Shown here in pieces: positions 1 through 64,000 of a stretch of DNA of 64,000 nucleotides. Source of the stretch: an uncultured Bacilli bacterium (lineage in GTDB: Bacteria; Bacillota_I; Bacilli_A; RF39; UBA660); NCBI GenBank assembly GCA_947629135.1, contig CANRCN010000001.1, positions 411-64,410 of the forward strand. Direction: 5' to 3'. A model generated the notes under the pieces. The model did not search any database. It had not been told where the DNA came from and saw only the letters and a list, made by a program, of their open reading frames with translations. Numbering within the stretch: the stretch's first letter is position 1; every line of letters begins with the position of its first letter. The translations under genes were made by a program, and so were the position numbers.

Positions 1-457
1 AATTGCTATTTTATTGATGGCTGTTGGTTATTCTTCTTTTACATCAGAACTTACGATAAATGGAAATGCCACTGTAACTGGAGAATGGGGAGTAAAAATT
101 ACTAAAGTTGATATAGATTTTGTAAGTGAAGGTTGTGATCCAGGTTATCCGACATTCACGAATACAACAGTAAATTTTGATGCTAAACTAGAAAAACCAG
201 GTGATAAAATTAACTACTTAATTACAATCGAAAATACTGGTACAATCGATGCAACATTAGTTAGTATGGCTTTTATTCCTGATGATATGAATGGTTCATC
301 AGCTATCCAATATGAAATAATAGGACCTGATAAAGAACTTCCTGGAGGTGCTACTACAACATTAGAAGTTGCTGCTACCTATTTAAAAGATGTAACTGAA
401 GTTCCTGAAATAAAATCTAAAACTATTATGGGCATAATCGAATATGAACAAAAGTAA
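1..457 (+). CDS. TasA/camelysin-family secreted matrix protein, 5' end outside window
   Basis: Frame is open from base 2 and a hydrophobic signal-peptide H-region runs off the left edge; block 'EKPGDKINYLITIENTG' resembles the conserved TasA/CalY 'LKPGDK..F.NNG' region; a SipW-type signal peptidase gene follows directly. Confidence 0.55.
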   Translation, partial: IAILLMAVGYSSFTSELTINGNATVTGEWGVKITKVDIDFVSEGCDPGYPTFTNTTVNFDAKLEKPGDKINYLITIENTGTIDATLVSMAFIPDDMNGSSAIQYEIIGPDKELPGGATTTLEVAATYLKDVTEVPEIKSKTIMGIIEYEQK

Positions 458-1640
458 AAAAATAAGTGGAGATAAAATGATTATCAAGAACAAATATTTC
501 TTTAGTATTTTAATAATCTATTTAATATTAACAATTACTTTAAATATTATTAATAATAATTTATATATAAATATAATCAATCCTATTTTTTGGACATTTA
601 TGTTAATTATAACTACTATTTACTTAAAAAAGAATTATATTAGAATAAATACTAATAAAAAATACTTACTAAATTTAATTACTATAACAATTATTTTCTT
701 ATTACTATATTTTTATCTAGGTTTTATAATAGGTTTTACTAATAATTCTTATAATCATAATTTAATAACAATTTATATAAATATAGTTCCCATTATTTCA
801 ATTGAAATATTAAAAGGAATATTAATAAAAAATCATAAAAAAAGTAAACTTATAGTAGCTTTGATAACAATTCTCTTTATCTTATTAGAAATAGATTATC
901 ATAGTATTACTAAGTTATACTTTACAAAAGAATTATTATTTAAATATGATTTCAGTAAACTTATATCTTTAATAGTATTTAGTCTTATCTCTTCTTTCTT
1001 TTCCTTAAATTATTCTTATAAATTATCACTCTTTTTTCGAACTATCTTAAGGTTGACTTATATACTATTACCAATCTTACCATCATTAAATTGGTATATG
1101 ATGGGAAGTATTAGTTTAATAGGTGTTACTATAATTTATCTTATTTTTAAATATAAGCTTAGAAGGGATTTTAAAATAAAAAAAATTAATTCTTTTGCAT
1201 TAATAAGTTATGCATTTACCCTTGTTTTTGCCACTTTTCTAATAACTTTTATGTCTGGATTTTTAAAATATGAACCAATTGCTATCCTTTCCAATAGTAT
1301 GGTACCAACTTTATCTAAAGGAGACATTTTAGTATATAAAAAATTAAATAGTCAAGAATTAACTAGCCTAAAAATAGGTGATATAATTGTTTATAAAAAA
1401 GCTGATATTTATATAGCTCATCGTATTTATAAAGTAATCAAACAAGATAATAAAACATTCTATTTAACAAAAGGTGATAATAATAAATCAGTTGATAATT
1501 TAGAAGTAGAACCTAATGATATTAAAGGTTTAGTTAAACTGAAAATTAAATACTTTGGATATCCATCTGTTTATTTACATGAATATTTTAATAAATATGA
1601 AAAAGATAATTTTGTATATAACTTTAATGCTTGGAATTAG
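444..1640 (+). CDS. sipW: SipW-type (ER/archaeal-type) signal peptidase I with a long N-terminal polytopic membrane extension
   Basis: C-terminal ~130 aa carry S26 boxes 'SNSMVPTL', 'GDIIVYKK', 'IAHRIYK' (His of the Ser/His dyad, no Lys) and 'KGDNN'; the first ~270 aa are 7-8 predicted TM helices. Confidence 0.7.
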   Translation: MNKSKKISGDKMIIKNKYFFSILIIYLILTITLNIINNNLYINIINPIFWTFMLIITTIYLKKNYIRINTNKKYLLNLITITIIFLLLYFYLGFIIGFTNNSYNHNLITIYINIVPIISIEILKGILIKNHKKSKLIVALITILFILLEIDYHSITKLYFTKELLFKYDFSKLISLIVFSLISSFFSLNYSYKLSLFFRTILRLTYILLPILPSLNWYMMGSISLIGVTIIYLIFKYKLRRDFKIKKINSFALISYAFTLVFATFLITFMSGFLKYEPIAILSNSMVPTLSKGDILVYKKLNSQELTSLKIGDIIVYKKADIYIAHRIYKVIKQDNKTFYLTKGDNNKSVDNLEVEPNDIKGLVKLKIKYFGYPSVYLHEYFNKYEKDNFVYNFNAWN

Positions 1641-2490
1641 TATAATTATTTTAAATTATGCTATTATAAATAAACCTAGTTATTCTTATAAAATAGATAG
1701 AAATAGTAGTTATTTAATTAATTTAAAATCTAATCTTTATTATTTAGATAAATCTGTTAATAATGAATTAATACCAGCTAATTTAATAAATAATTTAAAA
1801 GTAAACTATAGTTATAAATATTTAACTACTAAAAAAAATAATCTTAATTATCATTATAAAGTAGAATTATTTATTATAAGCTATAATAAAGATAATATTG
1901 AAGTATGGAAAAAGAACTATTTATTAAAAGAAAAAAATTTAAATAAATTTAGTGATTCTTTTAATATAAATGAAAGTATTGATATAGATTATAATTATTA
2001 TAATAACTTAGCAAAATCTTTTATAAGAGAATTTAATTTAAATTTAAATACTATTTTAAAAATAAGATTAAGTGTTGATATAAAAAATAATAATATTAGT
2101 CTTAATGATTATTTAGAATATAATATTAGTTTAACTAATAATTTAACTAGTATAAATAAGTATTTTAATGATATAGACACTAATAAAGATATTTATTTAA
2201 AATATAATAATATATATTATATAATAGGTAGCATTTTTATAATTCTAAGTATTAGTTTATTAATTTATGATAAATATAATAAAATGGATAAATTGTTGAA
2301 TAATTATCAAGATATAATAGTTAATATTAATAAAGATATTGATACTGATTTAGATATTATATATTTAAAAAATATAGAAGATTTAATAAATATTGCTGAA
2401 GTTAATAATACTAATATATTATTATATAAGAATAAATTTTATGTAATACTTAATAATTATATTTATCTTTATGTTAAAAAAAGTGAATAA
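1597..2490 (+). CDS. hypothetical Asn/Ile-rich membrane protein (TM at N-terminus and near aa 225)
   Basis: ORF with ATG at 1597 (MKKIILYITLMLGISIIIL TM helix) overlapping the sipW 3' end; no recognisable catalytic motif. Confidence 0.35.
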   Translation: MKKIILYITLMLGISIIILNYAIINKPSYSYKIDRNSSYLINLKSNLYYLDKSVNNELIPANLINNLKVNYSYKYLTTKKNNLNYHYKVELFIISYNKDNIEVWKKNYLLKEKNLNKFSDSFNINESIDIDYNYYNNLAKSFIREFNLNLNTILKIRLSVDIKNNNISLNDYLEYNISLTNNLTSINKYFNDIDTNKDIYLKYNNIYYIIGSIFIILSISLLIYDKYNKMDKLLNNYQDIIVNINKDIDTDLDIIYLKNIEDLINIAEVNNTNILLYKNKFYVILNNYIYLYVKKSE

Positions 2491-2596
2491 GATAATTTAT
2501 ATTTTAATCAAAGAAAAAAATTAATTTTATTTAAAAAAAGTAATGACAAATTATATTAAAAAGAAGTATAATAGTTTTGATAAAAAAATTAGGAGT

Positions 2597-4006
2597 ATGG
2601 TAGTAGTGAAATGGTTAAAAAAGAATAAAATAAAAATTATTACAATTGGTTTAATTCTAGTTATAGTTGTTTCTTTAGGTTTAGTTATTTTCTTAACTTT
2701 ACCTAAAATTGAATTAAATGGGGAAGATAATGTAGTTATTAATGTTGATAGCAAATATAAAGAGTTAGGAGCAACAGCTTTTTATCTAGGTGAAGATGTA
2801 TCTGATTCTGTTAAGATAGAAGGAAATGTTGATGTTCATAAATTAGGTACTTATAAGTTAACATATGTTCTTAATAAAGGATTAGCTAAGAAAAAAGTAT
2901 CTAGAACTGTAGTTGTTAAAGATATTGAGGCTCCAGTTATTACTTTAGAAGGAGAAGAGGAAGTTAATGTTTGCCCTAATACAAAATTTAAAGAATTAGG
3001 TTTTAAAGCTCTTGATAATGTAGATGGAGATTTAACTGATAAAGTTGAAACTGAAGAAAAAGAAGATGCTATTATATATAAAGTTAAAGATAAAGAGGGA
3101 AATGAGAGTAAAATAGAAAGAAAAATAGTTTATAAAGATATTGAAAACCCTAAAATAGAGTTATCAGGAGGAGCTGATTATACAACTTATTTAGGTGGTA
3201 AATACATTGAACCTGGTTATAATGTTACAGATAATTGTAGTCAAGAATTAAAAGCTAAAGTAAAAGTTACTAATAATGTTAATATGAATCAGGCTGGAAC
3301 TTATACGGTTACTTATGAAGTTTCAGATGAAGCAGGAAATACAGCTAGTATTAAAAGAACAGTTAGAGTAGTATCAAGACCTAAAGGAGGAACAATTTAT
3401 TTAACTTTTGATGATGGACCTCAAGAGGGAACTACTAATAAAATTCTAGATATTTTAAAAGAAGAAGGAGTTAAAGCAACGTTTTTTGTAACTTCAAATG
3501 GACCTGATTATTTAATCAAGAGAGAAGCAGATGAGGGACATACAGTTGCTCTTCATACTGCGACTCATAATTATGCTAAAGTATATTCATCAGTTGATAA
3601 TTATTTTAATGATTTAAAAATAGTTCATGATAGAGTACAAAGAATAACAGGTCAAGATGCAAGAATTATTAGATTTCCAGGAGGAAGTAGTAACACAATA
3701 AGTAGGAATTACTCAAGAGGTATTATGTCTACTTTAACAAAGGAAGTAATTAATCGTGGCTATCGTTATCATGATTGGAATGTTGATTCTAATGATGCAG
3801 GAGGAGCAAACTATTCATCAGCTGTTTACAATAATGTTATAAGAGGATTATCATCATCAAGTACTAACATGGTCTTAATGCATGATATAAAACCTCAAAC
3901 AAGAGATGCTTTAAGAGATATAATTAGATATGCTAAAAACAATGGATTTACTTTTGCACCTATTACTATGTCAACTCCTATGGTAAGGCATGGAGTAAAT
4001 AATTAA
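2597..4006 (+). CDS. membrane-anchored polysaccharide deacetylase (NodB/CE4 domain) with Ig-like DUF5011-type repeats
   Basis: AGGAG RBS 5 nt before ATG 2597; N-terminal TM; repeated Ig-like modules; C-terminal NodB signature 'YLTFDDGP' ... 'HTATH' ... 'RFPGG'. Confidence 0.75.
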   Translation: MVVVKWLKKNKIKIITIGLILVIVVSLGLVIFLTLPKIELNGEDNVVINVDSKYKELGATAFYLGEDVSDSVKIEGNVDVHKLGTYKLTYVLNKGLAKKKVSRTVVVKDIEAPVITLEGEEEVNVCPNTKFKELGFKALDNVDGDLTDKVETEEKEDAIIYKVKDKEGNESKIERKIVYKDIENPKIELSGGADYTTYLGGKYIEPGYNVTDNCSQELKAKVKVTNNVNMNQAGTYTVTYEVSDEAGNTASIKRTVRVVSRPKGGTIYLTFDDGPQEGTTNKILDILKEEGVKATFFVTSNGPDYLIKREADEGHTVALHTATHNYAKVYSSVDNYFNDLKIVHDRVQRITGQDARIIRFPGGSSNTISRNYSRGIMSTLTKEVINRGYRYHDWNVDSNDAGGANYSSAVYNNVIRGLSSSSTNMVLMHDIKPQTRDALRDIIRYAKNNGFTFAPITMSTPMVRHGVNN

Positions 4007-4079
4007 AAGTTAATAAAAATTTAAAAAAATACTTGATTTTTTTGAGTAAATATATTATTCTTATTATGAGGTATAGATA

Positions 4080-4175
4080 ATGAATAAAAAAATGGAAATG
4101 AAAAAAACTGAATTTAAAAAAATTGAAATTATTCATGAAATGGATGTTCTTTTTCAATTTTCATTTTTTAGATAG
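4080..4175 (+). promoter_or_regulatory. 31-codon leader peptide ORF (MNKKMEMKKTEFKKIEIIHEMDVLFQFSFFR) whose stop codon sits inside the 5' arm of the downstream terminator: putative translation-coupled attenuator
   Basis: GAGG RBS 8 nt upstream of ATG 4080; TAG at 4173-4175 overlaps stem start at 4174. Confidence 0.35.
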
Positions 4176-4210
4176 AAGATACTTAGTTATATAGGTATCT
4201 TCTTTTTTTT
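4174..4210 (+). terminator. Rho-independent terminator/attenuator hairpin upstream of the permease gene
   Basis: 9-bp stem 'agaagatac'/'gtatcttct' (4174-4182 / 4195-4203), 12-nt loop, followed by T8. Confidence 0.55.
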
Positions 4211-4236
4211 AATCAATACCTAGAATGGAGGATTTG

Positions 4237-5547
4237 ATGAAAAATCAAAAAATGACAATTGACATCAATGAGAAACCACCAGTTGCCAAATGGATTGTTT
4301 TGGCATTTCAACATGTATTTGCTATGTTTGGAGCAACGATACTTGTTCCGATTTTAGTAAATGCAGCCGCAGGAAAGGAGGTTTTAACAATACCAGTTGC
4401 TTTAGTTACTTCAGGTATTGGTACTTTGATTTACATTTTATGTACAAAAGGAAAATCTCCAGTTTATTTAGGATCTTCATTTGCTTTTATTACTCCTATT
4501 GCAGCTGCTTACTTAAAGGGAGGAGTAGGTGGAGCTATGACAGGGATTATGGCTGTTGGTTTAATCTATGTTATAGTTGCAATTATTATTAAGTTTGTTG
4601 GAACTAATTGGCTTAATAAGTTATTACCACCTGTTATTATAGGACCTATGATTATGGTAATAGGACTAGGACTTGCTCCAAATGCTATTAGTCAGATTGG
4701 GCTTGCAAGTGGAACCCCACTTGACTATAAAGTAATTGTTGTTGCTTTAGTTTCATTTTTAGTAACAGCTCTTGTTATGACAAGATGTAAAGGATTTTTA
4801 AAAATTATACCTTTTTTAGTAGGAATTATTGCTGGTTATATTATGGCAGTTATCTTCGGAATGATTGATTTCAAACCAGTTGTTGATGCAGCTTTCTTCA
4901 GTATGCCTCATTTCTTAATCCCATTTGCATCATACAAACCAACCTTTAGTGCTATTCTAACAATTGCTCCAATTGCTCTTGTTACAATGTGTGAACATAT
5001 TGGAGATCATACGTCACTTAGTAATATAATAGGACGTGATTTAATAAAAGATCCAGGACTTGACAGAACTTTACTTGGTGATGGTATTGCAACTTTTGTA
5101 GCTGGTGCTTTAGGAGGACCTGCTAATACTACATATGGTGAAAATACTTCAGTTGTTGGACTTACAAAAGTAGCATCAGTTTGGGTAATTGGCCTTGCGG
5201 CTATTATTGCAATCATAATTGGCTTCTTAGGTAAATTTACAGCTTTAGTATCTACTATTCCTGATGCTGTACTTGGAGGTGTATCTTTACTTCTTTATGG
5301 ATTTATAGCAGTTAATGGATTAAAAGTTTTAATAAAAAATCAAATAGATTTTGAAAAACCTAAAAATGTTGTAGTAGCATCATCTATGTTAGTACTTGGA
5401 TTAGGAGGAGCTGCTGTTGCTATTGTAAGTGGAGATTTATCAATTACAATCTCTGGTATGAGTTTAGCAGCTATTGTAGGTATTATTTTAAATCTAATAT
5501 TACCAGATGAAAAAGAATCTAAAGAAAGTAAATCAAAAAGAAAATAA
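4237..5547 (+). CDS. pyrP: uracil permease, NCS2 family
   Basis: 'VAKWIVLAFQHVFAMFGATILVPILV' matches the UraA/PyrP N-terminal signature 'LQHLFAMFGATVLVP'; 12-14 TM helices; GGAGG RBS 5 nt before ATG 4237 (ORF track start 4225 lacks an RBS). Confidence 0.85.
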   Translation: MKNQKMTIDINEKPPVAKWIVLAFQHVFAMFGATILVPILVNAAAGKEVLTIPVALVTSGIGTLIYILCTKGKSPVYLGSSFAFITPIAAAYLKGGVGGAMTGIMAVGLIYVIVAIIIKFVGTNWLNKLLPPVIIGPMIMVIGLGLAPNAISQIGLASGTPLDYKVIVVALVSFLVTALVMTRCKGFLKIIPFLVGIIAGYIMAVIFGMIDFKPVVDAAFFSMPHFLIPFASYKPTFSAILTIAPIALVTMCEHIGDHTSLSNIIGRDLIKDPGLDRTLLGDGIATFVAGALGGPANTTYGENTSVVGLTKVASVWVIGLAAIIAIIIGFLGKFTALVSTIPDAVLGGVSLLLYGFIAVNGLKVLIKNQIDFEKPKNVVVASSMLVLGLGGAAVAIVSGDLSITISGMSLAAIVGIILNLILPDEKESKESKSKRK

Positions 5548-5582
5548 ATTTATATTATTCATATTAAAAAGTATAAAAAAAG

Positions 5583-5606
5583 GATAGTTTATGTACTATC
5601 TTTTTT
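5583..5606. terminator. bidirectional Rho-independent terminator between convergent pyrP (+) and lipoprotein operon (-)
   Basis: stem 'gatagt'/'actatc' with 6-nt loop, A7 upstream and T6 downstream. Confidence 0.5.
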
Positions 5607-5681
5607 CGACATTTAAAGTAACAATTATAGTTATTTTAAATTGATTTAATAATAAAATAATTTTAAAAAAGAGATAAGTAT

Positions 5682-6152
5682 CTATTCAATATCAATATAG
5701 TATTCAATACTAGAAATTGTATCTCCAACAACGATAAATTCAAGATGTGTATTATCTAGAGTATAGGTATAAGCATTATCTCTTTTTTCATAGTCATTAC
5801 CATAGGTTTTAGTTAAATTTTCTAAACTATCTCCAATTTTAATACCTTCAGTAGTTTTAACAGAATCATCAGTTAAATAAATAGTATATATTTTATCTTT
5901 ATCACCATCAGGAGTAGTTGTTATTTCATAATGATCATATGTATAAGTTTTATCAACACCTTGTCCTGCACAACTAGGAACTTCTGCATACCGAACTTCT
6001 TTACCATATTTAGAAGTTGAAAATTCTTCTCCTAAAATAAAATTCTTATCATTATAAGTAAAACTATAGACTTTATTTTCTTCTTTTTTTACTTCACTAC
6101 ATCCTGTAATTAATATACCTATTAGTAATAGAATAATTAATTTTTTCATCAT
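5682..6152 (-). CDS. lipoprotein (lipobox LITGC), last gene of the minus-strand acylation operon
   Basis: Signal peptide MMKKLIILLLIGILITGC with lipobox Cys; AGGAGA RBS; start overlaps the upstream gene stop (ATGA). Confidence 0.6.
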   Translation of the reverse strand: MMKKLIILLLIGILITGCSEVKKEENKVYSFTYNDKNFILGEEFSTSKYGKEVRYAEVPSCAGQGVDKTYTYDHYEITTTPDGDKDKIYTIYLTDDSVKTTEGIKIGDSLENLTKTYGNDYEKRDNAYTYTLDNTHLEFIVVGDTISSIEYYIDIE

Positions 6153-7159
6153 TCATCTCCTTTATTTTTATTATACACGGATAATTTCTGATTGTAAATA
6201 TTACTTATATGATTATCTAATCTATAATCAGTTAAATTATAATTATTTTTCAAAATATCCCCAAAATATGTGGATAATTTTTCAGCACCATATAAATTTA
6301 AATGTAAACCACCATCATAGGTATCATGATTATAATCTATACCTATTTCTTGAGCTTTTTCTAGAAGATTATAATAATCAAGATTATATGTATTAGCATA
6401 TTCAATTACTTGATCATTATATTCAGAATACCAATAAGGATAAACACTTGGAGCTTTTATTAAAACTAGTTTAATATGATTATTTTCACAAAGTTGTCTT
6501 ATTTTATCTAAGTATGATATAACATTATCTTTAAAAGTATAACTTCCTAATATCTTTTTAGTTGGTAAATTAGTAACTGGTTTTATATTTTTATTCATTA
6601 AATATCCATTATAAGTAACATTATTATCTGTAAATAAATTTTTAAAATCTTCACTAGTTAAAGAAGAAAATCTTGAATGATATCTAACAATTGGAAATAT
6701 ATAATCAAATATCGATTCTTCTTCTAACATAGAATTGTTTATCATTTCTATTTTTTCTTGAGACCATTTCATTTTATCAAGTGTTAAATGATTATAAGCT
6801 TCACTTACAGGTTCATTATATCTTAAAGCATTAACATTTAAGACTACTACCTTAGGAATTTCATATTTTAAAGTTTCTTTTAAAATTCCATAAGATTGCC
6901 AAATTAATTGTTGACTAGTTCCTCTAACATATGATGTTATTCCATAATTCTTATACATTATAAGAGGAGAGAAATTAGCATAAACTTCACAATCTCCAAT
7001 AAATATTACTTCATGATTTTTTTCTTCTTTATAATACTCTTTTATCATATGTCCTTCAATTAAATTTGTTTGGTATTTTGGAGAGACTAATTTATTTAAG
7101 AAAATAAAACATAGTATAAAAACAATTATAATTATTAATATTTTAAAATATTTTTTCAT
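6149..7159 (-). CDS. membrane-anchored DltD/AlgX-like SGNH-fold protein, partner of the adjacent MBOAT
   Basis: N-terminal TM anchor, 'IFIGDCE' GDS-like block, C-terminal 'DGGLHLNLYG' block shared with the paralogues at 37641 and 43171; sits immediately downstream of an MBOAT gene. Confidence 0.5.
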   Translation of the reverse strand: MKKYFKILIIIIVFILCFIFLNKLVSPKYQTNLIEGHMIKEYYKEEKNHEVIFIGDCEVYANFSPLIMYKNYGITSYVRGTSQQLIWQSYGILKETLKYEIPKVVVLNVNALRYNEPVSEAYNHLTLDKMKWSQEKIEMINNSMLEEESIFDYIFPIVRYHSRFSSLTSEDFKNLFTDNNVTYNGYLMNKNIKPVTNLPTKKILGSYTFKDNVISYLDKIRQLCENNHIKLVLIKAPSVYPYWYSEYNDQVIEYANTYNLDYYNLLEKAQEIGIDYNHDTYDGGLHLNLYGAEKLSTYFGDILKNNYNLTDYRLDNHISNIYNQKLSVYNKNKGDE

Positions 7160-7167
7160 AATCCCTC

Positions 7168-8448
7168 CTAAAACTTACTATAGATAAAATCTTGAACATT
7201 AAAACCTAATCCATATACTCCAAATAGTAAGATTAAAAGTATCATACTTCCTAAAAAAATTAGTTTAACTTCATCAGATTTATTATAAAGATAAGTTTTT
7301 ATTTTTTCATGTTTAATATCAACAATAATTAAAATTATTAAGGTTATAATAAGAACGATTATATTTACTAAATCAAGACCTAACTTTAAAATATTATTAA
7401 ATAAATTTAAATAATTTAAATTAGTAAATATACTTCCTAACATTTTAAAGGATGTTAAAGTATCTGGATAAATAAAGAAAATCCAAAGTAAAGAAACTAT
7501 TACAAAGTTTAAAATAATTTTTAGAGTTTTATATTTATCATTAGGTTTTCCTTGAAAAGCAACGATTATTCCATGAAATAATCCCCAGAAAAAGTAATTA
7601 ATTCCATGCCAAAGTCCTGAGATAATAAAAGTTATAATAATATTTATTTTAGCTCTAATTTTACTACAATGATTTCCTCCAAGAGGGATATAAAGATAAT
7701 CTCTAAACCATGAAGAAAGACTTATATGCCATCTTCTCCAAAATTCTTTTAAATTACGTGATAGGTAAGGACTATCAAAGTTTTCAGCAAGTTCGATTCC
7801 AATCATTTTACTAAAACCAATTACAATATCAATTCCACCTGAAAAATCAGCATATAACTGGAAAGAGTAGAGTAGTAGTGCTAGTAATACGTAAGCTCCT
7901 TGATAATTTAAATTAGAAGTAATTGTCGTAACAATTAAAGCAATTCTTGATGCTATTACATATTTTTTAAATAATCCCCAAGATATTCTAATTAATCCGT
8001 TAAAAAGATTATCTTTTTTGAGTTTCTTCTTTTTATATAAAGTTTTACTTAAATCATTATATCTATTGATAGGGCCTATTATTAAATAAGGAAAATAGAA
8101 AACAAAAAGTAAATAATTTAAAAGATTTTTTTCGGGTTTAATTTTTCCTCTATAAACATCTATTAAATAGGCCAATACTTGAAATGTATAATAAGATATT
8201 CCTAAAGGAATTAAAATATTTTTATTATTAACTAAGTTAAAAAAATTATTAAAAGTTACAACCTTAAAAAAAACTAAGATAGAAACATTTAAAATAATAG
8301 TTCCTATAAATATTAGTTTTTTATGCTTATTTTTGTGATTAATAGCAGCTAAATATGTTGTTAAAGCTGATATTAAAATATAAATTAGATTAGAAAGTCC
8401 AAAAGAAGCAATTAAGATAATACTAAAAATTAAAATAATTATATTCAT
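7168..8448 (-). CDS. MBOAT-family membrane O-acyltransferase (DltB/AlgI/PatA-like)
   Basis: Polytopic protein with MBOAT His motif 'WRRWHISLSSWFRDYLYIPLGGN'; translationally coupled to the upstream gene. Confidence 0.85.
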   Translation of the reverse strand: MNIIILIFSIILIASFGLSNLIYILISALTTYLAAINHKNKHKKLIFIGTIILNVSILVFFKVVTFNNFFNLVNNKNILIPLGISYYTFQVLAYLIDVYRGKIKPEKNLLNYLLFVFYFPYLIIGPINRYNDLSKTLYKKKKLKKDNLFNGLIRISWGLFKKYVIASRIALIVTTITSNLNYQGAYVLLALLLYSFQLYADFSGGIDIVIGFSKMIGIELAENFDSPYLSRNLKEFWRRWHISLSSWFRDYLYIPLGGNHCSKIRAKINIIITFIISGLWHGINYFFWGLFHGIIVAFQGKPNDKYKTLKIILNFVIVSLLWIFFIYPDTLTSFKMLGSIFTNLNYLNLFNNILKLGLDLVNIIVLIITLIILIIVDIKHEKIKTYLYNKSDEVKLIFLGSMILLILLFGVYGLGFNVQDFIYSKF

Positions 8449-10265
8449 TAGTTAGCCTCCGGCCATTTTGAATGATCCCAATCACGTCCTTGTAAATGAG
8501 CAAGTCTTTCAGCATCAGTTGCAGCACTGATCATATTATGTAAGTTAGTAGGAGTTGCATCACTATGTCTCCATTTACCATTAATTTTTACTAAACACCA
8601 ATAATGAGATCTATTAGTTGTATAAATAATTTGAACTTCATAACCAGCTTTTTGAAGTAAAGCTTTGTATATTTCAGCATGAACCATACAATTTCCTCGC
8701 CAGTTTGTAAGACCAAACCAGATCTTATCGCTTCCTCCATCTTCATGGGTGTATCGAATATTTTTCATAATCCATTGTCTAATAGATTCATAGTTTGAAC
8801 CAGTTTTAGCAAAGGCAGAGTTTAATTTAGCATTTCTATCTGAAGCATCATATCTTACATAAATTTGTCTTTTGGAAGTTACTTTGTTACCAGATTTGTC
8901 AACCGCTGTATAATAAGCATAGTAAGTACCAGTAGCATTAGTATTAACTTTGCTTGAATCAACACTAAATTGAACATTACCATCTTTTGCATCATAAGCT
9001 GATACTCCATAAGTATAATTAATCTTTGAATATTTATTAACACTCATATAAGATAATCCTCTAAATACAGGTGGTTTTTTATCTTCAATTATTGATAAAG
9101 TAGCTTTTTTTTCTATTTTATTTCCATATTTATCTACGGCTTCAATAGTTATTTCTTGATTCCCTAATTTCTTATAAGTAATTTTTGTTTTTAAAGTTGT
9201 AGTAAATTCTGATGCATCTTTACAACTTTTAATAAACTTATCCTTAGAAACACTAGTTTGATCATTATAAATTGTAACATTTTGAAGCTCTAATTCTGGA
9301 GCTTTAGTATCTTGAACTTTAATCTTTGTTTTAAATTCTAAATCATTATTTTTAATAATTATTTCATATTCTCCAACACCTTGTTTATTTATATTGTCTA
9401 TTTCTTCTTGATTTAAAAATTCTCCTGTTTCTTTAACATTGAATAAGATATCTTCTTTGGTTAAAGGACTTCCAAGTTCTTTAATAACTTCTTGCTTTGA
9501 CATAGCTATTCTTAAAGTTTTAGTAGTTTCTGTTATATTGTTATATTTATCTTTTACTTGTATTTTAACTTTATAATCACCATATTTAGTTATATTAGGT
9601 TTAGTAAGAGATGTAACTTTTGTTTCTGATATGTCTTCAATACTCTCAATAAAGTCTTCAGGATTAAATTCATAATCAATATTAGCATAGTAATCTTTAA
9701 ATTTAACTTTAGGCTTAGTTGTATCAACTAATTTAAGCTTAATTGTTTTGGTTTGGTTAAAAACTTTAAGTTTGATATCATAACTTCCTACTTTAGTTAA
9801 ATCTATCTTTTTAATGTCAGTTATGAAGCTTGTTTTGTAGACAACTTTACCACGTTTATAAAAATCGCTTACATCTATTTTTTTAACTCCAGCTTCTAAA
9901 GTAACACTTGGCTTTAATCCGAATAATATAATAAATAAAATTGTAGAAATACAAAGTAATGAACAAATAGAACTTAGTATTATCAAGACAATCTTTTTTT
10001 TAGATTTTCTTTTAGGTTCATCTTTTTTAGAATTAATATCTATTTTTATTTCCTTTACAGCTTCTTTAGTTTTTTTCTTTTCTTTAATATTAGTAGTTTC
10101 CTTTTTTTCGACTTTTTCTACTTCATTTTTAGGAGTTTTATTTTGAGTCTTTTTTTCAGAATTAGTTATTTTAGAAGTATTTTTAGAGGTTACTTTTTTT
10201 GAATTATTCTTTTTTTTAGTTTGTGAATTTTTATTTTTTACATTTTTTTCTTTTTTTGCACTCAT
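8448..10265 (-). CDS. membrane-anchored surface protein: Lys-rich N-terminus, TM, Ig-like repeats, C-terminal transglutaminase-like Cys/His/Asp domain
   Basis: C-terminus 'GNCMVHAEIY...SHYWCLVK...RHSD' fits a transglutaminase-like cysteine-protease core; AAGGTGG RBS 8 nt before ATG at 10265 (GTG at 10277 is the alternative start). Confidence 0.5.
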   Translation of the reverse strand: MSAKKEKNVKNKNSQTKKKNNSKKVTSKNTSKITNSEKKTQNKTPKNEVEKVEKKETTNIKEKKKTKEAVKEIKIDINSKKDEPKRKSKKKIVLIILSSICSLLCISTILFIILFGLKPSVTLEAGVKKIDVSDFYKRGKVVYKTSFITDIKKIDLTKVGSYDIKLKVFNQTKTIKLKLVDTTKPKVKFKDYYANIDYEFNPEDFIESIEDISETKVTSLTKPNITKYGDYKVKIQVKDKYNNITETTKTLRIAMSKQEVIKELGSPLTKEDILFNVKETGEFLNQEEIDNINKQGVGEYEIIIKNNDLEFKTKIKVQDTKAPELELQNVTIYNDQTSVSKDKFIKSCKDASEFTTTLKTKITYKKLGNQEITIEAVDKYGNKIEKKATLSIIEDKKPPVFRGLSYMSVNKYSKINYTYGVSAYDAKDGNVQFSVDSSKVNTNATGTYYAYYTAVDKSGNKVTSKRQIYVRYDASDRNAKLNSAFAKTGSNYESIRQWIMKNIRYTHEDGGSDKIWFGLTNWRGNCMVHAEIYKALLQKAGYEVQIIYTTNRSHYWCLVKINGKWRHSDATPTNLHNMISAATDAERLAHLQGRDWDHSKWPEAN

Positions 10266-10299
10266 ATTATTAACCACCTTACATTAATTTCTTGAGAAA

Positions 10300-10328
10300 A
10301 TTATATCACTTTATTTTTAGAAAGTAAA
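10300..10328 (-). promoter_or_regulatory. sigma-A type promoter for the minus-strand operon 10265..5682
   Basis: On the minus strand: TTTACT -17 nt- TGaTATAAT (extended -10), about 25 nt upstream of the RBS. Confidence 0.5.
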
Positions 10329-10514
10329 CTAATATAATAGTAAGTATATTCATGTTTATTGTATTTGTGATAGTTAAATAGTGTTTCTTTTGATTATTTA
10401 ATATAAATAATTAAAGTATAGAATTTAATGATTGCTTATTTTGACAATTTATGATATTATAAAGCACTGAATTGAACTTTTTCTAAGCATATGTAGTTAA
10501 TAAAGCGATAGGAT

Positions 10515-11411
10515 GTGAGATGTATGTACAATTACAAAAAAATAAAAAAAGAGATTGAAAAAATAAGAACAGAAAAATTTGATTATGAAATTAAGGAAAT
10601 ATTACCTGGAATAGAATTAATTATTTCACCATTATTAAGAAAAGTTTTGCTATTATATAATGATATTAATTATTCTTATAAAGATGGTGAAAAAATTGAA
10701 TTACTTGAAATTTTGGATGAGATAATGAAAAATAAATTTTTAGAAATTAATCCTAATCTTAATGATATAGTATTAAATCAATTTCTTGCGGTTCTAAAAA
10801 GAAATTCTTGCATATATCCTTTAGATTTTTATGTTATATCAAATGCTGTTATTTTTAAAGAAATGATTTTAGATGATGATAATCCATCTTTTATAAGAAC
10901 TAGTATGCTTAGTAATAATGGTAAGTATTTTAATGTTTTAGATAATATATATTTTACACTTAAACCATGTTTTGATAGTGATGAAGAAGAAAAAAAATAT
11001 TTAGAAGAAGAAAAGAAGATTTTAAGTTTTGTTGTTGAAAATATAAATAATTTATTAAATTTTCTATATAAAGATATTAGAATTAATCAATCATTCAAAT
11101 TTGATAAACCACATTTAGAATTAAATAAAAATGCTGAAAACTTAAATATTTATTTGAATAAATGCTTATATGAATTAATTTTTGGCTTAATCTTGAATCA
11201 AGAGTTAGATATAGAATTGATAATTCAAAATGGTGATAATATAACTTTATATAAAATTGTACAGAAAAAATGCATGAACGAACTTAATTGGATTATTTTG
11301 AACAGTAATAATGATGTTTGGACATTATCAAAATCAACTATTGAATATGAAAAAGAAAGTAAAGAAGAAAATGATAGTAAAGCAAAATTAAGAAAATTAA
11401 ATAAATATTAG
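10515..11411 (+). CDS. hypothetical cytoplasmic protein (no recognisable motif)
   Basis: 298-aa ORF, GTG 10515 or ATG 10524 with AGGA RBS; divergent from the acylation operon. Confidence 0.3.
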   Translation: MRCMYNYKKIKKEIEKIRTEKFDYEIKEILPGIELIISPLLRKVLLLYNDINYSYKDGEKIELLEILDEIMKNKFLEINPNLNDIVLNQFLAVLKRNSCIYPLDFYVISNAVIFKEMILDDDNPSFIRTSMLSNNGKYFNVLDNIYFTLKPCFDSDEEEKKYLEEEKKILSFVVENINNLLNFLYKDIRINQSFKFDKPHLELNKNAENLNIYLNKCLYELIFGLILNQELDIELIIQNGDNITLYKIVQKKCMNELNWIILNSNNDVWTLSKSTIEYEKESKEENDSKAKLRKLNKY

Positions 11412-11564
11412 TTTGTCAAATTTTGTTAATATTTTGCGACAAATTAAAAATAAGTCTTTTCAAAATGTTGTTTTTAGTTTATAATGGAAATGTTAAGTAG
11501 TTTAATTTGAAAAATAAAAACTTTATGTTTTCTTATCTAAATTAGGAAATTCAATAAAAAAACT

Positions 11565-11595
11565 TGACAATTTTATAATTTATGGTATTATAATG
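11565..11595 (+). promoter_or_regulatory. capsule locus promoter
   Basis: TTGACA (11565-11570) -16 nt- TGgTATTAT extended -10; 30 nt upstream of the cpsC-like start. Confidence 0.55.
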
Positions 11596-11621
11596 AGGCC
11601 TATGAAAAGGGGAGATGATCT

Positions 11622-12287
11622 GTGAAAGAAATTAATTTAGAAGAATTGTGGCATTATTTTATATCGAAAATTCATTTATTATTTATTATTACAGCTGTGA
11701 TATTATTATTTGGAAACATTTACCTGGTATTTTTGAAAACCCCACTTTATAACAGTTATACGACATTATCATTAATTAATGATCAAAATGTTAATTCAGG
11801 AAGTATTTCTTTAATTAATAGTATGGTACCAACTTATAGAGAACTTATTAAAAGTCGTAATTTATTATCAAAAGTAGTAAAAAATTTAGACTTGAATGTA
11901 AGTGTTGAAAGCTTGAGCAGTCAAATTGATGTTGTATCAATTGAGAGTACTTTGATGATTAAAATATCTGTTAATAATCAAAGTGCAAGTGCAGCTAAAA
12001 AAATTGCTGATGAAGTAGGAGAAATTTTTGCAGAAGAGGCTAAGGAAAAATATGCACTTAATAATATAATGGTAATTGATGCAGCTAAAGAAGCAACAAC
12101 ACCTTATAATATTAATATTGTAAGACAAAATATGATCTATCTTATGGTAAGCTTAATACTTGGATTTGGAACAATATTTATAATGTTCTATTTCGATACG
12201 TCTGTTAAGGATACAGAAATTATTGAAGATAAATTTAATTTGACTGTACTTGGTACAGTTCCTAGGGTAGGTGATAAAAATGACTAA
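11622..12287 (+). CDS. cpsC: Wzz/CpsC-family polysaccharide chain-length determinant (BY-kinase membrane activator)
   Basis: Two TM helices flanking a periplasmic Wzz-type domain; precedes the BY-kinase gene as in cps/cap loci. Confidence 0.8.
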   Translation: MKEINLEELWHYFISKIHLLFIITAVILLFGNIYLVFLKTPLYNSYTTLSLINDQNVNSGSISLINSMVPTYRELIKSRNLLSKVVKNLDLNVSVESLSSQIDVVSIESTLMIKISVNNQSASAAKKIADEVGEIFAEEAKEKYALNNIMVIDAAKEATTPYNINIVRQNMIYLMVSLILGFGTIFIMFYFDTSVKDTEIIEDKFNLTVLGTVPRVGDKND

Positions 12288-13011
12288 GAAAAACACAGAA
12301 GTTCAAACATCAAGCTTATTAATAAATGATAGTCCAAAATCATCTTTTAGTGAAGCTATTAAAGGAATTAGAACTAATTTACAATTTGCAGCTATTGATA
12401 AAGATACTAAAGTAATTCTTGTAACATCTCCAAATCCTGGAGATGGAAAAAGTTTAGTATCTTCTAATTTAGCAGGTGCATATGCTCAAGAAAACAAAAA
12501 AGTTTTAATAATTGATTGTGATTTAAGAAAAGGAAGACAAGCAGAGATTTTTGGAATAAAGAAGACTCAAACAACTGGCTATACTAATTTAATTTTGAAT
12601 TATACAAATGCTTCTTTAGGAATAATTCAAACAGAAAAAATTGAATTAAAAGATTATATATGTAAAACAGGAACAAAAAATGTTCATTTAATTCCAAATG
12701 GACCAATTCCTCCTAATCCTATTGAATTATTAGGTGCAACTAAAAATAAAGAATTAATTGAGGCTTTAAAGAAAATATATGACGTAGTTATTTTAGATTG
12801 TCCTCCAGTTTTAGGATTAAGTGATACTTTAGTTATGACTCGTTATAGTGATATTAATATTGTAGTAGTTTCCTATGGAAAAACCAAAGTTGATGATTTA
12901 GGTGAAGTTAAGAAGTCTTTTGAAAAGGCTAATGCTAAAATAACAGGTGTTATTTTAAATAAAGTTAAGAAATCAAATAATTCTTATTATTATGGATATT
13001 ATGGTGACTAG
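12271..13011 (+). CDS. cpsD: bacterial tyrosine kinase CpsD/CapB (Walker ATPase, C-terminal Tyr cluster)
   Basis: Walker A 'TSPNPGDGKS', Walker A' and B boxes, C-terminal 'YYYGYYGD' tyrosine-rich tail. Confidence 0.85.
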   Translation: MIKMTKKNTEVQTSSLLINDSPKSSFSEAIKGIRTNLQFAAIDKDTKVILVTSPNPGDGKSLVSSNLAGAYAQENKKVLIIDCDLRKGRQAEIFGIKKTQTTGYTNLILNYTNASLGIIQTEKIELKDYICKTGTKNVHLIPNGPIPPNPIELLGATKNKELIEALKKIYDVVILDCPPVLGLSDTLVMTRYSDINIVVVSYGKTKVDDLGEVKKSFEKANAKITGVILNKVKKSNNSYYYGYYGD

Positions 13012-13737
13012 GTGAAAGATTTACATTCACATATCCTAATGGGAATTGATGATGGTAGTAAATCACTTGAAGAAAGTATTGCAATATTAAAAAAAGCTCA
13101 AAAAGAAGGAGTTACTGATATTATGTTAACTCCACATTATATTAAAAATAGTAAATTTGCTTGTAACAATAAGAAAAAAGAAGAGTTATTAGAGAGCCTT
13201 AAAACAAAAATGAAAAAAGAAAAGATCAAGATAACTCTTTATTTAGGTAATGAAGTTTATATAGATTCAGATATAATTTCTTTAATTGAAGAAAATGAAA
13301 TAAAAACACTTAATAATTCCAAGTATATCTTAATTGAACTTCCAATGACAGTAGAGTTTAATGCTGCATCTAAAATTTTTTTGAAGCTAATAAAGAAAGG
13401 TTATTATCCAATTCTTGCACATCCTGAGCGATATACATATGTTCAAGATGATATTAGTAAGCTTGATGAATTTATTGATATGGGAGTTTTGCTACAAGGA
13501 AATTATATGAGTTTATATGGTAAATATGGTAGTGATGCTAAAGAGGTTTTAAAAGAACTATTAAAAAAAGGCTTGATTCATTTTTTAGCAAGTGATATTC
13601 ATCATGAAAAAAGTGAATTTCATTTAAAAAAAATTGAAAAAGATCTTTTGAAAATAGTAAAAAATCAAGAAATTGTTAAAGATTTATTAGAAAGAAATTT
13701 TGATAAGGTAGTAAATAATATAAAATTAGAAAAATAA
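13012..13737 (+). CDS. cpsB: PHP-family protein-tyrosine phosphatase CpsB/YwqE
   Basis: N-terminal 'DLHSHILMGIDDGS' metal-binding motif typical of CpsB; GTG start abutting the cpsD stop. Confidence 0.85.
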   Translation: MKDLHSHILMGIDDGSKSLEESIAILKKAQKEGVTDIMLTPHYIKNSKFACNNKKKEELLESLKTKMKKEKIKITLYLGNEVYIDSDIISLIEENEIKTLNNSKYILIELPMTVEFNAASKIFLKLIKKGYYPILAHPERYTYVQDDISKLDEFIDMGVLLQGNYMSLYGKYGSDAKEVLKELLKKGLIHFLASDIHHEKSEFHLKKIEKDLLKIVKNQEIVKDLLERNFDKVVNNIKLEK

Positions 13738-13777
13738 TACAAAAGATATATTAGGGGAAAAGATGGGAGTATAAATA

Positions 13778-15637
13778 ATGAAAAAAAAACTTACTAAAAA
13801 AAGAAATAGAATTATATTTTTTATTGTGCTAGATATTTTAACTTTAGCATTTTGCTCATATTTTGCTTTAGCACTTCGATTTGATTTCTTTGGAATAAGC
13901 GAAGTTTTTTTGCGTAATGTATATAATTATATTCCGCTTGATATAATTGCATTTTTACTTCTTTTCTTATTTTTTAAGTTATATGCTAGTATGTGGAGTT
14001 ATGCTTCGATTATTGAATTATTAAATATAGGCTTTGCTTGTACTAGCTATGAATTATTTGAATTATTTTATAAAACTCTATTAGATATTAATATGCCTAG
14101 AAGTTATTATCCACTTAAATGGCTATTATTGTTATTTTTTGTTGCATTCTTTAGATATTCTTACAGAATTGTAAGAACTATAAGAGAAAATGCAAGAAAT
14201 AAACATGCTGATGTAAATACAATGATAGTTGGAGCAGGAGAAGCTGGAAGGCTATTGATTAATGAGATTCACATTAATCAATCGCAATTTTCTAATAGAG
14301 TTTTATGTGTTATTGATGATGATGCAAATAAAATTAAATCATACATTATGGGAATTCCAATTGTAGGTGGTAGAACTTCTATTAAAGAAGAATGTAAAAA
14401 AAGAGATATTAAGGAAATAATAATAGCTATTCCTTCAGCTTCAAAAGAAGAAATTGCTAAAATTGTCGAAGAATGTCAAAAAACTGATTGTAAGATAAAA
14501 ACATTACCAAATGTTTACGAGATGATTGATCAACCTACAATGAAAAGTTTAAGACCATTATCTTATGAAGACTTTTTAGGTCGTGGTGAGATTGTTATTG
14601 ATACTGAGGATATTTCTTATAGTATTAAAGATAAAGTTGTCTTAGTAACAGGTGGAGGAGGTTCCATCGGAAGTGAGTTATGTCGTCAAATTGCTAAATT
14701 CGAGCCTACCCAATTGATTATCTTTGATATATATGAAAACAATGCTTATGATATTCAACAAGAATTAATTAGAAATTATCCTGAATTAAATTTAGAAACA
14801 ATTATTGGTTCCGTTCGAGATTATGATAGAATGGAAGTAGTCTTCAAAAAGTATAAGCCAGAGCTTGTATTTCATGCTGCTGCACACAAACATGTTCCTT
14901 TAATGGAAGATAGTCCTAACGAAGCAATTAAAAATAATTGCTTTGGAACACTTAATGTTGTAAAACTTGCAGACTTATATCAAGTTAAAAAATTCGTTCT
15001 TATTTCATCAGATAAAGCTGTTCGTCCTACAAACATTATGGGGGCAACAAAAAGAATATGTGAAATGATAGTTCAAACTTATAATAAAAAATCTAAAACT
15101 GACTTTGTAGCCGTTAGATTTGGAAATGTATTAGGTTCAAATGGCTCAGTTATTCCACTATTCTTAAAACAAATAGATGCAGGTGGTCCTGTTACCGTAA
15201 CTGATAAAAATATAACAAGATTCTTTATGACAATCCCAGAAGCCGTTTCATTGATACTTCAAGCAGAGACTTATGCAGAGGGTGGTGAAATATTTGTTCT
15301 TGATATGGGACAACCTGTTAAGATATATGAACTTGCTAAAAAGATTATTAGATTTAAAGGGTATGAACCTAATGTTGATATGAAAATTAAGATTACAGGT
15401 TTAAGACCAGGAGAAAAACTATATGAAGAATTATTAATGGAAGAAGAGGGGTTAAAAGATACACCAAATAAATTAATTCATATAGGACATCCAATTCAAT
15501 TTGATGAAGAGAAATTTCTAAGTAAACTAGAAAAATTAATTGAAGATTCTTATAAAAATCAAGATGATATTAAAGATAAAGTTTTAAGTATAGTTGATAA
15601 TTATACAATAGATAGGAGAGAAAAAAATGAGAAGTAA
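13778..15637 (+). CDS. membrane-bound UDP-GlcNAc 4,6-dehydratase (CapD/PglF/WbpM family)
   Basis: 4 N-terminal TM helices, then SDR Rossmann 'VLVTGGGGSIGSEL' and catalytic 'ATK' region; 619 aa as for CapD/PglF. Confidence 0.85.
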   Translation: MKKKLTKKRNRIIFFIVLDILTLAFCSYFALALRFDFFGISEVFLRNVYNYIPLDIIAFLLLFLFFKLYASMWSYASIIELLNIGFACTSYELFELFYKTLLDINMPRSYYPLKWLLLLFFVAFFRYSYRIVRTIRENARNKHADVNTMIVGAGEAGRLLINEIHINQSQFSNRVLCVIDDDANKIKSYIMGIPIVGGRTSIKEECKKRDIKEIIIAIPSASKEEIAKIVEECQKTDCKIKTLPNVYEMIDQPTMKSLRPLSYEDFLGRGEIVIDTEDISYSIKDKVVLVTGGGGSIGSELCRQIAKFEPTQLIIFDIYENNAYDIQQELIRNYPELNLETIIGSVRDYDRMEVVFKKYKPELVFHAAAHKHVPLMEDSPNEAIKNNCFGTLNVVKLADLYQVKKFVLISSDKAVRPTNIMGATKRICEMIVQTYNKKSKTDFVAVRFGNVLGSNGSVIPLFLKQIDAGGPVTVTDKNITRFFMTIPEAVSLILQAETYAEGGEIFVLDMGQPVKIYELAKKIIRFKGYEPNVDMKIKITGLRPGEKLYEELLMEEEGLKDTPNKLIHIGHPIQFDEEKFLSKLEKLIEDSYKNQDDIKDKVLSIVDNYTIDRREKNEK

Positions 15638-16748
15638 AAAAATATTTTTAGCTTCCCCTCATATGATGGGTAAAGAATTAGATTATGTAAAGGAAGCTTT
15701 TGAAACTAATTGGGTAGCACCACTTGGACCATTTGTTAATAAATTAGAAGATTTATTCAAAGAATATATGGGTGTTGATGGAGCTTGTGCCCTTGCAAGT
15801 GGAACAGCGGCTTTACATCTTGCTATGAAACTTGCAGGAGTCAAAAAAGGGGATTATGTATTTTGCTCAGATTTAACGTTCTCAGCAAGTTGTAATCCAA
15901 TTATATATGAAGGGGCAACTCCTGTATTCATTGATAGTGAACCTGGAAGTTATAATATGAGTCCTGTTGCTTTAGAAAAGGCATTCCTGAAATATACACC
16001 TAAGGCAGTTGTAATAGTATCTTTATATGGAATGCCTGCAACAATGGATAAATTAGTTGAAATTTGTAAAAAACATAATGTTCCAGTTATCGAAGATTCA
16101 GCTGAATCTTTAGGATCAACATATAAAGGTCAAAAACTTGGGACATTTGGAGAATACAATGTTATTAGTTTTAATGGTAATAAAATTATTACTACATCAG
16201 GTGGTGGAATGTTATTAACTAAGAGAGCAGAGGATGCTAAGAAAGCTTTATTTTGGGCAACTCAATCAAGAGAACCAGAAAGACATTATGAACATAAAGA
16301 AATTGGTTATAACTATCGTTTATCAAATGTATGTGCTGCAATTGGATGTGGTCAATTCGAACATTTAGATGAACTAATTAAGATTAAACAAGATATTTTT
16401 AATCGCTATGTAGAAGGATTTAAAGATATTCCTGAAATAGAAATGCTAAAGGAAGATAATGATAGAGTATCAACTCATTGGTTAAGTATTATGAGACTTA
16501 ATAATAGTAAAGTTAAACCTTTAGAAATAATTGAAGAGTTAGAAAAAAATAATATTGAATCTCGTCCAATTTGGAAGCCAATGCACATGCAACCAATTTT
16601 TAAAGAATATCCATTCTTTAATCATAATGAAAGTGGATTATCAGTTGGAGAAGAATTATTCCAAAATGGTTTATGTTTACCAAGTGATACCAATATGACC
16701 AAGGAAGAACAGGAAGAAGTAATTGGAGTAATTAAAAGTTTATTTTAA
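15627..16748 (+). CDS. DegT/DnrJ/EryC1-family PLP aminotransferase (UDP-4-keto-6-deoxy-HexNAc 4-aminotransferase, PglE/WbpE-like)
   Basis: Fold-type I sugar aminotransferase signature incl. 'SFNGNKIITTSGGGML' (PLP-Lys region); located between the dehydratase and the initiating transferase. Confidence 0.85.
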   Translation: MRSKKIFLASPHMMGKELDYVKEAFETNWVAPLGPFVNKLEDLFKEYMGVDGACALASGTAALHLAMKLAGVKKGDYVFCSDLTFSASCNPIIYEGATPVFIDSEPGSYNMSPVALEKAFLKYTPKAVVIVSLYGMPATMDKLVEICKKHNVPVIEDSAESLGSTYKGQKLGTFGEYNVISFNGNKIITTSGGGMLLTKRAEDAKKALFWATQSREPERHYEHKEIGYNYRLSNVCAAIGCGQFEHLDELIKIKQDIFNRYVEGFKDIPEIEMLKEDNDRVSTHWLSIMRLNNSKVKPLEIIEELEKNNIESRPIWKPMHMQPIFKEYPFFNHNESGLSVGEELFQNGLCLPSDTNMTKEEQEEVIGVIKSLF

Positions 16749-16764
16749 AAAGGGGGAAAGTAAT

Positions 16765-17379
16765 ATGTATCAAAAATACATAAAACGATTATTGGATATT
16801 ATATTGTCATTACTTGCCATTATCATTCTTTCTCCTATTTATATTATATTAGGTATTCTTGTTTTAATATTTCTAGGATATCCAATCATATTTAAGCAAG
16901 AGCGGCCTGGTAAAAATGAAAAAATATTTACTTTGTATAAATTTAGAACGATGACCGATAAAAAAGATAAGAAAGGTAACTTATTATCAGATGAAGAAAG
17001 ACTTACCAAATTCGGTAAATTTTTAAGAAGTACAAGTTTAGATGAATTACCAGAGTTGTTTAATATTTTAAATGGTGATATGTCAATTATCGGCCCTAGG
17101 CCTTTACTTATCAAATATCTACCTTATTATACGAAAGAAGAACATCATAGGCATGATATAAGACCTGGATTAACAGGACTTGCTCAAGTTAATGGTAGAA
17201 ATACTGTTGACTGGGATAGTAGATTTAAAATAGATTTAGAGTATGTAAATAATATCAGTTTTAAACAAGATATTAAAATTATATTTTTAACAATAAAAAA
17301 AGTAATAAAAAGAGATGATATTTTAGTTGGTAAAGATCAAATAATGGATTTAGATGTAGAAAGGAAGAACAAGAAATAA
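16765..17379 (+). CDS. bacterial sugar transferase, PglC/WbaP C-terminal type (undecaprenyl-phosphate amino-sugar-1-phosphate transferase)
   Basis: Single N-terminal TM and conserved 'RPGLTGLAQVNGRN' block of the PglC-like polyprenyl-phosphate transferases. Confidence 0.85.
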   Translation: MYQKYIKRLLDIILSLLAIIILSPIYIILGILVLIFLGYPIIFKQERPGKNEKIFTLYKFRTMTDKKDKKGNLLSDEERLTKFGKFLRSTSLDELPELFNILNGDMSIIGPRPLLIKYLPYYTKEEHHRHDIRPGLTGLAQVNGRNTVDWDSRFKIDLEYVNNISFKQDIKIIFLTIKKVIKRDDILVGKDQIMDLDVERKNKK

Positions 17380-18086
17380 TGAAAAAAATTTGTTATATGG
17401 GATTTAATGAGGATATAATATTAGAATTACTTGATAGTAAAGATTTTGAATTATGTTATGTTATAACTCAAAAGGATAGACTTTCAAAAACTATGTTAAA
17501 ACTTCTTAAAATATCAAAAATACCTTATTATATTGTTGAAAATAAAAATGATTTATTAAAGTATGAAGAAATGTATGATAATGTAGATTTTATACTTTCA
17601 TATTGTTTTGGAATAATTATACCAACTTCAATAGTTGAAAAACATAAATGTTTTAATATACATCCAGGAGATTTAAAAACTAATAGAGGTCCATATCCAT
17701 TAGTAAGAAATATTCTAAATAATGATAAAGAAGCGATGATAACGTTACATAAAATCGGCAAAGAAATAGATACAGGAACAATAATTGGATATTATAAAGT
17801 TTTAATAGAAAATGATGATGATAATGTTACTTTACTTACTAAATTAAATGAGGGACTTGCTAATTTATTAAATGAATTAGCAAATTACAGTGATGAAAAA
17901 GAATATCCAATAATTGAAAATGGAACATATTATAAGATGGTTAATCAAGAACAGATTTTAATAAATGAAAATGATAATTATCAAGAAATAAATAAAAAAA
18001 TAAGAGCTCAAAAGTCATATGGTGGCGCATTATATAGGTATAAAGATTATCTTGTAAGGATATCTAAAATTGAAAGCATTGAATGA
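17379..18086 (+). CDS. sugar N-formyltransferase (formyl_trans_N fold)
   Basis: 'NIHPGDLKTNRG' matches the N-x-H-x-S/G-L-L-P-x-x-R-G formyltransferase motif and 'EIDTGTIIG' matches the catalytic Asp loop (D-x-G-x-I); no tRNA-binding C-terminal domain, so not an Fmt. Confidence 0.6.
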   Translation: MKKICYMGFNEDIILELLDSKDFELCYVITQKDRLSKTMLKLLKISKIPYYIVENKNDLLKYEEMYDNVDFILSYCFGIIIPTSIVEKHKCFNIHPGDLKTNRGPYPLVRNILNNDKEAMITLHKIGKEIDTGTIIGYYKVLIENDDDNVTLLTKLNEGLANLLNELANYSDEKEYPIIENGTYYKMVNQEQILINENDNYQEINKKIRAQKSYGGALYRYKDYLVRISKIESIE

Positions 18087-18103
18087 AAGGATAATTTAAG
18101 ATT

Positions 18104-19162
18104 ATGGAATTTGAAGTAATAGATTTTTTGAGTAAGGATAAATGGCATGATATAGTTAAAGATAAGGAAGTATATTACCAATGGGAATATATTGATGCTT
18201 TTTATCAAAATAAAGAGGGCGAACCATTTTTAGCTTATGCAAAATACAATAACGATTATGTATTCAATGTATATTTTAAAAGAGACATTGCTGATGACAA
18301 ATTATTCAAAAATAAAATAGAAGCAAATAAGCATTTTGATTTAATAACTCCTTATGGCTATGGAGGAATAGACATAATAGGAAATGAAAACCAGGAATTA
18401 TTAGAATTTTATTTTAAGGAATTCGAAAATTATTGTATAGAAAACAATATAGTATCAGAATTTGTGAGATTGAATCCATTAAGTGATAATTATCGTTTTT
18501 ATTCTAATACAGATTATGAACTAATTCAATTTTCTAAAACAATATATATGAGATTAGATAATGAAGAACAAATATGGAACGATATGGAAAGTAGTTGTAG
18601 AAATAAAATTAGAAAAGCTCAAAAAAATGGATTAACTATTAAAACTGGATTTGATAAAGAAATGTTTGAGGAGTTTATCAAAATATATAAAGAAACTATG
18701 AGGAGAGATAATGCAATAGATTATTATTATTTTGGAAACAATTTTTTTGATAGCATATTTGAAAATATGAAAGATTATTCTACAATATATACAGTTTATT
18801 TTGAAAATCAACCAATAAATTCTGTAATGGTAATTTATAACAATGAAAATTGTCATTATCATTTAAGTGGGACTTTATCAGAATATATGAAGTTAGGTTC
18901 TAATAACCTATCTTTATATGAAATTGCCAAAGATTGTTGTAAAAAAGGATATAAAAGGTTTCATTTAGGTGGTGGTTATGGTGGAGATGAGAGTCCATTA
19001 TTAAATTTTAAAAAATCATTTAATAAAAATGGTGAATTAGATTTTTATCTTGCTAAAAAAATCTTCAATAAAGAAATTTATGATAAATTAGTTCTTATAA
19101 GGGAGAAAGAAGAAAATTTTGATAAAAATTCAAATTACTTTCCATTATATAGAAGTATCTAA
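18104..19162 (+). CDS. FemAB-like/GNAT-fold (Acetyltransf_6-type) transferase, putative aminoacyl or acyl transfer to a sugar amine
   Basis: ~350-aa soluble protein with the two-lobed Fem/GNAT-like pattern ('ITPYGYGGI', 'FHLGGGYGG'); located next to the aminotransferase and formyltransferase. Confidence 0.4.
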   Translation: MEFEVIDFLSKDKWHDIVKDKEVYYQWEYIDAFYQNKEGEPFLAYAKYNNDYVFNVYFKRDIADDKLFKNKIEANKHFDLITPYGYGGIDIIGNENQELLEFYFKEFENYCIENNIVSEFVRLNPLSDNYRFYSNTDYELIQFSKTIYMRLDNEEQIWNDMESSCRNKIRKAQKNGLTIKTGFDKEMFEEFIKIYKETMRRDNAIDYYYFGNNFFDSIFENMKDYSTIYTVYFENQPINSVMVIYNNENCHYHLSGTLSEYMKLGSNNLSLYEIAKDCCKKGYKRFHLGGGYGGDESPLLNFKKSFNKNGELDFYLAKKIFNKEIYDKLVLIREKEENFDKNSNYFPLYRSI

Positions 19163-19187
19163 ATAGTAGGAGGTTGAGATTAATATT

Positions 19188-20285
19188 ATGAAAAAAATAT
19201 TAATTATATGTAATTCAACAACAGGATTAATAAATTTTAGAAAAGAATTATTAATTAAATTAATAGAAGATAATAAAGTTTATATAATAGCACCAGATAC
19301 CAGTTATAAAAAAGATATTTCTAGTTTAGGATGTAGTTTTATAAATATTCAATTTGATAGACGAGGAGTTAATATTGTTAATGATTTGAAATTAATAAAT
19401 AATTTAAAGAAAAAAATAAAGGAAATTAAACCAGATGTAGTATTAACTTATACTATTAAACCAAATGTTTATGGTGGCTATATATGTAAGAAGCTAAAGA
19501 TTCCATATATTGTAAATATCACAGGTTTAGGAAGTGCTGTTGAAAATCCAGGATTACTTCAAAAATTAACTTTATTTTTGTACAAAATAGGATTAAAAAA
19601 AGCAAAATGTGTATTTTTTCAAAATAAAGAAAATCTAGATTTTATGATATCTAAGAAAATAGTTAAAGATAATTATAAATTAATTCCTGGTTCAGGTGTT
19701 AATTTAGAATATCATAAGTTGTTACCTTATCCAAATAATAAAAAAATAGTATTTCTATTTATATCAAGAATTTTATATGAAAAAGGAATTGAGGAGTATT
19801 TAAATACAGCAAATGAAATTAAAAAGAAATATCCAAATACTGAATTCCATATTTTAGGTTCTTGTGATGATAATAAATATTTGCCAAAAATTAAAGAGTT
19901 AGAGAAGAAAAAAATAGTTATTTATCATGGTGAGGTAAAAGATATTAGAGAATATCAAAAAATATCTAATTGTACAATTCATCCATCTTTTTATCCAGAA
20001 GGAATGAGTAATGTTTTACTTGAAAGTTGTGCAGCGGGGAGACCTATTATAACTACTAATCGACCTGGTTGTAAAGAAATAGTTGATGATGAAGTAAATG
20101 GCTATTTAATTAATATTAAAGATACTGATATGTTAATAGAAAAAGTAGAAAAATTTATTAATTTGCCTTATGAAGAAAAAAAACAGATGGGATTAAATGG
20201 TAGAAAGAAAGTTGAAAAAGAATTTGATAGAAATATTGTAATAGAAGCTTATATGAAAGAGATAATGGAGGTTGAAAATGTTTAG
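19188..20285 (+). CDS. GT4-family glycosyltransferase
   Basis: GT-B retaining GT4 EX7E region 'YPEGMSNVLLESCAAGRPIITTN'; AGGAGG RBS. Confidence 0.8.
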   Translation: MKKILIICNSTTGLINFRKELLIKLIEDNKVYIIAPDTSYKKDISSLGCSFINIQFDRRGVNIVNDLKLINNLKKKIKEIKPDVVLTYTIKPNVYGGYICKKLKIPYIVNITGLGSAVENPGLLQKLTLFLYKIGLKKAKCVFFQNKENLDFMISKKIVKDNYKLIPGSGVNLEYHKLLPYPNNKKIVFLFISRILYEKGIEEYLNTANEIKKKYPNTEFHILGSCDDNKYLPKIKELEKKKIVIYHGEVKDIREYQKISNCTIHPSFYPEGMSNVLLESCAAGRPIITTNRPGCKEIVDDEVNGYLINIKDTDMLIEKVEKFINLPYEEKKQMGLNGRKKVEKEFDRNIVIEAYMKEIMEVENV

Positions 20286-20865
20286 ACTAGCAATAGAAGG
20301 TTTTAACTGTGTTATTATCAATAATATAAAATTTTTCTTTATTAAATTATTTCATTTTAAGCATTTTATTTATGATATTTCAAATTTAATTTCGCCTTTC
20401 ACAACAATTGATATTAGAGATAAAGGAACAATCAATTTAGGAAGGAAAGTTAGAATAACAAAAGGTACTTTATTGAGGGTTAGACAAAATGGAAAGTTAA
20501 ACATTGGTAATAAAGTTTATATGAATAAAAATTGTCATATAGTATGTTACGATGAAATAAAAATTGGAGATAATACTGGTTTTGGGCCAAATGTCATGAT
20601 TTTTGATCATGATCATATATATCCTGTTAATGAATTAAATCATAAAAAATATAAAACAAGTAAAATAGAAATTGGAAAAAATGTTTGGATTGGTGCTGGG
20701 ACAATAATATTAAGAGGAACTAAAATAGGAGATAATTCTGTAATAGGTGCAGGCTCTGTGATTAAAGGAATTATTCCTAGTAATTCGATTATTATTCAAA
20801 AAAGAGAAAATACTATAGTTACAATCAAAGAAGAGGTAAAAGATGAAAAGCAAAAGTCAGATTAG
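20272..20865 (+). CDS. hexapeptide-repeat (LbH) O/N-acetyltransferase
   Basis: Left-handed beta-helix repeats 'IGKNVWIGAGTIILRGTKIGDNSVIGAGSVI'. Confidence 0.75.
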   Translation: MKMFRLAIEGFNCVIINNIKFFFIKLFHFKHFIYDISNLISPFTTIDIRDKGTINLGRKVRITKGTLLRVRQNGKLNIGNKVYMNKNCHIVCYDEIKIGDNTGFGPNVMIFDHDHIYPVNELNHKKYKTSKIEIGKNVWIGAGTIILRGTKIGDNSVIGAGSVIKGIIPSNSIIIQKRENTIVTIKEEVKDEKQKSD

Positions 20866-21961
20866 AATATTACATTATATAGGAAGTTTAAATATTGGTG
20901 GCTCACAAACTATGATTATGGAATTATATAGACATATTGATAAGAGTAAAATTCAATTTGATTTTATTGTTGATCGAAAAGATGATTTATTTTATAAAGA
21001 GGAAATTGAAAATTTAGGTGGAAAAGTTTATATTTTTGAAAATTTTAAAGGATACAATTATATAAAATATATTAAACAATTAAAAACTTTTTTTAAAGAG
21101 CATCCAGAATATAAAATTATACATGGTCATGTTAGAAGTGTTGCTTCTATTTATTTAAAAATTGCTAAAAAATACGGTTTAGTTACAATATCTCATAGTC
21201 ATAGTACATCAAATGGTAATGGGGTTGCATCTTTAGTAAAAAAAATATTACAATATAAAATTAGATATATTGCGGATTATTTTATTGGTTGCTCAAAAAT
21301 TTCGGCAGTATGGTTATTTGGAAAAAAAATAGCAAATTCCAAAAGATGTTTTATTCTTAATAATGCTATAGATACTAAAAAATTTTGTTTTAATGAAAAA
21401 ATTAGAGAAAAAATTCGTAAAGAATATAATTGGGATAATAAATTAGTTATTTGTCAAGTTGGTAGATTTGTTGATGTTAAAAATCATGAATTCACTTTGG
21501 AATTATTTGAAAAATATTTTAAAACAAATAATAATGCACTTTTATTACTTATTGGTAATGGACCTCTTGAAGAAAACATAAAAAATAAAATAAAAAAATT
21601 AAATATTGAATCTAATGTAATTATTTTAAAAAATAGAAATGATATTTATGATTTATTGCAAGGAGCTGATATATTTTTGATGCCATCGTTATATGAAGGG
21701 TTACCTCTTACTTTAGTAGAAGCTCAAGCATCATCTCTGCCTTGTGTAATTTCAAATAAAATTTTGGCTGGTTTTTTAATAGATGAATTAATAAATAAAG
21801 TTGATTTAAATTCTTCTTATGAAGAATGGATTAATGTTATTAATGAAAATAAAAATAATATTAGAAAAAATCGTCAAAAAGAAATTATTGAATCAGGATT
21901 TGATATAGAAAAAAATGTTGAATGGTTGGAAAAATTTTACTTAAATGTATTAGATAAGTAG
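20843..21961 (+). CDS. GT4-family glycosyltransferase
   Basis: 'MPSLYEGLPLTLVEAQASSLPCVISN' GT4 EX7E region. Confidence 0.8.
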   Translation: MKSKSQIRILHYIGSLNIGGSQTMIMELYRHIDKSKIQFDFIVDRKDDLFYKEEIENLGGKVYIFENFKGYNYIKYIKQLKTFFKEHPEYKIIHGHVRSVASIYLKIAKKYGLVTISHSHSTSNGNGVASLVKKILQYKIRYIADYFIGCSKISAVWLFGKKIANSKRCFILNNAIDTKKFCFNEKIREKIRKEYNWDNKLVICQVGRFVDVKNHEFTLELFEKYFKTNNNALLLLIGNGPLEENIKNKIKKLNIESNVIILKNRNDIYDLLQGADIFLMPSLYEGLPLTLVEAQASSLPCVISNKILAGFLIDELINKVDLNSSYEEWINVINENKNNIRKNRQKEIIESGFDIEKNVEWLEKFYLNVLDK

Positions 21962-21969
21962 GTGATATT

Positions 21970-23049
21970 GTGAAATTAATGTTTTGCTGTGGTTCGATGA
22001 GAAAAGGTGGAGCAGAAAGAGTCATTGCATCTTTAAGCAATGAATTTATAAAAAAAAATGATGTTTCAATAGTTACTACTATAGTTTGTGAATATGCATA
22101 TGATATTGATTCTAAAATAAATAAATATAGTTTAGATGATAACAAAACTAGTAAAAATTTTATTTCAAAAAATATTTTTAGAATAAAAAAATTAATAAAT
22201 ATTATAAAAAAAGAAAGCCCTGATATTATTATTTCATTTTTACCAGAGCCAAGTTATAGGGTTTTATTTGCTAATATATTTTTAAAAAAGAAAGTTATTG
22301 TTTCAGTTAGAAATGATCCAAATAGAGAATATAATAGTTTTTTTAAAAAATTACTAGTTAAAATTTTATATAAAAAAGCAAATGGTTTTGTTTTTCAAAC
22401 TGAAGATGCAAAAAATTGGTTTTCTAAGGATATTCAAGATAAATCAATTGTTATACCTAATCCAATTAATTCAGAATTTGTATGTAAACCTTTTGCTGGA
22501 GAAAGAGAAAAATCTATTGTAACAGTAGGAAGATTAAATTCTCAAAAGAATCAAAAATTATTGATTTCGGCATTTTCCAAAATAAGTTCAGAATATCCAG
22601 AATATATATTAAAAATATATGGGGATGGAAATTTAAAAGAAGAGTTAGTTTCATATACTAAAGAATTAAATATATCTGATAAGGTAAAATTTATGGGTAA
22701 TTCTAATAATATTAAAAATGATATATATAAAACAAGTTTATTTGTATTATCTAGTGATTATGAAGGAATGCCTAATGCTTTAATGGAAGCAATGAGTTTA
22801 GGACTTCCATGTATATCAACCGATTGTCCTTGTGGTGGGCCTAAAATGCTTATAGAAAATGAAGTTAACGGAATTTTAGTTAAAGTTAATGATATTGAAG
22901 ATATGGAAAATGCAATAAAAAAAGTCCTAAAAGATAAAAAATATGCTAAAATATTAGGAGATAATGCTAATAAAATTAATCAAAAATATGATATATTAAC
23001 TATTAGTAATATTTGGGAAAAATATATTAAAAATATTTTAAATAAATAA
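21970..23049 (+). CDS. GT4-family glycosyltransferase
   Basis: 'SSDYEGMPNALMEAMSLGLPCISTD' GT4 EX7E region. Confidence 0.8.
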   Translation: MKLMFCCGSMRKGGAERVIASLSNEFIKKNDVSIVTTIVCEYAYDIDSKINKYSLDDNKTSKNFISKNIFRIKKLINIIKKESPDIIISFLPEPSYRVLFANIFLKKKVIVSVRNDPNREYNSFFKKLLVKILYKKANGFVFQTEDAKNWFSKDIQDKSIVIPNPINSEFVCKPFAGEREKSIVTVGRLNSQKNQKLLISAFSKISSEYPEYILKIYGDGNLKEELVSYTKELNISDKVKFMGNSNNIKNDIYKTSLFVLSSDYEGMPNALMEAMSLGLPCISTDCPCGGPKMLIENEVNGILVKVNDIEDMENAIKKVLKDKKYAKILGDNANKINQKYDILTISNIWEKYIKNILNK

Positions 23050-23099
23050 TTGTGAATTGAAAATTATATAAATAAATTTATTTAAAAGGAGGAAAAGAA

Positions 23100-24329
23100 A
23101 TGAAAATTACTTTTAAAAAATATGTACCAATTTTTTATGTAATGTCAGCATTAATTATTTTATTGGCTCCTTATGCTGGTGATAGCACTTTAGGTACTGA
23201 TGGAATGAGAAAGATTTTAAAATTTTTACTTTATTTTTTTGCTATCTTTAATTTAGTAATTGTTCTTATTTCGTTTTTTACTAAGAAGAAAATCACTTTA
23301 TCTCAAATAATGTTTTTATTGTCATTTGCTGTTTATTTTATTATAAATTCTTTTCATATATATGATTATAGTATGCAGATACAAAAAATATTAACTTTGC
23401 TTTTATGTATAGGATTTGGATTAGCAGATGATGAAAGTCAATTAGAAGCTTTTACGTTGTTTAGAAAAATATGGATTATAATATCAACAATATCTGTTAT
23501 ATGTTATCTATCTTATATGTTTAAATTACCTATTCCATATACCGAGGTTAGTTATTATAATCATAGTGCTGTTCAATCGTATATAAGTTATGGATTAGTT
23601 TATATATATAAAGTAGGTGCTTCTTTAAGATTATGTGGCATTTGTAATGAACCAGGTTATTTTGGAACAGTAACAGCTTTTGTTTTATGTGCTGATAGGC
23701 TAAATTTAAAAAAATTAAGTAATATTATAATGTTAATAGCAGGTTTATGTTCCTTTTCCTTAGCTTATGTATTAATAATATTTATTTATCTAATAATTAA
23801 AAGTTTTAAAAATATTAAGATTTTATCCTTTCTTTTAGTTTTAATAGGAATTTACATATTTATATTGCCAAATATTCAGTTTGAAAATAAAAATATAAAT
23901 CTACTTATTGATAGGCTATCCTTTATTTATGATGGAAGTATTAAAACAGCTAGAGGTAATAGTGTATTAGAGGATGCTTTTAAAGAAGCAGTTGATAAAC
24001 ATCCTATCTTTGGCTTTGGAGAATATTATACTAGTACTTTGGAATTAAATGGCTCAGCAAACTATAAAATAAACGTTGTTAATTGGGGAATAGGTGGCTG
24101 TTTATTGATATGGGGATCGTTATTATTAAGTGCATTATTTAAAAGAAAAATAAGCATAAATTCGATAGCATTTCTAGTTGCATTTTTAGCTAGTATATAT
24201 CAACGTTCGGGAATTATGACTATAGTGTATATTCTTTTGTTAATAGGTGGTATTCAATTTATTGCTAATAATGATAAAGAAGCAGAAAAAGAAAGTAAAA
24301 AGATTCAAGAAGCAAAGTTAAGTAACTAA
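23100..24329 (+). CDS. wzy: Wzy-type O-antigen/capsule repeat-unit polymerase (O-antigen ligase-like polytopic membrane protein)
   Basis: ~10-12 TM helices with a large external loop, no catalytic soluble domain, located between GTs and Wzx. Confidence 0.55.
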   Translation: MKITFKKYVPIFYVMSALIILLAPYAGDSTLGTDGMRKILKFLLYFFAIFNLVIVLISFFTKKKITLSQIMFLLSFAVYFIINSFHIYDYSMQIQKILTLLLCIGFGLADDESQLEAFTLFRKIWIIISTISVICYLSYMFKLPIPYTEVSYYNHSAVQSYISYGLVYIYKVGASLRLCGICNEPGYFGTVTAFVLCADRLNLKKLSNIIMLIAGLCSFSLAYVLIIFIYLIIKSFKNIKILSFLLVLIGIYIFILPNIQFENKNINLLIDRLSFIYDGSIKTARGNSVLEDAFKEAVDKHPIFGFGEYYTSTLELNGSANYKINVVNWGIGGCLLIWGSLLLSALFKRKISINSIAFLVAFLASIYQRSGIMTIVYILLLIGGIQFIANNDKEAEKESKKIQEAKLSN

Positions 24330-24363
24330 TAAATTAGAAAAAATACAGAAAGGAAGGATAAAA

Positions 24364-25449
24364 ATGTCAAAAAAAATAGGAATACTAACTTTTCATACTA
24401 CAACAAATTATGGAGCTATTTTACAAGCATTTGCATTAGAAAAGAAAATAATTGAACTCGGATATGATTGTGAGATAATAAACTATCATGGATATATAGA
24501 ATATAAAGAGTTTTTTAAGTTTCCAAAGTTTGAAAAAAATATTATAAATTATCTTAAGAATATTAGATATTATTTTATATTTTTAAATAAGAGGAAGCCA
24601 CTTCGAAAATTTATAAATCAAAATATTATTTTATCTGAAAAAGATTATGATAAAAAAAATATTAGTTTATCTAATAATGTATATGATAAGATAATAGTTG
24701 GTAGTGATATGGTATTTAATTTAGTTGTCACTAAATATGATACTACATATCTTTTGGATTTTGCAAACAATTCTAAAAAATTTTCTTATGCTGCCAGTTT
24801 GGGTATTAATAAAATTGATGATAAAGATTTAGATTTATATAAAAATAACTTAAATAGTTTTAGATATCTATCAGTTAGAGAAATACAAACACAAGAATAT
24901 TTAAATACTATTTTGGAAAATGATGTTAATATTGACATAGATCCTACCTTGTTGTATGATAGCACTTTTTGGGAAAAGTTTGAAGAAAAACCTTCTCAAT
25001 TGCTTAATAAAAAATATATTGTATTATATTTTATAGATCCTGAAGGAGTTGAATTAGAAACAGCATTAAAAATTGCAGAAGAAAAAGATTATCAAATTAT
25101 TATTTTAGGAAATTTAAAGAAAAATGGTGAACGTTTTACTTGTATATCTAATGCTTCAATAGGTGAGTTTTTATATTATATACACTATGCTGAATTAGTA
25201 ATTACAGCTTCATATCATGGAATGCTTTTTTCGATGAATTATAATACTAATTTTATGTATTATAATAAATCTAATTCTCCTAGACTTGAAAGTATTGCAA
25301 AACTAACTGATACAATGGATAGAAGATTAACAAAAACTTATATTCCTGAAATAGAATTTGATTTTAACAATACAAATAAATTAATTTCTGATTTACGTAA
25401 TAAATCAATAAAGAATTTAAAAAAAATTTTAGAATCTAATGATAAATAG
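24364..25449 (+). CDS. polysaccharide pyruvyl transferase (CsaB/WcaK family)
   Basis: N-terminus 'KKIGILTFHTTTNYGAILQAFAL' is the hallmark start of PS pyruvyl transferases. Confidence 0.75.
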   Translation: MSKKIGILTFHTTTNYGAILQAFALEKKIIELGYDCEIINYHGYIEYKEFFKFPKFEKNIINYLKNIRYYFIFLNKRKPLRKFINQNIILSEKDYDKKNISLSNNVYDKIIVGSDMVFNLVVTKYDTTYLLDFANNSKKFSYAASLGINKIDDKDLDLYKNNLNSFRYLSVREIQTQEYLNTILENDVNIDIDPTLLYDSTFWEKFEEKPSQLLNKKYIVLYFIDPEGVELETALKIAEEKDYQIIILGNLKKNGERFTCISNASIGEFLYYIHYAELVITASYHGMLFSMNYNTNFMYYNKSNSPRLESIAKLTDTMDRRLTKTYIPEIEFDFNNTNKLISDLRNKSIKNLKKILESNDK

Positions 25450-25480
25450 ACTATTTTAGATTAGAAAGGAATTATACTAT

Positions 25481-27013
25481 ATGAAAAAAGACTCTAGAAC
25501 AAATAATGTAATAAAAAATACAACCATAACAACATTATGTTATATTATGTATTTAATAGTTTCTTTTGTATGTAGAACAATATTTACTAAAAAGTTAGGT
25601 GCTGAATATTTAGGAATAAGTGGTTTATTTTCTAATATATTAACTATACTATCTTTTGCTGAGTTAGGTCTTGGTAGTAGTTTAGTTTATCACTTATATA
25701 AACCATTAGCCGAAGATGATCATAATAAAGTAAATTTGTATATTAGATTATATAAAAAAATTTATAATGTTATAATTTTAGTTATATTAGTTTTAGGTAT
25801 TGGTGTAATTCCTTTTTTGAAATATTTAGTAGAAGCTCCAAATGTTAAAGAAAGCTTGATATTGTTGTATGTATTATATTTAATTCAAACATTAACTTCT
25901 TATTTATTTGTTTATAAAAAAACATTGCTTACAGCTGATCAAAAAGATTATGTTGTAAGTTTGTTTACAGAAATAACTAACTTATTCATGAATATATTTC
26001 AATGTATAATATTAATTGTTTTTGAAAATTTTGTATTTTATTTTTTGTTATCAATAATATTTGGAATTTTAAATAATGTTATTTGTTCTATTTATGTTTC
26101 AAGAAAATATAAATATTTGAATGATAAAGTAAAAGGTAATCTTACAAAAAAAGAAATTCAAGATTTAAAATCCGATACTAAAGGATTAGTAATGACAAAG
26201 GTTGCAAGTGTTGCTTTTGGTGGTACTGACAATATATTTATATCATCGTTTATAGGAATAAGGTATGTTGGAATATTATCAAATTATTCTTTGATTGTTA
26301 CCATGGTAAATTCATTGATGAATAAAATATTTGCATCTATAACTGCTTCAATTGGGAATCTTGGGGTTTCTAAAGATAGTTCTTCAAAAACTGAGAGTGT
26401 GTTATTTAAAATGTTTTTTATTAATGCTACTATATATACATATATTTGTGTTGGAATGATAATTCTATTACAAGAATTTGTAACAGTTTTTTGGCTTAGT
26501 AATGAATATTTTTTAAGTAATTCTGTAATTATGATATTAATAATTGAATTATATATAAGATCATTGCATTTTCCTTTACATACAACAAGGTCTGCTTTAG
26601 GGTTATTTTCTCAATATAAGATATTTTTTGTGTTTGCTGCTATTTTAAATATTGTTTTAGATTTTCTATTAGTTAAACCTTTCGGAATCGCTGGACTTTT
26701 GTTTGCAACTATTTTATGTCGTGGATGGACTTATGTTGTAGATATATATTCTGTTTATAAATTTGGATTCAAAAGTTCTTCTATAAAATATTATAAATTA
26801 TTATTTAAATGGTTTTTCTTTTTCATTATCTGTTATGCTATATCAATTTTAATAATTCAAAAAATAGTTGCAGTTAGTATATTAAATTTCATAATTAAAA
26901 TATTAATAATATCAATAGTATATTTAATTTTATTTATAGTATTTTTTGGCAAAACAGAAGAGATGAATTACTTTATACAGCTATTCAAAACTAAATTAAT
27001 AAAAAAGAAATAA
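25481..27013 (+). CDS. wzx: Wzx-type flippase (MOP/PST family polysaccharide biosynthesis protein)
   Basis: 510 aa, ~14 TM helices, PST-family pattern. Confidence 0.75.
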   Translation: MKKDSRTNNVIKNTTITTLCYIMYLIVSFVCRTIFTKKLGAEYLGISGLFSNILTILSFAELGLGSSLVYHLYKPLAEDDHNKVNLYIRLYKKIYNVIILVILVLGIGVIPFLKYLVEAPNVKESLILLYVLYLIQTLTSYLFVYKKTLLTADQKDYVVSLFTEITNLFMNIFQCIILIVFENFVFYFLLSIIFGILNNVICSIYVSRKYKYLNDKVKGNLTKKEIQDLKSDTKGLVMTKVASVAFGGTDNIFISSFIGIRYVGILSNYSLIVTMVNSLMNKIFASITASIGNLGVSKDSSSKTESVLFKMFFINATIYTYICVGMIILLQEFVTVFWLSNEYFLSNSVIMILIIELYIRSLHFPLHTTRSALGLFSQYKIFFVFAAILNIVLDFLLVKPFGIAGLLFATILCRGWTYVVDIYSVYKFGFKSSSIKYYKLLFKWFFFFIICYAISILIIQKIVAVSILNFIIKILIISIVYLILFIVFFGKTEEMNYFIQLFKTKLIKKK

Positions 27014-27056
27014 GAAATAATCTTAAATTTAATTTATGAAATTTGTTTTAATTTAA

Positions 27057-27085
27057 TTGTTTTATATAGGCAATTATGATATAAT
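27057..27085 (+). promoter_or_regulatory. internal sigma-A promoter
   Basis: TTGTTT -17 nt- TGaTATAAT extended -10 just upstream of the GT4 gene at 27108. Confidence 0.45.
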
Positions 27086-27107
27086 ATTTTCAAATTGGTG
27101 GTGCATT

Positions 27108-28271
27108 ATGAAAAAAAAGATATGTTTTTTAACTAGTTCAATATTTACAATAGGTGGAATTCAAAGAGCAGTTACTGTTGTTGCAAATGCTTTGTATCTA
27201 AAAGAATATGATGTTCATGTTATTTGCATTACTAATAACCATAAAAGAGATAATTCTTTATATGGATTAAATGAGAATATAAAAGTTAAATTTATTTCAC
27301 CAGGTATACTTGATAAAATATTGTTTTTTTGGGCTTATCTTATAAAAAAGATAATTATAAAAAATAAAAATTTACATAAAAAAAATAAGTTAGTATCTTT
27401 TTGCTTTTTTAAAGTTAGAGTTTTTCAAAATAGAAAAATAATAAAGTATATTAATGAAAACAAAATAGATGATGTTGTTGGAGTAGCTTCTTTTTATACT
27501 ATGTTAGTATGTGTATTAAAGGATAAAATTTCATCGAAAATAATTGGATGGCAACACAGTACTTGTGAATCATATTTTGAAATAGCTTTAAATTGTAGAT
27601 GTTTAAAATATTTATTTAAAGAAAAAATAAATTTGTTATCTAGTTATGTAGTTCTAAATAACAATGATGCTAAATGGATAAAAGAAAACTTTAATTATAA
27701 AGCTACTTGTATATATAATCCTAAAAGTTTTACTTCAAAAGAAAAATCAAATTTAAAATCTAAAAATTTTATTGCAGTAGGACGATTTGTTAAAGAAAAG
27801 GGGTTTGATAGATTAATAGATTCTTTTAATATATTTAGTAAAAGTAATAAGGATTGGAATTTAATGATAATAGGAGAAGGTAGTTTAAAAGAACAATTGG
27901 AAAATAAAATCAAAAATTTAGCTTTAGAAAATAGAATAAAATTATTACCAAGAACTAATGAAATTCAAAAATTTTATTTAAAATCATCGATTTATCTTCT
28001 TCCTTCTTATTTTGAAGGATTGGGGATAGTGTTAGTAGAAGCCTGTGAATGTGGACTTCCAATTATTTCGTATGATTTACCAAGCTCAAAAGAGCAATTT
28101 AATACTTGTTCAATATTAGTTAAAAATAATGATATTGAAGGATATGCCAAAGCAATGTTAGACTTAGTTAATGATAAAAAAACTTTGGAAAGTTTAGCTA
28201 AGAAAGCCATTCAAAATGCTGATAATTATTCTATTGAAAAAATTGTTGCAGAGTGGGAAAAAGTATTATAA
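27108..28271 (+). CDS. GT4-family glycosyltransferase
   Basis: 'LPSYFEGLGIVLVEACECGLPIISYD' GT4 region; ATG 27108 (MKKKICFLTSS) preferred over the track start. Confidence 0.8.
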   Translation: MKKKICFLTSSIFTIGGIQRAVTVVANALYLKEYDVHVICITNNHKRDNSLYGLNENIKVKFISPGILDKILFFWAYLIKKIIIKNKNLHKKNKLVSFCFFKVRVFQNRKIIKYINENKIDDVVGVASFYTMLVCVLKDKISSKIIGWQHSTCESYFEIALNCRCLKYLFKEKINLLSSYVVLNNNDAKWIKENFNYKATCIYNPKSFTSKEKSNLKSKNFIAVGRFVKEKGFDRLIDSFNIFSKSNKDWNLMIIGEGSLKEQLENKIKNLALENRIKLLPRTNEIQKFYLKSSIYLLPSYFEGLGIVLVEACECGLPIISYDLPSSKEQFNTCSILVKNNDIEGYAKAMLDLVNDKKTLESLAKKAIQNADNYSIEKIVAEWEKVL

Positions 28272-28291
28272 TTATTTAAGAGGTATTAATT

Positions 28292-29419
28292 ATGATAAAA
28301 AAAATATTTAAAAATAAAATAATAGATTGTTGTATTATTTTATTGGATTTGGTTATAATTGCTTTAGTATGTTATTTTAGTCATAATAAAATATTTGGTA
28401 TTTCATTAATAATAATTATTCATTTATTCTTGTTAATAATTTTTTTCTTGTTTGTATTAAAATTACCAATAATTAATTATCAAAAAATTCGTACTAAAAA
28501 AATAATAAATGAGAAAAGAAAGCAACTTAAAAATGGTGAGATTTATTCTAAAGAATTAGATATTAAGACTTTTGATGGTTCAGGTTCATTAACACATCCA
28601 TCTGTATTATATTTTGAAAATGGCTTTAATGGTTATAAATTTTGGATGGCTTTTACACCTTACGATAATGAAGATGTAGAATTAGAAAATCCATGTATAG
28701 TTGTTTCAAATGATGGTATTAATTGGAAGATACCAGATAAAATTAAAAATCCGTTATTAAAAATAATAAAAATACGAACACCTCTTAGTTATTATAATGA
28801 TCCATTTCTAATGTATACTGATAGATTAGAATTATGGTATAGATATACAATAGAAGATAAAAAAGTTAAAAACTATATTTATCGTATCTGTTCAAATGAT
28901 GGAATTAATTGGTCTAAACCAGAACTTATGATTAATGATAATAAATCTTATTATATGAGTTTAAGTATAGTTAAGAAAAATAATCAATATTATATGTATT
29001 ATTTTGATATTGATTCCACTTTAAATGTTAGAACTAGTAATGATTTAATTAGTTGGAAAAAAGAATCTAAAATAAATGTAGAAGGTTTTAATGGTAAGTT
29101 TTGGCATGGAGAAGTTAGATTAGTAGAAGATTATTTTGAATTATTGCTTATGGATAGAAGTAATAATTTATATTTTGCCAAATCAAAAGATGGTGAAAAG
29201 TTTAAAAATTTAACAAATTTAAATCTTTATTATACACCTAGAGAATATTTATATAAAAATCAACATTTATATAAATCAAGTTTTGTATATATAGAAAATA
29301 AGATTTATTTATATGTACCATATGTTATAACTAAATTAAATTATTCTATAAAAAGAGTATTTCATAAAAAATGGAGATTAACTATTTCTATATTTTCAAA
29401 AGAAAGAGTTATGAAATAA
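28292..29419 (+). CDS. membrane-anchored BNR/Asp-box repeat beta-propeller protein (possible extracytoplasmic glycoside hydrolase/transglycosylase)
   Basis: Two N-terminal TM helices; four Asp-box-like repeats S-x-D-G-x-x-W ('SNDGINWKIP', 'SNDGINWSKP', 'SNDLISWKKE', 'SKDGEKFKNL'). Confidence 0.4.
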   Translation: MIKKIFKNKIIDCCIILLDLVIIALVCYFSHNKIFGISLIIIIHLFLLIIFFLFVLKLPIINYQKIRTKKIINEKRKQLKNGEIYSKELDIKTFDGSGSLTHPSVLYFENGFNGYKFWMAFTPYDNEDVELENPCIVVSNDGINWKIPDKIKNPLLKIIKIRTPLSYYNDPFLMYTDRLELWYRYTIEDKKVKNYIYRICSNDGINWSKPELMINDNKSYYMSLSIVKKNNQYYMYYFDIDSTLNVRTSNDLISWKKESKINVEGFNGKFWHGEVRLVEDYFELLLMDRSNNLYFAKSKDGEKFKNLTNLNLYYTPREYLYKNQHLYKSSFVYIENKIYLYVPYVITKLNYSIKRVFHKKWRLTISIFSKERVMK

Positions 29420-29443
29420 TGAAGAAAGGGAGGTAAATTAATT

Positions 29444-30409
29444 ATGAAAACGTATTTTATAACAGGAGGAGCTGGTTTTATTGGCTCTACATTAACTGAA
29501 AGGTTATTGAAAGAAGGAAATAAAGTAGTTACAATAGATAACTTTTGTAATTTTTATGATCCTAAAATAAAGGAAGGAAATATTAAAGAGTTTTTAAACA
29601 ATCCTAATTATAGGTTATATCGAGGAGATATTAGAAATAGGGAAGATGTAAAGAAAGTCTTTGATGAAAATAAAATAGATGTAGTTATGCATCTTGCAGC
29701 AATGGCAGGTGTTAGACCTTCAATTGAAGATCCACTTTTATATCAAAATGTAAATGGAGTAGGGACAGGCAATATTTTAGAAGAAGCAAAACTTCATGGA
29801 GTAAAGAATCTAGTTATGGCATCATCTAGTAGTGTTTATGGAAATACGAAAGAAGTACCATTCAGAGAAGATATGATAGTTGATTTTGCAATTAGTCCAT
29901 ATGCAGCAACCAAAAAGGCTAATGAAGTAATGGCTCATGTTTATCATAAACTAAATAATATGAATATTATTATGTTAAGATTCTTTACAGTATATGGGCC
30001 AAAGCAAAGACCAGATTTAGCTATTAATAAATTTACAAGATTAATGTTAAATAATGAAGAAATTCCAATGTTTGGAGATGGCACAACCTCAAGAGATTAT
30101 ACTTATGTTGATGATATAGTAGATGGTATTTGTAAATCATGTAATTATGTTATGAATCATGATGATGTATATGAAATAATTAATCTTGGAAGCAATAATC
30201 CAATTAGTTTAAAGGAAATGATTAATATTATAGGTAAAACTTTAGAAGTTGAACCTAAAATTAAACAACTAGGAATGCAACCAGGTGATGTTGATAGAAC
30301 ATATGCTGATATAAGTAAAGCAAAAGAATTATTAGGATATAAACCAAGTATTACTTTTGAAGAAGGTATTAAGAAGTTTATTGACTGGTATAAAGAAAAG
30401 GAGCAGTAA
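29444..30409 (+). CDS. NAD-dependent nucleotide-sugar epimerase/dehydratase (UDP-hexose/HexNAc 4-epimerase-like SDR)
   Basis: 'ITGGAGFIGSTL' Rossmann motif, 'YAATK' catalytic motif. Confidence 0.8.
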   Translation: MKTYFITGGAGFIGSTLTERLLKEGNKVVTIDNFCNFYDPKIKEGNIKEFLNNPNYRLYRGDIRNREDVKKVFDENKIDVVMHLAAMAGVRPSIEDPLLYQNVNGVGTGNILEEAKLHGVKNLVMASSSSVYGNTKEVPFREDMIVDFAISPYAATKKANEVMAHVYHKLNNMNIIMLRFFTVYGPKQRPDLAINKFTRLMLNNEEIPMFGDGTTSRDYTYVDDIVDGICKSCNYVMNHDDVYEIINLGSNNPISLKEMINIIGKTLEVEPKIKQLGMQPGDVDRTYADISKAKELLGYKPSITFEEGIKKFIDWYKEKEQ

Positions 30410-30412
30410 AAG

Positions 30413-31375
30413 ATGAAAAAGACTTCTAAAGTATCTAAAATTAAGATTTTTTTAAAAGAGCCTTCAAAGATAATAAAATATTTAATGAATAAAAATTGTT
30501 TCTGGTTTTTAAGTGATAAAACTTATGTAAAAATGTTGTATAGACTAGAAATGGGGAAAAAGTTAGATTTAACTAGTCCTCGAACATTTAATGAAAAGTT
30601 GCAGTGGTTAAAGTTATATAATAGAAAACCTGAATATACGAATATGGTTGATAAATATGAGGTAAAGAAATATATAGAAAAAGTTATTGGAAAAGAATAT
30701 ATTATTCCAACACTTGGAATATATGATAAATTTGATGATATAGATTTTTCTAAATTACCTAATCAATTTGTAATTAAATGTACTCATGATGGTGGTAGTA
30801 TTTTTATCTGTAAGAATAAAAAAGATTTTGATATTGAATCAGCAAGAAAAAAAATCAATAAAAAATTGAAAATGAATTATTATTATCATGAGAGAGAATG
30901 GCCATATAAAAATGTAAAGCCTAGAATAATAATTGAAAAATATATGGAAGATAAAAATGACAAAGAGTTAAGGGATTATAAATTTTATTGTTTTGATGGA
31001 TATGTAAAAGCTCTATTGGTTGCAACTAATAGACAAAGTGAAACTGAAGAACTTGCTTTTGATTATTTTGATAATAAATATAATCATTTAAAATTAACAA
31101 ATCATTGGCATCCTAATGCAAAGACAATTCCTCATAAACCTAAACAATTTGAAAAAATGGTTGAATTAGCAAGTAAATTATCAAAAGGTTTTCCACATAT
31201 TAGAGTTGATTTCTATGAAGTTAATGGAGAAATTTATTTTGGTGAATTAACGTTCTTTGATATGGGAGGAACGTTAAAAATACATCCAGATGATTGGGAA
31301 TTAGAATGGGGAAATCTAATAAAATTACCAGATAAAAAAATAAATGGAAAGGAAGTTAAATTAAAAAATCTATAA
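30413..31375 (+). CDS. TupA-like ATP-grasp enzyme (teichuronopeptide-type amino acid ligase)
   Basis: Characteristic N-terminal block 'PRTFNEKLQWLKLYNRKPEYTNMVDKYEVKKYI' of the ATPgrasp_TupA family. Confidence 0.7.
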   Translation: MKKTSKVSKIKIFLKEPSKIIKYLMNKNCFWFLSDKTYVKMLYRLEMGKKLDLTSPRTFNEKLQWLKLYNRKPEYTNMVDKYEVKKYIEKVIGKEYIIPTLGIYDKFDDIDFSKLPNQFVIKCTHDGGSIFICKNKKDFDIESARKKINKKLKMNYYYHEREWPYKNVKPRIIIEKYMEDKNDKELRDYKFYCFDGYVKALLVATNRQSETEELAFDYFDNKYNHLKLTNHWHPNAKTIPHKPKQFEKMVELASKLSKGFPHIRVDFYEVNGEIYFGELTFFDMGGTLKIHPDDWELEWGNLIKLPDKKINGKEVKLKNL

Positions 31376-31466
31376 CAAGTATGTTTTTTATTAACAGATG
31401 ATTAGGTGAAACCGAAGAATTAAATAAAAGAATTGTGGATGGTTATGTATAAAAAATAATTATAAC

Positions 31467-31495
31467 TTGACAAAATTGTGATTAATTTTTATAAT
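31467..31495 (+). promoter_or_regulatory. consensus sigma-A promoter inside the capsule locus
   Basis: TTGACA (31467-31472) -17 nt- TATAAT (31490-31495), 35 nt upstream of GTG 31531. Confidence 0.6.
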
Positions 31496-31530
31496 ATAGT
31501 AAATTTTTAATTTAGGATGGAGGAATTATT

Positions 31531-32649
31531 GTGAATAAAATATTTTTATTTATGAATAAAATTTATAAATATCTTTTTGAAAAGTATTTGTTTTATAGTC
31601 GTATTCATGCAGAAAAGAAGAATATAAAAAAGAAGAAAAATTTAATTAATAAAGTAAATTTAACTGATGAACAGGTGTTAGAAGTTGATAAGTTATGGTT
31701 AGAAAATTATGGTAAAAAAATTCCAAAAGATTGGCATAGATTATATACTTCTTATACAGGAAAGTTTGATAAAAACTATTTTCCAGAAATATTATTTACT
31801 GCAAATATACTAAATAAATTAAATCCGAGAGATATAAAGAGGTTTTTTTCCGATAAAACATTAGCTCAATATTTTTATAGTTCACTTGATGAAAAAAAAT
31901 ATAAGGTTGTAAAAAATTATGTGTATAATTGTAATGGCTTTTATTATGATGAAACAGGAGTTATTACTTATGAAAAAACTATTGAAATTTTACAAAATAT
32001 TGGCGAAGTAATTATAAAGCCTACTCTTGATACATGTTCTGGAATTGGAGTAGCATTATTGAATATAAAAGATGGTATAGACATTATTTCAGGAAAAAAT
32101 ATAAAGCAAATTTTTGAAGAATATAATAAAAACTTTGCGATTCAAGAAAAAATAATACAGCATGAAGATTTTGCTAAATTGAATCCTAGTTCTGTTAATA
32201 CGATTAGATTACATACTTATATATGTGATGGTAAGGTGTATTCTACACCATTGTTATTGAGAGTTGGTAGAGCAAATAGTGTTGTTGATAATTTTCATGC
32301 AGGTGGTATTGGTGTAGGGATTACAAAAGATGGCTATTTAATGAGAGAAGGGTTTAAAGAGTATGGTGAAAGTTTTTTAAAACATCCAGATACAGGAATT
32401 GTCTTTGAAAAATATCATTTACCAAAAATACCTGAAATGATTGATTTTACTATTAAATATCATTATAGAATTCCCCATATAGGTGTAATCGCTTGGGATT
32501 TAACAGTTGATAATGATAATCGAATAGTTATAATTGAGACAAATATTTCTTGTCCTGGAATTTGGTTACCACAAATGATAACTGGAGAGTCATTTTTTGG
32601 TGAAAATACTAAAAAAATGATTAGAATGTTAAATGAAAATAAAAAGTAA
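31531..32649 (+). CDS. sugar-transfer-associated ATP-grasp protein (ATPgrasp_ST type)
   Basis: GTG start with GGATGGAGG RBS; ATP-grasp-like core 'GRANSVVDNFHAGGIGVGI'; second ATP-grasp next to the TupA-like gene. Confidence 0.5.
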   Translation: MNKIFLFMNKIYKYLFEKYLFYSRIHAEKKNIKKKKNLINKVNLTDEQVLEVDKLWLENYGKKIPKDWHRLYTSYTGKFDKNYFPEILFTANILNKLNPRDIKRFFSDKTLAQYFYSSLDEKKYKVVKNYVYNCNGFYYDETGVITYEKTIEILQNIGEVIIKPTLDTCSGIGVALLNIKDGIDIISGKNIKQIFEEYNKNFAIQEKIIQHEDFAKLNPSSVNTIRLHTYICDGKVYSTPLLLRVGRANSVVDNFHAGGIGVGITKDGYLMREGFKEYGESFLKHPDTGIVFEKYHLPKIPEMIDFTIKYHYRIPHIGVIAWDLTVDNDNRIVIIETNISCPGIWLPQMITGESFFGENTKKMIRMLNENKK

Positions 32650-32678
32650 TATTCATATAGAAAGAAGGTGTTTATAAT

Positions 32679-33710
32679 ATGATGAATAATAAAAATAAAG
32701 AAATAAAAAATGATGAAATAATATTTATAAGGAAAAATAAATATTATGATAGTGCAAAGCCATTAGTTTCGCTATATACTCCTAATTATAATGGAAGAGA
32801 TACTATTCAAAGAACATTTGACTCAGTAAAAAATCAAGTGTTTAAAAATTTTGAATATATAATAATCGATGATGGTTCTACTGATGGTGTTGAAAAAATA
32901 ATAAATAAATTTATGGATAATGTGGATATACCAGTAATATTTATAAAGAAAAAAAATGGTGGTTTACATACAGTAAGAAATTTAGGTGTTAAATATGCAA
33001 GAGGGAAATATTGTACTTGTGTAGATAGTGATGATGAATTATTACCTGAGGCTTTATCTACATGTGTTGCTGCTTGGGATAGCATACCTAAAAATAAAGT
33101 TCATAGATATCGAGAAGTTGTAGCATTATGTGAAGATGAGAATCACAATATTGTTGGAAGTTATTTTCCAGACAATATAAATTCTGTCGATATGAAAACT
33201 GCACGAAAATTATGTAGAGCTACCAAAGGAGAGCATTTTGGGATGGATATTACAAAGGTAAGAAAAGAAAATTTATTACCTGAGCCTAAAGGTGTTAAAT
33301 ATGTTGTAGAAGATATTGTTTGGCGTAAGCTAGATTTAGAATATGATTCATATTATATTAATAAAGTGCTTAGAGTTTATCATTTAGAAGGCGAAAATCG
33401 TATGAGTAAGAATAAAAACAAAAATATTCAAAATGTTATAAATATGTTATATAATTCACACTACTATTTAAATAATGATAAATTATATATTGATTCTTTT
33501 AAACAAAAAATAGTTATAATTATTAGATATCAAGTTGCTAAAAATATTGTAAATCGTGCAAAAATAAAAGTAGAGTTTGATAATACCATAAAACATATTA
33601 AAAATAAGTTTTTAATATGTATATTATATATTCCATGTTTCTTTTATACGTATATTTACATTAATAAAAATAAGCCAATACGTGAAATTTTAAAACATAA
33701 AAAAGATTAA
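32679..33710 (+). CDS. GT2-family glycosyltransferase
   Basis: 'SLYTPNYNGRDTIQRTFDSVKNQVFKNFEYIIIDDGSTDG' GT-A N-terminal signature with DxD. Confidence 0.75.
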   Translation: MMNNKNKEIKNDEIIFIRKNKYYDSAKPLVSLYTPNYNGRDTIQRTFDSVKNQVFKNFEYIIIDDGSTDGVEKIINKFMDNVDIPVIFIKKKNGGLHTVRNLGVKYARGKYCTCVDSDDELLPEALSTCVAAWDSIPKNKVHRYREVVALCEDENHNIVGSYFPDNINSVDMKTARKLCRATKGEHFGMDITKVRKENLLPEPKGVKYVVEDIVWRKLDLEYDSYYINKVLRVYHLEGENRMSKNKNKNIQNVINMLYNSHYYLNNDKLYIDSFKQKIVIIIRYQVAKNIVNRAKIKVEFDNTIKHIKNKFLICILYIPCFFYTYIYINKNKPIREILKHKKD

Positions 33711-33799
33711 TAAAAATAATATAATATTTTTTACAGAAATATTATCGTATGATTATCAACTAATGAGTTCAAAACTAAAAATGAAAGGAGAATTTTTGT

Positions 33800-34966
33800 A
33801 TGAAAATAGCAGTAGCGGGAACTGGATATGTTGGATTATCAATGGCAACATTATTAAGTGGAAAGAATGAAGTAGTTGCACTTGATATAGTTCCTGAAAA
33901 AGTTGAAATGATTAATAAAAGAATTTCACCAATTAAAGATGAATATATAGAAAGATATTTTAAAGAGAAAAATCTTAATTTAAGAGCAACTTTAGATTAT
34001 AAAGATGCTTTTAATGGTGCAGATTTTATTATAATTAGTACACCAACTAATTATGATGATGAAAAGAATTTCTTTGATACTTCAAGTGTTGAAGATATTA
34101 TAAAAAAAGTAAAAGATATGGGAATTAATGCAACAATGGTTGTAAAATCAACAATACCTGTTGGTTTTATTGAAGATGTGAAGAAAAGGTATGATATAGA
34201 TAATATTATGTTTTCACCAGAGTTTTTAAGAGAAGGACATGCTTTATATGATAATCTATATCCATCTAGAATAATTGTAGGTGAAAAAAGCGATAGGGCT
34301 AAAGTATTTGCTGATTTATTGAAAGATAGTGCTTTAAAATCTGATATAGAGATTAGATTCATGAATCCTACTGAAGCTGAAGCTGTTAAATTATTTGCAA
34401 ATACTTATTTAGCACTTAGAGTATCTTATTTTAATGAATTAGATACTTATGCTGAATTAAAAGGATTAAATACAAAAGATATAATAGAAGGAGTATGTTT
34501 AGATCCAAGAATAGGAGATCATTATAACAATCCATCATTTGGATATGGAGGATATTGTTTACCTAAGGATACTAAACAATTACTTGCTAATTATGATAAT
34601 ATTCCTCAAAATCTTATTTGGGCAATAGTTGAGTCTAATAATACTAGAAAACAACATATTACTAATATGATTATGAAGAGAAAACCTAAAGTTGTTGGAA
34701 TATATAGATTAACTATGAAAACAAATTCTGACAACTTTAGAGCAAGTGCTATTCAAACTATAATAGAGAATTTAAAAGAGCATAATGTCGAAATAGTTAT
34801 ATACGAACCAACAATTGATAAAAAAGAATTTGCTGATTGTAAAGTAGTCAAGGATTTAGATAAGTTTAAAAGTATTAGTGATGTTATAGTAGCTAATAGA
34901 ATTGATGCTAATCTTGAAAATATAAGAGATAAAGTATATACAAGAGATTTATATAGTAGGGATTAA
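33800..34966 (+). CDS. ugd: UDP-glucose 6-dehydrogenase
   Basis: 'MKIAVAGTGYVGLS' NAD-binding start, catalytic Cys region 'GGYCLPKDT'. Confidence 0.9.
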   Translation: MKIAVAGTGYVGLSMATLLSGKNEVVALDIVPEKVEMINKRISPIKDEYIERYFKEKNLNLRATLDYKDAFNGADFIIISTPTNYDDEKNFFDTSSVEDIIKKVKDMGINATMVVKSTIPVGFIEDVKKRYDIDNIMFSPEFLREGHALYDNLYPSRIIVGEKSDRAKVFADLLKDSALKSDIEIRFMNPTEAEAVKLFANTYLALRVSYFNELDTYAELKGLNTKDIIEGVCLDPRIGDHYNNPSFGYGGYCLPKDTKQLLANYDNIPQNLIWAIVESNNTRKQHITNMIMKRKPKVVGIYRLTMKTNSDNFRASAIQTIIENLKEHNVEIVIYEPTIDKKEFADCKVVKDLDKFKSISDVIVANRIDANLENIRDKVYTRDLYSRD

Positions 34967-35130
34967 AGAAAATGTAAAAGAGAAAATTTGAATGTAATTA
35001 TCTTTTAATGTATACCAAAAGATAAAATATATGAATACCCTTGATAGTGAAGGAGAGTAAAATATATTTCAGAAAATATTATATGATGAAGATTATATAG
35101 ATAAAAGCAAAAAGAGGAGGTGACTTTAAA

Positions 35131-36373
<1,243 letters not shown>

Positions 36374-36469
36374 AGATAATAATAAAATTTAATTTAATCA
36401 CGTGAATAATATTAATAATTACTTATTTAATTATTATAAAATTTAGTTTATATATTAAATAAGGAAAGG

Positions 36470-37474
36470 GTGATTAAATTGAAAACTAAATTAAAAGAAA
36501 GATTAAAAAAGTATGCAATAGTTAAAAAAATAATAAAGATTAGAGAAAAACGTCGTATAAGAAAAGAATTTCTAAAAGAGTATAAATATTTTTATGAATA
36601 TTATAATATGCCAAATCCAACTAATTTAAAAAAGCAATATAAAATGTTACTTAATATCCATGCTTTAGAAAAGGGAATGTTGAATAAAAAAATGCGACCT
36701 TTTGGAGTAGAGAAAGTAAATCAATTAATTGAGTTATTTAATGAAGTTGATGATAAAGACTCATATGCTTGTACTTTAACAATAGGAATATTAAAAGCAT
36801 ATGTTGATGTTTATGAAAAAAATGGATGGTCTTCAAATGAAGAATATATTAAAGTAAAGAATTTTCTAGATGAGCATATAAGTAATGACTTTAAAAAAGC
36901 AGGAACATATAATTTAAGTAAAAAAGAAATAATGAAAGATTCGGAAATTAATTATTTAGCCTTTTTATCAGGTAGACATTCTGTAAGAAGTTTTAAAAAT
37001 ATACCTTTAAAAGAGGAAGATATCAAAAATGCAGTAAATATGGCTATTATGTCACCTTCCGCTTGTAATAGACAGATGTGCAAAATTTGGCATATTATTG
37101 ATGATAATAAAATAGATGTGTTGAAAAAACATTTATCTGGTTTAGGTAATTTTAATTTAGATAATAAAATAAGTTTCTTTATTATTACGTTTGATATGAA
37201 TAATTGCTTATTTCTTAGTGATAGACATGATGGAAGGTTTAATGCTGGTTTGATGGCAATGAATTTTGTAAATGGTTTACATTCACTTGGAATAGGTTCA
37301 TGTTTTCTTCAATTTGGAAATACTATAGATGATGAAATAGAAGTTAAAAAAGTACTTGGAATACCAAATAATGATCGTATTGCAATAGTAATTGCAGCTG
37401 GTTATTATGAAGATGAGGTTAAAGTAACATATAGTGTTAGAAAAGATATAAATGATATTTTTTTTGAAAAATAG
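36470..37474 (+). CDS. nitroreductase-family flavoprotein with ~150-aa N-terminal extension
   Basis: 'LSGRHSVRSFKNIPL' nitroreductase FMN-binding signature; GTG 36470 or TTG 36479 start with AGGAAAGGG RBS. Confidence 0.65.
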   Translation: MIKLKTKLKERLKKYAIVKKIIKIREKRRIRKEFLKEYKYFYEYYNMPNPTNLKKQYKMLLNIHALEKGMLNKKMRPFGVEKVNQLIELFNEVDDKDSYACTLTIGILKAYVDVYEKNGWSSNEEYIKVKNFLDEHISNDFKKAGTYNLSKKEIMKDSEINYLAFLSGRHSVRSFKNIPLKEEDIKNAVNMAIMSPSACNRQMCKIWHIIDDNKIDVLKKHLSGLGNFNLDNKISFFIITFDMNNCLFLSDRHDGRFNAGLMAMNFVNGLHSLGIGSCFLQFGNTIDDEIEVKKVLGIPNNDRIAIVIAAGYYEDEVKVTYSVRKDINDIFFEK

Positions 37475-37521
37475 GAAGGAAAATTAGGCAGTAAAATTTG
37501 CTGTTTTGAAAGGTGTTATTT

Positions 37522-38600
37522 ATGAATAAAAAGTTAACTAATTGTAAACACGGGGGGGGGGTTATTCCACAGAAAAGTTCACTTCTAAAAAATATAAAAA
37601 TTATTGCTTTAAAATTTTAATATCTGGTATTTTTGCTTTTTTGATATTAAATGTTATTTTTAGTTTTTATTTTAATCCTCCAACTTCTGATAAGGAATAT
37701 GAAAAATCTTCTTTTTTAGTAACTCCCTTTAAATATGAACCAATGGAAAGGTTTACATATGCTCTTGAAGGACATGGTCATGGAAGAGTTAATAATGATG
37801 GATATATAAATGTAGAGGATTATGATTCTAATAAAGAAGTTAATATATTAATGGTAGGGTCATCACAGTTTGAAGCTTTTCAAGTTGATATTAAAAATTC
37901 TGTTACCTATAGATTAAATGAACTGTTGAAAAATAAGTTTGTTTATAATATAGGAGTATCAGGTAATGCATTTCCAGAAAGTATAACTAATATAGCCCCT
38001 GCTATTATTAAATATAAACCTACTGATTACATAATTTTAGAAATGTCAGATGTTAAATATTCAGATCAAGAACTTAGCAAAGTTCTCGAAGAAGAAGATA
38101 ATAAAAAAGATTCTGAAAGTTCTTCAGGTTCAAAATCAGTTAAAAATAACAATGTTATTAGAAAATTTTATAGAAATAGTTCATTTTTAAGATTGTTATG
38201 GAGAAAATTAGAAGAGTTAACCGATAATCGAGAGGCAAATTTACCTGAAGCAAAAGAAGAATTTAATGAAAAACTTACAGGAGAAGTTTTAAATAAAATA
38301 CGTACTATAGTTGAAAATAAAGTTAAAGTAATAATTGTATACCATCCTTCTGTTTCTTTAGAATCTGATGGTAATTTGATACTTTTAAATAATGAAAATG
38401 TAGAAAAATTTTCAAAGTTATGTACAGAAAATGGAATATATTTTCTTGATATGAGTGATAGATTTAGTGCAGAATATAAAAAAAATAATATTTTACCATA
38501 TGGATTTAGTAATACATCAGTAGGAAAAGGACATTTAAATAAATACGGACATGAAATGATAGCTGAAGAATTATATAAATTAATCAAGGAGGAAAAGTAG
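37522..38600 (+). pseudogene. DltD/AlgX-like SGNH-fold membrane protein (MBOAT partner) with a poly-G tract between the predicted start codon and the TM anchor; out of frame in this sequence (phase-OFF)
   Basis: ATG 37522 reads MNKKLTNCKHGGG into G10 and stops at 37620; the long ORF (37548 onward, track 37641..38600) is in the +2 frame and encodes the K-rich/TM anchor, 'MVGSSQ' and C-terminal 'GKGHLNKYGHEM' blocks; G11 or G8 would fuse them. Confidence 0.5.
37552..37561. repeat. poly-G homopolymer (G10)
   Basis: direct read; exceptional in ~25% GC DNA. Confidence 0.95.
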
Positions 38601-38601
38601 T

Positions 38602-39993
38602 ATGTCGTTTGCATCAATAGATTTTTTAATATTTTTTATAGTTGTAATATTGGGAACATTAATTATTCAAAAATTTTTCTCTAAAAGAGTGAAAGAAGTA
38701 TTCTTACTTATTGCAAGTTACTTTTTTTATGGATATTGGGATTGGAGATTTTGTTTCCTATTATTATTTGTAACCTTATCTTCGTATTTTACAGCAAAAT
38801 ATAAAGATAAAAAAGGAATATATATAATAGGAATAGTTATACCATTAATTGTACTAGGATTCTTTAAATATTTTAATTTCTTTTTGGAATCAGTATCAAG
38901 TATAATAGGTCATGATTTAGGAATATTAAATATAATTTTACCAGTTGGAATATCATTTTATACATTTCAAGCTTTAAGTTATGTAATTGATGTAAAAAGA
39001 GAAAAGATAGAAGTTGAAGATGACTTTATAAGATTAGCTTTATATTTAAGTTTCTTTCCACAACTTGTTGCGGGACCAATTGTAAGGGCAGCTGATTTCT
39101 TACCTCAATTAAAAGAAGAAAGAAAAGTAAGTTCAGAAAATTTTAAATATGGTATTCAGCTAATGGCATTTGGATTATTCAAGAAGATTGTAATAGCTGA
39201 TCATTTATCAGTTTTTGTAGATGATGTATTTAAAGTACCAGTAGCATTCCATTGGGCAACGATAGTTCTAGCCGTAATTGCTTATTCAATTCAAATATAT
39301 TTTGATTTTTCAGGATATTCTGATATAGCAATTGGATGTGCTAAATGTTTAGGATATGATTTTAATTCTAACTTTAATTTACCATATATTTCTCAAAATG
39401 TAACAGAATTTTGGAGAAGGTGGCATATAAGTCTATCAACATGGTTAAAAGAATATTTATATATTCCTCTAGGAGGAAATAGAAAAGGTAAAGTTAGACA
39501 ATATATCAATTTATTTATAACTATGTTACTTGGTGGATTATGGCATGGAGCAAGTTGGACATTTGTATTTTGGGGTGGTTTAAATGGATTAGCTTTGTGT
39601 ATAGATAAAATGATACCTAAGAAAAAAGAAAAGAATTTATTTGATAAGGTTATTGGTGTAATATTAACTTATACATTTATATGTTTTACATGGATATTCT
39701 TCAGGGCAGATAACTTTACAAATGCATGGGATATAATAAAAGGAATATTTACTTTACAAAAAGGGATAAGTCAACCTTTTGTATGGGCTTTTGTTGCAAT
39801 TATATTATTAGTTATATTTACAATAGGAGCAATTATAAAATCTCATAAGAATAAAGATAAATATGTAGATGGGTATTATCCAATAGTTAATTTAAATACT
39901 GTATTTGGATTAACAATATTCTTTGTTGTAATAGGATTAATTTTTTGTTTAGCTTTTACAGGCGAACAACCATTTGTATATTTTCAATTTTAA
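38602..39993 (+). CDS. MBOAT-family membrane O-acyltransferase (second copy)
   Basis: 'WRRWHISLSTWLKEYLYIPLGGN' MBOAT His motif; start 1 nt after the DltD-like stop. Confidence 0.85.
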   Translation: MSFASIDFLIFFIVVILGTLIIQKFFSKRVKEVFLLIASYFFYGYWDWRFCFLLLFVTLSSYFTAKYKDKKGIYIIGIVIPLIVLGFFKYFNFFLESVSSIIGHDLGILNIILPVGISFYTFQALSYVIDVKREKIEVEDDFIRLALYLSFFPQLVAGPIVRAADFLPQLKEERKVSSENFKYGIQLMAFGLFKKIVIADHLSVFVDDVFKVPVAFHWATIVLAVIAYSIQIYFDFSGYSDIAIGCAKCLGYDFNSNFNLPYISQNVTEFWRRWHISLSTWLKEYLYIPLGGNRKGKVRQYINLFITMLLGGLWHGASWTFVFWGGLNGLALCIDKMIPKKKEKNLFDKVIGVILTYTFICFTWIFFRADNFTNAWDIIKGIFTLQKGISQPFVWAFVAIILLVIFTIGAIIKSHKNKDKYVDGYYPIVNLNTVFGLTIFFVVIGLIFCLAFTGEQPFVYFQF

Positions 39994-40082
39994 ATATATG
40001 AAAAATATTTTAAATTATTATTAGAATTTAATTAGAAAAAATATAAATGAAATTTATTAAAAAATAGAAAGGTATTTAAAAT

Positions 40083-41099
40083 ATGAAAAAAAAGTTAACA
40101 ATTAGTCAATCTAGGGGGGGGCATAGTAAAAAAGAGTATAAAGGTATTGATATAACAAAATTTATTATGGCAATTCTAGTAATTGCTTGTCATGCAAATT
40201 TATATACCAATTATGATGGAACAATAGGAACAATCTATCTTTTGGTACTTAGTTGTGTTGTTCCATATTTCTTTATAACTAATGGTTTCTTTATGTATAA
40301 AGATGAAGAAACCTTTGAAAATAAACTTTGGGATAATCTAAAAAAAATTATTAAATTATATATAATTTGGAATATAATTTATTTACCTATTAGTATTTAT
40401 GATTATGCTGTAAATGGGTATTCTGTTATAAAAGCAATAATTCTTTATATTCGAGATTTTCTGTTTATAGGTGATCACTTTTTTTCTTGGCCACTTTGGT
40501 ATTTACTAGGATTTATATATGCCTTGATAGCATTAATTATATTAAAAAAATTAAAATTAAATGATAAAAAAATATTTATAATTACGATGTTAACCTATAT
40601 ATTTGCAAATGTAATGGAATATTTAACATCTATTGGTTCTAATAATATTGTTGTAAAATTATTTAGTTATGTCTTTGGTGATGGAAGAGTATTTACTGGA
40701 ATATTTTTAGTTACACTTGGAATACTTATAAAAAAATACAATGATAAAATTAAGATATCTAAAAAAATATTATTATTGCTAATTATAGTGTGCTTTGCAA
40801 TATCAGTTATAATTCCAAATAAGATAAGCGAAGTTGGATTATATATATTTCTATTTTTATTAGTCAAAGAACTTAATAATATTAAATTTAATACAATTAA
40901 CTTTAGAAGGTGTAGTACAATATTTTATTTTGTACACATGATTAATTTATTTATATATATGTTAATTGTTGGGATAGATAATACTTATGGTGTTTATGGG
41001 TTTCTAATAACAATAGTTGCTTGTATGGTAGAATCTATTATTATAATATTTATTCAAAATAAGTGGAATCCAAAAATTTTAAAGGAATTGTTTAATTAA
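40083..41099 (+). CDS. acyltransferase-3 (OatA/WecH-like) family membrane O-acyltransferase with in-frame poly-G (G8) at codons 11-13
   Basis: 'KGIDITKFIMAILVIACHA' acyl_transf_3 N-terminal motif, ~10 TM; G8 at 40114-40121 encodes Arg-Gly-Gly in frame (phase-ON). Confidence 0.6.
   Translation: MKKKLTISQSRGGHSKKEYKGIDITKFIMAILVIACHANLYTNYDGTIGTIYLLVLSCVVPYFFITNGFFMYKDEETFENKLWDNLKKIIKLYIIWNIIYLPISIYDYAVNGYSVIKAIILYIRDFLFIGDHFFSWPLWYLLGFIYALIALIILKKLKLNDKKIFIITMLTYIFANVMEYLTSIGSNNIVVKLFSYVFGDGRVFTGIFLVTLGILIKKYNDKIKISKKILLLLIIVCFAISVIIPNKISEVGLYIFLFLLVKELNNIKFNTINFRRCSTIFYFVHMINLFIYMLIVGIDNTYGVYGFLITIVACMVESIIIIFIQNKWNPKILKELFN
40114..40121. repeat. poly-G homopolymer (G8) within coding sequence
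   Basis: direct read. Confidence 0.95.
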
Positions 41100-41118
41100 G
41101 TTTTGTGTATAAGAAGGA

Positions 41119-42300
41119 GTGATAGAAATGATATATATATATGAAGCAAAAAGAAGTCCAATAGGGAAGTTTAAAAAAGGTTTTATAAATACTGATTGCA
41201 GTATGCTTGGAATGCAAGTTGCTAAAAGTATTATTGAAAATACGAAAATTGATGTAAACAAAATTGATAAAGTTATATTAGGAAATGTTTTATCGGCTGG
41301 TTTAGGACAAAATATTGCAAGACAAATATTAATAAATAGTGGAATACCTGATGATAAAACAGCTTATTCTATTAATATGGTTTGTGGAAGTGGAATGAAA
41401 GCTGTTCATGATGCTTTTAATGATATAAAATTAGGAAATGCTCATTGCATTTTAGCAGGTGGAGTTGAAAATATGAGTATGGCTCCATTATTAAAAGATA
41501 AGTACGATGATAATAAAGAGTTAAAGGATAGTATGTTATATGATGCTTTAACGGATGTATTTTCAAATGAGCATATGGGGATAACGGCTGAGAATGTTGC
41601 AGAAAAATATAATGTAACTAGAGAAGATCAAGATAAATTTGCATATGATTCACAACATAAAGTACAAACGGCAATTGAAAATAAAAAGTTTGATGATGAG
41701 ATAGTTCCAATAAAGACTTTTGAAGGAGAAGTAATAAGTTTAGATGAATTTCCAAGATTTAATACTGAAATGGAAAAACTATCAGCTTTAAAACCAGCTT
41801 TTAAAGAAAATGGAACAGTAACTGCTGGAAATGCTTCTGGAATTAATGATGGCTGTGCTTTGTTATTAATTGGAGATGAAACAATTAGTTTAAAACCTAA
41901 AGCTGAAATTATAGATTTTGCTGAAGCTGGATGTGATCCTAATTATATGGGAATGGGACCATTATATGCAATATCTAAATTATTAGAAAAAAATAATTTA
42001 AATATTAATGATATTGATTTATTTGAAATAAACGAAGCCTTTGCTTCTCAAAGTATAGCAGTTATAAGAGAATTATCTAAAAAATACAATATTAATTTAG
42101 AAGAATTTAACTCTAAAATTAATGTCAATGGTGGAGCAATTGCTTTAGGACACCCAGTTGGTGCATCAGGTGCAAGAATTATAACTACTTTAGTTCATGA
42201 AATGAAAAGAAGAAATTCAAAATATGGTGTAGCTTCACTTTGTATAGGTGGTGGTATGGGAATAGCTGTATTATTAAAAAATATGTGTGAGGAGGATTAA
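41119..42300 (+). CDS. acetyl-CoA C-acetyltransferase (thiolase II, PhaA/ThlA-like)
   Basis: Thiolase signatures: N-terminal 'EAKRSPIGKF', catalytic Cys 'NMVCGSGMKAV', C-terminal 'NVNGGAIALGHPVGASGARI' and 'SLCIGGGMG'. Confidence 0.85.
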   Translation: MIEMIYIYEAKRSPIGKFKKGFINTDCSMLGMQVAKSIIENTKIDVNKIDKVILGNVLSAGLGQNIARQILINSGIPDDKTAYSINMVCGSGMKAVHDAFNDIKLGNAHCILAGGVENMSMAPLLKDKYDDNKELKDSMLYDALTDVFSNEHMGITAENVAEKYNVTREDQDKFAYDSQHKVQTAIENKKFDDEIVPIKTFEGEVISLDEFPRFNTEMEKLSALKPAFKENGTVTAGNASGINDGCALLLIGDETISLKPKAEIIDFAEAGCDPNYMGMGPLYAISKLLEKNNLNINDIDLFEINEAFASQSIAVIRELSKKYNINLEEFNSKINVNGGAIALGHPVGASGARIITTLVHEMKRRNSKYGVASLCIGGGMGIAVLLKNMCEED

Positions 42301-42301
42301 T

Positions 42302-43015
42302 ATGTTAGAAGGAAAAATTGCAATAGTAACTGGAGCATCTCGTGGTATCGGATTAGAAATAGCAAAGTTGTTTACAAAAGAGGGAGCAAAAGTTATTGGT
42401 ACATATAATCATAATAAAACAGATATAGATGGTGTAGATTTTTATAAATTAGATGTTTCTAACAGAGAAGAAGTTAAAACATTTGTAGATACTATTATTA
42501 ACAAGTATAATAAAATAGATATTCTTGTTAATAATGCTGGAATAACAGCTGATGCATTAACTAAAAAAATGTCTGATGAAATGTTTGATAAGGTAATAAA
42601 TACTAATCTTACAGGAACCTATAATATAACTAAACTAATTGGTCCAATTATGCAAGATAATCATAGTGGTAGTATAATTAATATTACATCAATAGTTGGT
42701 ATATATGGAAATATTGGACAAGTAAATTATGCAGCTTCAAAAAGCGGTATTATAGGAATGACCCATACTTGGGCAAAAGAATTTGCTATGAAAGATGGAA
42801 ATGTTAGAGTTAATGCAATAGCACCAGGATATACAATGACAGAGATGCTTAAAACAGTTCCAGAAGAATTATTAGACAAGTTTAAAAGTATGACTTTATT
42901 GAAAAGATTAGCTGAACCTGAAGATATAGCTAATGCAGCATTATTTTTAGCAAGTGACATGGCTAGTTATATAACAGATGAAATATTAAATGTTAATGGT
43001 GGCATGAAATTATAA
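42302..43015 (+). CDS. SDR-family 3-oxoacyl reductase (FabG/PhaB-like acetoacetyl-CoA reductase)
   Basis: 'TGASRGIG' cofactor motif, 'NAG' and 'YAASK' catalytic motif; GAGGAGG RBS 6 nt before ATG 42302. Confidence 0.85.
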   Translation: MLEGKIAIVTGASRGIGLEIAKLFTKEGAKVIGTYNHNKTDIDGVDFYKLDVSNREEVKTFVDTIINKYNKIDILVNNAGITADALTKKMSDEMFDKVINTNLTGTYNITKLIGPIMQDNHSGSIINITSIVGIYGNIGQVNYAASKSGIIGMTHTWAKEFAMKDGNVRVNAIAPGYTMTEMLKTVPEELLDKFKSMTLLKRLAEPEDIANAALFLASDMASYITDEILNVNGGMKL

Positions 43016-43051
43016 AAATATATACTTGAAAAAAAGGAAAGTGATTATATT

Positions 43052-44094
43052 GTGAAAAAGAATATAGAAAAAGTTAACAATAAGTCACCTCGGGGGGGGG
43101 GGCTTATAAAAAATATATAATAATATTTAAATTAATATTATCTTGCTTTATTGCATTTATAATATTAAATTTGTTTTGTATTTTTTATTATAATATACCA
43201 GTACATTCTACTTCTAAAGATGGTGCAACTGATTACGTTTGGGAACCAAACAAGTTTTATTCACGTTGGACTGAAGGCTTTGGATATGGAAGAACGAACA
43301 ATGAAGGTTATTATGATTATAAAAAATATAAAAAGAGCGATAATGTTGATATATTAGTTATGGGATCTTCACATATGGAAGCAGCTCAAATACAACAAAA
43401 TAAATCTACATCAGGATTGCTTGATAATATGTTAAAAGATTATTATGTTTATAATATAGGAATATCGGGTCATACATTTATAACCTGTGTTAGTAATCTT
43501 GAAGCTGCTATTACTAAATATAATCCAAATAAATATATTATTATTGAAACTAACACAGTTACTTTTTCAGATAGTGATTTGAACAATGCATTGAACAATT
43601 CAGTTGAAGAAATTCCTTCTTATGATGGAGGTGTAATTGGTATACTACAGCAAAATCAACTTTTAAGATTATTATATCATCAAGCAGAGTCTTTTCTTAA
43701 TTTAGAAAATGAAGGAGATATAATTCCAAATAGTCAAACTAACTTTGATACTAATTTTAACTTATTAAATCAACTTTTTATAAAAATGCAAGAAAAAGCA
43801 GAAAAAAATAATATTAAAATAATAATAATGTATCATCCAAGTACAACTTTGAATAAAGATGGAAGTTTAAATTTGTCAAGTGAAAATGAAAATATAGAAG
43901 AATTTTCGAAATTATGTAAAGAAAATGGAATATATTTTCTTGATATGAGTGATAGATTTAGAGAAGAATATGAAAAGAATTATATTCTACCATATGGATT
44001 TAGTAATACATCAGTAGGCACAGGTCATTTAAATAAATATGGACATGAAATGATTGCTGAAGAATTATATAAATTAATCAAGGAGGAAAAGTAG
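43052..44094 (+). pseudogene. second DltD/AlgX-like SGNH-fold paralogue, again with a poly-G tract between the predicted start (GTG 43052) and the TM anchor, out of frame in this sequence
   Basis: GTG 43052 reads VKKNIEKVNNKSPRGGG into G11 and stops at 43120; the long ORF (open from 43084, track 43171..44094) is in the +2 frame; the C-terminal 60 aa are near-identical to the 37641 paralogue; G12 or G9 would fuse them. Confidence 0.45.
43092..43102. repeat. poly-G homopolymer (G11)
   Basis: direct read. Confidence 0.95.
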
Positions 44095-44275
44095 AGTATC
44101 GCTTTTATCAATAGACTTTTTAATATTTTTTATAGTTATAATACTAGGAACATTTATTATTTAAATATAGAAGTATTCTTACTTATTGCAAGTTACTTTT
44201 TTTTAATATTGGATTTAATATTTTGTTTTCTATTTCATATTTTACAGCAAAATATATGTATATTTCAAATTTTAA
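44095..44275 (+). pseudogene. degenerate 5' remnant of an MBOAT gene (partial duplicate of 38602-38800)
   Basis: Nucleotide-level similarity to the start of MBOAT 38602 ('atcaatagactttttaatattttttatagtt', 'gaagtattcttacttattgcaagttacttttttt', 'tattttacagcaaaatata') with internal deletions and stops. Confidence 0.55.
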
Positions 44276-44534
44276 TTTGTCTTGTATAAAATAAAAGTTA
44301 TTTTAAGTTAATATTATGATGATTTAGAATGATGTTAAAGGAATCTTAACTTATATTTCTTAGAAATTATTAGACGTTAATAACTATAAGGATTTATTAA
44401 AAAAACTTCCAAATGATAATAAATATGATTACAGAAGTATATATTTTTTAGGTACTAATTATTGCTTTATAATAGAAAAAAATATAAGTCTTTTATATGT
44501 TCGTTATAACTGAAAAATTATGTATGTTTTTCAG

Positions 44535-44563
44535 TTTACTTTTTTTATTAGACGTGTTAGAAT
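44535..44563 (+). promoter_or_regulatory. promoter, copy 1 of a duplicated promoter
   Basis: TTTACT -17 nt- TGtTAGAAT extended -10; same 'acgtgttagaatatt' core as at 50704-50725. Confidence 0.5.
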
Positions 44564-44588
44564 ATTGTTTGGAAGGTAAGTTTGGAGT

Positions 44589-46625
44589 ATGAAAACTATA
44601 TTAAAAAAAATTGATATCAAATTAGTTATTGCAGTTATTATACATTTTTTAATAACGTTTATTACAGATAGAAATATATTTATTTTTAAAGAAATAAATA
44701 TTACTAATTATATTTTGTGTAAAGTAGTATTGTTAGGATTATTAATATTATTATGGAAGTTTATATTTAAATTAATTCATAAAGATAAGAATGCTGTTGA
44801 TTATTTTAAAAAGTTTTTAATATACATAATTCCAATTTCTATTTTATTAGTTTTGTGTTGGCCAGGTAATTGGTTTGGACCAGATGTTGCTAATTTTTAT
44901 CAATTTGCAATTCGTGGCAATTTTGTATATTATCTTAATTACTTATCATCAGTTTTTTATATTATAGGTTTAATGTTCTTTCCAGTTCCAAGTGGTCCTA
45001 TTATTCTTTTAGCTATTTTATTTGGAATTGTATTTTCTTATTTAACTAAAAATCTATATGATATTTATAAAAGTAAACTTGTTTATTTAATGTTAATTCC
45101 ATTCTTTATGTTAAATACTTTATTTTATACTTTTTATGCTAATAGACCAATTATTTTTGGAATTATTTATTTATTATTAATTAGTATTATTTTACTTGAT
45201 AAAATTAAAAATAATAAATTAACTAATAAAAAAATTTTAGCTTTAATTATTTTAACAGGAGTCGCAGCCTATTGGAGAACTGAGAGTATTTATTTAATTC
45301 TTGCTATTCCTTTATTTATTTTTATAGTCTATAAATTAAAAGTAAATTTTAAAAACATTGCTAAGATCTTTGGTTTTACTATTTTAAGTTTTCTAGCTAT
45401 ATCATTACCTCAAAAAATATATGAATATAATTTTCATGATTATCCATTATCATCACGTAATGCAGCTATATATATTTTACCTTTATCTTATATGTTAACT
45501 AAAGATTTAAAGGGGAAAAATTTAGAAAGTAATTTAGCTAAAATTGATAAAGTTATAGGAATAGAAGAAATGAAAAAATATCCATCCTATAATGATACTT
45601 ATTGTATTTGGGAAAGTAATTGTAAAAAATTAGATTATACTAAAGAAGAATATAAAGAGTTTCAAAAAGCTTATTTTGATGTAATAATTAATAATTTTCC
45701 TGAATATTTAAAAACAAGAATGTTAACATTTGTAGGTGCAAGTGGTCTTTATAATAATACTTTTACAACTAAGAATTTATATAATGAAAATATAGAGACT
45801 TTATTTGAAAGAAAAGATACTAAACCATTTATTAATTATAAAATAAGGAAAGTTGTTTATTCAATTTTAGAAGGAAGAATTTCTGATAAAGGAAGATCTA
45901 TTCTTCCATATAATCTAACTAATAATTTAATAATACCTTTGTTATTTATTGGAATATTATTTATATATTCAATTGTAAAAAAGAAGTTATTTTACTTTTT
46001 GTTATCTGGGATGTTGATTGGTCATACTACGATAGTTTTCTTTACAGCTCCTGCTAACTATGCAATGTATTATTTTAATATTTATTTAACTGGATTAGTA
46101 GTTGGAGTTATGTTTATAATTGATTATATATATTATAAAAAGAATAAAAAATGTTATTTATTAGATATAAAGAAAAAAAATAAAAAGAAAGTAAAAAGGG
46201 AGGAATCAAAGATAAAAAAATTAATAGTTCAAGCTTTTAAGTTCTTTGGAATATCTGGAATAGGATGGTTAATTGATTTTACAACTTATACAGTTATGAC
46301 AAGTTTACTAAAAATAGATATCATGATTGCTAATATTATAAGTTCATTTTTAGGAATTACTTTTGTCTATTTAGTTTCAACGAGAAAATTATTTCAGAAT
46401 AATAGTAAATATAATTTAAAAGTAAAATATATTGCTTATATTTTATATCAAGTTGTTTTTGTATTATTAGTTTCTTATATAATGACATTTTTAAAAGAAT
46501 ACTTATTAGGATTTGATGTTAAATTAATAAGTGATTATGTCAATATAATAACTAAAATTGTAGTAACTCCATTTACAATGGTAATAAATTTTATAGTTAT
46601 GAAAAATTTAATAGAGAGGATTTAA
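44589..46625 (+). CDS. large polytopic GT-C-like membrane protein (GtrC/YfhO-like by context) fused to a C-terminal GtrA-family domain
   Basis: ~14 TM helices; first 520 aa paralogous to 50747..52330 (identical blocks 'WPGNWFGPDVANFY', 'PVPSGPIILLAILFGIVFSYLTKNLYDIYKSKLVYLMLIPFFMLNTLFYTFYANRPII'); last ~140 aa have 4 TM with GtrA-like pattern; a GT2 gene follows immediately. Confidence 0.5.
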   Translation: MKTILKKIDIKLVIAVIIHFLITFITDRNIFIFKEINITNYILCKVVLLGLLILLWKFIFKLIHKDKNAVDYFKKFLIYIIPISILLVLCWPGNWFGPDVANFYQFAIRGNFVYYLNYLSSVFYIIGLMFFPVPSGPIILLAILFGIVFSYLTKNLYDIYKSKLVYLMLIPFFMLNTLFYTFYANRPIIFGIIYLLLISIILLDKIKNNKLTNKKILALIILTGVAAYWRTESIYLILAIPLFIFIVYKLKVNFKNIAKIFGFTILSFLAISLPQKIYEYNFHDYPLSSRNAAIYILPLSYMLTKDLKGKNLESNLAKIDKVIGIEEMKKYPSYNDTYCIWESNCKKLDYTKEEYKEFQKAYFDVIINNFPEYLKTRMLTFVGASGLYNNTFTTKNLYNENIETLFERKDTKPFINYKIRKVVYSILEGRISDKGRSILPYNLTNNLIIPLLFIGILFIYSIVKKKLFYFLLSGMLIGHTTIVFFTAPANYAMYYFNIYLTGLVVGVMFIIDYIYYKKNKKCYLLDIKKKNKKKVKREESKIKKLIVQAFKFFGISGIGWLIDFTTYTVMTSLLKIDIMIANIISSFLGITFVYLVSTRKLFQNNSKYNLKVKYIAYILYQVVFVLLVSYIMTFLKEYLLGFDVKLISDYVNIITKIVVTPFTMVINFIVMKNLIERI

Positions 46626-46629
46626 TTGT

Positions 46630-47439
46630 ATGGAAAAGATAATGGTTTTTATACCAATGTATAATTGTGAAAAACAAATAGTTAGAGTTTTAAAGCAATT
46701 TGATAAAGAGGTTTTAAAATATATTGAAGAAATTGTAATTATTAATAATAGAAGTACTGATAATGGAGAAGAAGCAGTTATTAATTTTAGTAAAGAAAAT
46801 AAAATAGATAAGAAACTAACTTTACTTAGAAATGATGAAAATTATAATTTAGGTGGATCTCACAAAGTAGCTTTTGATTATGCAATTAAGAATAACTATG
46901 ATTATTTAATTGTTTTACATGGTGATGATCAAGGAAGTATTCATGATTTGTTACCATATCTTAAAAATAAAGAATATGAAAATTATGATTCTTTACTTGG
47001 TTCAAGATTTTTAAAAGAATCTAAACTAGAAGGATATTCTAAGTTTAGAACTTTTGGAAACATTGTTTATAATTTTGCTTTTTCCATATTACTTGGGAAT
47101 AAAGTAAAAGATTTAGGTGCAGGATTAAATATGTATAAAGTTGAATCTTTAAAAAATAAATATTATATTAAATATCCTGATAGATTAACTTTTAATTGTT
47201 ATATGTTACTTGCTATTAAATCTTATAAACAAAATGTAAAATATTTTCCAATAACATGGAGAGAAGATGATCAAGTTTCTAATGTTAAAATGGTATCACA
47301 AGCTTTTAAAACAATAATGATACCAATTAAATATTTTTTTAGAAGAAGTAAGTATTTAGAAAGTGAGCATAGAGATAAGATAATAGAAGATTATACTGCA
47401 AGTTGTATATATAGTATTGGAGGTAAAAATGGAAAATAA
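46630..47439 (+). CDS. GT2-family glycosyltransferase, GtrB/DPM1-like without C-terminal TM helices
   Basis: 'MVFIPMYNCEKQIVRVLKQF' GT-A start, 'LHGDDQGS' DxD-type motif. Confidence 0.65.
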   Translation: MEKIMVFIPMYNCEKQIVRVLKQFDKEVLKYIEEIVIINNRSTDNGEEAVINFSKENKIDKKLTLLRNDENYNLGGSHKVAFDYAIKNNYDYLIVLHGDDQGSIHDLLPYLKNKEYENYDSLLGSRFLKESKLEGYSKFRTFGNIVYNFAFSILLGNKVKDLGAGLNMYKVESLKNKYYIKYPDRLTFNCYMLLAIKSYKQNVKYFPITWREDDQVSNVKMVSQAFKTIMIPIKYFFRRSKYLESEHRDKIIEDYTASCIYSIGGKNGK

Positions 47440-48175
47440 GGTACATTTAATCATGCCTATGGGAGGAGCAGGCTCAAGATTCTTTAAAAATGGATATGTT
47501 ATGCCTAAACCATTAATTGAAATAAATGGTAAACCATTTTTATATTGGTCAACTATGTCAATTAAAAAATATATAGATTTAGAAGATATAACTTTTGTTA
47601 TTCTTCAAGAACATATTGATAATTTTGAAATTGATAAAGTTATTTTAAAATATTTTCCTGATGCAAAATTTGTAGTATTGAAGGAAATGTTTAAAGAAGG
47701 ACCTGTATTAACTTGTAAGGCAGGACTCGAGAATATTAATGATGATCTTCCAATTATTTTTAATGATTGTGATCATTATTTTAAGAGTAGTAGTTTTAAT
47801 GATTTTTGCAATAGTGAAGATAAAAGTTTGGTTGATGGAGCTTTAGTAACTTTTGAAGCTGATGATCCTAAGTTTAGCTATGTTGAATTAGACGAAAATG
47901 GAAATGCTAAACGAACTGTTGAAAAAGAAGTTATTAGTAATGATGCGATTTGTGGAGCATATTATGTTAAAAATAAAAAAATATTCTTAGATAGTGTTTC
48001 AGAGTACATGGATAATTGTAATTACAAAGAATTTTTTGTAAGTGGTATTTATAACATTATGATAAAAAATGGTTTAACTGTAAAAAACTTTAGAGTAGAT
48101 TTTCATATTCCATTTGGAACTCCTGAAGAATATGAACTTGCTAAAGAAAAAGTAGAATTTGAGGAAATAAAATGA
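47429..48175 (+). CDS. sugar-phosphate/alcohol-phosphate nucleotidyltransferase (NTP_transferase fold, LicC/RmlA-like)
   Basis: 'LIMPMGGAGSRF...MPKPLIEINGKPFL' nucleotidyltransferase G-rich loop; GGAGG RBS 5 nt before ATG 47429. Confidence 0.6.
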   Translation: MENKVHLIMPMGGAGSRFFKNGYVMPKPLIEINGKPFLYWSTMSIKKYIDLEDITFVILQEHIDNFEIDKVILKYFPDAKFVVLKEMFKEGPVLTCKAGLENINDDLPIIFNDCDHYFKSSSFNDFCNSEDKSLVDGALVTFEADDPKFSYVELDENGNAKRTVEKEVISNDAICGAYYVKNKKIFLDSVSEYMDNCNYKEFFVSGIYNIMIKNGLTVKNFRVDFHIPFGTPEEYELAKEKVEFEEIK

Positions 48176-50061
48176 TTTACTTCACATTAATTCTTGCAAT
48201 TATCTTCATGGTAATTGGTCATTATTTTAAAGTTTATAGGTTAAAACAATTTATAGAAATTTATGAAAAGCCAAATACTCCTAGATTACTTCAAGCTTTA
48301 TCTATAAGTTATGTTATCAATTTCTTTGTTCCGTTTAGATTAGGAGACATCTTTAGAGCTTGGTGGGCTGGAAGAAAGATGAAAAATGGAGTATCATTTT
48401 CTTTGACAACGGTTATTGTTGATAGAATTTTAGATGTTATAGTAGTTGCTTTAATCTTTTTTAGTTTTTATCTATTAGGCTTTAAAGAAAAAGTAATTGA
48501 AAGTTCTATTTATTTTTATATAATAGGTGGTTCAGTTTTATTAATATTATTATTTTTAGGAATGAAATTTAGTAAATATATAAAAATATCAATTATGAAA
48601 TTTGCTAGAATATTTAATACTAATATTGAACTTAGGATATTAAAATTTACTTGGTATATTATCACAGCCTTTAAAGACTTAATATCAAAACTTAAAAAAA
48701 GCGAATTGTTAATTAATACAATTGTTATGTGGTTCTTTTATTTAGGTTCATATTCTTTATTTGCTTTAACAATGCGATTTTCAGGAAGTAATACAAGTTT
48801 AGTTGATATATTTACTTTATTATTTTCAAAGAATAGTTTTGATCTTTCAACTGGTGCTTTTTCAATTAGTAATTATTATATGGTAATTTATTTATTAGTG
48901 CCATTAGTTATTTTGTTAATTTTATCTTTATTTAAGACTAAAGAAAAAGGTAAAAATTATGTAAAAAATAAATATTTAGAGTTATTACCTCAATTAAATT
49001 CTTCAGATAAATTAGTTTTTTTAGAAGGATATTTCAGTGCTCGTTCTAGAGAATATTTTAATAATTATGTTATGTTAAATCGAGATATTTCTATTATTCA
49101 AGATTTTTCAGCAGGTAGTAATGCTACAACTATGCTTTGTACTTATGATAATAAAATGTTTTTTAGAAAATATAGTTTTGGTAAAGATTCTTCTAAATTA
49201 TATGAACAAATTAAATGGTTAAAAGAACATCAAAAAGTTATACCTTTAACTAAGGTTTTAAATGTTAAAAGAGGCAATGAATATTGTTCTTATGATATGC
49301 CATATTTTAATAATGCTATTAGTTGCTTTAACTATGTTCATTCTACACCTATTAATAAATCATGGCCAGTTCTTGAAAAGGCTCTTAATACTATAGGTGA
49401 AAATTTACATACTAAAAATTTAGTAAATGCTGATATTAAAAAAATAGATGAATATATAGAAAGTAAAGTTATAAATAATTTAAAAAAAATTGAAAATGGT
49501 AATTATATTAAACCTTTACTTAAATATAATTATTTAATTATAAATGGTAAAAAGTATCATAATTTAAATTATTTTATGAAATATTTAACAAAAGAATACT
49601 TAGAAGAGTTGTTTAAAAATGATATGTATTCTGATATTCATGGGGATTTTACAATTGAAAATATTATTTGTTTTAATGATAAAGATGATTTTTATATAAT
49701 AGATCCAAATACTGGTAATGTTCATGATTCTCCAAATCTTGATTATGCTAAGTTATTACAATCTTTACATGGTGGATATGAATTTTTAATGAATACAAAA
49801 AGTGTTTCAGTTTCTGAAAATAATATTAATTATTTATTTACTAAATCAGCTGTATATGATGAATTGTATAATAAATATCATAAGTATTTATGTGATAAGT
49901 TTGATAGAATAAAAGTAAAAAGTATTTATTTTCATGAAATTATTCATTGGTTAAGGTTATTACCTTATAAAATAGAAAAAAATGGTGAAAGACAAGTATT
50001 ATTTTATGCAGGACTTATTATAGTATTAAATGATGTAATAGAAATGTTTGGTGATGATTAA
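48172..50061 (+). CDS. fusion protein: N-terminal flippase-like (LPG-synthase-TM/UPF0104) membrane domain + C-terminal choline/aminoglycoside-kinase-fold (APH/ChoK) kinase
   Basis: N-terminus 'RLGDIFRAWWAGRK' with ~8 TM; C-terminus 'DIHGDFTIENIICFNDKDDFYIIDPN' matches the H-G-D-x-x-x-x-N ... D-x-N catalytic/Mg loops of ChoK/APH kinases. Confidence 0.55.
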   Translation: MIYFTLILAIIFMVIGHYFKVYRLKQFIEIYEKPNTPRLLQALSISYVINFFVPFRLGDIFRAWWAGRKMKNGVSFSLTTVIVDRILDVIVVALIFFSFYLLGFKEKVIESSIYFYIIGGSVLLILLFLGMKFSKYIKISIMKFARIFNTNIELRILKFTWYIITAFKDLISKLKKSELLINTIVMWFFYLGSYSLFALTMRFSGSNTSLVDIFTLLFSKNSFDLSTGAFSISNYYMVIYLLVPLVILLILSLFKTKEKGKNYVKNKYLELLPQLNSSDKLVFLEGYFSARSREYFNNYVMLNRDISIIQDFSAGSNATTMLCTYDNKMFFRKYSFGKDSSKLYEQIKWLKEHQKVIPLTKVLNVKRGNEYCSYDMPYFNNAISCFNYVHSTPINKSWPVLEKALNTIGENLHTKNLVNADIKKIDEYIESKVINNLKKIENGNYIKPLLKYNYLIINGKKYHNLNYFMKYLTKEYLEELFKNDMYSDIHGDFTIENIICFNDKDDFYIIDPNTGNVHDSPNLDYAKLLQSLHGGYEFLMNTKSVSVSENNINYLFTKSAVYDELYNKYHKYLCDKFDRIKVKSIYFHEIIHWLRLLPYKIEKNGERQVLFYAGLIIVLNDVIEMFGDD

Positions 50062-50615
50062 TGAAAAAATTAGCAATGATTGATTTAGATGGAACTTTGT
50101 TTGATACTAACGAAGTAAATTATTATGCTTATAAAGAATCTTTAAATGAAAAAGGATTTGATCTTGAGTATGAACATTATAAAAATGAATGTAATGGTAG
50201 ATATTATAAAGTATTTTTACCTGATATAGTTAATAATGATGAAGAGGTTATGGAATATGTTCATAAAAGAAAAAAAGAATTATATGAAAAATATTTGGAT
50301 AAGGCTATTGTAAATGAACATTTATTTAATATTTTAGAAAGTATAAAAGATAAATACTATTTAGCTTTAGTTACAACAGCTTCTAAAAAGAATACTTATG
50401 ATATTTTAAAATATTTTAAAAAAGTTGAATTATTTGATTTAATTTTAACTCATGATGATATTGAAAAGCCAAAGCCAGATCCTGAAGGATTCAAAAAAGC
50501 TTTAGATTATTTTAAGATTGATGCTAAAGATGCAATCGTTTTTGAAGATTCTAATGTTGGAATAGAAGCAGCTAAGAAAGTTGGAGCTACAATTTTTAAA
50601 ATAGAAAATTTTTAG
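50061..50615 (+). CDS. HAD-IA hydrolase (beta-phosphoglucomutase/phosphatase-like)
   Basis: 'MIDLDGTLFDT' HAD motif I and 'FEDSNVGIEAAKKVG' motif IV. Confidence 0.7.
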   Translation: MKKLAMIDLDGTLFDTNEVNYYAYKESLNEKGFDLEYEHYKNECNGRYYKVFLPDIVNNDEEVMEYVHKRKKELYEKYLDKAIVNEHLFNILESIKDKYYLALVTTASKKNTYDILKYFKKVELFDLILTHDDIEKPKPDPEGFKKALDYFKIDAKDAIVFEDSNVGIEAAKKVGATIFKIENF

Positions 50616-50694
50616 AAATAGATATTAGAAAGATATAAAAATTAACAATGTTCTTTTTTAGAATTTGTTAATTTTTTTATTTAAAAAAGATTAG

Positions 50695-50723
50695 TTTACA
50701 ATTTCTTTTATACGTGTTAGAAT
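50695..50723 (+). promoter_or_regulatory. promoter, copy 2 of the duplicated promoter
   Basis: TTTACA -17 nt- TGtTAGAAT; identical core to the copy at 44558. Confidence 0.5.
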
Positions 50724-50746
50724 ATTACTAGAAGGGTAAGGTAGAA

Positions 50747-52330
50747 ATGAAAAAAAAATTAAAAAAAATTAATTTTAAATTGATAATTATTGTTTTAATA
50801 CATTTTGTAATAACATTTTTTACAGATAAAAATATATTTGTTTTTTCTGATATAAATATTATTAATTATATTTTTTGTAAAATTATATTTTTATTAGTTT
50901 TATATTTATTTTGGAAATTTATCTTTAAATTAATAGACAAAGATAAAGTAATGATTAGTTATTTTAAAAAGTTTTTAATATATATGATACCTATTAGTAT
51001 ATTATTAATTTTATGTTGGCCAGGTAATTGGTTTGGGCCAGATGTTGCTAATTTTTATGAATATGCAATTCATGGTAATTTCTTATATTATCTTAATTAT
51101 TTATCATCAGTTTTTTATATGATAGGTTTTATGTTTTTTCCAGTTCCAAGTGGACCTATTATTCTTTTAGCTATTTTATTTGGAATTGTATTTTCTTATT
51201 TAACTAAAAATCTATATGATATTTATAAAAGTAAACTTGTTTATTTAATGTTAATTCCATTCTTTATGTTAAATACCTTATTTTATACTTTTTATGCTAA
51301 TAGACCAATTATATATGGAGTTTTTTACTTGCTATTAATTAGTATTATTTTACTTGATAAAATTAGAAATAACAAATTAACAAATAAAAAATTTCTTGTA
51401 TTAATGATTTTAACAGGAATATCTTCCTATTTTAGAAGTGAAAGTATTTATTTAATTCTTGCTATTCCTTTATTTATTTTTATAGTTTATAAATTAAAAG
51501 TAAATGTTAAAAACATTGCTAAGATATTTGGATTTACAGTTTTAGCTTTTTTAATAGTTGCAATGCCTCAAAAGATATATGAATATAAAAATGTTGAAGA
51601 TCAATATACTCGTAATTTACCAATATATATTACACCTTTATCTTATATGTTAACTAAGGATTTAAAAGGTAAAAATTTAGAAAGTGATTTAGCTAAAATC
51701 GATAAAGTTATTGGAATAGAGGAGATGAAAGAATATCCATCTTATATAGATGCTTTTTGTGTTTGGAATAATGATTGTTTAAAGACAGGCTATACTAAGG
51801 AAGAATATAAGGAGTTTCAAAAAGCTTATTTTGATGTAATAAAAAATAATATACCAGAATTTATAATGACTAAAACTTTAACTTTTGCTAATGCAAGTGG
51901 GGTTTATGGAAGTACTTTTACAACTAAAAATTTATATAATGAAGATAATCAAATGTTATATAAGAGAAAAGATACTAAACCTTTTATAAATTATAAAGTA
52001 AGAAGATTTACATATTCACTTCTTGAAGGAAGATTAACTGATAAATGGCAACCTAATATTTTATATAGAATTTTTAATAATTTATTTGTATCATTCTTAA
52101 TCATTGGAATAATATTTATATATTCAATTATTAAAAAGAAATTATTTTACTTTTTATTATGTGGAATGTTAATTGGACATGCTGTTATAGTTTTCTTTAC
52201 AGCACCAGCTAGTTATTTTATGTATTATTTTAATGTTTATTTATGTGGGTTAGTTCTTGGAGTAATATTTGTAATAGATTATATATATTATAAAAAACAT
52301 AAAAAAAGTTATGTTTTAAAGAACAAGTAG
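50747..52330 (+). CDS. GT-C-like polytopic membrane protein, paralogue of 44589 without the GtrA fusion
   Basis: 527 aa, long identical blocks with the 44589 product. Confidence 0.5.
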   Translation: MKKKLKKINFKLIIIVLIHFVITFFTDKNIFVFSDINIINYIFCKIIFLLVLYLFWKFIFKLIDKDKVMISYFKKFLIYMIPISILLILCWPGNWFGPDVANFYEYAIHGNFLYYLNYLSSVFYMIGFMFFPVPSGPIILLAILFGIVFSYLTKNLYDIYKSKLVYLMLIPFFMLNTLFYTFYANRPIIYGVFYLLLISIILLDKIRNNKLTNKKFLVLMILTGISSYFRSESIYLILAIPLFIFIVYKLKVNVKNIAKIFGFTVLAFLIVAMPQKIYEYKNVEDQYTRNLPIYITPLSYMLTKDLKGKNLESDLAKIDKVIGIEEMKEYPSYIDAFCVWNNDCLKTGYTKEEYKEFQKAYFDVIKNNIPEFIMTKTLTFANASGVYGSTFTTKNLYNEDNQMLYKRKDTKPFINYKVRRFTYSLLEGRLTDKWQPNILYRIFNNLFVSFLIIGIIFIYSIIKKKLFYFLLCGMLIGHAVIVFFTAPASYFMYYFNVYLCGLVLGVIFVIDYIYYKKHKKSYVLKNK

Positions 52331-52357
52331 TTATAATTGAAGTTAAGGTGAGTTTGT

Positions 52358-53338
52358 ATGAAAGAAGTAAAAAAAGAATATAAAGGTATAGACATAATGA
52401 AATTTTTATTAGCTATAGTTATTATAATTTATCATACTCGTTTATATACTGGTAATAATCATACTTTAAAAACGATTTATGATCTTTTGTTAAGTTCTGC
52501 TGTTCCTTTATTTTTTATAACAAGTGGATTTTTTGTATATGATAAATATAAACAAGAAGAAAGGATAACTAAGTTATTAAAGAAAAATATTAAATTATAT
52601 CTCATTTGGAATCTTATTTATCTTCCAATTGCTATATATGGAGATGTTATTAATAATTATTCAGTTGGAAAATCAATTTTGTTATATATACGTGAATTTT
52701 TATTCTTAGGAGAACATTATTTTAGTTGTCAAATTTGGTATTTATTGTCATTTATATATTCTTTAATAATATTATTGGTGTTAAAAAAATTAAAATTAAA
52801 TGATATAAAAATATTTATAATAACTATTTTAATATATGTTTTTGCAACGGTGATGGTATATTTAACTTCTAATAATTTTGATTATAAATTTGTTAAATTA
52901 TTTAGTAGTATTTTTTCAACAGGAAAAGTATTTTTAGGACCAGCTATAGTTACACTTGGAATGTTTATTAATAAGTATAAAGATAAGATAAAAATATCTA
53001 AAATTGTATTATTATTAATGATTGTTTTATGTACTGTTGTATCAATTATATTTCCAAATAAAATAAGTAGAATAATGCTTTATATATTTGTATTCTTGTT
53101 AGTTATGAATTTGAATAATATTAAATTTAATACTGTTAATTTTAGAAAGTGTAGCATTATATTTTATTTTATTCATATGATTAATTTGTTTATTTATATG
53201 TTAATAGTTGGTATAAATAATACATATGGAATATATAGTTTTATATTTACACTTATTACTTGCATAATAGAATCAGTTATTATAATAGCAATTCAAAATA
53301 AATGGAATCCTAAAGTGTTAAAAGAAATATTTAGTTGA
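52358..53338 (+). CDS. acyltransferase-3 family membrane O-acyltransferase, paralogue of 40083 lacking the poly-G N-terminal extension
   Basis: 'KGIDIMKFLLAIVIIIYHT' motif; near-identical C-terminus ('NIKFNTVNFRKCSIIFYFIHMINLFIYMLIVGINNTYG'). Confidence 0.6.
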   Translation: MKEVKKEYKGIDIMKFLLAIVIIIYHTRLYTGNNHTLKTIYDLLLSSAVPLFFITSGFFVYDKYKQEERITKLLKKNIKLYLIWNLIYLPIAIYGDVINNYSVGKSILLYIREFLFLGEHYFSCQIWYLLSFIYSLIILLVLKKLKLNDIKIFIITILIYVFATVMVYLTSNNFDYKFVKLFSSIFSTGKVFLGPAIVTLGMFINKYKDKIKISKIVLLLMIVLCTVVSIIFPNKISRIMLYIFVFLLVMNLNNIKFNTVNFRKCSIIFYFIHMINLFIYMLIVGINNTYGIYSFIFTLITCIIESVIIIAIQNKWNPKVLKEIFS

Positions 53339-53359
53339 TACGTTAAGTATTAACTTTTT

Positions 53360-53866
53360 TTACCAATATTTACTGATATAATCTTTAATTAAATTATAAC
53401 GTTCAAATACTGATAATACTATTTTTTTATCACTTGTAATTGTTAAAAATTCTTTTTTAGTAACAAATTTAATATCTGAAACTTCTTGAGTTTGTAATTT
53501 TAATTTAGTAAGATCTACTTTGATATTGCTAATATAAATATCAACAAATTGGTGTTTATAAAGTGTAGTAGTTATTAGTTTAAAATCTTTATTAGTTAAA
53601 TTTAAACCAATTTCTTCTTGTATTTCTCGAATTAGAGTTTCTTGACTTTCTTCATTTGCTAATGAACATCCACCTGGAACTTCCCATTCTAAAGGATGAG
53701 ATTTATTTATACTTCTCTTAGTAATTAATAACTTATGATTATTAAATATCCAAATTTCAACTCCAACGTTATATTCTTCTTGAAGTAAAAGAGTATTTCT
53801 TTCTTTAGTATAGTTTAATTTTTCACGATTACTATTATAAACATCAAATAATTCCATTAAAATCAC
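53360..53866 (-). CDS. Nudix hydrolase
   Basis: Nudix box 'PGGCSLANEESQETLIREIQEEIGL' (G-x5-E-x7-R-E-x2-E-E-x-G). Confidence 0.7.
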   Translation of the reverse strand: MILMELFDVYNSNREKLNYTKERNTLLLQEEYNVGVEIWIFNNHKLLITKRSINKSHPLEWEVPGGCSLANEESQETLIREIQEEIGLNLTNKDFKLITTTLYKHQFVDIYISNIKVDLTKLKLQTQEVSDIKFVTKKEFLTITSDKKIVLSVFERYNLIKDYISKYW

Positions 53867-53929
53867 CTAAATATATCTTATCATAAATAGGAAAATATGA
53901 TAAGATAAATATGAAAGGAATTAATACTT

Positions 53930-54361
53930 ATGGATATAATTGTTAAAACTCGTGTTGGATCTTATGGAATTATTATTCACGAAGAGAAAATAGCTTTAGT
54001 AAAAAAAGCTAAAGGTGGTTATAAAGGAAAGCTTGATTTACCTGGTGGGGGAGTAGAGCATGATGAAAATTTAGTTGAAGCTTTAAAAAGAGAAATTAAG
54101 GAAGAAGCTGGAATAGATATTAGTAGTTATAAATTACTTGATGCTACCACTACTAATATTAAATGGAAAATGGCTGAAGAAGTAATGGAAGATTTACAAC
54201 AAATAGGAATTTTATATGTATGTGAGACTAAAGATTTTAATTTAAAAAGTGATGCTGATGGATTGGATTCAGAAGGTGCTAATTGGTATGTAATAAAAGA
54301 TTTAAATAAAGATAATTTAACCCCTTTTGCTAGATATGCTTTAGAGATGTTAGGATATTAA
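53930..54361 (+). CDS. Nudix hydrolase
   Basis: Nudix box 'PGGGVEHDENLVEALKREIKEEAGI'. Confidence 0.7.
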   Translation: MDIIVKTRVGSYGIIIHEEKIALVKKAKGGYKGKLDLPGGGVEHDENLVEALKREIKEEAGIDISSYKLLDATTTNIKWKMAEEVMEDLQQIGILYVCETKDFNLKSDADGLDSEGANWYVIKDLNKDNLTPFARYALEMLGY

Positions 54362-54362
54362 G

Positions 54363-54839
54363 ATGGATATAAAAATAGAAACTGAAGAATTTAATTTTAA
54401 ATTTAGAGTGTCTGGAGTAATTATAAATAACGATAAAGTTTTATTAGTTGATATGGATAAAAGTGGATTTCTTTGCTTTCCTGGGGGATATGTTGAATTA
54501 GGCGAAGAAAGTCAAAAAGCTATTGAAAGAGAAGTTTTAGAAGAAGTAAATATTAAAGTTAAAGTTTTGAAATATTTAGGTGTTATAGAGAACTATTTTA
54601 TTAATAAGTATCAAAGAAAAATTCATGAAATTTGTTTTTATTATTTATTAGAACCTGTTGATGAAATAGAAACTTTAAATTTTAGTTTAGTAGAAAAAGG
54701 TGAATATCGTGATACAATGCTAGATTTTAAGTGGATTAATATAGAAAATTTAGATAAATATGATATAAGGCCTAAAATTATGAAAGATATCTTAAAGGAA
54801 AATAAGATAGAGTTTAAACATTTAGTAGTAAAAGAATAA
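54363..54839 (+). CDS. Nudix hydrolase
   Basis: Nudix box 'PGGYVELGEESQKAIEREVLEEVNI'. Confidence 0.7.
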   Translation: MDIKIETEEFNFKFRVSGVIINNDKVLLVDMDKSGFLCFPGGYVELGEESQKAIEREVLEEVNIKVKVLKYLGVIENYFINKYQRKIHEICFYYLLEPVDEIETLNFSLVEKGEYRDTMLDFKWINIENLDKYDIRPKIMKDILKENKIEFKHLVVKE

Positions 54840-54866
54840 AGATTAAATAAGTTGTGGTGATGTTAT

Positions 54867-56510
54867 ATGCTTGAAATAAATATGAGCAAGGTTATAAAAA
54901 ATTATGGATTTAAAAATATTTTAAATGGATTTGATTTAGAAGTAACAACAGGAGAAAAAATAGGATTAATTGGACAGAATGGTTGTGGTAAAACCACATT
55001 ATTTAAATTAATCACAAAAGAGGAAAATATAGATGATGGTAATATAAGTGTTAGAAAAGGTGCTAATATACGATTACTTTCTCAAATGCCTCCAGTAGTT
55101 AATGATAGTTGCAGTGTTAAAGATATTTTAACGAGAGATTTTAAAATAATATTTGATATTGAAAAAACTATGAAAGAATTAGAAAAACAAATGTCTCTTG
55201 TAGATTCTAAAGAAATGGATAAAATTCTTGATAAATATGGAAAATTACAAATTAAATTTATGAATTTAGATGGTTATAATGTTGATGCTAAGATAAGTGA
55301 ATTATGTAATAAATTTCGAATAGATGAAGACATGTTAGAAAGAAAGTTTAATACATTATCAGGTGGAGAAAAGACTATTGTTAATTTAGCTTCGATTATG
55401 CTATCTAGTCCAGATATTTTACTTTTAGATGAACCTACTAATAATTTAGATATAGATACTTTAGAGTGGTTAGAATCTTTTTTAAAAAATTATCCTGGAA
55501 CGATTATCTTGTGTTCACATGACAGATATTTTTTAGATAAAATAGTTTCTAAAATTGTATTAATGGAAAGAGGAAAATCTGAAATATTTCATGGAAATTA
55601 TTCCTATTATTTAAAAGAAAATGAGAAAAGAATTTTAGCAGAATTTCAAGATTATAAAGATCAACAGAAAATGATAGAAGCAATGAAAAGAAAGATTAAA
55701 CAGTTACAAGAATTTGGTAAATTAGCATATCCTGGAGGAGAATCTTTCTTTAAAAGAGCTGCTAGTATTCAAAAAAGGCTAGATAAAATAGAATTATTGG
55801 ATAGACCTGAAATTAAAAAAGAAGTACCTTTAAATTTTCAAATGAATGATAGATCTGGAAAACAAGTGTTGTTAGTTAGAAATTTTGATTTAAATATTCA
55901 AGATAAAGAGTTATTAAAAAATATTTCTTTTGATATTACCTTTAAAGATAGAATTTGCCTAATGGGAAAAAATGGAAGTGGTAAATCAACTTTAATTAAA
56001 TATATAATGAATATTTATGAAAATAATATAGAAAATGAAAAAGTTAAAATTGGGAGTAATGTATTAATAGGATATATTCCTCAAACAATCACTTTTGAAA
56101 ATGATAATGCAACTATCTTGGAAATAGCAAGAAAATATTTTGATGGATCTGAAACTTATTTAAGAGCATCTTTAGCAAAGTTCATGTTTAATGGGGAAAA
56201 TGTATTCAAAAGAGTAGGAAAATTATCTGGTGGTGAGAAAGTTAGATTAAAATTATTTGAATTAATGCAAAAAAATGTTAATTTATTAATTATGGATGAA
56301 CCAACTAATCATATTGATATTACAACAAGGGAGGTTTTAGAAGATGCTTTGAAAGATTATCATGGTACAATTTTGTTTATTTCACATGATAGATATTTTA
56401 TAAATGAAATAGCTAAAAAGATATTTTATATTGAAGATAAAAAAATTAAAGAATATTTAGGAAATTATGATGATTATTATCAAAAAAATAAAAATAATTA
56501 TAATTTGTAG
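54867..56510 (+). CDS. ABC-F family ATPase (tandem ABC domains, no TM domain)
   Basis: Two Walker A motifs ('GQNGCGKTT', 'GKNGSGKST'), two ABC signatures ('LSGGEKT', 'LSGGEKV'), linker between them, no membrane domain. Confidence 0.8.
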   Translation: MLEINMSKVIKNYGFKNILNGFDLEVTTGEKIGLIGQNGCGKTTLFKLITKEENIDDGNISVRKGANIRLLSQMPPVVNDSCSVKDILTRDFKIIFDIEKTMKELEKQMSLVDSKEMDKILDKYGKLQIKFMNLDGYNVDAKISELCNKFRIDEDMLERKFNTLSGGEKTIVNLASIMLSSPDILLLDEPTNNLDIDTLEWLESFLKNYPGTIILCSHDRYFLDKIVSKIVLMERGKSEIFHGNYSYYLKENEKRILAEFQDYKDQQKMIEAMKRKIKQLQEFGKLAYPGGESFFKRAASIQKRLDKIELLDRPEIKKEVPLNFQMNDRSGKQVLLVRNFDLNIQDKELLKNISFDITFKDRICLMGKNGSGKSTLIKYIMNIYENNIENEKVKIGSNVLIGYIPQTITFENDNATILEIARKYFDGSETYLRASLAKFMFNGENVFKRVGKLSGGEKVRLKLFELMQKNVNLLIMDEPTNHIDITTREVLEDALKDYHGTILFISHDRYFINEIAKKIFYIEDKKIKEYLGNYDDYYQKNKNNYNL

Positions 56511-56522
56511 ATTGGAGTTATT

Positions 56523-57209
56523 ATGGAAAGAATAAAATTAGAAAATGTTAAGAATTTTAGAGATTTAGGTGGATATTTAACAATTGATAATAAAATAACT
56601 AATTTTAATAAAATTTATAGAAGTTCTTTACCAACTTATTTAACAGATAAGGAAATAGAATTTTTTAGAAGAAATAATTTAACAACAATTATAGATTTGA
56701 GAACTAAAGAAGAATTGTCTAAGAAAAAGAATATTTTTAGTACTTTAAAGGAATTTAATTATTATAATATTCCTTTAAGAGGAGGAGATTTTCCTAAAAA
56801 AGAAAAAGATATTCCTTATGGATATTTAGATATAATAGATGATTTAGATAGTGTAAATTTGGTGTTTAAAACTATAAGGGATAGTAAGGGAAGTATTTTA
56901 ATAAATTGTAATGCTGGTAAAGATAGAACTGGGGTTATTTGTATGTTAATTCTATTATTATGTAATGTTTTAGAAGATGAAATTTTAGTAGATTATCAAG
57001 TTTCATATACTTATTTAAGAGAGGTTATTAGAAAAATGCATCTTGATAATCCTAAAATGCCTAAGTATTTAGGAAATTCTAAAATGGAATATATGGAAGA
57101 TACATTAAAATTATTTAATTATAAATATGAATCTATTAATAAATATATGTCATTGCTTGGATTTAATAAAGATGATATGGATAAAATAGTTAAAAAATTA
57201 ATGGATTAA
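56523..57209 (+). CDS. protein tyrosine/dual-specificity phosphatase-like (Y_phosphatase3-type)
   Basis: CX5R P-loop 'CNAGKDRTG'. Confidence 0.6.
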   Translation: MERIKLENVKNFRDLGGYLTIDNKITNFNKIYRSSLPTYLTDKEIEFFRRNNLTTIIDLRTKEELSKKKNIFSTLKEFNYYNIPLRGGDFPKKEKDIPYGYLDIIDDLDSVNLVFKTIRDSKGSILINCNAGKDRTGVICMLILLLCNVLEDEILVDYQVSYTYLREVIRKMHLDNPKMPKYLGNSKMEYMEDTLKLFNYKYESINKYMSLLGFNKDDMDKIVKKLMD

Positions 57210-57235
57210 AAAAATATAAAGAGAGATGATTATTT

Positions 57236-57667
57236 ATGAATAGATTGATAGCTCATGGTTTAATAAAAATAAATGGTAAGTATTTATTGATTAAAAGAAC
57301 TAAAGAAAAAAGAGAAAAAGCTAATTTGTTACCTGATTATTGGGATATACCAGGTGGAATGGTAGAATTAGGGGAGTTACCAAGGGAGGCTGTTGTTAGA
57401 GAAACCAAAGAGGAAGTTAACTTGGATATTGAAGTTAAAGATATTTTGCATGAAGATAGTAATTATGATAAAGAAAAGGATATTGTATTTACTAGATTAG
57501 TATATTGGTGTGAATTATTGGATAGCGAAGATGCTTCTAATATTGTTTTACAAGAAGATGAGCATAGTGAATATAGACTTGTTAATGATTTAGAAGAAAT
57601 GAAAAATGAAAAAATAGTAGATTATTTAATTGATACTATTAGAAATTTAAATAAAAAATATAAGTAA
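57236..57667 (+). CDS. Nudix hydrolase
   Basis: Nudix box 'PGGMVELGELPREAVVRETKEEVNL'. Confidence 0.7.
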   Translation: MNRLIAHGLIKINGKYLLIKRTKEKREKANLLPDYWDIPGGMVELGELPREAVVRETKEEVNLDIEVKDILHEDSNYDKEKDIVFTRLVYWCELLDSEDASNIVLQEDEHSEYRLVNDLEEMKNEKIVDYLIDTIRNLNKKYK

Positions 57668-57710
57668 CCAAATTTGGGTAAATACATAGATTAAAGTAGG
57701 GTGAATATGA

Positions 57711-57992
57711 ATGAATAATAATGGATATCGTATAGTTGTAGATGCAGGACATGGAGGAAGCGATCCTGGTGCTGTATCAGGTGGCTTACGAGAAAAAGAT
57801 TTTACTTTACAAGCAGCTAATTATATGTATAATAGATTTAAAGAACTTGGTGTTCCTGTTGCAATTACAAGAGATGATGATACTACTTTAACTAGAGCTG
57901 AAAGATTATCTACTATGACAGATACTTTTGGAAATGATTCTAAAGTTATAGTTTTATCTAATCACATAAATGCAGGAGGTCGGGATGCATAA
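57711..57992 (+). pseudogene. 5' fragment (93 codons) of an N-acetylmuramoyl-L-alanine amidase (Amidase_3, CwlD-like); the rest of the gene is absent here
   Basis: 'IVVDAGHGGSDPGAVSG...EKDFTL' and 'LSNHINAGG' match the first two zinc-ligand regions of Amidase_3, which are normally followed by ~130 more residues; the ORF stops right after HINAGG and unrelated AT-rich DNA follows. Confidence 0.55.
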
Positions 57993-58078
57993 TATGTGAT
58001 TAAATTACTTTGATAAGCTCCTATTTTACTGTTCCATCTGGAAAAATTAATGTAAAAATGCTAAAATTTTAGTAGGAG

Positions 58079-58300
58079 TTGTTAACTATGAAAATCAAAT
58101 GTAAGAAGTGTAATGATATAATAGAAAATAAAGAATTCAATAAAGAAGCCTGGTGTTCTTGTAAAAATGTGGGATTATTTAATGACTACATTCTTTATGG
58201 AAAAAATAATAAGTTAAAAAAAGATAGTTATATTGATTTAACACCTAAAAAATCTATAGAAGAAGTAATTGAACAAATAAATAATTTAGAAAACAAATAA
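58079..58300 (+). CDS. small zinc-ribbon protein (CxxC...CxC)
   Basis: 73-aa ORF 'KCKKCNDII...WCSCKN'; followed by a terminator. Confidence 0.3.
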   Translation: MLTMKIKCKKCNDIIENKEFNKEAWCSCKNVGLFNDYILYGKNNKLKKDSYIDLTPKKSIEEVIEQINNLENK

Positions 58301-58303
58301 ACT

Positions 58304-58328
58304 GAATTGTGGAAACACAATTTTTTTA
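58304..58328 (+). terminator. Rho-independent terminator
   Basis: stem 'aattgtg'/'cacaatt', GAAA loop, T7. Confidence 0.45.
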
Positions 58329-58647
58329 TGCAAATGAAATGATAAAAATATGAAATAATAATATAAAAATAAAAATTACATTTTAATGAGGTGATTAACT
58401 TTTAAATGTAAAGGATTATTTAAAAGTAGAAGAAAAGAAAAAATAAGCTATCTTATAAATAAAGACTATTTAAGTAGTTTAGATTATATTTTACAAATTT
58501 AAAATAATTTAATAATAAAATACAAAATAGCGAAGATAAGTTATATAAAATTTAAAGAATTATTAATTAAATAATCGAGTTTTTTAGATAATTATGGTAT
58601 AATATGATAAAAATTAAATTAATTTTTAAAATTTTTGAGGTAGTTTT

Positions 58648-58856
58648 ATGAAAAATGAGATTAATATGACAAAAGATGAATTAATAAAAAAGATATTAAG
58701 ATATGATTTAACAGATGATGAAAAAAAAAGCTTTTGATAAAATTGTAGCATCATTTGATGAAATTTATGATTTAGATAGTGATGAATCTAAAACAAAGAT
58801 TTCTAGATCTATTGCTATATATATGATATATAAGGAAAAAGTGTATAAGTAGGTAT
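58648..58856 (+). pseudogene. ~69-codon small ORF interrupted by an A9 homopolymer (frameshift)
   Basis: TGgTATAAT extended -10 at 58595-58603, GAGG RBS, ATG 58648; frame stops at 58735-58737 after A9 (58721-58729); the -1 frame continues to TAG at 58854-58856. Confidence 0.25.
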
Positions 58857-59101
58857 GTGAAAATGTAAACATATATGAGTATTTAATACTTTAAAGTCGT
58901 TCTTGAGATAAAAAATAATGAATGATAAATTATTAGTTAGAATAGCAAAGAGTTAATTAATGAAAATTAAACTTTAAATATCTAAAAAATAGGAGATGCA
59001 ATTTGTTATAATTATTTTCTTGTAAAAATAGTTGAAGCTAGTGATAAATTTATAAGAAGTAAATTTAAAATATTAAAATAATTAGAAGGAGTGATGATAA
59101 A

Positions 59102-60835
59102 TTGGCTACAAAATTTGAAAGAATTTACAATGATATTAAAATCGAATTAAAAGAGATTAAGGATAATAACAAATATAATAATATTTCTCAAGCATATGGT
59201 CATTTTATTTTAAAAATGCTATTTGATTTAACTGATGAAGAAGCATACGATTGCTGCACGGATGGTTCTAATGATAATGGTATAGATGCAATATATATTG
59301 AGCCAGATAAAAGAGTACACTTTTTTCAATTTAAATTTCCAGAAACTGAGAAAAATATCTCGAAAGGTGTATCAGAAGATGAAATATTAAAATTGTGTCA
59401 TGGTGTTCAATCGTTTGTTTCACCAGAAGAAATTTTTAATGAAAATATTTGGAATGATTTATTGAAAGATAAAAGGCAGGAATTTTTAGCTGCTGATTTA
59501 TGTGATATAAAATTGTGGATAGTAAGGTATTCTAATCAGGAAATTAGTAATTCAGCGGAATCTATTATTAATAATTATATGATCGGATACAAAAGAGAGA
59601 CTGGTAATAAAATCGATAAAGAAATTTTTTTAGCAATGGAATGCTTGAATTTATATGAATCAAGAGCTAAAAACATTTGGCCTGATTTTACATTGCCTTA
59701 TGTAAAATCTTTGACTCCATTTAATGATGAAAAAACTAGTATTGCGAGTGCATATGTTTCTTTAAATAGCATATACAATACATTTAGTAAAATTCAAAAT
59801 ACAGTGTTTGAAGGAAATGTAAGATTTTTAAATCCAAATTCTAAAATAAACGATGGAATTAGGGAAACTATATTAAATGTACCTGAGAACTTCCATTTGT
59901 TAAATAATGGAATAACTATTGTATGTAATGAATGTTTAGATATAAATGCAAAATCATATTATAATGTTAAGTGTGGCTCAATTATTAATGGAGCCCAAAC
60001 TGTCGGAACTATAATAAATACTTTATCATCATTAACTGAAGAACAAAGATGTGTATATGAGAAATCTTTTGTATTTGTTAAAATTGTTTCTTTTAATAAA
60101 GATACTAAATTAATAAATGACATGGTATATACTTTAAATACCCAAAATCAAATGAAAAATTCTTATACTTTAGCTAATGATATGATAGTAAAAAATTTAC
60201 AAACAAAAATAAATAAGGAAACTCCTTATTTTCTTGAAGTTAAAAATAACGAATATAATTATTGTAAAAGTAGTTATAAATCGTTTGATAAACTATCTAA
60301 AAACAAAATTGATATTGAAACATTTATTCAAGTTTATACTACATTTTATAATATAAATGATATGGCAGCATTATCTAAAAATAATAAAGCAATTTTATTT
60401 ATGAATGAAAACATACAAAAAATTATTAATGAATTAAAATATGAAGAATCTTTATTATCCTATAAAGTATATGTGCAATTAATGAATATAATAAAAGAAT
60501 ATAGGGCTTATAGAAAAAAATCAGAGAAAATTGAAATATTAAATATTTTAGATATAGATGAAAATGATATAGATGAATATAGATATTTAAATACTGGCAA
60601 TTTTATCATATTATATGCTTTGGGAATAATTTATTGTGAAAAGGGATTAGATCCAGAAAAGAATATGATTCCTGTTATTAAAGCTTTAAGATTATTATTT
60701 AAAAAAGAAAAAAATATTTCTAATGCAACAAGAATAAAAGAAACCTTTGATAGAGTTGAACGTTTTGTTAAAAAATTTAAAATAGATAATGATATTATAG
60801 TTGTGCCAACAAAAGTGGTACTATCGAAATTATAG
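59102..60835 (+). CDS. AIPR-family abortive infection (phage resistance) protein
   Basis: 577 aa; AIPR hallmark 'SIINGAQTVGTIIN' (I-N-G-a-Q-T) mid-protein and N-terminal nuclease-like region with 'DGSNDNGIDAIYIE'. Confidence 0.6.
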   Translation: MATKFERIYNDIKIELKEIKDNNKYNNISQAYGHFILKMLFDLTDEEAYDCCTDGSNDNGIDAIYIEPDKRVHFFQFKFPETEKNISKGVSEDEILKLCHGVQSFVSPEEIFNENIWNDLLKDKRQEFLAADLCDIKLWIVRYSNQEISNSAESIINNYMIGYKRETGNKIDKEIFLAMECLNLYESRAKNIWPDFTLPYVKSLTPFNDEKTSIASAYVSLNSIYNTFSKIQNTVFEGNVRFLNPNSKINDGIRETILNVPENFHLLNNGITIVCNECLDINAKSYYNVKCGSIINGAQTVGTIINTLSSLTEEQRCVYEKSFVFVKIVSFNKDTKLINDMVYTLNTQNQMKNSYTLANDMIVKNLQTKINKETPYFLEVKNNEYNYCKSSYKSFDKLSKNKIDIETFIQVYTTFYNINDMAALSKNNKAILFMNENIQKIINELKYEESLLSYKVYVQLMNIIKEYRAYRKKSEKIEILNILDIDENDIDEYRYLNTGNFIILYALGIIYCEKGLDPEKNMIPVIKALRLLFKKEKNISNATRIKETFDRVERFVKKFKIDNDIIVVPTKVVLSKL

Positions 60836-60867
60836 TTTAGTAAAAAATTATAAATAAGTGTTTGAAA

Positions 60868-60890
60868 GGGAATAAAAATTCTCTTTTTTT
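60868..60890 (+). terminator. possible Rho-independent terminator after the AIPR gene
   Basis: stem 'gggaat'/'attctc' (one G-U), AAAA loop, T7. Confidence 0.35.
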
Positions 60891-61169
60891 ATACTTTTTA
60901 GAAAAAATTTAAACCATTAAGATAGTTTTTAAATGGTATTAGAGCTATTACCTAACAAGAAAATGAGTAGTCTTTTAATCAAATATAAACATAAAATTTA
61001 TGGAGGTGAATTTTAAAAAATGAATATAAAAGAAACTTTCGATAATGATAAAAATTTGGTTGATTTGATAGAAGAATATTTAAAAATAATGCTATTTAAA
61101 GAGAGAGACTCCTAGTTATGAATTATAGTGAATATACTTGTGAAGTTATGCATTTAAAAGGAGTTGTAA

Positions 61170-62756
61170 GTGTATAGCAATATAATACAATCGCCAAATT
61201 TTTATAGAGTAGGTTTATATATAAGATTATCAGAAAGTGATGAAGGTAAGTCTTATGAATCAGAAAGTGAAAGTATTATTAATCAAAGAAATTTATTAAT
61301 GAGTTTTGTAAAGCAAAATGAATTTACCTTTGTTGATGAGTATATTGATGATGGATTTACTGGTACTAATTTTGATAGACCTGGCTTTAAAAGATTACTT
61401 GAAGATATTGAAAACGGAAGAATAAATTGTGTCATAACAAAGGATTTATCTAGACTTGGTAGAAATTATGTTACTTGTGGTTATTATGTAGATGAATATT
61501 TTCTTCTAAAAAAAGTTAGATATATTGCTGTACTTGATCAAGTAGATACTTTTTTAAATAATGTTGGTAACGAAATGATACCTTTTAAATCAGTATTTAA
61601 TGATATGACAAGTAGAGATAATTCTAAAAAGATACGTTCTATTTTAAGAAATAAAAAAGAGGATGGAAAATTTATTGGAAGTGAACCTAGCTTTGGTTAT
61701 ATGCGAGATCCAGAAGATAAAGGACATTTATTACCAAATCCCGAAACTGCTTTTATTGTTAAAAAAATATTTGAAATGGCAAATAGTGGTATAAGTGTTA
61801 GTGATATTGCAAGTTATCTTAATGATTGTAAATATCCAACACCAAGTTTATACAAAAAGAAAGAAGGCTCAAAGCAAAAAATTAATCCAATATGGACTGT
61901 TTCATCAGTAAAAAAAATACTAAGAAATCAAATGTATACAGGTGATATGGTACAAAATGTCCAAACTAAAATATCATACAAATCTCAAAAGAAAGTTGCT
62001 CTTAATAAAGAAGCATGGATAATTGTTCCAGATACTCATGAACCATTAGTTAGTAAAGAAATATTTAATAAAGTTCAAAGTAATGTTAAAAGAAAGCAGA
62101 AAACACAAACTGATAGAGAAAAAAGATTATTTGAAAATCTTATTTATTGTCAGGAATGTGGTAATACTTTAACAGTTACTTACCGAAAAAATCATGATTA
62201 TTGGACTGTTAATTGTAATAGATATTCAAGAGATCCAAGAAGACATTTATGTTATCCTCATTTTATGCCTTATGATAAATTAGAAGAAGCACTATTAAGT
62301 ACTATTAAAAGTACTTGTAAGAAATATTTGGATGAGATTGATGTTAAATCGTTAGCACAGCTTATAAATGATAAAAACATTTCTAAAGAAAGTTCAACAG
62401 AAGAAATTAATTTTTTAAATAAAAAAATTAAAGAATACAATACTAAAATTGATATGCTATATGATGATAAATTTAAAGGTAATATTTCGGAAGATACTTA
62501 TAAAAGATTATCAAGAGAAACAGAAATATTATTAAATCAATCTAAATCTAGAATAGAAGAATTACAAAAAGTAGATAAAAAGAAAAAAGAATCTACAAAG
62601 GAAGTGCAAAACTATGAAGAAAAGATTAAGAAATTAATAAATCTTGATAATCCAAGTAGAGAATTATTACAATCCATTATTGACAAGATAGTAATTGATA
62701 AAGATAGAAACATTGAAATTTTATATAAATTTAGTTTATTAAATGACTTTGATTAA
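61170..62756 (+). CDS. large serine recombinase (resolvase/invertase catalytic domain + recombinase domain + zinc ribbon + coiled coil)
   Basis: N-terminal 'RVGLYIRLSESDEG' with the catalytic Ser, 'DLSRLGRN' motif, zinc-ribbon 'CQECGNT...C..C', long C-terminal coiled coil; AAAGGAG RBS 6 nt before GTG 61170. Confidence 0.85.
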   Translation: MYSNIIQSPNFYRVGLYIRLSESDEGKSYESESESIINQRNLLMSFVKQNEFTFVDEYIDDGFTGTNFDRPGFKRLLEDIENGRINCVITKDLSRLGRNYVTCGYYVDEYFLLKKVRYIAVLDQVDTFLNNVGNEMIPFKSVFNDMTSRDNSKKIRSILRNKKEDGKFIGSEPSFGYMRDPEDKGHLLPNPETAFIVKKIFEMANSGISVSDIASYLNDCKYPTPSLYKKKEGSKQKINPIWTVSSVKKILRNQMYTGDMVQNVQTKISYKSQKKVALNKEAWIIVPDTHEPLVSKEIFNKVQSNVKRKQKTQTDREKRLFENLIYCQECGNTLTVTYRKNHDYWTVNCNRYSRDPRRHLCYPHFMPYDKLEEALLSTIKSTCKKYLDEIDVKSLAQLINDKNISKESSTEEINFLNKKIKEYNTKIDMLYDDKFKGNISEDTYKRLSRETEILLNQSKSRIEELQKVDKKKKESTKEVQNYEEKIKKLINLDNPSRELLQSIIDKIVIDKDRNIEILYKFSLLNDFD

Positions 62757-62758
62757 TA

Positions 62759-63016
62759 GAAGTTAGTTTATACTAACTTCGTACATATAGAGGCGAAATA
62801 CAAAGAATTATGTGCAAAATTTTATAAATAACTTCTGTTCAACTTGGGGAGAAGTTAATATTAAAAAACATATTATTGTTATATTTAATTAAAGTTTAAC
62901 TTCGTGACAGGCTGGCACGAAGTTAAAAAAAATATATTTTAAAATTTAGTACATTATAATAATGGTGTAATAATTTTTAAAAATCAAAAGTTATTACGCT
63001 TAATCGTAATAACTTT
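62759..63016. repeat. cluster of four palindromes sharing AAGTT/AACTT outer arms immediately 3' of the recombinase gene
   Basis: IR1 62759-62780 'gaagttagt-ttat-actaacttc'; IR2 62841-62856 'aactt-ggggag-aagtt'; IR3 62886-62916 'ttaacttcgtg-acaggctgg-cacgaagttaa'; IR4 62987-63016 'aaagttattacg-cttaat-cgtaataacttt'. Confidence 0.5.
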
Positions 63017-63060
63017 ACAAAAATATGAAAATGATATATAATGTAATCAGAGGTGATTTA

Positions 63061-64000
63061 TATGCTTTTAAGAGAAGATTACTTATCTAAAATAAGAGGA
63101 TTTTATGATTCAGATTTAATTAAAATATTAGTAGGTATAAGAAGATGTGGAAAATCAGTTATTTTAAATCAAATAATAGAAGAATTAAAAGAAAAAAGGA
63201 AAATAGATGAAGAGCATATAATATTTATTAATTTTGAATTTATTGAATTTGAAGAATTATTAGATTATAAAAAATTAAATAAATATATAAAAGATAAAAT
63301 TAAAGATGATAAGATTTATTATTTGTTTTTGGATGAAATTCAGAATGTAGATAATTTTGAAAAAGTTGTTAATTCTTTGCGTGCTCAGATAAAAAATATA
63401 AGTATATTTTTGACTGGATCTAATAGTAAAATGTTATCAGATGAGTTATCATCAGTTTTATCTGGTAGATATGTTTTATTTAATATAAATCCTCTATCTT
63501 ATAAAGAATATGTGTCTTTAACCAAAAAAGATGGAAAGGACTTAAATACTTTTTGGGATTATGCTAAATGGGGAGGACTTCCAAATAGATGTGAATTTAC
63601 AAATGAAATAGATATTAAAAATTATCTTCATAGTGTATATGATTCTATTATTTTAAGAGATGTTGTAAAAAGATTAAATTTAAAGGATACTATTCTTTTT
63701 GATATTATTTTACAATATTTGATTGAAACCGCCGGTCGTGAATTTTCTGCTGATAATATTATAAAATATTTAGATAAAGAAAATAAGAAAATATCTAATG
63801 AAACACTTTACAATTATATAGATGCTTTGTGTAAGGCATTAATACTTAAAAAGGTGTATAGATATGATATTGCTGGTAAAAGTGTATTAAAAACATTAAA
63901 TAAGTATTATGCAACTGATTTAGGAATTGCTCAAATTAAAAATAATAATCCTGAATTTAAAAGTTATGTTGTTTTAGAAAATATTGTTTATAATGAATTA
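63061..64000 (+). CDS. AAA/DUF4143-type ATPase (P-loop NTPase), 3' end outside window
   Basis: Open frame from ATG 63061 to the window edge; Walker A 'GIRRCGKS', Walker B 'LFLDEIQ'; AGAGGTGA RBS; TATATAAT -10 upstream. Confidence 0.55.

Follow-up and report, generated by a model that had tools for sequence, protein, structure and literature searches.

Why does a capsule locus carry a thiolase gene directly followed by a gene for a short-chain dehydrogenase/reductase (SDR)? The two genes lie in a 64,000-nucleotide stretch of DNA of 23.7% GC (the window), among genes for Wzz, a tyrosine kinase, CpsB, CapD, Bac_transf, Wzx, glycosyltransferases and a pyruvyl transferase; judged by these genes, the surroundings are a Wzx/Wzy-type capsule locus. 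Among the substituents of bacterial surface sugars, 3-hydroxybutanoyl groups recur and are immunodominant; a preliminary description of this DNA had proposed that the pair supplies (R)-3-hydroxybutyryl-CoA as an acyl donor. From sequence comparison, we consider it reasonably probable that the pair forms a cassette supplying the acyl donor with which a surface glycan is decorated.

The thiolase and reductase genes

The thiolase gene (41128-42300, plus strand) encodes a protein of 390 residues. The open reading frame as called spans 41119-42300 and starts with a GTG, giving 393 residues, but the ATG at 41128 is probably the true start rather than the GTG at 41119, because an AAGGAG ribosome-binding site lies 9 nt upstream of it and the resulting 390-residue product is present in a public protein collection (P0001). 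The protein contains Thiolase_N (PF00108, 1.3e-82) and Thiolase_C (PF02803, 3e-50) domains. With these domains and a score of 452.7 bits against the NCBIfam model TIGR01930 (acetyl-CoA C-acyltransferase; cutoff 240.55), it belongs to that subfamily. The motifs VCGSG, NEAFA, GHPVGASG and CIGGG, at residues 86, 302, 341 and 372, are kept across the clade of its relatives. We take them to hold the counterparts of Cys89, Asn316, His348 and Cys378 of the Zoogloea enzyme, namely the Cys nucleophile, the Asn, the His and the second Cys. The top PDB matches are the acetoacetyl-CoA thiolases 8k1c, 4dd5 and 4e1l, and Zoogloea 1dlu is also matched. At the level of sequence, 41128-42300 is confirmed as a complete biosynthetic-type (type II) thiolase. 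Its family chemistry and catalytic residues suggest that it would convert two acetyl-CoA to acetoacetyl-CoA.

The reductase gene was called as 42287-43015, and its real start is the ATG at 42302 (42302-43015, plus strand, 237 residues). As read from the DNA, the gene is translationally coupled to the thiolase; its ATG stands 1 nt past the thiolase stop codon, and an AGGAGG lies within the thiolase 3' end. The protein is a classical SDR of the FabG/PhaB type, with TGASRGIG, NNAG, the Ser of NITSIVG and YAASK, and it matches adh_short_C2 in Pfam (2.9e-61). Its Ser/Tyr/Lys triad and TGASRGIG...VIGT align with E. coli FabG, S138/Y151/K155. Both of its best NCBIfam models are under cutoff: FabG TIGR01830 (265.8 vs 297.75 bits) and the acetoacetyl-CoA reductase model TIGR01829 (226.6 vs 302.1). 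Its top PDB matches are 4nbt (1.8e-86), 4nbu and the (3R)-hydroxyacyl-CoA dehydrogenase 2et6. Some of the FabG homologues 4nbt-4nbw were reportedly assayed with acetoacetyl-CoA. Thus Pfam, NCBIfam, PDB comparison and the common orientation of the frames bear out the preliminary description of a thiolase II followed by a FabG/PhaB-type SDR.

That description also called the pair PhaA/PhaB-like. The likeness holds for the inferred chemistry and fails for orthology. The thiolase scores 307.5 bits against the PhaA model NF042967 (cutoff 740) and the reductase 174.6 bits against the PhaB model NF042966 (cutoff 436). By these comparisons the reductase is not a PhaB orthologue but a member of a distinct FabG-like family, with 4nbt as the best PDB match. 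No ACP or fab genes of a fatty-acid context lie near the reductase, and its partner gene encodes a thiolase. More distant members of the reductase family adjoin a thiolase in roughly half of 80 metagenome loci, with genes for acyl-CoA dehydrogenase, ETF and CoA-transferase as neighbours. This pairing and these neighbours suggest that the family acts on CoA thioesters, not on ACP. The FabG-like ASRGIG...GT cofactor motif makes NADPH the probable cofactor. From family chemistry and catalytic residues, we infer that the enzyme is an acetoacetyl-CoA reductase yielding (R)-3-hydroxybutyryl-CoA.

We scanned nearly all open reading frames of at least 100 residues in the window, and every one longer than 311 residues. 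None of the frames scanned encodes Hbd, crotonase, Bcd/Etf or PHA synthase (PhaC), in agreement with the earlier statement that the context is neither fermentation nor PHB synthesis. The clostridial butyrate pathway (Thl-Hbd-Crt-Bcd-Etf) does not match this gene set. The reductase has an SDR fold, not the 3HCDH fold of an (S)-specific Hbd. KAS III and ACP genes were found neither in 36.3-44.7 kb (frames down to 30 residues) nor in the Pfam scans; with a thiolase in place of KAS III and ACP, the route appears to be CoA-based. The window has no tRNA genes, and a promoter and terminator scan was uninformative in such AT-rich DNA (80 sites vs 74 expected).

Relatives of the pair in other loci

Twenty-four relatives of the thiolase are 62-83% identical to it and 384-390 residues long; ordinary acetyl-CoA acetyltransferases (400-402 residues) are at most 57% identical to it. 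All nine clade thiolases that were sampled lie in glycan loci, and each is directly followed by a reductase of 237-239 residues that is 73-86% identical to the reductase of the window. Hbd, Crt, Bcd or Etf is beside the thiolase in none of these nine loci. The next gene usually encodes an acyltransferase, most often a QdtC-like N-acyltransferase. Seven loci (L002, L005, L007, L009, L016, L018 and L025) have the order thiolase-SDR-LbH (left-handed beta-helix). Their third gene overlaps the reductase stop codon and encodes a conserved hexapeptide acyltransferase of 225 residues, with QdtC (3fs8) as best PDB match over its full length (1e-19). This gene is usually beside the dTDP-3-amino-3,6-dideoxyhexose genes, those for RmlA, RmlB, FdtA and a DegT aminotransferase (FdtB); such an arrangement is the classic one for N-(3-hydroxybutanoyl)-Fuc3N/Qui3N. 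Both Fuc3N and Qui3N have been documented with an N-(R)-3-hydroxybutanoyl group (PMC4869667), as the preliminary description had said of polysaccharide amino sugars. Because it is joined in an operon to the thiolase-reductase pair, the 225-residue family probably takes 3-hydroxybutyryl-CoA. In most relatives, therefore, we would expect this QdtC-like enzyme to yield dTDP-Fuc3N/Qui3N(3-hydroxybutanoyl).

The window has the same kind of cassette (a thiolase, then a 237-239-residue reductase, with an abutting acyltransferase) in the order AT3-thiolase-SDR, AT3 being a membrane acyltransferase of the Acyl_transf_3 family. An LbH partner such as stands with the pair elsewhere is missing from it. 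The hexapeptide transferase encoded at 20272-20865 was considered for that place and rejected; it is WbbJ-like, with 29% identity to the 225-residue family over part of its length. L001, a syntenic relative, is arranged thiolase-SDR-AT3, has a 20-nt spacer and carries no MBOAT or SGNH genes. The dN/dS values of 0.14 (thiolase) and 0.12 (reductase) between the window and L001 suggest purifying selection on both genes in the two AT3-type loci. Reductases 59-66% identical to that of the window also occur in glycan loci next to N-acyltransferases of other folds, beside a PglD-like gene in L033, beside a GNAT gene in L026 and in an LbH-SDR-thiolase trio of 61% GC in L041. L026, L033 and L038 carry the reductase without an adjacent thiolase. 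A literature search, largely of open-access papers, found no report that places either enzyme, thiolase or acetoacetyl-CoA reductase, in a polysaccharide locus.

The nine-of-nine glycan setting of the clade, the constant reductase and the acyltransferase neighbours support the earlier proposal that the pair supplies (R)-3-hydroxybutyryl-CoA as acyl donor in the capsule locus. Most likely, as these genomic contexts suggest, the pair serves the decoration of a cell-surface polysaccharide and not fermentation or storage.

Acyltransferases around the pair

A stand-alone Acyl_transf_3 membrane O-acyltransferase of 338 residues, AT3a (40083-41099, plus strand; PF01757, 5.6e-16), is encoded directly upstream; 28 nt separate its stop codon from the thiolase gene, and 1 nt separates the thiolase from the reductase gene. 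By its adjacency AT3a is the best candidate for the user of the 3-hydroxybutyryl donor. A paralogue, AT3b (52358-53338, plus strand), is 63% identical to AT3a and has no poly-G tract; it may use the donor in place of AT3a, or it may be an ordinary O-acetyltransferase. Since the acyltransferase abutting the pair is a membrane Acyl_transf_3 both in the window and in L001, where it directly follows the pair and is 63-64% identical to AT3a, we propose O-3-hydroxybutyrylation in the window with moderate confidence. The L001 enzyme is 76% identical to the AT3 that occupies the corresponding position in L019, a locus with neither thiolase nor reductase, and only 63% identical to AT3a. The AT3 phylogeny thus does not track the presence of the pair, which lowers our confidence in the AT3 step. 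It also counts against this step that the known 3-hydroxybutanoyl sugars are mostly N-acylated. We know of no AT3 that transfers 3-hydroxybutyryl. AT3 enzymes do use non-acetyl donors (succinyl, propionyl, butyryl and isovaleryl), and 3-hydroxybutyryl is not mentioned as a donor in a review of the family (PMC9558356). O-(3-hydroxybutanoyl) esters occur in Rhizobium leguminosarum exopolysaccharide (PMC3233446).

Outside AT3a and the pair lie genes of a second kind, all on the plus strand. Upstream are SGNH1 (37522-38600; uninterrupted frame 37641-38600), for an SGNH/DltD-like extracytoplasmic acyltransferase or esterase, and a gene for an AlgI/PatA/DltB-like MBOAT membrane acyltransferase of 463 residues (38602-39993; PF03062, 6e-36). 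Downstream are the paralogue SGNH2 (43052-44094; uninterrupted frame 43171-44094) and a remnant of about 110 nt of an MBOAT 5' end (44096-44210), recognized from the region sequence and direct repeats. SGNH1 has a weak NCBIfam SGNH match and found no match in a sequence search of the PDB; its AlphaFold model (pLDDT 58, pTM 0.63) matched only SGNH/GDSL folds in Foldseek, including PatB (7tjb). An MBOAT domain with an adjacent SGNH-fold protein (a moderate-confidence model), membrane-anchored once its frame is restored, has the form of a two-component MBOAT/SGNH system. It does not have that of Dlt D-alanylation; there are no DltA or DltC frames, and the MBOAT scores 162.5 bits against the DltB model (cutoff 375).

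SGNH2 is 45% identical to SGNH1, and their last ~70 residues are nearly identical. Direct repeats join 38391-38674 to 43885-44168 (90%) and 38694-38728 to 44169-44203 (100%). On this sequence evidence the MBOAT remnant marks a recombination scar, with AT3a-thiolase-SDR-SGNH2 placed between the MBOAT and a GtrA-type membrane gene. Because a deleted-MBOAT remnant follows it, SGNH2 appears to have once been part of an ordinary SGNH-MBOAT unit. In L023, SGNH-MBOAT is joined to a GtrA/GT2/NTP-transferase block without thiolase, reductase or AT3; its nucleotide identity to the window is 85%, the MBOAT is at least 90% identical in amino acids, and the SGNH1 orthologue is intact (357 residues). As L023 has the module without the pair and L001 the pair without the module, the two appear to be independent. 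SGNH1 partners the MBOAT and probably has no role in the 3-hydroxybutyryl route, and the module presumably performs O-acetylation. The preliminary description was thus right that the pair stands among MBOAT/DltD-like and AT3 genes; as a clue to function, the MBOAT/DltD-like neighbours do not hold up in this recombination mosaic.

Poly-G tracts in the acyltransferase genes

Only three runs of at least seven G or C occur in the 64 kb (G10, G8 and G11; about 0.01 expected), and each sits at the 5' end of one of the three acyltransferase genes that surround the pair. In a frame test, the G8 of AT3a (40114-40121) is in frame. The G10 of SGNH1 (37552-37561) breaks the frame, and G11 or G8 would give 358-359 residues with an N-terminal membrane anchor; the G11 of SGNH2 (43092-43102) also breaks it, and G12 or G9 would give 346-347 residues. 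This is the pattern of contingency genes with simple sequence repeats, in which the length of a 5' coding tract sets the frame, here with one gene ON and two OFF. The orthologous AT3 tract is G11 in L019 and G10 in L020, which are from different samples; the lengths in the window are those of the assembly, where homopolymer error is possible. These tracts suggest that capsule decoration is phase-variable. Campylobacter, Neisseria and Haemophilus vary their capsule acylation pattern stochastically. A phase-variable AT3 has a precedent in H. influenzae oafA (PMC9558356). Stochastic capsule acylation in this uncultured low-GC lineage, as the switches around the cassette suggest, would bear on gut phage and immune evasion.

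Proposed route and alternatives

We propose that 3-hydroxybutyryl-CoA is passed to a glycan acyltransferase encoded beside the pair, as comparative context indicates. In the window, going by adjacency, AT3a would use it to O-3-hydroxybutyrylate either the capsule or a second surface glycan, while the polymer is being exported or afterwards. Its poly-G tract would make the decoration switchable, and the MBOAT/SGNH genes would be a separate O-acylation module brought alongside by recombination. Against this route stand the below-cutoff scores of the reductase with the FabG and acetoacetyl-CoA reductase models and the missing LbH partner. A wider reading can be offered only tentatively, and we hold it to be somewhat doubtful: a portable thiolase and (R)-ketoreductase module, recruited from acyl-CoA metabolism into low-GC glycan loci, may serve at least four acyltransferase folds (QdtC-like LbH, PglD-like, GNAT and AT3) and here feed a phase-variable AT3, so that a Gram-positive-type capsule would bear an O-(3-hydroxybutyryl) ester that can be switched. 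If true, this would be an AT3 donor specificity not yet described and the first case of an AT3 whose donor pathway is encoded with it.

The user of the donor could instead be a cytoplasmic N-acyltransferase elsewhere in the locus, either FemAB/GNAT-like (18104-19162) or the hexapeptide transferase, acting on an amino sugar made via CapD/DegT to give its N-(3-hydroxybutanoyl) form, with AT3 as an ordinary O-acetyltransferase. We regard this as rather unlikely. The pair does serve N-acyltransferases in the other sampled loci (L001 has AT3), L026 has the order Bac_transf-GNAT-SDR, L019 has an AT3 orthologue without the pair, and the CapD dehydratase, DegT aminotransferase and Bac_transf of the window would make a 4-amino sugar. 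However, the candidates are 20 kb upstream of the pair, whereas in every other locus the user abuts it; the hexapeptide protein resembles WbbJ/maltose-O-acetyltransferase and falls outside the 225-residue family; and a formyltransferase-like gene (17379-18086) is already beside the amino-sugar genes. It is improbable that the MBOAT moves 3-hydroxybutyryl across the membrane for an SGNH paralogue to attach to the polymer. The pair is embedded between SGNH1-MBOAT and SGNH2, and the diverged SGNH2 could have a new specificity; but the separate occurrence of module and pair in L023 and L001, the origin of SGNH2 in what was formerly an ordinary SGNH-MBOAT unit, and the broken frames of both SGNH genes in this sequence argue otherwise.

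The order of the steps might also be reversed, with acetoacetyl put on the sugar and then reduced there, as proposed for VioR of the Pseudomonas syringae viosamine pathway, where dTDP-N-acetoacetyl-viosamine is drawn as the intermediate before VioR (PMC3927599). The reductases without an adjacent thiolase in L026, L033 and L038 would fit. Against this, members of the reductase family are paired with thiolases in plain acyl-CoA metabolism, and the PDB neighbours are deposited as FabG reductases or (3R)-hydroxyacyl-CoA dehydrogenase; moreover, should AT3 work at the membrane, an acetoacetyl ester that has been exported would be beyond a cytoplasmic reductase. We consider this order quite improbable. 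That the pair belongs to ordinary central or fermentative metabolism, or is an inactive passenger of recombination unrelated to the glycan, is very improbable. The thiolase does share 50-57% identity with clostridial housekeeping enzymes and the region is a recombination mosaic, but the nine clade members are all in glycan loci and away from Hbd, Crt, Bcd and Etf, the dN/dS values are low, the genes are coupled and the active sites are intact.

Comparison with known systems

The MBOAT and membrane-anchored SGNH-fold partner of 37522-39993 resemble PatA/PatB, AlgI/AlgJ/AlgX and DltB/DltD. Unlike a Dlt system they stand without DltA/DltC, and by the comparative data they are independent of the thiolase pair. 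With PhaA/PhaB the pair shares the inferred two-step chemistry, a Cys/Asn/His/Cys thiolase, a classical SDR and adjacent genes; it differs in that the proteins are not orthologues, no PHA synthase was found in the window and the product would be for a glycan, not a polyester. AT3a is a stand-alone 10-TM-type protein of about 340 residues in a polysaccharide locus, like the AT3s with non-acetyl donors ExoH, IcaC and MdoC (succinyl) and CarE/AcyB1, MdmB and Asm19 (C3-C5 acyl) (PMC9558356). No AT3 is reported to transfer 3-hydroxybutyryl or to have its donor pathway encoded alongside, and with the AT3 variant of the cassette the use of a hydroxyacyl donor by a membrane acyltransferase becomes testable.

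The viosamine island of P. syringae encodes VioS (KAS III), VioR (3-oxoacyl-ACP reductase), an ACP and the acyltransferase VioB, which lead to N-(3-hydroxy-1-oxobutyl)-viosamine on flagellin (PMC3927599). It too places C4 hydroxyacyl genes within a glycan locus beside an acyltransferase and needs a FabG-like reductase for the decoration (PMC3927599). KAS III and ACP are used there, whereas the window has a thiolase, and the window is low-GC and Gram-positive-type, unlike Pseudomonas. QdtC of Thermoanaerobacterium thermosaccharolyticum (3fs8), a dTDP-Qui3N N-acetyltransferase, has the same RmlA/RmlB/QdtA/QdtB-type neighbours as the relatives' loci; it takes acetyl-CoA, and the 225-residue family that resembles it is absent from the window.

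The expected product of the relatives, Fuc3N/Qui3N with (R)-3-hydroxybutanoyl, is the same as in Gram-negative loci, and the partner transferase here is QdtC-like (LbH fold) or AT3. FdhC, one of the Gram-negative transferases, is a GNAT. The 3-hydroxybutanoyl transferases of Gram-negative O-antigen and K loci are FdhC (E. coli O103, Salmonella O55), QdhC, QhbC, PsaG/H and LgaH/I (PMC4869667, PMC9676051). For these well-studied loci, knowledge is limited to the transferase, and where the donor comes from is simply assumed. A cassette travelling with its transferase would be a sequence marker for predicting the decoration from genomes and metagenomes, and a compact set of parts for the glyco-engineering of 3-hydroxybutyryl sugars. 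As described, the Gram-negative loci encode the transferase only and draw the donor from general metabolism (PMC4869667, PMC9676051), whereas here the predicted donor pathway is encoded in the locus itself.

Results

The thiolase and the reductase

The thiolase and reductase genes named in the preliminary description are both present, as two co-oriented open reading frames: a full-length thiolase (41128-42300) and a classical short-chain reductase (SDR, 42302-43015). The thiolase matches Thiolase_N (1.3e-82) and Thiolase_C (3e-50) and scores 452.7 bits against TIGR01930, above the cutoff of 240.55. Its likely start is ATG 41128, 9 nt 3' of an AAGGAG sequence, which we prefer over GTG 41119; the resulting 390-aa product is the same as the public-collection entry. 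The four catalytic motifs of biosynthetic thiolases are intact in this protein and in all its close relatives. The closest solved structures are the acetoacetyl-CoA thiolases 8k1c, 4dd5 and 4e1l (both C. difficile) and 1dlu (Zoogloea).

The reductase (ATG 42302, 237 aa) starts 1 base 3' of the thiolase stop codon, with an AGGAGG site within the 3' end of the thiolase gene. It scores 265.8 bits against the FabG model TIGR01830 and 226.6 bits against the acetoacetyl-CoA reductase model TIGR01829, both below cutoff, and it carries the cofactor motif TGASRGIG, the NNAG motif and the Ser/Tyr/Lys triad. Its ASRGIG...VIGT arrangement agrees with E. coli FabG and not with the NADH-type relatives, which points to NADPH as the likely cofactor. 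The closest solved structures are the FabG homologues 4nbt (1.8e-86), 4nbu and 4nbv; after these comes 2et6, a (3R)-hydroxyacyl-CoA dehydrogenase domain. The fold is of the SDR class, whereas the (S)-specific Hbd of clostridia has a 3HCDH fold; going by the chemistry of the family, the (R)-alcohol is the expected product.

Genomic settings of the thiolase clade

A search of 5.8 billion proteins placed the thiolase in a small, sharply bounded clade of 24 relatives with 62-83% identity, all of 384-390 aa. Outside the clade are ordinary acetyl-CoA acetyltransferases of 400-402 aa with at most 57% identity. We checked the genomic setting of nine clade members. All nine are part of glycan loci in organisms of 24-27% GC, and each has a reductase of 237-239 aa directly 3' of the thiolase (73-86% identical to that of the window). 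Hbd, crotonase, Bcd/Etf and PHA synthase genes were not found near the thiolase in any of these nine loci.

A 225-aa hexapeptide (left-handed beta-helix, LbH) acyltransferase overlaps the reductase stop in seven related loci (L002, L005, L007, L009, L016, L018 and L025, the last from the metagenome scan described below). These acyltransferases share 68-82% identity with one another. Among solved structures, QdtC, a dTDP-3-amino-3,6-dideoxyglucose N-acetyltransferase, matches them best and along the full length, and the FdtD-like 4mzu comes next. The thiolase-SDR-LbH trios adjoin RmlA, RmlB, FdtA and a DegT aminotransferase, which is the route to dTDP-Fuc3N/Qui3N. Among the O-antigen sugars already documented are Fuc3N and Qui3N with an N-[(R)-3-hydroxybutanoyl] group (PMC4869667, PMC3726653). 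Read most simply, the pair in these relatives would make 3-hydroxybutyryl-CoA that is used by the product of the next gene. This comparison of the clade is the decisive evidence. The glycan-locus setting of all nine sampled members and the acyltransferases encoded by the next gene support the main idea of the preliminary description, namely that thiolase and reductase furnish an acyl donor for a polysaccharide. That the pair supplies 3-hydroxybutyryl-CoA for glycan decoration we consider quite probable.

Origin of the pair

Scanning metagenomes with the reductase alignment gave 80 loci, whose neighbours were surveyed by tblastn. In roughly half of them, spanning 27-61% GC, a thiolase adjoins the reductase-family member. 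Reductases with at most 60% identity have acyl-CoA dehydrogenases, ETF, CoA-transferases, TetR regulators and FabH-like genes as neighbours; this is a setting of acyl-CoA metabolism. Those with 59-78% identity are once more in glycan loci: two contain thiolase-SDR-LbH (L024 and L025), one has the reductase with a PglD-like acyltransferase (L033) and one has the order Bac_transf-GNAT-SDR-GT4 (L026). In a locus of 61% GC (L041, 1932-4689), an LbH acyltransferase (62% identity), a reductase (61%) and a thiolase (44%) occur in the changed order LbH-SDR-thiolase, so the glycan cassette is not confined to low-GC bacteria. Judged by these neighbourhoods, the pair looks like an old CoA-level metabolic unit, of which one branch was recruited into glycan loci and joined to several acyltransferase folds.

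In the metagenome loci L027-L103 (27-61% GC), reductases of the 4nbt-like family, with the motifs GxYGNIGQ and IGMTHTW, are paired with a thiolase, the pair often adjoining FabH-like genes, acyl-CoA dehydrogenase/ETF and branched-chain amino-acid ABC permeases. No named pathway was matched to this widespread metabolic pair in our searches.

The capsule locus and its acyltransferases

With a GC content of about 23.7%, the window is very AT-rich. Almost all genes between about 11.6 and 53.3 kb are on the + strand and make up one large surface-polysaccharide region. It begins with Wzz, a tyrosine kinase, CpsB phosphatase, CapD dehydratase, DegT aminotransferase and Bac_transf, continues with formyltransferase-like and FemAB-like proteins and several GT4 glycosyltransferases, then with a pyruvyl transferase, Wzx, two TupA-type ATP-grasp enzymes and UDP-glucose dehydrogenase, and ends with decoration genes. 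Among the last are an MBOAT gene (38602-39993) and a stand-alone Acyl_transf_3 gene that abuts the pair (AT3a, 40083-41099), together with two paralogous SGNH/DltD-like genes around the pair (SGNH1, 37522-38600; SGNH2, 43052-44094). Domain and family matches confirm these neighbours as originally named.

Several other features of the region were observed. Sugar formyltransferase-like and FemAB/GNAT-like proteins and the two TupA-type ligases (16765-19162 and 30413-32649) indicate that the capsule repeat unit is probably also heavily substituted with formyl and amino-acyl groups. Two paralogous large polytopic membrane proteins (44589-46625 and 50747-52330), the first with a fused C-terminal GtrA domain that is absent from the second, each have about 83% DNA identity to one single gene of a related contig, L023 (GCA_947629475.1); together with a GT2 gene (46630-47439) they resemble a Gtr-type module for extracytoplasmic glycosylation. 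The block at 47417-50615, 91% identical to L023, encodes an NTP-transferase, a 629-aa protein (N-terminal LPG_synthase_TM and a long C-terminal part without assignment) and a HAD hydrolase, and may be a phospho-substituent (Lic-like) decoration module. A second MBOAT gene (7168-8448, - strand; DltB model 180 bits, below cutoff) lies inside 6149-10277, flanked by a 609-aa protein without family match and a 336-aa protein with only weak C-terminal GxHLN-type similarity to SGNH1. The window end (59102-62756) encodes a large CcrB/XisF-like serine recombinase, which has 753 near-identical counterparts among public sequences, and an AIPR-like protein with a weak match to MzaE; the two hint at a mobile or defence element adjoining the polysaccharide region.

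The 225-aa LbH protein is absent from the window. A hexapeptide transferase at 20272-20865 was considered as its counterpart and rejected; it is WbbJ-like and unrelated to the 225-aa family. The closest relative with context, L001 (GCA_947630065.1), has a syntenic capsule locus and a pair of 84% nucleotide identity. The gene order there is thiolase-SDR-AT3; this AT3 shares 63-64% identity with AT3a, and MBOAT and SGNH genes are absent. Between the two loci the thiolase has a dN/dS of 0.14 and the reductase one of 0.12; therefore the pair is kept by selection in both loci without the LbH partner. AT3 enzymes use succinyl, propionyl, butyryl, isobutyryl and isovaleryl donors besides acetyl-CoA (PMC9558356), and the exopolysaccharide of Rhizobium leguminosarum bears O-(3-hydroxybutanoyl) esters (PMC3233446). 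Because of these precedents, the adjacency of AT3a and the gene order in L001, we propose AT3 as the user: thiolase and reductase would supply 3-hydroxybutyryl-CoA, and AT3a would form an O-ester on the surface glycan. The L001 AT3 is 76% identical to the AT3 at the same position in L019, a related locus lacking both thiolase and reductase, and only 63% to AT3a; the AT3 phylogeny therefore does not track the cassette. The case for AT3 as donor user is only moderate, and the full statement, donor supply together with the AT3/O-ester step, appears somewhat more probable than its opposite.

The MBOAT and SGNH genes, among which the preliminary description had placed the pair, are a separate module whose association with the pair is coincidental: L023 has SGNH-MBOAT without the pair, and L001 the pair without MBOAT or SGNH. 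L023 carries an intact 357-aa SGNH gene and an MBOAT gene (at least 90% protein identity to the window MBOAT; 85% DNA identity over the SGNH-MBOAT segment) between the NTP-transferase/LPG_synthase_TM/HAD block and the GtrA-fused membrane protein with GT2; thiolase, reductase and AT3 are all absent there. In the window, the last 210 nt of SGNH1 and the first ~100 nt of MBOAT are repeated 3' of SGNH2 with 90-100% identity (38391-38728 vs 43885-44210). Only this MBOAT remnant of ~110 nt follows SGNH2, and then ~380 nt of non-coding AT-rich DNA. The repeats and the remnant show that a recombination event brought AT3a-thiolase-SDR-SGNH2 in between MBOAT and the GtrA-type gene, and we regard the duplicated ends as the scar of this insertion. 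The label DltD-like is reasonable as a statement of fold, as the SGNH1 AlphaFold model (pLDDT 58, pTM 0.63) matches SGNH/GDSL folds only, among them that of PatB, a peptidoglycan O-acetyltransferase. The genes do not make up a Dlt system, as DltA and DltC are not present and the DltB model scores far below cutoff.

Poly-G tracts

The 64 kb contain only three G or C runs of at least 7, with about 0.01 expected. All are poly-G and follow a start codon by 30-40 nt, one in each of the three genes near the pair that are related to acyltransferases: G10 in SGNH1 (37552-37561), G8 in AT3a (40114-40121) and G11 in SGNH2 (43092-43102). These genes share about 75% identity in their 5' leaders. With the tract lengths of the assembly, AT3a reads in frame, and SGNH1 and SGNH2 are one base out; G11 in SGNH1 gives 359 aa and G12 in SGNH2 gives 347 aa, both with membrane anchors. 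The L019 AT3 is out of frame with G11 (9879-9889) and restored to 340 aa with G12, and in a different sample (L020) the tract of this gene is G10 (4-13). Further G10 tracts occur in capsule genes of L001 (8368-8377) and L019 (3759-3768 and 5927-5936); in the related loci, which come from other samples, G10-G11 tracts hit AT3, TupA-type ATP-grasp and hexapeptide-transferase genes. An FrhB/FdhB-like gene adjoining the pyruvyl-transferase genes is split in the window at (TA)~18 (35480-35516), and its intact orthologue in L001 has a G10 tract (5403-5412) there, so that two different hypermutable repeats occur at one site. Homopolymer assembly error is a possible source of the tract lengths in the assembled sequence. 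The overall pattern looks like the signature of simple-sequence contingency loci, with slipped-strand phase variation of capsule acylation in a low-GC organism of Gram-positive type.

Comparison with known systems

What makes the locus interesting is its clean comparative signal, together with the putative phase-variable switches; its chemistry is predicted from sequence. PhaA/PhaB share this chemistry, but neither protein of the pair is an orthologue of theirs and PHA synthase was not found among the window ORFs scanned. The closest functional precedent is the viosamine island of Pseudomonas syringae, in which N-(3-hydroxy-1-oxobutyl)-viosamine on flagellin depends on a KAS III (VioS), the FabG-like VioR and an ACP, encoded next to the acyltransferase (PMC3927599); the window pair has a thiolase in place of KAS III and ACP. 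For Gram-negative O-antigen and K loci with 3-hydroxybutanoyl sugars, the cited papers describe the transferase alone (FdhC, QdhC, QhbC, PsaG/H, LgaH/I; PMC4869667, PMC9676051). A full-text search, mostly outside subscription journals and thus a weak negative, gave no report of a thiolase or acetoacetyl-CoA reductase in a polysaccharide locus. Decoration with 3-hydroxybutanoyl groups and, as a principle, locus-encoded donor supply are already known. The novelty lies in a CoA-based cassette of thiolase and reductase, in the modular way in which it is paired with several acyltransferase folds, and in its putative pairing with AT3 in the window.

Follow-up and report, generated by a model that had tools for sequence, protein, structure and literature searches.

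We analysed a 64,000-nucleotide window from the genome of an uncultured Bacilli bacterium of the rabbit gut (GC content 23.7%), in which a polysaccharide locus occupies positions 11–53 kb (about 40 kb) on one strand. Within this locus, and on the plus strand throughout, lie an FrhB-like gene (35131–36373), an SGNH-family gene that we call P1 (37522–38600), an intact MBOAT gene of 463 aa (38602–39993), an Acyl_transf_3 (AT3) gene (40083–41099), a thiolase (acetyl-CoA acetyltransferase, 41119–42300), a FabG/PhaB-like reductase (42287–43015) and, directly downstream of the reductase, a second SGNH-family gene, P2, which extends from a GTG at 43052 to a stop codon at 44092–44094. The MBOAT is a candidate membrane acyl-transfer partner of P1 and possibly of P2. 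The thiolase, which lies between the AT3 gene and P2, and the reductase (together 41119–43015) might, speculatively, supply a 3-hydroxyacyl donor such as 3-hydroxybutyryl for polysaccharide acylation. P2 is followed by a decayed 5′ remnant of an MBOAT gene (44095–44256, about 160 nt, homologous to 38601–38803) that has lost its start codon and gained several indels. The FrhB-like gene is split by an (AT)19 repeat (35477–35514) into ORFs at 35131–35526 and 35474–36373, and its frame would be restored by (AT)20 or (AT)17. Elsewhere in the window, on the minus strand, 6149–10277 holds a further putative acylation module that has no homopolymer tract, with a second DltB-like MBOAT (7168–8448) between ORFs of 336 and 609 aa. 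Toward the end of the window, an AIPR/MzaE-like defence-associated protein (59102–60835) and a large serine recombinase (61170–62756) hint at a mobile or defence island (59102–62756) adjoining the polysaccharide locus.

The start of P2 contains an uninterrupted run of 11 G residues that separates a short leader from the rest of the protein. Read directly, the gene starts with GTG at 43052–43054, behind a Shine-Dalgarno-like AGGAAAG (43035–43041) at a rather long spacing of 10–12 nt, and the frame translates as VKKNIEKVNNKSPRGGGLIKNI before ending at TAA 43118–43120, 22 codons in all (43052–43120). The G11 tract, the presumed slippage site, occupies exactly 43092–43102 and begins at codon 14. 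These positions confirm those given in an initial sequence-only reading, which had also placed the membrane anchor and body in another frame and predicted that G12 or G9 would switch the gene ON. Editing the tract length gives the same answer: the frame stays open for 347 codons at G12 and 346 at G9, compared with only 18–22 codons at G10, G11 and G13, so that P2 is OFF as assembled. The restored 347-aa product consists of the leader, a transmembrane (TM) helix and an SGNH domain. In the body frame, a K-rich juxtamembrane stretch and single TM helix (AYKKYIIIFKLILSCFIAFIILNLFCIFY) span 43102–43188, as delimited by AlphaFold2 and by alignment with the N-termini of homologues, and a putative catalytic SGNH-fold domain, assigned from fold, alignment and stop count, spans 43189–44094. 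AlphaFold2 predicts a helix at residues 2–29. Between the body-frame stop at 43081–43083 and a TTG at 43171 there is not one ATG, GTG or TTG in that frame, and TTG 43171 itself falls within the TM helix. The tract therefore truly severs the anchor, and the same lack of upstream starts accounts for the anchorless 307-aa ORF P0001 of the annotation. P2 thus has two features expected of a contingency gene: an uninterrupted homopolymer of at least about 8 nt in the 5′ coding region, where a change in repeat units toggles between a full-length and a truncated product and leaves the remaining ORF intact.

P1 shares this layout of leader, Gly-codon tract and anchor, as the sequence-only reading had recognized. 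It starts at ATG 37522, carries G10 at 37552–37561, and is likewise OFF as assembled, opening to 359 aa at G11 and 358 aa at G8 when the tract is edited; the two proteins are 44% identical. The AT3 gene carries a third tract, G8 at 40114–40121, and is ON as assembled. All other G runs in the window are at most 5 nt long and the longest C run is at most 4. Under a first-order Markov model of the whole window, 0.04–0.05 G or C runs of at least 8 nt are expected where three are observed, and the expectation for runs of at least 11 nt is 0.0002. The three tracts begin at nucleotides 31, 32 and 41 of their ORFs (codons 11–14), and all are in acylation genes, three consecutive modification genes within 6 kb. 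The P2 tract is not due to chance.

The protein encoded by P2 belongs to a large and sparsely annotated SGNH family. Its sole Pfam match is Lipase_GDSL_2, below threshold (17.9 vs. 32.9 bits), and its sole NCBIfam match is the LA_2486 GDSL family (24.7 vs. 300 bits); neither collection yields a match to a DltD, PatB or AlgX sequence model, and a sequence-profile search of the PDB returned nothing useful. The predicted structure has the SGNH alpha/beta fold. A search of 5.8 billion proteins recovered 528 homologues, mostly 330–340 aa, in which a single TM helix follows a short N-terminus rich in K and the GSSHME and GHLNKYGH motifs are invariant; the most specific source annotation among the 528 is "SGNH/GDSL hydrolase family protein". 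Both motifs, which would correspond to block-I Ser and the C-terminal His, vary little or not at all in alignments of 24–44 homologues including P2. The genes around P2 (35–47 kb) encode nitroreductase-like, MBOAT, AT3, thiolase and reductase proteins, and this interval contains no DltA-type ligase or carrier-protein ORF, nor are dltA or dltC found nearby. With neither a DltD model match nor a dlt operon, P2, labelled DltD-like in the sequence-only reading, is not demonstrably a DltD; it is a generic SGNH enzyme, nearer to PatB than to DltD.

Genomic context suggests a partner for this enzyme. An MBOAT gene lies directly downstream of P1 and of the family members in L002, L097–L100 and L101 (L numbers denote loci from other assemblies), and because family members adjoin MBOAT genes, P2 putatively serves as the extracytoplasmic SGNH protein that pairs with an acyl-translocating membrane enzyme, as PatB does with PatA or AlgX with AlgI. 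P2 itself has only the decayed MBOAT stub as its downstream neighbour. SGNH proteins are able to work with either MBOAT or AT3 proteins, and an AT3-only protein can stand in for an MBOAT in feeding PatB (PMC9558356), so P2 could still pair with either the MBOAT (38602) or the AT3 protein (40083). As a TM-anchored SGNH protein encoded inside a polysaccharide locus, with MBOAT and AT3 genes near, it probably acts on a surface structure; the acyl-transfer chemistry and the choice of partner remain putative assignments.

The tracts share a leader motif that appears to be conserved at the nucleic-acid level. Five N-terminal tracts picked by their G run alone (P1, the AT3 gene and P2 in the window, the P2-like gene of L007 and the AT3 gene of L014) all have the order ATG, A-rich stretch, AGTTAAC, N5, GT(C/A)A(A/C)(C/T), N2–3, Gn. 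In P2 the motif reads AGTTAAC-AATAA-GTCACC (43072–43089), 2–3 nt 5′ of the tract, and the other copies lie at 37532–37549 (P1), 40093–40110 (AT3), L007 5926–5943 and L014 9442–9459. Allowing up to two mismatches, the window contains three matches, all beside the three G tracts, and AAAGTTAAC likewise occurs three times, always at the G tracts; GTTAAC alone is unremarkable (13 found vs. 18 expected). Among 83 loci, the exact motif occurs only beside tracts. The motif spans two unrelated protein families (SGNH and AT3), and its GTTAAC falls in two frames: aaG-TTA-ACx in P1 and the window AT3 gene, GTT-AAC in P2, L007 and L014. This argues for conservation of the nucleic acid itself, DNA or RNA. 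Both hexamers are identical between the AT3 orthologues, yet four adjacent spacer bases all differ; hexamers kept in two frames with a free spacer suggest a nucleic-acid-level function. The hexamers are direct repeats 11 bp apart, one helical turn, a geometry that suggests a candidate protein-binding site; the duller alternative is common descent by shuffling of leaders. The motif has decayed in L030, where the tract is absent, and the tracts of L037 have no such motif, which shows that a tract can exist without it. The motif also holds, on the minus strand, a −35-like TTGACA/TTGACT; we do not count it as evidence for a promoter, since a sigma-70 and terminator scan of 36.3–44.7 kb was uninformative, with 80 promoter-like sites where 74 are expected.

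A metagenome scan for the leader motif followed by at least seven G residues found 13 loci. Eight of these (L084, L085, L086, L088, L089, L092, L095 and L096; G7–9, for example L092 727–895) are low in GC (25–35%), and each has a ribosome-binding site (RBS) and an ATG 30–45 nt upstream of the motif. The other five (L087, L090, L091, L093 and L094; 40–51% GC) have no RBS/ATG context and were set aside as chance matches. Four loci (L086, L088, L089 and L092) reach far enough downstream to show what comes next: behind the short ORF lies a strong hairpin with its U run, and behind that a large gene for a TM surface protein. In all four, exactly one of the three post-tract frames is open into or through the hairpin, and at the assembled tract length the ribosome's frame stops at least 38 nt short of it; by a rough estimate, the chance of such open frames is p ~0.02–0.1. 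As a lead, these leaders may form a phase-variable attenuator like that of Streptococcus gallolyticus pil1, for which phase variation through a leader peptide and terminator has been demonstrated (PMC3894217). The metagenomic leaders resemble pil1 in combining a short ORF, a slippery repeat and one frame that runs into a terminator before a surface-protein gene, and differ in that the repeat is poly-G, not GCAGA. A possible pairing between the SD-to-start segment and the second hexamer is present in the OGYF01-contig group (L085, L089, L092, L095 and L096); judged by eye, it does not extend to leaders in general and was dropped.

P2 differs from both pil1 and the metagenomic loci in that no terminator lies between tract and body and there is no separate leader ORF, the tract being fused to the enzyme's N-terminus. 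Because the leader is fused in frame to the enzyme and no terminator intervenes, the P2 switch would be translational. We tentatively consider, as a possibility that we hold with less than even confidence, that an uncultured low-GC lineage of gut Bacilli installs a portable module (RBS, start, A-rich stretch, AGTTAAC-N5-GTCAAC, poly-G) on unrelated surface genes, which might offer a site for a protein that co-regulates the switches or tunes their slippage. On the same reading the module would come in two forms, one fused in frame to the enzyme (SGNH, AT3) and the other an upstream ORF leading into a terminator before surface-protein genes, as in the metagenomic loci.

Related genomes present these tracts in many states. 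The closest genomes are MAGs from rabbit gut that carry the label "uncultured Bacilli" and have a GC content of about 24%. The P2-bearing strain is rare: one further contig, L001, comes from another sample (about 2× coverage, 1 SNP in 1667 bp), and look-ups of the exact upstream reductase and P1 ORF proteins found no additional assemblies of it. The P2 tract is G11 in both the window and L001, hence invariant in length across two assemblies (n = 2). In L007, L002 and L003, a P2-like gene (57% identical) begins ATG-MKNRKVNPLSTT-G8 and is OFF, needing G7 or G10, with an intact MBOAT downstream; L002 and L003 agree on G8 for this gene. The AT3 orthologue in L014 carries G9 and is OFF, compared with G8 and ON in the window. 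L037 has a P1-like gene (G10, ON), a hexapeptide acetyltransferase (LbH; G10, ON) and an FrhB-like orthologue whose G10 (3969–3978) occupies the site of (AT)19 in the window and is likewise out of frame. As a separate observation, L004 has a G9 tract (4759–4767) near the 3′ end of a hexapeptide-repeat acetyltransferase, where G8 gives the canonical tail ...VGGVPAKKI... and G9 a shorter alternative C-terminus; this would be C-terminal switching, not ON/OFF.

Two relatives do not have an intact tract. The P1 orthologue in L030 (85% nucleotide identity) is an intact gene from which the tract is absent. The closest P2 homologue, in L101 (67% identical), carries the P2 leader in frame through an interrupted GGGAGGGG into AYKF..., which confirms the ON frame of P2; this homologue is decaying, having lost 62 nt of its TM region in addition to the interruption of its tract. 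Among P-type sites, therefore, the states across genomes are G11, G8, G10, interrupted and absent. The sequence-only reading had looked to orthologues for the tract and its length, and held that absence or interruption of the tract in close relatives with a conserved protein would speak against a switch. The varied lengths and states support it, and the tract-less L030 gene and the interrupted L101 tract count in part against it, while such losses fit the gain and loss of contingency tracts. As far as these assemblies go, homologous tracts of varied length, in both phases and with locked or lost alleles, are the pattern that would be expected of contingency loci. Homologues from higher-GC organisms lack a tract in every case examined, and L097–L100 (47–51% GC, short N-termini), considered as further switches, were rejected on account of alternative GTG/TTG starts and no homopolymer.

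Together, these observations lead us to favour, with somewhat better than even confidence, the reading that P2 carries a translational phase-variation switch of the slipped-strand type, caught in the OFF state, with G11 as its hypermutable element. The view that this is a selected switch, not a random homopolymer, gains from the third tract in the AT3 gene, the common motif, the varied states among relatives and the intact body ORF. Ribosomes would start at GTG 43052, translate the leader of 13 codons and then read the tract as Gly codons; with G11 they would emerge out of frame and terminate at 43120, and any re-initiation at TTG 43171 would yield a protein without its membrane anchor. Replication slippage that adds one G or removes two would put leader and body in one frame, that of a type-II membrane protein of 347 aa. 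Outside the cytoplasm, the SGNH domain of this protein would then acylate the surface polysaccharide that the 11–53 kb locus builds, the acyl group being passed across the membrane by the MBOAT (38602–39993) or the AT3 protein (40083–41099). Slippage at independent repeats, G11 (P2), G10 (P1), G8 (AT3) and (AT)19 (FrhB-like), would produce mixed decoration states of one polysaccharide. We infer that the P2 tract varies in length within populations, and the selective agent acting on the switch would presumably be phage or host immunity.

The most serious rival, which we judge to have perhaps one chance in a few, is that P2 is an early pseudogene, the remnant of a displaced or duplicated SGNH-MBOAT cassette in which the G11 frameshift was the first inactivating lesion. 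The history of the locus lends this some weight. The 3′ ends of P1 and P2 (38314–38600 vs. 43805–44094) are near-identical, with about 90% DNA identity over the last ~180 nt, and the remainder has diverged to 44% protein identity; for dN/dS, this shared end has too few differences and the remainder is saturated. In L101 a P2-type gene is followed by an MBOAT (1489–2013) that is 94% identical to the window MBOAT, and L030 has its P1-MBOAT cassette (4026–6492) elsewhere within an otherwise syntenic locus. From the 3′-end identity, the likeness of the L101 MBOAT and the cassette position in L030, SGNH genes appear to be swapped as cassettes while the MBOAT behind them is conserved, and P2 resembles one whose MBOAT was lost. 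Turnover of this kind, with P1-type and P2-type genes ahead of near-identical MBOATs and cassettes that shift position, could leave debris. The MBOAT partner behind P2 is destroyed, P2 is OFF in both assemblies, its GTG start is weak and its SD distant, and its closest homologue, L101, lacks the TM region and has an interrupted tract.

Against decay stands the condition of P2 itself. Its body frame (from 43102) has no stops in 330 codons of 24%-GC DNA, compared with 28 and 52 in the other two frames, and it retains all 30 columns that are invariant in the 44-sequence family alignment (which includes P2). The adjacent MBOAT stub has accumulated indels, and P2 has none. The tract is uninterrupted with a conserved leader motif ahead of it, P1 has the same OFF architecture beside an intact MBOAT, and other membrane acyltransferases are usable by SGNH partners (PMC9558356).

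A second alternative, which we think improbable, is that assembly miscalled the homopolymers, the true modal lengths being G12 in P2 and G11 in P1, with both genes ON in reality and their split ORFs artefacts. Most sequencing platforms make errors in long G runs, all three split genes would need one more unit (one G in P1, one G in P2 and one AT in the FrhB-like gene), and the coverage of L001 is just ~2×. On the other hand, two independent assemblies agree on G11, and two on G8 for the L007 homologue, which requires −1 or +2 and not +1. Three other tracts from the same study, the AT3 G8, the L037 P1-like G10 and the L037 LbH G10, are in frame, which argues against systematic undercalling. Even a real G12 tract would still be hypermutable.

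Equally improbable is that full-length P2 is made from a G11 template by RNA-polymerase slippage or ribosomal frameshifting, as constitutive low-level synthesis and not heritable ON/OFF switching: long homopolymers do promote transcriptional slippage and the conserved leader motif could in principle be a recoding signal, but orthologous tracts vary in length and frame among genomes, as DNA-level switching predicts, most slippage sites known in bacteria are runs of A or T, and neither an Rfam family at leader or tract nor a stimulatory RNA structure turned up when the window and ten motif-bearing loci were scanned.

The proposed slipped-strand switch on P2 has close counterparts among known systems. 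The poly-G genes of the Campylobacter jejuni capsule and LOS, and those of Helicobacter and Neisseria, carry G/C tracts of about 8–11 nt within coding regions, in C. jejuni in an AT-rich genome (PMC6321876, PMC5808241, PMC2823697). As in the C. jejuni phasome, the genes affected here modify surface glycans, several independent switches occur per polysaccharide locus, ON and OFF alleles are found among relatives, and tracts are sporadic. Unlike C. jejuni, the host is not a proteobacterium but belongs to a low-GC, wall-forming "Bacilli" lineage of uncultured gut bacteria, and the tracts of the window, known so far from sequence alone, are fixed at codons 11–14 behind a DNA leader that crosses gene families. 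We know of no equivalent of such fixed-position tracts with a cross-family leader in the Campylobacter, Helicobacter or Neisseria phasomes.

Phase-variable acylation of surface glycans also has precedents. A repeat in the 5′ coding region toggles a surface-glycan acylating enzyme in Haemophilus influenzae OafA and Neisseria meningitidis Lot3 (both of the AT3 family) and in Escherichia coli K1 NeuO, and oafA and NeuO are known phase-variable O-acetyltransferases (PMC9558356, PMC3046976). The window AT3 gene with its G8 tract is a direct analogue of the phase-variable AT3 O-acetyltransferases. P2 differs from OafA, Lot3 and NeuO in repeat type and organism, and in being neither an AT3 nor a hexapeptide protein but a TM-anchored SGNH protein of the MBOAT-partner kind. 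We compared it with the MBOAT and SGNH systems PatA/PatB, AlgI/AlgJ/AlgX, WssH/WssI and DltB/DltD (PMC9558356); unlike PatA/PatB, AlgI/AlgX and DltB/DltD, P2 combines the lack of a model match to DltD, PatB or AlgX with the absence of dltA/dltC and a decayed MBOAT of its own.

The switch type itself is therefore well known (PMC6321876, PMC9558356, PMC3046976). What is new here is the lineage, the density of switches and a leader common to several gene families. SSR-driven contingency loci are textbook material for a few Gram-negative pathogens and, to our knowledge, are barely documented in uncultured gut commensal Bacillota. The finding matters for how "frameshifted pseudogenes" are read in MAG annotation, and the leader motif, which recurs across families and in two switch architectures, would offer a handle for finding switches computationally. 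A factor that bound the motif, if there is one, would place phase variation under a further, new level of control. With four slippery repeats on acylation and pyruvylation-type genes, a clonal population of this organism could show many versions of its polysaccharide, and surface variation of this kind matters for phage escape and immune recognition.

Follow-up and report, generated by a model that had tools for sequence, protein, structure and literature searches.

A widely shared cassette at the 3' end of a capsule locus in an uncultured Bacilli bacterium, a predicted variant of Gtr-type glycosylation systems

INTRODUCTION

The Gtr clusters for O-antigen glucosylation, known from Shigella and Salmonella phages and from E. 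coli CPS-53 (yfdG-yfdH-yfdI), encode a GtrA-family protein with four transmembrane (TM) helices, a GT2 of the polyprenyl-phosphate sugar synthase type and a variable polytopic transferase that shows no sequence conservation between types. All three are also features of the cassette described here. Its overall logic matches that of the Gram-positive multi-component systems (CsbB/GtcA/YfhO, GtlA/GtlB, CsdAB-CD-EF/CflA and GacI/GacJ/GacK/GacL) as well, in which the route runs from a cytoplasmic GT-A enzyme through a C55-P-sugar and a flippase to an outer-face GT-C enzyme, and in which several GT-C enzymes can use one common donor or flippase (PMC8035078). A GT2 without an anchor of its own can function when paired with a small membrane protein (PMC8035078; bioRxiv 10.1101/180810).

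Other relatives are more distant in their targets or donors. Archaeal AglD combines a GT2 with a UPF0104 domain, the UPF0104 family being a predicted flippase of glycosylation pathways, and is encoded beside PMT/STT3-like enzymes (PMC5898192). The membrane domain of P. furiosus DPMS and GtrA both go under the Pfam name PF04138. The pentofuranose three-component systems (PPPRS, flippase and GT136 GT-C) have a dedicated lipid-linked donor and a HAD-family phosphatase step, as predicted here, and like the cassette they are spread across phyla and glycan types; their GT-C partner founded a new CAZy family (PMC11127046). Their donor synthase, however, is a UbiA-type phosphoribosyltransferase that uses PRPP, whereas that of the cassette would be a GT2 supplied with NDP-sugar through a kinase and a nucleotidyltransferase.

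We have analysed a stretch of 64,000 nucleotides, referred to here as the window, from an uncultured Bacilli bacterium. A first reading of it, made from the sequence alone (the sequence-only reading), had proposed a Gtr-like side-chain glycosylation module. We find that the genes belong to a cassette that is widely shared, previously unstudied and, judged by its sequence, a variant of the Gtr-type glycosylation systems. The region from 44.5 to 52.3 kb is probably a self-contained cassette that decorates a surface polysaccharide outside the membrane and was added onto a Wzy-type capsule locus at its 3' end.

RESULTS

Organization and distribution of the cassette

The features of the region, numbered from the first nucleotide of the window, are as follows; X denotes an unclassified polytopic protein.

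44533..46163, + strand: copy A of a duplicated segment, made up of the X domain and the 56 nt before it (blastn, repeat families D1-D4)
44535..44563, + strand: promoter-like site 1 (TTTACT, 17-nt spacer, TAGAAT, TG extension), ending 26 nt before the ATG
44589..46169, + strand: X domain (aa 1-527) of the fusion protein, unclassified, 12 predicted TM helices, 165-aa external domain (profile search, AF2)
46239..46610, + strand: GtrA-family 4-TM domain (aa 551-674 of 678; PF04138)
46630..47439, + strand: soluble GT2, 269 aa, predicted polyprenyl-phosphate sugar synthase (PF00535)
47417..48175, + strand: sugar-1-phosphate nucleotidyltransferase-like protein, NTPT (PF00483 NTP_transferase, E 1.4e-6)
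48181..48822, + strand: UPF0104 / MprF-like transmembrane (flippase-like) domain, aa 4-217 (PF03706)
48967..50058, + strand: protein-kinase-like small-molecule kinase domain, aa ~266-629 (invariant motifs, 41 homologues)
50061..50615, + strand: HAD-IA hydrolase, beta-phosphoglucomutase/phosphatase-like (PF13419, E 1.9e-29)
50695..50723, + strand: promoter-like site 2 (TTTACA, 17-nt spacer, TAGAAT, TG extension), inside copy B
50747..52330, + strand: X2, unfused paralogue, 527 aa (75% aa identity to the X domain)
52358..53338, + strand: acyltransferase-3, 326 aa, last gene of the locus (PF01757 Acyl_transf_3, E 1.4e-17)

The sequence-only reading had placed its four ORFs exactly, at 44589-46625 (678 aa), 46630-47439 (269 aa), 50747-52330 (527 aa) and 52358-53338 (326 aa). 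Its parts list of GtrA, GT2 and a polytopic protein holds, but it left out the NTPT, UPF0104::kinase and HAD genes, which are part of the conserved core and lie between the GT2 gene and X2 (47417-48175, 48172-50061 and 50061-50615).

The canonical order, GtrA-GT2-NTPT-UPF0104::kinase-HAD-X, is seen in loci L002, L003 and L008-L011. The window has this cassette with an additional copy of X fused in frame ahead of gtrA. Equivalent functions are found on separate genes in L018 and L035 (distant Clostridia and Lachnospiraceae), and the cassette's range extends from Bacillota to a plasmid of Brucellaceae. C. botulinum has the five-gene core too, with an extra NDP-sugar epimerase/dehydratase inside the cassette, and so does a Pseudochrobactrum plasmid, where it adjoins rfbABCD; each of these cores has a different, unclassified polytopic partner instead of X. 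A five-gene core with differing partners, X in some loci and non-X proteins in others (L084, L085), parallels the conserved gtrAB genes and swappable, type-specific third gene of the Gtr clusters. Among 50 well-flanked X loci, a cassette-type GT2 (at least 200 bits, within 10 kb of X) was found in 38, with orthologues scoring 290-510 bits; NTPT was found in 38/50, and UPF0104 and the kinase in 36/50 each. The 12 loci where the GT2 is absent by this criterion include L015, at 180 bits.

The cassette differs from the Gtr clusters in that its GT2 lacks the two C-terminal TM helices of GtrB, GtrA is here fused to the putative transferase, and four conserved functions (NTPT, UPF0104, kinase and HAD) are added. 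X has no detectable similarity to E. coli YfdI/GtrS, and the cassette is not phage-borne (50,697 phage records yielded no homologue of X). The Gram-positive systems differ from it in relying on housekeeping UDP-Glc, UDP-Gal or UDP-GlcNAc, whereas the cassette includes a dedicated sugar-activation trio together with UPF0104. Additionally, X is not YfhO, PMT_2 or a member of another Pfam GT-C family, and the soluble GT2 would pair with the GtrA domain rather than with the DUF2304 protein GacJ. In contrast with AglD and DPMS, the GT2, GtrA-like TM and UPF0104 domains are separate or fused otherwise (X::GtrA, UPF0104::kinase), and the target would be a bacterial polysaccharide and not a protein N-glycan.

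The GtrA domain and the GT2

The C-terminal GtrA-family domain that had been claimed for the 678-aa protein is borne out by a match of residues 551-674 to GtrA_DPMS_TM (PF04138; E 4.8e-9, 36.9 bits) above the gathering cut-off of 26.1. The fused domain has its orthologue in the 141-aa GtrA that stands free in the canonical cassettes (145 bits against the L002 protein); a pairwise BLAST with E. coli YfdG was not significant. It has three hydrophobic regions at a 19-residue threshold and four long helices in a low-confidence AF2 model.

The product of the gene at 46630 is, as the sequence-only reading had it, a soluble GtrB-like GT2. It matches Glycos_transf_2 (PF00535, E 1.6e-15), its longest NCBIfam matches are AglJ, Dol-P hexose transferase and ArnC, and it is 26% identical to E. 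coli GtrB over 127 aa (E 2e-6). The best single-domain PDB matches of the family profile are DPMS of P. furiosus (5mlz, E 4e-13) and GtrB (5ekp, E 7e-11); ArnC was matched at E 2e-8 (aligned positions 2-174). There are no TM segments (maximum 19-residue Kyte-Doolittle mean 0.91), whereas the control, E. coli GtrB, gave hydropathy peaks at 231-249 and 264-282.

Position in the capsule locus and the acceptor

The cassette occupies the final ~9 kb of a capsule gene cluster that contains Wzx (25481) and a 409-aa ORF at 23100 which has no Pfam match and is a candidate Wzy by position. It starts after a 495-nt gap and is flanked by acyl-modification genes of the capsule locus before and the terminal acyltransferase-3 gene after, beyond which comes a convergent NUDIX gene. 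The product of 52358..53338 is a probable glycan O-acyltransferase. This gene is present and supported by Pfam, but its proposed membership of the module did not hold: it lies outside the conserved cassette, because a counterpart is absent from all 82 related loci (0/82).

The same mechanism might instead serve another acceptor, namely lipoteichoic or wall teichoic acid, a cell-wall polysaccharide, or an S-layer or other protein, the capsule locus being merely adjacent. The gap and the cassette's own promoter-like site would suit this, as would its portability, since it occurs in contexts as varied as WecA-type cell-wall polysaccharide loci (L002), the rfb plasmid and, in C. botulinum, a position adjoining a phage replication-organiser gene (Phage_rep_org_N); in known systems one flippase serves several polymers (PMC8035078). 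Where context is available, however, the cassette lies mostly within or abutting polysaccharide biosynthesis loci and, with capsule-related genes on both sides of it in the window, we consider a different acceptor unlikely.

The polytopic protein X

A profile search with X gave 1451 cluster representatives, and six residues are invariant (D99, R186, R230, E232, T486 and P488). Neither window copy matches any Pfam or NCBIfam model and the family profile has no match in the PDB. Additionally, 60 of 61 diverse members scanned have no match to a GT-C Pfam family, and one has a weak match to PMT_2 (E 0.008). The predicted topology has 12 TM helices with both termini inside, and the positive-inside rule is satisfied in every loop. 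Residues 283-447 form a soluble domain predicted to lie outside, and the invariant Asp, Arg and Glu residues map to the outer face of the predicted topology. The AF2 models have pLDDT >90 across the X part of the fusion protein, and pLDDT 91.3 and pTM 0.91 for X2.

GT-C folds have 7-13 TM helices and an extracytoplasmic part that bears catalysis (PMC11127046), and the helix count and outside domain predicted for X fit this description. Two Foldseek runs against the PDB gave nothing significant (E-values >=0.37, TM-scores <=0.34). Nevertheless, the matches of highest probability in both runs were GT-C enzymes and, in the run with X2 only, so were all those with TMq >=0.25; they comprise ALG12 (prob 0.77), STT3A/B, yeast STT3, ALG3 and DPY19, each with a non-significant E-value. 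X is likely, on the strength of these models, to have a GT-C fold. The earlier description of it as GT-C-like agrees with the best structural matches, but neither Foldseek significance nor a Pfam GT-C family stands behind it.

GT-C_A enzymes carry two short helices in their first external loop, with the catalytic Asp/Glu on the first of them (PMC13503287). The AF2 model of X has short helices at 98-107 and 118-130 between TM3 and TM4, and the invariant D99 starts the first of them. The catalytic Asp had been expected in the first external loop; the conserved acid is instead in the second, after TM3, and the helix pair matches the GT-C_A description only if TM1-2 are an N-terminal add-on. From sequence and model, X is a candidate lipid-sugar:glycan transferase.

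It is distinctly unlikely that X is a Wzy/WaaL-like polymerase or ligase with Und-PP-linked donors, or that it transports or flips lipid-linked sugars. Such a role would agree with the lack of significant similarity to any GT-C enzyme, with weak Wzy_C matches in 2/61 members (E 0.055) and with X-X tandem fusions, which recall duplicated transporter architectures. Against it, the locus already has a Wzx and a candidate Wzy, the cassette already has two flippase candidates, and X is linked or fused to GtrA and a DPMS/GtrB-type GT2, which make and handle Und-P-monosaccharides. The large external domain and outward-facing invariant residues would also suit an enzyme better than a carrier, and GT-C_A enzymes are the only structural matches above noise.

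The putative sugar-activation genes

The NTPT probably starts at the ATG at 47429. It contains a GGAGSRF motif, and its NCBIfam matches (RmlA, HddC, GlmU) are weak; the best PDB match is 4evw (E 1e-13). The HAD protein contains a DLDGTL motif and matches the NCBIfam PGMB-YQAB subfamily at E 1e-24, below the subfamily cut-off. Between them, 48172-50061 encodes a 629-aa fusion of an LPG_synthase_TM domain (PF03706; E 7.7e-13, 49 bits, cut-off 33.4) and a kinase-like domain. The former stands as a separate gene in L018 and L035, and NCBI labels its homologues 'flippase-like domain-containing protein'. In the latter, the S313/G315-S316-N317-A318 loop, K333, H490-G-D-x-T-x-E-N497 and I510-D-P-N513 are invariant in 41 homologues and A314 nearly so; the motifs, including H490-G-D492...N497, D511 and K333, would correspond to the catalytic loop (H-x-D-x4-N), metal-binding Asp and ATP-binding Lys of protein-kinase-like small-molecule kinases. 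The domain in the window protein has no Pfam match at E <=0.01 and no sequence or profile match in the PDB, its sole family match being a weak one to Bud32 over the catalytic loop. Free-standing orthologues (L018, L035) match Choline_kinase (E 1.4e-4) and EcKL (E 8.8e-5), below the gathering score. A soluble-sugar kinase would not normally be expected to carry a membrane domain.

The weak Choline_kinase and EcKL matches could mean that the kinase and NTPT are LicA/LicC-like and activate choline, ethanolamine or a polyol phosphate for a phospho-substituent. Alternatively, a kinase joined to a membrane domain could phosphorylate a lipid such as undecaprenol for the GT2, and ATP-dependent stimulation of streptococcal Und-P-GlcNAc synthesis via a lipid kinase has been described (10.1101/180810). 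Both seem very unlikely to us: the best NTPT matches are sugar-1-phosphate enzymes (including HddC in the PDB), a DPMS/GtrB-like GT2 requires an NDP-sugar, the C. botulinum cassette also encodes an NDP-sugar epimerase/dehydratase, and no LicD-type or phosphotransferase gene is present.

Duplication, fusion and promoter-like sites

The unfused downstream paralogue reported earlier at 50747 is confirmed: 44533-46163 and 50693-52318 are 82.6% identical over 1632 nt (blastn, in agreement with the repeat search), and X and X2 are 75% identical over 526 aa. Alleles from other genomes are nearer to each copy than the two copies are to one another (79% to P0001 for one; 81% for X2 to its closest relative P0002, the X::GtrA protein of L005). 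Both retain all family-invariant residues, dN/dS between them is 0.35, indicating purifying selection, and both appear to be functional. They differ mainly in the external domain (67% identity) and N-terminal helices, whereas identity is 87-100% in the external loop and TM4-5. In codons 90-186 dS is 0.07-0.13 (0.07 in codons 136-186) against 0.43-0.58 elsewhere, and gene conversion accounts partly for this near-identity, so the near-identical core is not clean evidence of a shared donor. The divergence of the external domain fits alternative acceptor specificities. To this extent the alternative specificities that had been proposed for two GT-C copies agree with the selection and divergence seen, their GT-C nature being likely.

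The X::GtrA fusion had been taken as unusual, but it is not a one-off: it occurs in at least five cluster representatives, X is fused to a cassette-type GT2 in P0142 and to other GT2s in four representatives, and tandem X-X fusions and two-X loci are found among relatives. A GT2 on the cytoplasmic C terminus of X is consistent with the predicted topology, in which that terminus lies inside. The linker to GtrA (aa 520-550) is Lys-rich and cytoplasmic. In L007, X and GtrA are adjacent but unfused, an intermediate arrangement, and the fusion probably arose by loss of the stop codon of an X gene directly upstream of gtrA.

Site 1 reads TTTACT-N14-TGTTAGAAT (44535-44563) and site 2, in the 131-nt HAD-X2 spacer, TTTACA-N14-TGTTAGAAT (50695-50723). 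The exact pattern has two matches in the window against 0.17 expected by chance, and this excess arises because both sites fall within the duplicated segment, whose start (44533/50693) precedes the -35 hexamers (44535/50695) by 2 nt. For generic sigma-70-like sites there is no enrichment (105 found, 115.7 expected in 20% G+C DNA). In L005, X::GtrA has retained a homologous upstream site with TG-n-TAAAAT; in canonical cassettes the HAD-X gap is at most 15 nt and has no promoter-like site. The promoter core assigned to both copies by the sequence-only reading is thus present, but its sharing is a by-product of the duplication, of which it forms part of the first 56 nt.

It is highly improbable that X2 and its promoter arose by a recent, neutral duplication and do nothing distinct, or that the fusion is an artefact of assembly or sequencing: the low-dS tract and the inherited promoter likeness would fit neutrality, but the copies have diverged by 25% in protein under constraint with invariant residues intact, lie closer to alleles of other genomes and belong to a family with recurrent two-X loci and X-X fusions, and the fused ORF runs without interruption in L001 and L005, two independent MAGs, and in the distant members P0133, P0157 and P0054.

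DISCUSSION

The domain content, conserved linkage, fusions, duplication and predicted topology are established, and on them we base a pathway in which all enzymatic activities, the lipid carrier, sugar, acceptor and promoter activity are predictions. Most likely, the cassette produces a sugar linked to a lipid carrier within the cell, for attachment to a finished polysaccharide outside. We infer an Und-P-linked monosaccharide donor and transfer at the outer face from the domain types, predicted topology and gene linkage. The kinase-like domain, HAD protein and NTPT would supply a dedicated NDP-sugar by a logic resembling the kinase, HAD phosphatase and nucleotidyltransferase routes HddA-GmhB-HddC or MupP-AmgK-MurU. 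The soluble GT2 would dock on the GtrA 4-TM domain and load the sugar onto undecaprenyl phosphate, GtrA and/or the MprF-like UPF0104 domain would flip the product, and X would move the sugar to the polymer, with D99, R186, R230/E232, a TAP motif and the 165-aa domain facing outward. The two X paralogues, almost identical in the core on the donor side, would most likely add the same sugar to two acceptor positions or in two linkages. The extracytoplasmic Gtr-like side-chain addition of the sequence-only reading is in line with this, as the module has GtrA, the GT2 and a partner predicted to face outward that is linked to this GT2 in 38/50 loci, but it was incomplete, and the GT-C step in it is only likely.

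A broader reading is possible, though we hold it only tentatively. The cassette may be a new cross-phylum, seven-function glycan-decoration system in which X is a new GT-C family, UPF0104 and not GtrA is the flippase, GtrA supplies the membrane part of a DPMS-type synthase that has been split, and a dedicated NDP-sugar, perhaps an unusual one, is made at the membrane by the divergent kinase, HAD and NTPT. Such a role for GtrA would account for its 1:1 fusion to the transferase.

Composition of the cassette

The open reading frames named in the sequence-only reading of this region all exist at the coordinates given there, and overall that reading is partly supported. It recognized the right paradigm, a Gtr-like glycosylation module, but its parts list was incomplete, as three genes between the GT2 glycosyltransferase and the downstream paralogue had been missed. 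The genes in the run 44589 to 50615 are tightly packed or overlapping. In order, with '::' denoting fused domains, the features are:

44589, plus strand, X::GtrA fusion, 678 aa; X is a large polytopic protein (residues 1-527)
within 44589-50615, plus strand, GT2, 269 aa
within 44589-50615, plus strand, sugar-1-phosphate nucleotidyltransferase-like protein (NTPT)
within 44589-50615, plus strand, UPF0104::kinase, 629 aa
within 44589-50615, plus strand, HAD-IA hydrolase, beta-phosphoglucomutase/phosphatase type
50747-52330, plus strand, X2, unfused paralogue of X, 527 aa

The proposed GtrA domain of the first protein is confirmed by Pfam (GtrA/DPMS transmembrane domain, residues 551-674, above gathering score), as is the GT2 assignment of the 269-aa protein. 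The latter had been called soluble and GtrB-like, correctly: it has no hydrophobic segment, whereas an E. coli GtrB control shows two C-terminal helices. X2 is indeed a paralogue, sharing 75% identity with residues 1-527 of the fusion.

NTPT matches PF00483, with weak matches to RmlA, HddC and GlmU and a match to PDB entry 4evw (E 1e-13), and the HAD hydrolase was assigned by its domain match. In UPF0104::kinase, the N-terminal UPF0104/LPG_synthase_TM domain scores above threshold (PF03706), and the remaining C-terminal part, 360 residues long, has the invariant signature known from protein-kinase-like small-molecule kinases (S313/G315-S-N-A318 loop, K333, HGDxTxEN at 490-497 and IDPN at 510-513). 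Comparison of this protein with PDB gave no meaningful match with the single sequence or a 41-sequence profile. Its more than 1000 homologues include proteins of C. botulinum and C. beijerinckii and others from cultured species of Clostridium and Paenibacillus; these are annotated only as 'flippase-like domain-containing', and we found neither a family model nor literature for the protein.

Setting in the capsule locus

At about 20-25% G+C the window is strongly A+T-rich, and no Rfam family matched in it. The region studied is the final 9 kb of a Wzy-type capsule/exopolysaccharide locus that occupies the plus strand from about 11.6 kb to 53.3 kb. This locus encodes, in order, Wzz/CpsC, CpsD and CpsB; a Polysacc_synt_2 dehydratase, a DegT aminotransferase and a Bac_transf initiating transferase; GT4 enzymes, a pyruvyl transferase and Wzx; ATP-grasp enzymes and a UDP-glucose dehydrogenase; and an MBOAT protein, an acyltransferase-3, a thiolase, a FabG-like reductase and an SGNH esterase. 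A 495-nt non-coding gap separates the SGNH gene from the studied region, and a convergent NUDIX gene lies beyond its other end.

The last group forms an acyl-modification block at 38602-44094 (MBOAT, 38602; acyltransferase-3, 40083; thiolase, 41119; FabG/acetoacetyl-CoA-reductase-like SDR, 42287; and SGNH/GDSL esterase, 43171). This block suggests that the glycan of the locus is acylated with a 3-hydroxybutyryl-type group. A comparable block (acyltransferase-3, 3-hydroxyacyl-CoA dehydrogenase, thiolase, SDR) lies upstream of X::GtrA in the related locus L001. A second acyltransferase-3, proposed as part of the module, does have an Acyl_transf_3 domain (Pfam; 326 aa), but it was rejected as a cassette member because no orthologue accompanies the cassette in other loci.

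An FrhB/F420-dehydrogenase-like gene at 35131-36373 consists of two overlapping open reading frames (Fer4 and FrhB_N, 35131-35526; FrhB_C, 35474-36373) and could be a frameshift or a pseudogene; its equivalent in locus L002 is a single 900-aa fusion with a pyruvyl transferase. Just 3' of the capsule locus there are four separate NUDIX hydrolase genes between 53360 and 57667 (53360, minus strand; 53930; 54363; and 57236), which flank an ABC-F ATPase gene and a tyrosine-phosphatase-family gene. Next to the locus, a probable mobile or defence island at 57711-62756 encodes a truncated 93-aa piece of an Amidase_3 protein, a protein of the AIPR abortive-infection type (59102) and a large serine recombinase (61170).

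Conservation and portability of the cassette

A word-index search found only 24 relatives of X. With an exhaustive profile search the number rose to 1451 cluster representatives, of which 626 had E-values below 1e-30, and a scan of GTDB genomes gave 78 loci. Close relatives come from uncultured low-G+C Bacilli, Clostridium and 'Tenericutes' gut metagenome-assembled genomes (MAGs), and the closest of all from rabbit-gut 'uncultured Bacilli' MAGs. Distant relatives (22-33% identity) are mainly from Lachnospiraceae, and also from Saccharibacteria, WS6, Leifsonia and Chryseobacterium. A tblastn search of phages and plasmids with X gave no match.

In close relatives the gene order is GtrA (free-standing, 141 aa), GT2, NTPT, UPF0104::kinase, HAD and X. 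Distant Clostridia and Lachnospiraceae encode these functions too; there UPF0104 and the kinase are separate adjacent genes. Among 50 loci in which X is flanked by 8 kb or more on either side, iterated HMMs detected cassette-type GT2 and NTPT in 38 each, UPF0104 and the kinase in 36 each, and GtrA in no fewer than 27. Conservation is much stronger in the GT2 than in X of the same loci (290-510 bits as against 100-190 bits). In L035 (6215-9218), from the cultured Lachnospiraceae strain Lachnotalea glycerini DSM 28816, CotH-kinase, VTC-domain and DUF4956 genes are inserted in the cassette, between the HAD region and the NTPT-like gene.

The five-gene core from GtrA to HAD is also found with polytopic partners other than X, likewise without a Pfam family. 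In C. botulinum (L084, GCA_011013365.1, 4629-11500) it has an added NDP-sugar epimerase/dehydratase, and on the Gram-negative plasmid pPB17_3 of Pseudochrobactrum algeriensis (L085, NZ_CP075350.1, 4155-10529) it adjoins rfbABCD and an IS3 element. The partners (532 aa in L085 and 450 aa in L084) differ from each other and do not match X. The same pattern is known from gtr clusters, in which conserved donor-side genes are combined with interchangeable, sequence-unrelated acceptor-side transferases.

Fusions and the second X copy

The window holds the canonical cassette plus an additional X copy joined in frame ahead of gtrA. This fusion had been regarded as unusual, but it is real and recurrent, since the same uninterrupted X::GtrA arrangement is seen in independent MAGs (L001 and L005) and in distant members of the family (cluster representatives P0133, P0157 and P0054). 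Locus L007 is an intermediate, in which X with a Lys-rich tail is followed by a stop codon, gtrA and GT2. X is also fused to the cassette-type GT2 (P0142) or to other GT2 domains (P0033, P0039, P0048 and P0057). About 15 members of approximately 720-800 aa (for example P0024 and P0047) have an N-terminal extension of approximately 200-260 aa without a Pfam match; in P0024 it seems to consist of a signal-anchor helix, an external domain that is not helical, and additional transmembrane helices. The extension could be a carbohydrate-binding module.

Pairs of X are a recurrent arrangement, as shown by head-to-tail tandems of two X domains in one polypeptide (P0025, P0027 and P0041, about 1020-1075 aa) and by loci with two X genes (L012, L014, L040, L045 and L051). 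P0001 shares 79% identity with the window fusion and P0002 shares 81% with X2, so that for each copy an allele from another genome is a nearer match than its partner. A fresh tandem duplication was rejected for this reason; judged by these identities, the pair is two allelic lineages brought together.

Between the copies dN/dS is 0.35. The dS is 0.07-0.13 in codons ~90-186 (44856-45146 and 51014-51304), where about 120 nt are 98-100% identical, as against 0.43-0.58 in the rest of the gene. The low dS indicates a gene-conversion tract between the paralogues, over the conserved core. The copies agree most in the external loop and TM4-5 (87-100% identity); they are 67% identical across the external domain and 65% across helices 1 and 2.

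Promoter-like motifs

Both X copies had been described as driven by one promoter core. Both motifs are present, with two occurrences of the exact composite motif where 0.17 would be expected, but the shared core was over-read. DNA homology between the copies (44533-46163 and 50693-52318, 82.6%) starts at an A 2 nt upstream of the -35 hexamer. Because the core sits inside duplicated DNA it is no independent evidence of common regulation, and the pair was rejected as a sign of co-regulation. Sigma-70-like matches are not in excess (105 as against 115.7 in shuffled sequence). L005 has a homologous TG-extended -10 at the same place upstream of its X::GtrA gene and L007 has TGgTATAAT, which lends modest phylogenetic support to a putative promoter travelling with head-position X genes. 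X2 bears a 56-nt head-type leader, whereas canonical tail-position X genes start at most 15 nt after HAD and have no leader. A search for terminators within the cassette found none.

An A9 run, one of only four runs of nine or more A in the 64 kb, lies at 50750-50758 immediately after the X2 ATG, and the head copy has an A8 run (44606-44613) a few codons in. These runs could be a slipped-strand on/off switch, or merely Lys codons.

X as a candidate GT-C enzyme

Neither window copy of X matches Pfam or NCBIfam, 61 diverse members gave no consistent weak match, and the family profile had no meaningful match among PDB sequences. Alignment with E. coli YfdI/GtrS by hhalign showed no similarity (probability 0.8%). 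AlphaFold modelled both proteins with confidence: X2 alone reached pLDDT 91.3 and pTM 0.91, and the fusion reached pLDDT 79 as a whole, exceeding 90 across X but falling under 50 in the GtrA part, for which the alignment contained only three sequences.

Predicted helices and the positive-inside rule give 12 transmembrane helices with both termini inside, and every short cytoplasmic loop is Lys/Arg-rich. An inside C-terminus is independently required by the C-terminal GT2 fusions. GtrA has an N-in/C-in topology, which is compatible with the C-in end of X. Beyond the invariant residues (D99 in WPGxWxxxD, R186, R230 and E232 in WRSE, and T486-A-P488), the predicted external loops contain almost nothing, and a 165-aa soluble domain (283-447) is predicted outside.

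Foldseek searches of PDB gave no significant match (best E 0.37-0.65). With X2 alone, every match that reached a TMq of 0.25 or a probability of 0.2 was a GT-C_A enzyme, none of them significant: ALG12 (probability 0.77, TM 0.29/0.32), STT3B (0.54, TM 0.32), STT3A (TM 0.34) and yeast STT3. Unrelated matches in that run had TMq 0.08-0.15. The highest-probability matches of the fusion model add ALG3 (0.44) and DPY19 (0.33). The models fit GT-C if TM1-2 is an N-terminal addition, in which case TM3-TM9 would be the seven-helix module and the external domain with TM10-12 the variable module. We regard X as likely to be GT-C-like, and the earlier GT-C assignment is best called probable.

A putative pathway and its alternatives

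The general scheme is the known Gtr or multi-component transmembrane glycosylation paradigm (PMC8035078; PMC11127046). In the pathway we propose, the kinase, HAD and NTPT would first make a dedicated NDP-sugar. NDP-heptose synthesis (HddA-GmhB-HddC) and MurNAc recycling (MupP-AmgK-MurU) follow this logic, each combining an anomeric kinase with a HAD phosphatase and a nucleotidyltransferase.

The soluble GT2, whose best single-domain PDB relatives are DPMS and GtrB, would then make an undecaprenyl-phosphate sugar; as it has no anchor of its own, it probably docks on the GtrA domain. There are parallels in DPMS, which has a membrane domain that Pfam places together with GtrA, and in GacI/GacJ, where a GT2 is likewise paired with a membrane partner, but GacJ is a DUF2304 protein; GacJ and Rv3632, both DUF2304, were rejected as GtrA-family precedents. 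The lipid-linked sugar may be flipped by GtrA and/or UPF0104, a predicted flippase of glycosylation intermediates that is fused to GT2 in archaeal AglD (PMC5898192). Finally, X and X2 would transfer the sugar to a polymer outside.

Among the alternatives, a different acceptor polymer is unlikely. That X is a polymerase, ligase or transporter we regard as decidedly improbable, the fold search having returned GT-C_A enzymes at non-significant scores. A LicA/LicC-like phospho-substituent pathway, or a lipid kinase, is given very little weight; the epimerase inserted in the cassette of C. botulinum speaks for an NDP-sugar as the intermediate. Neutral duplication or an assembly artefact is hardly credible beside the recurrence of X pairs.

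Significance

No family model or literature was found for the X family (1451 cluster representatives), nor any description of its fusion patterns or of the way in which a soluble DPMS-like GT2 and GtrA are constantly accompanied by UPF0104, a divergent kinase, HAD and a nucleotidyltransferase. Literature searches on cassette combinations (GtrA with choline kinase, nucleotidyltransferase and HAD; PF03706 with GtrA; PGAP product names) gave nothing relevant. Systems of the GtrA/GtrB/GT-C type carry out extracytoplasmic glycosylation, and this drives serotype conversion as well as evasion of phages and of the immune system. To our knowledge no flippase activity of GtrA has ever been demonstrated; with a second flippase candidate and GtrA fused to the transferase, the cassette offers a way to separate the roles of 'flippase' and 'synthase anchor'. 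The modular X and non-X partners would show re-targeting of one donor pathway to different acceptors, and the identity of the sugar would reveal an uncharacterized surface epitope of gut Bacillota.
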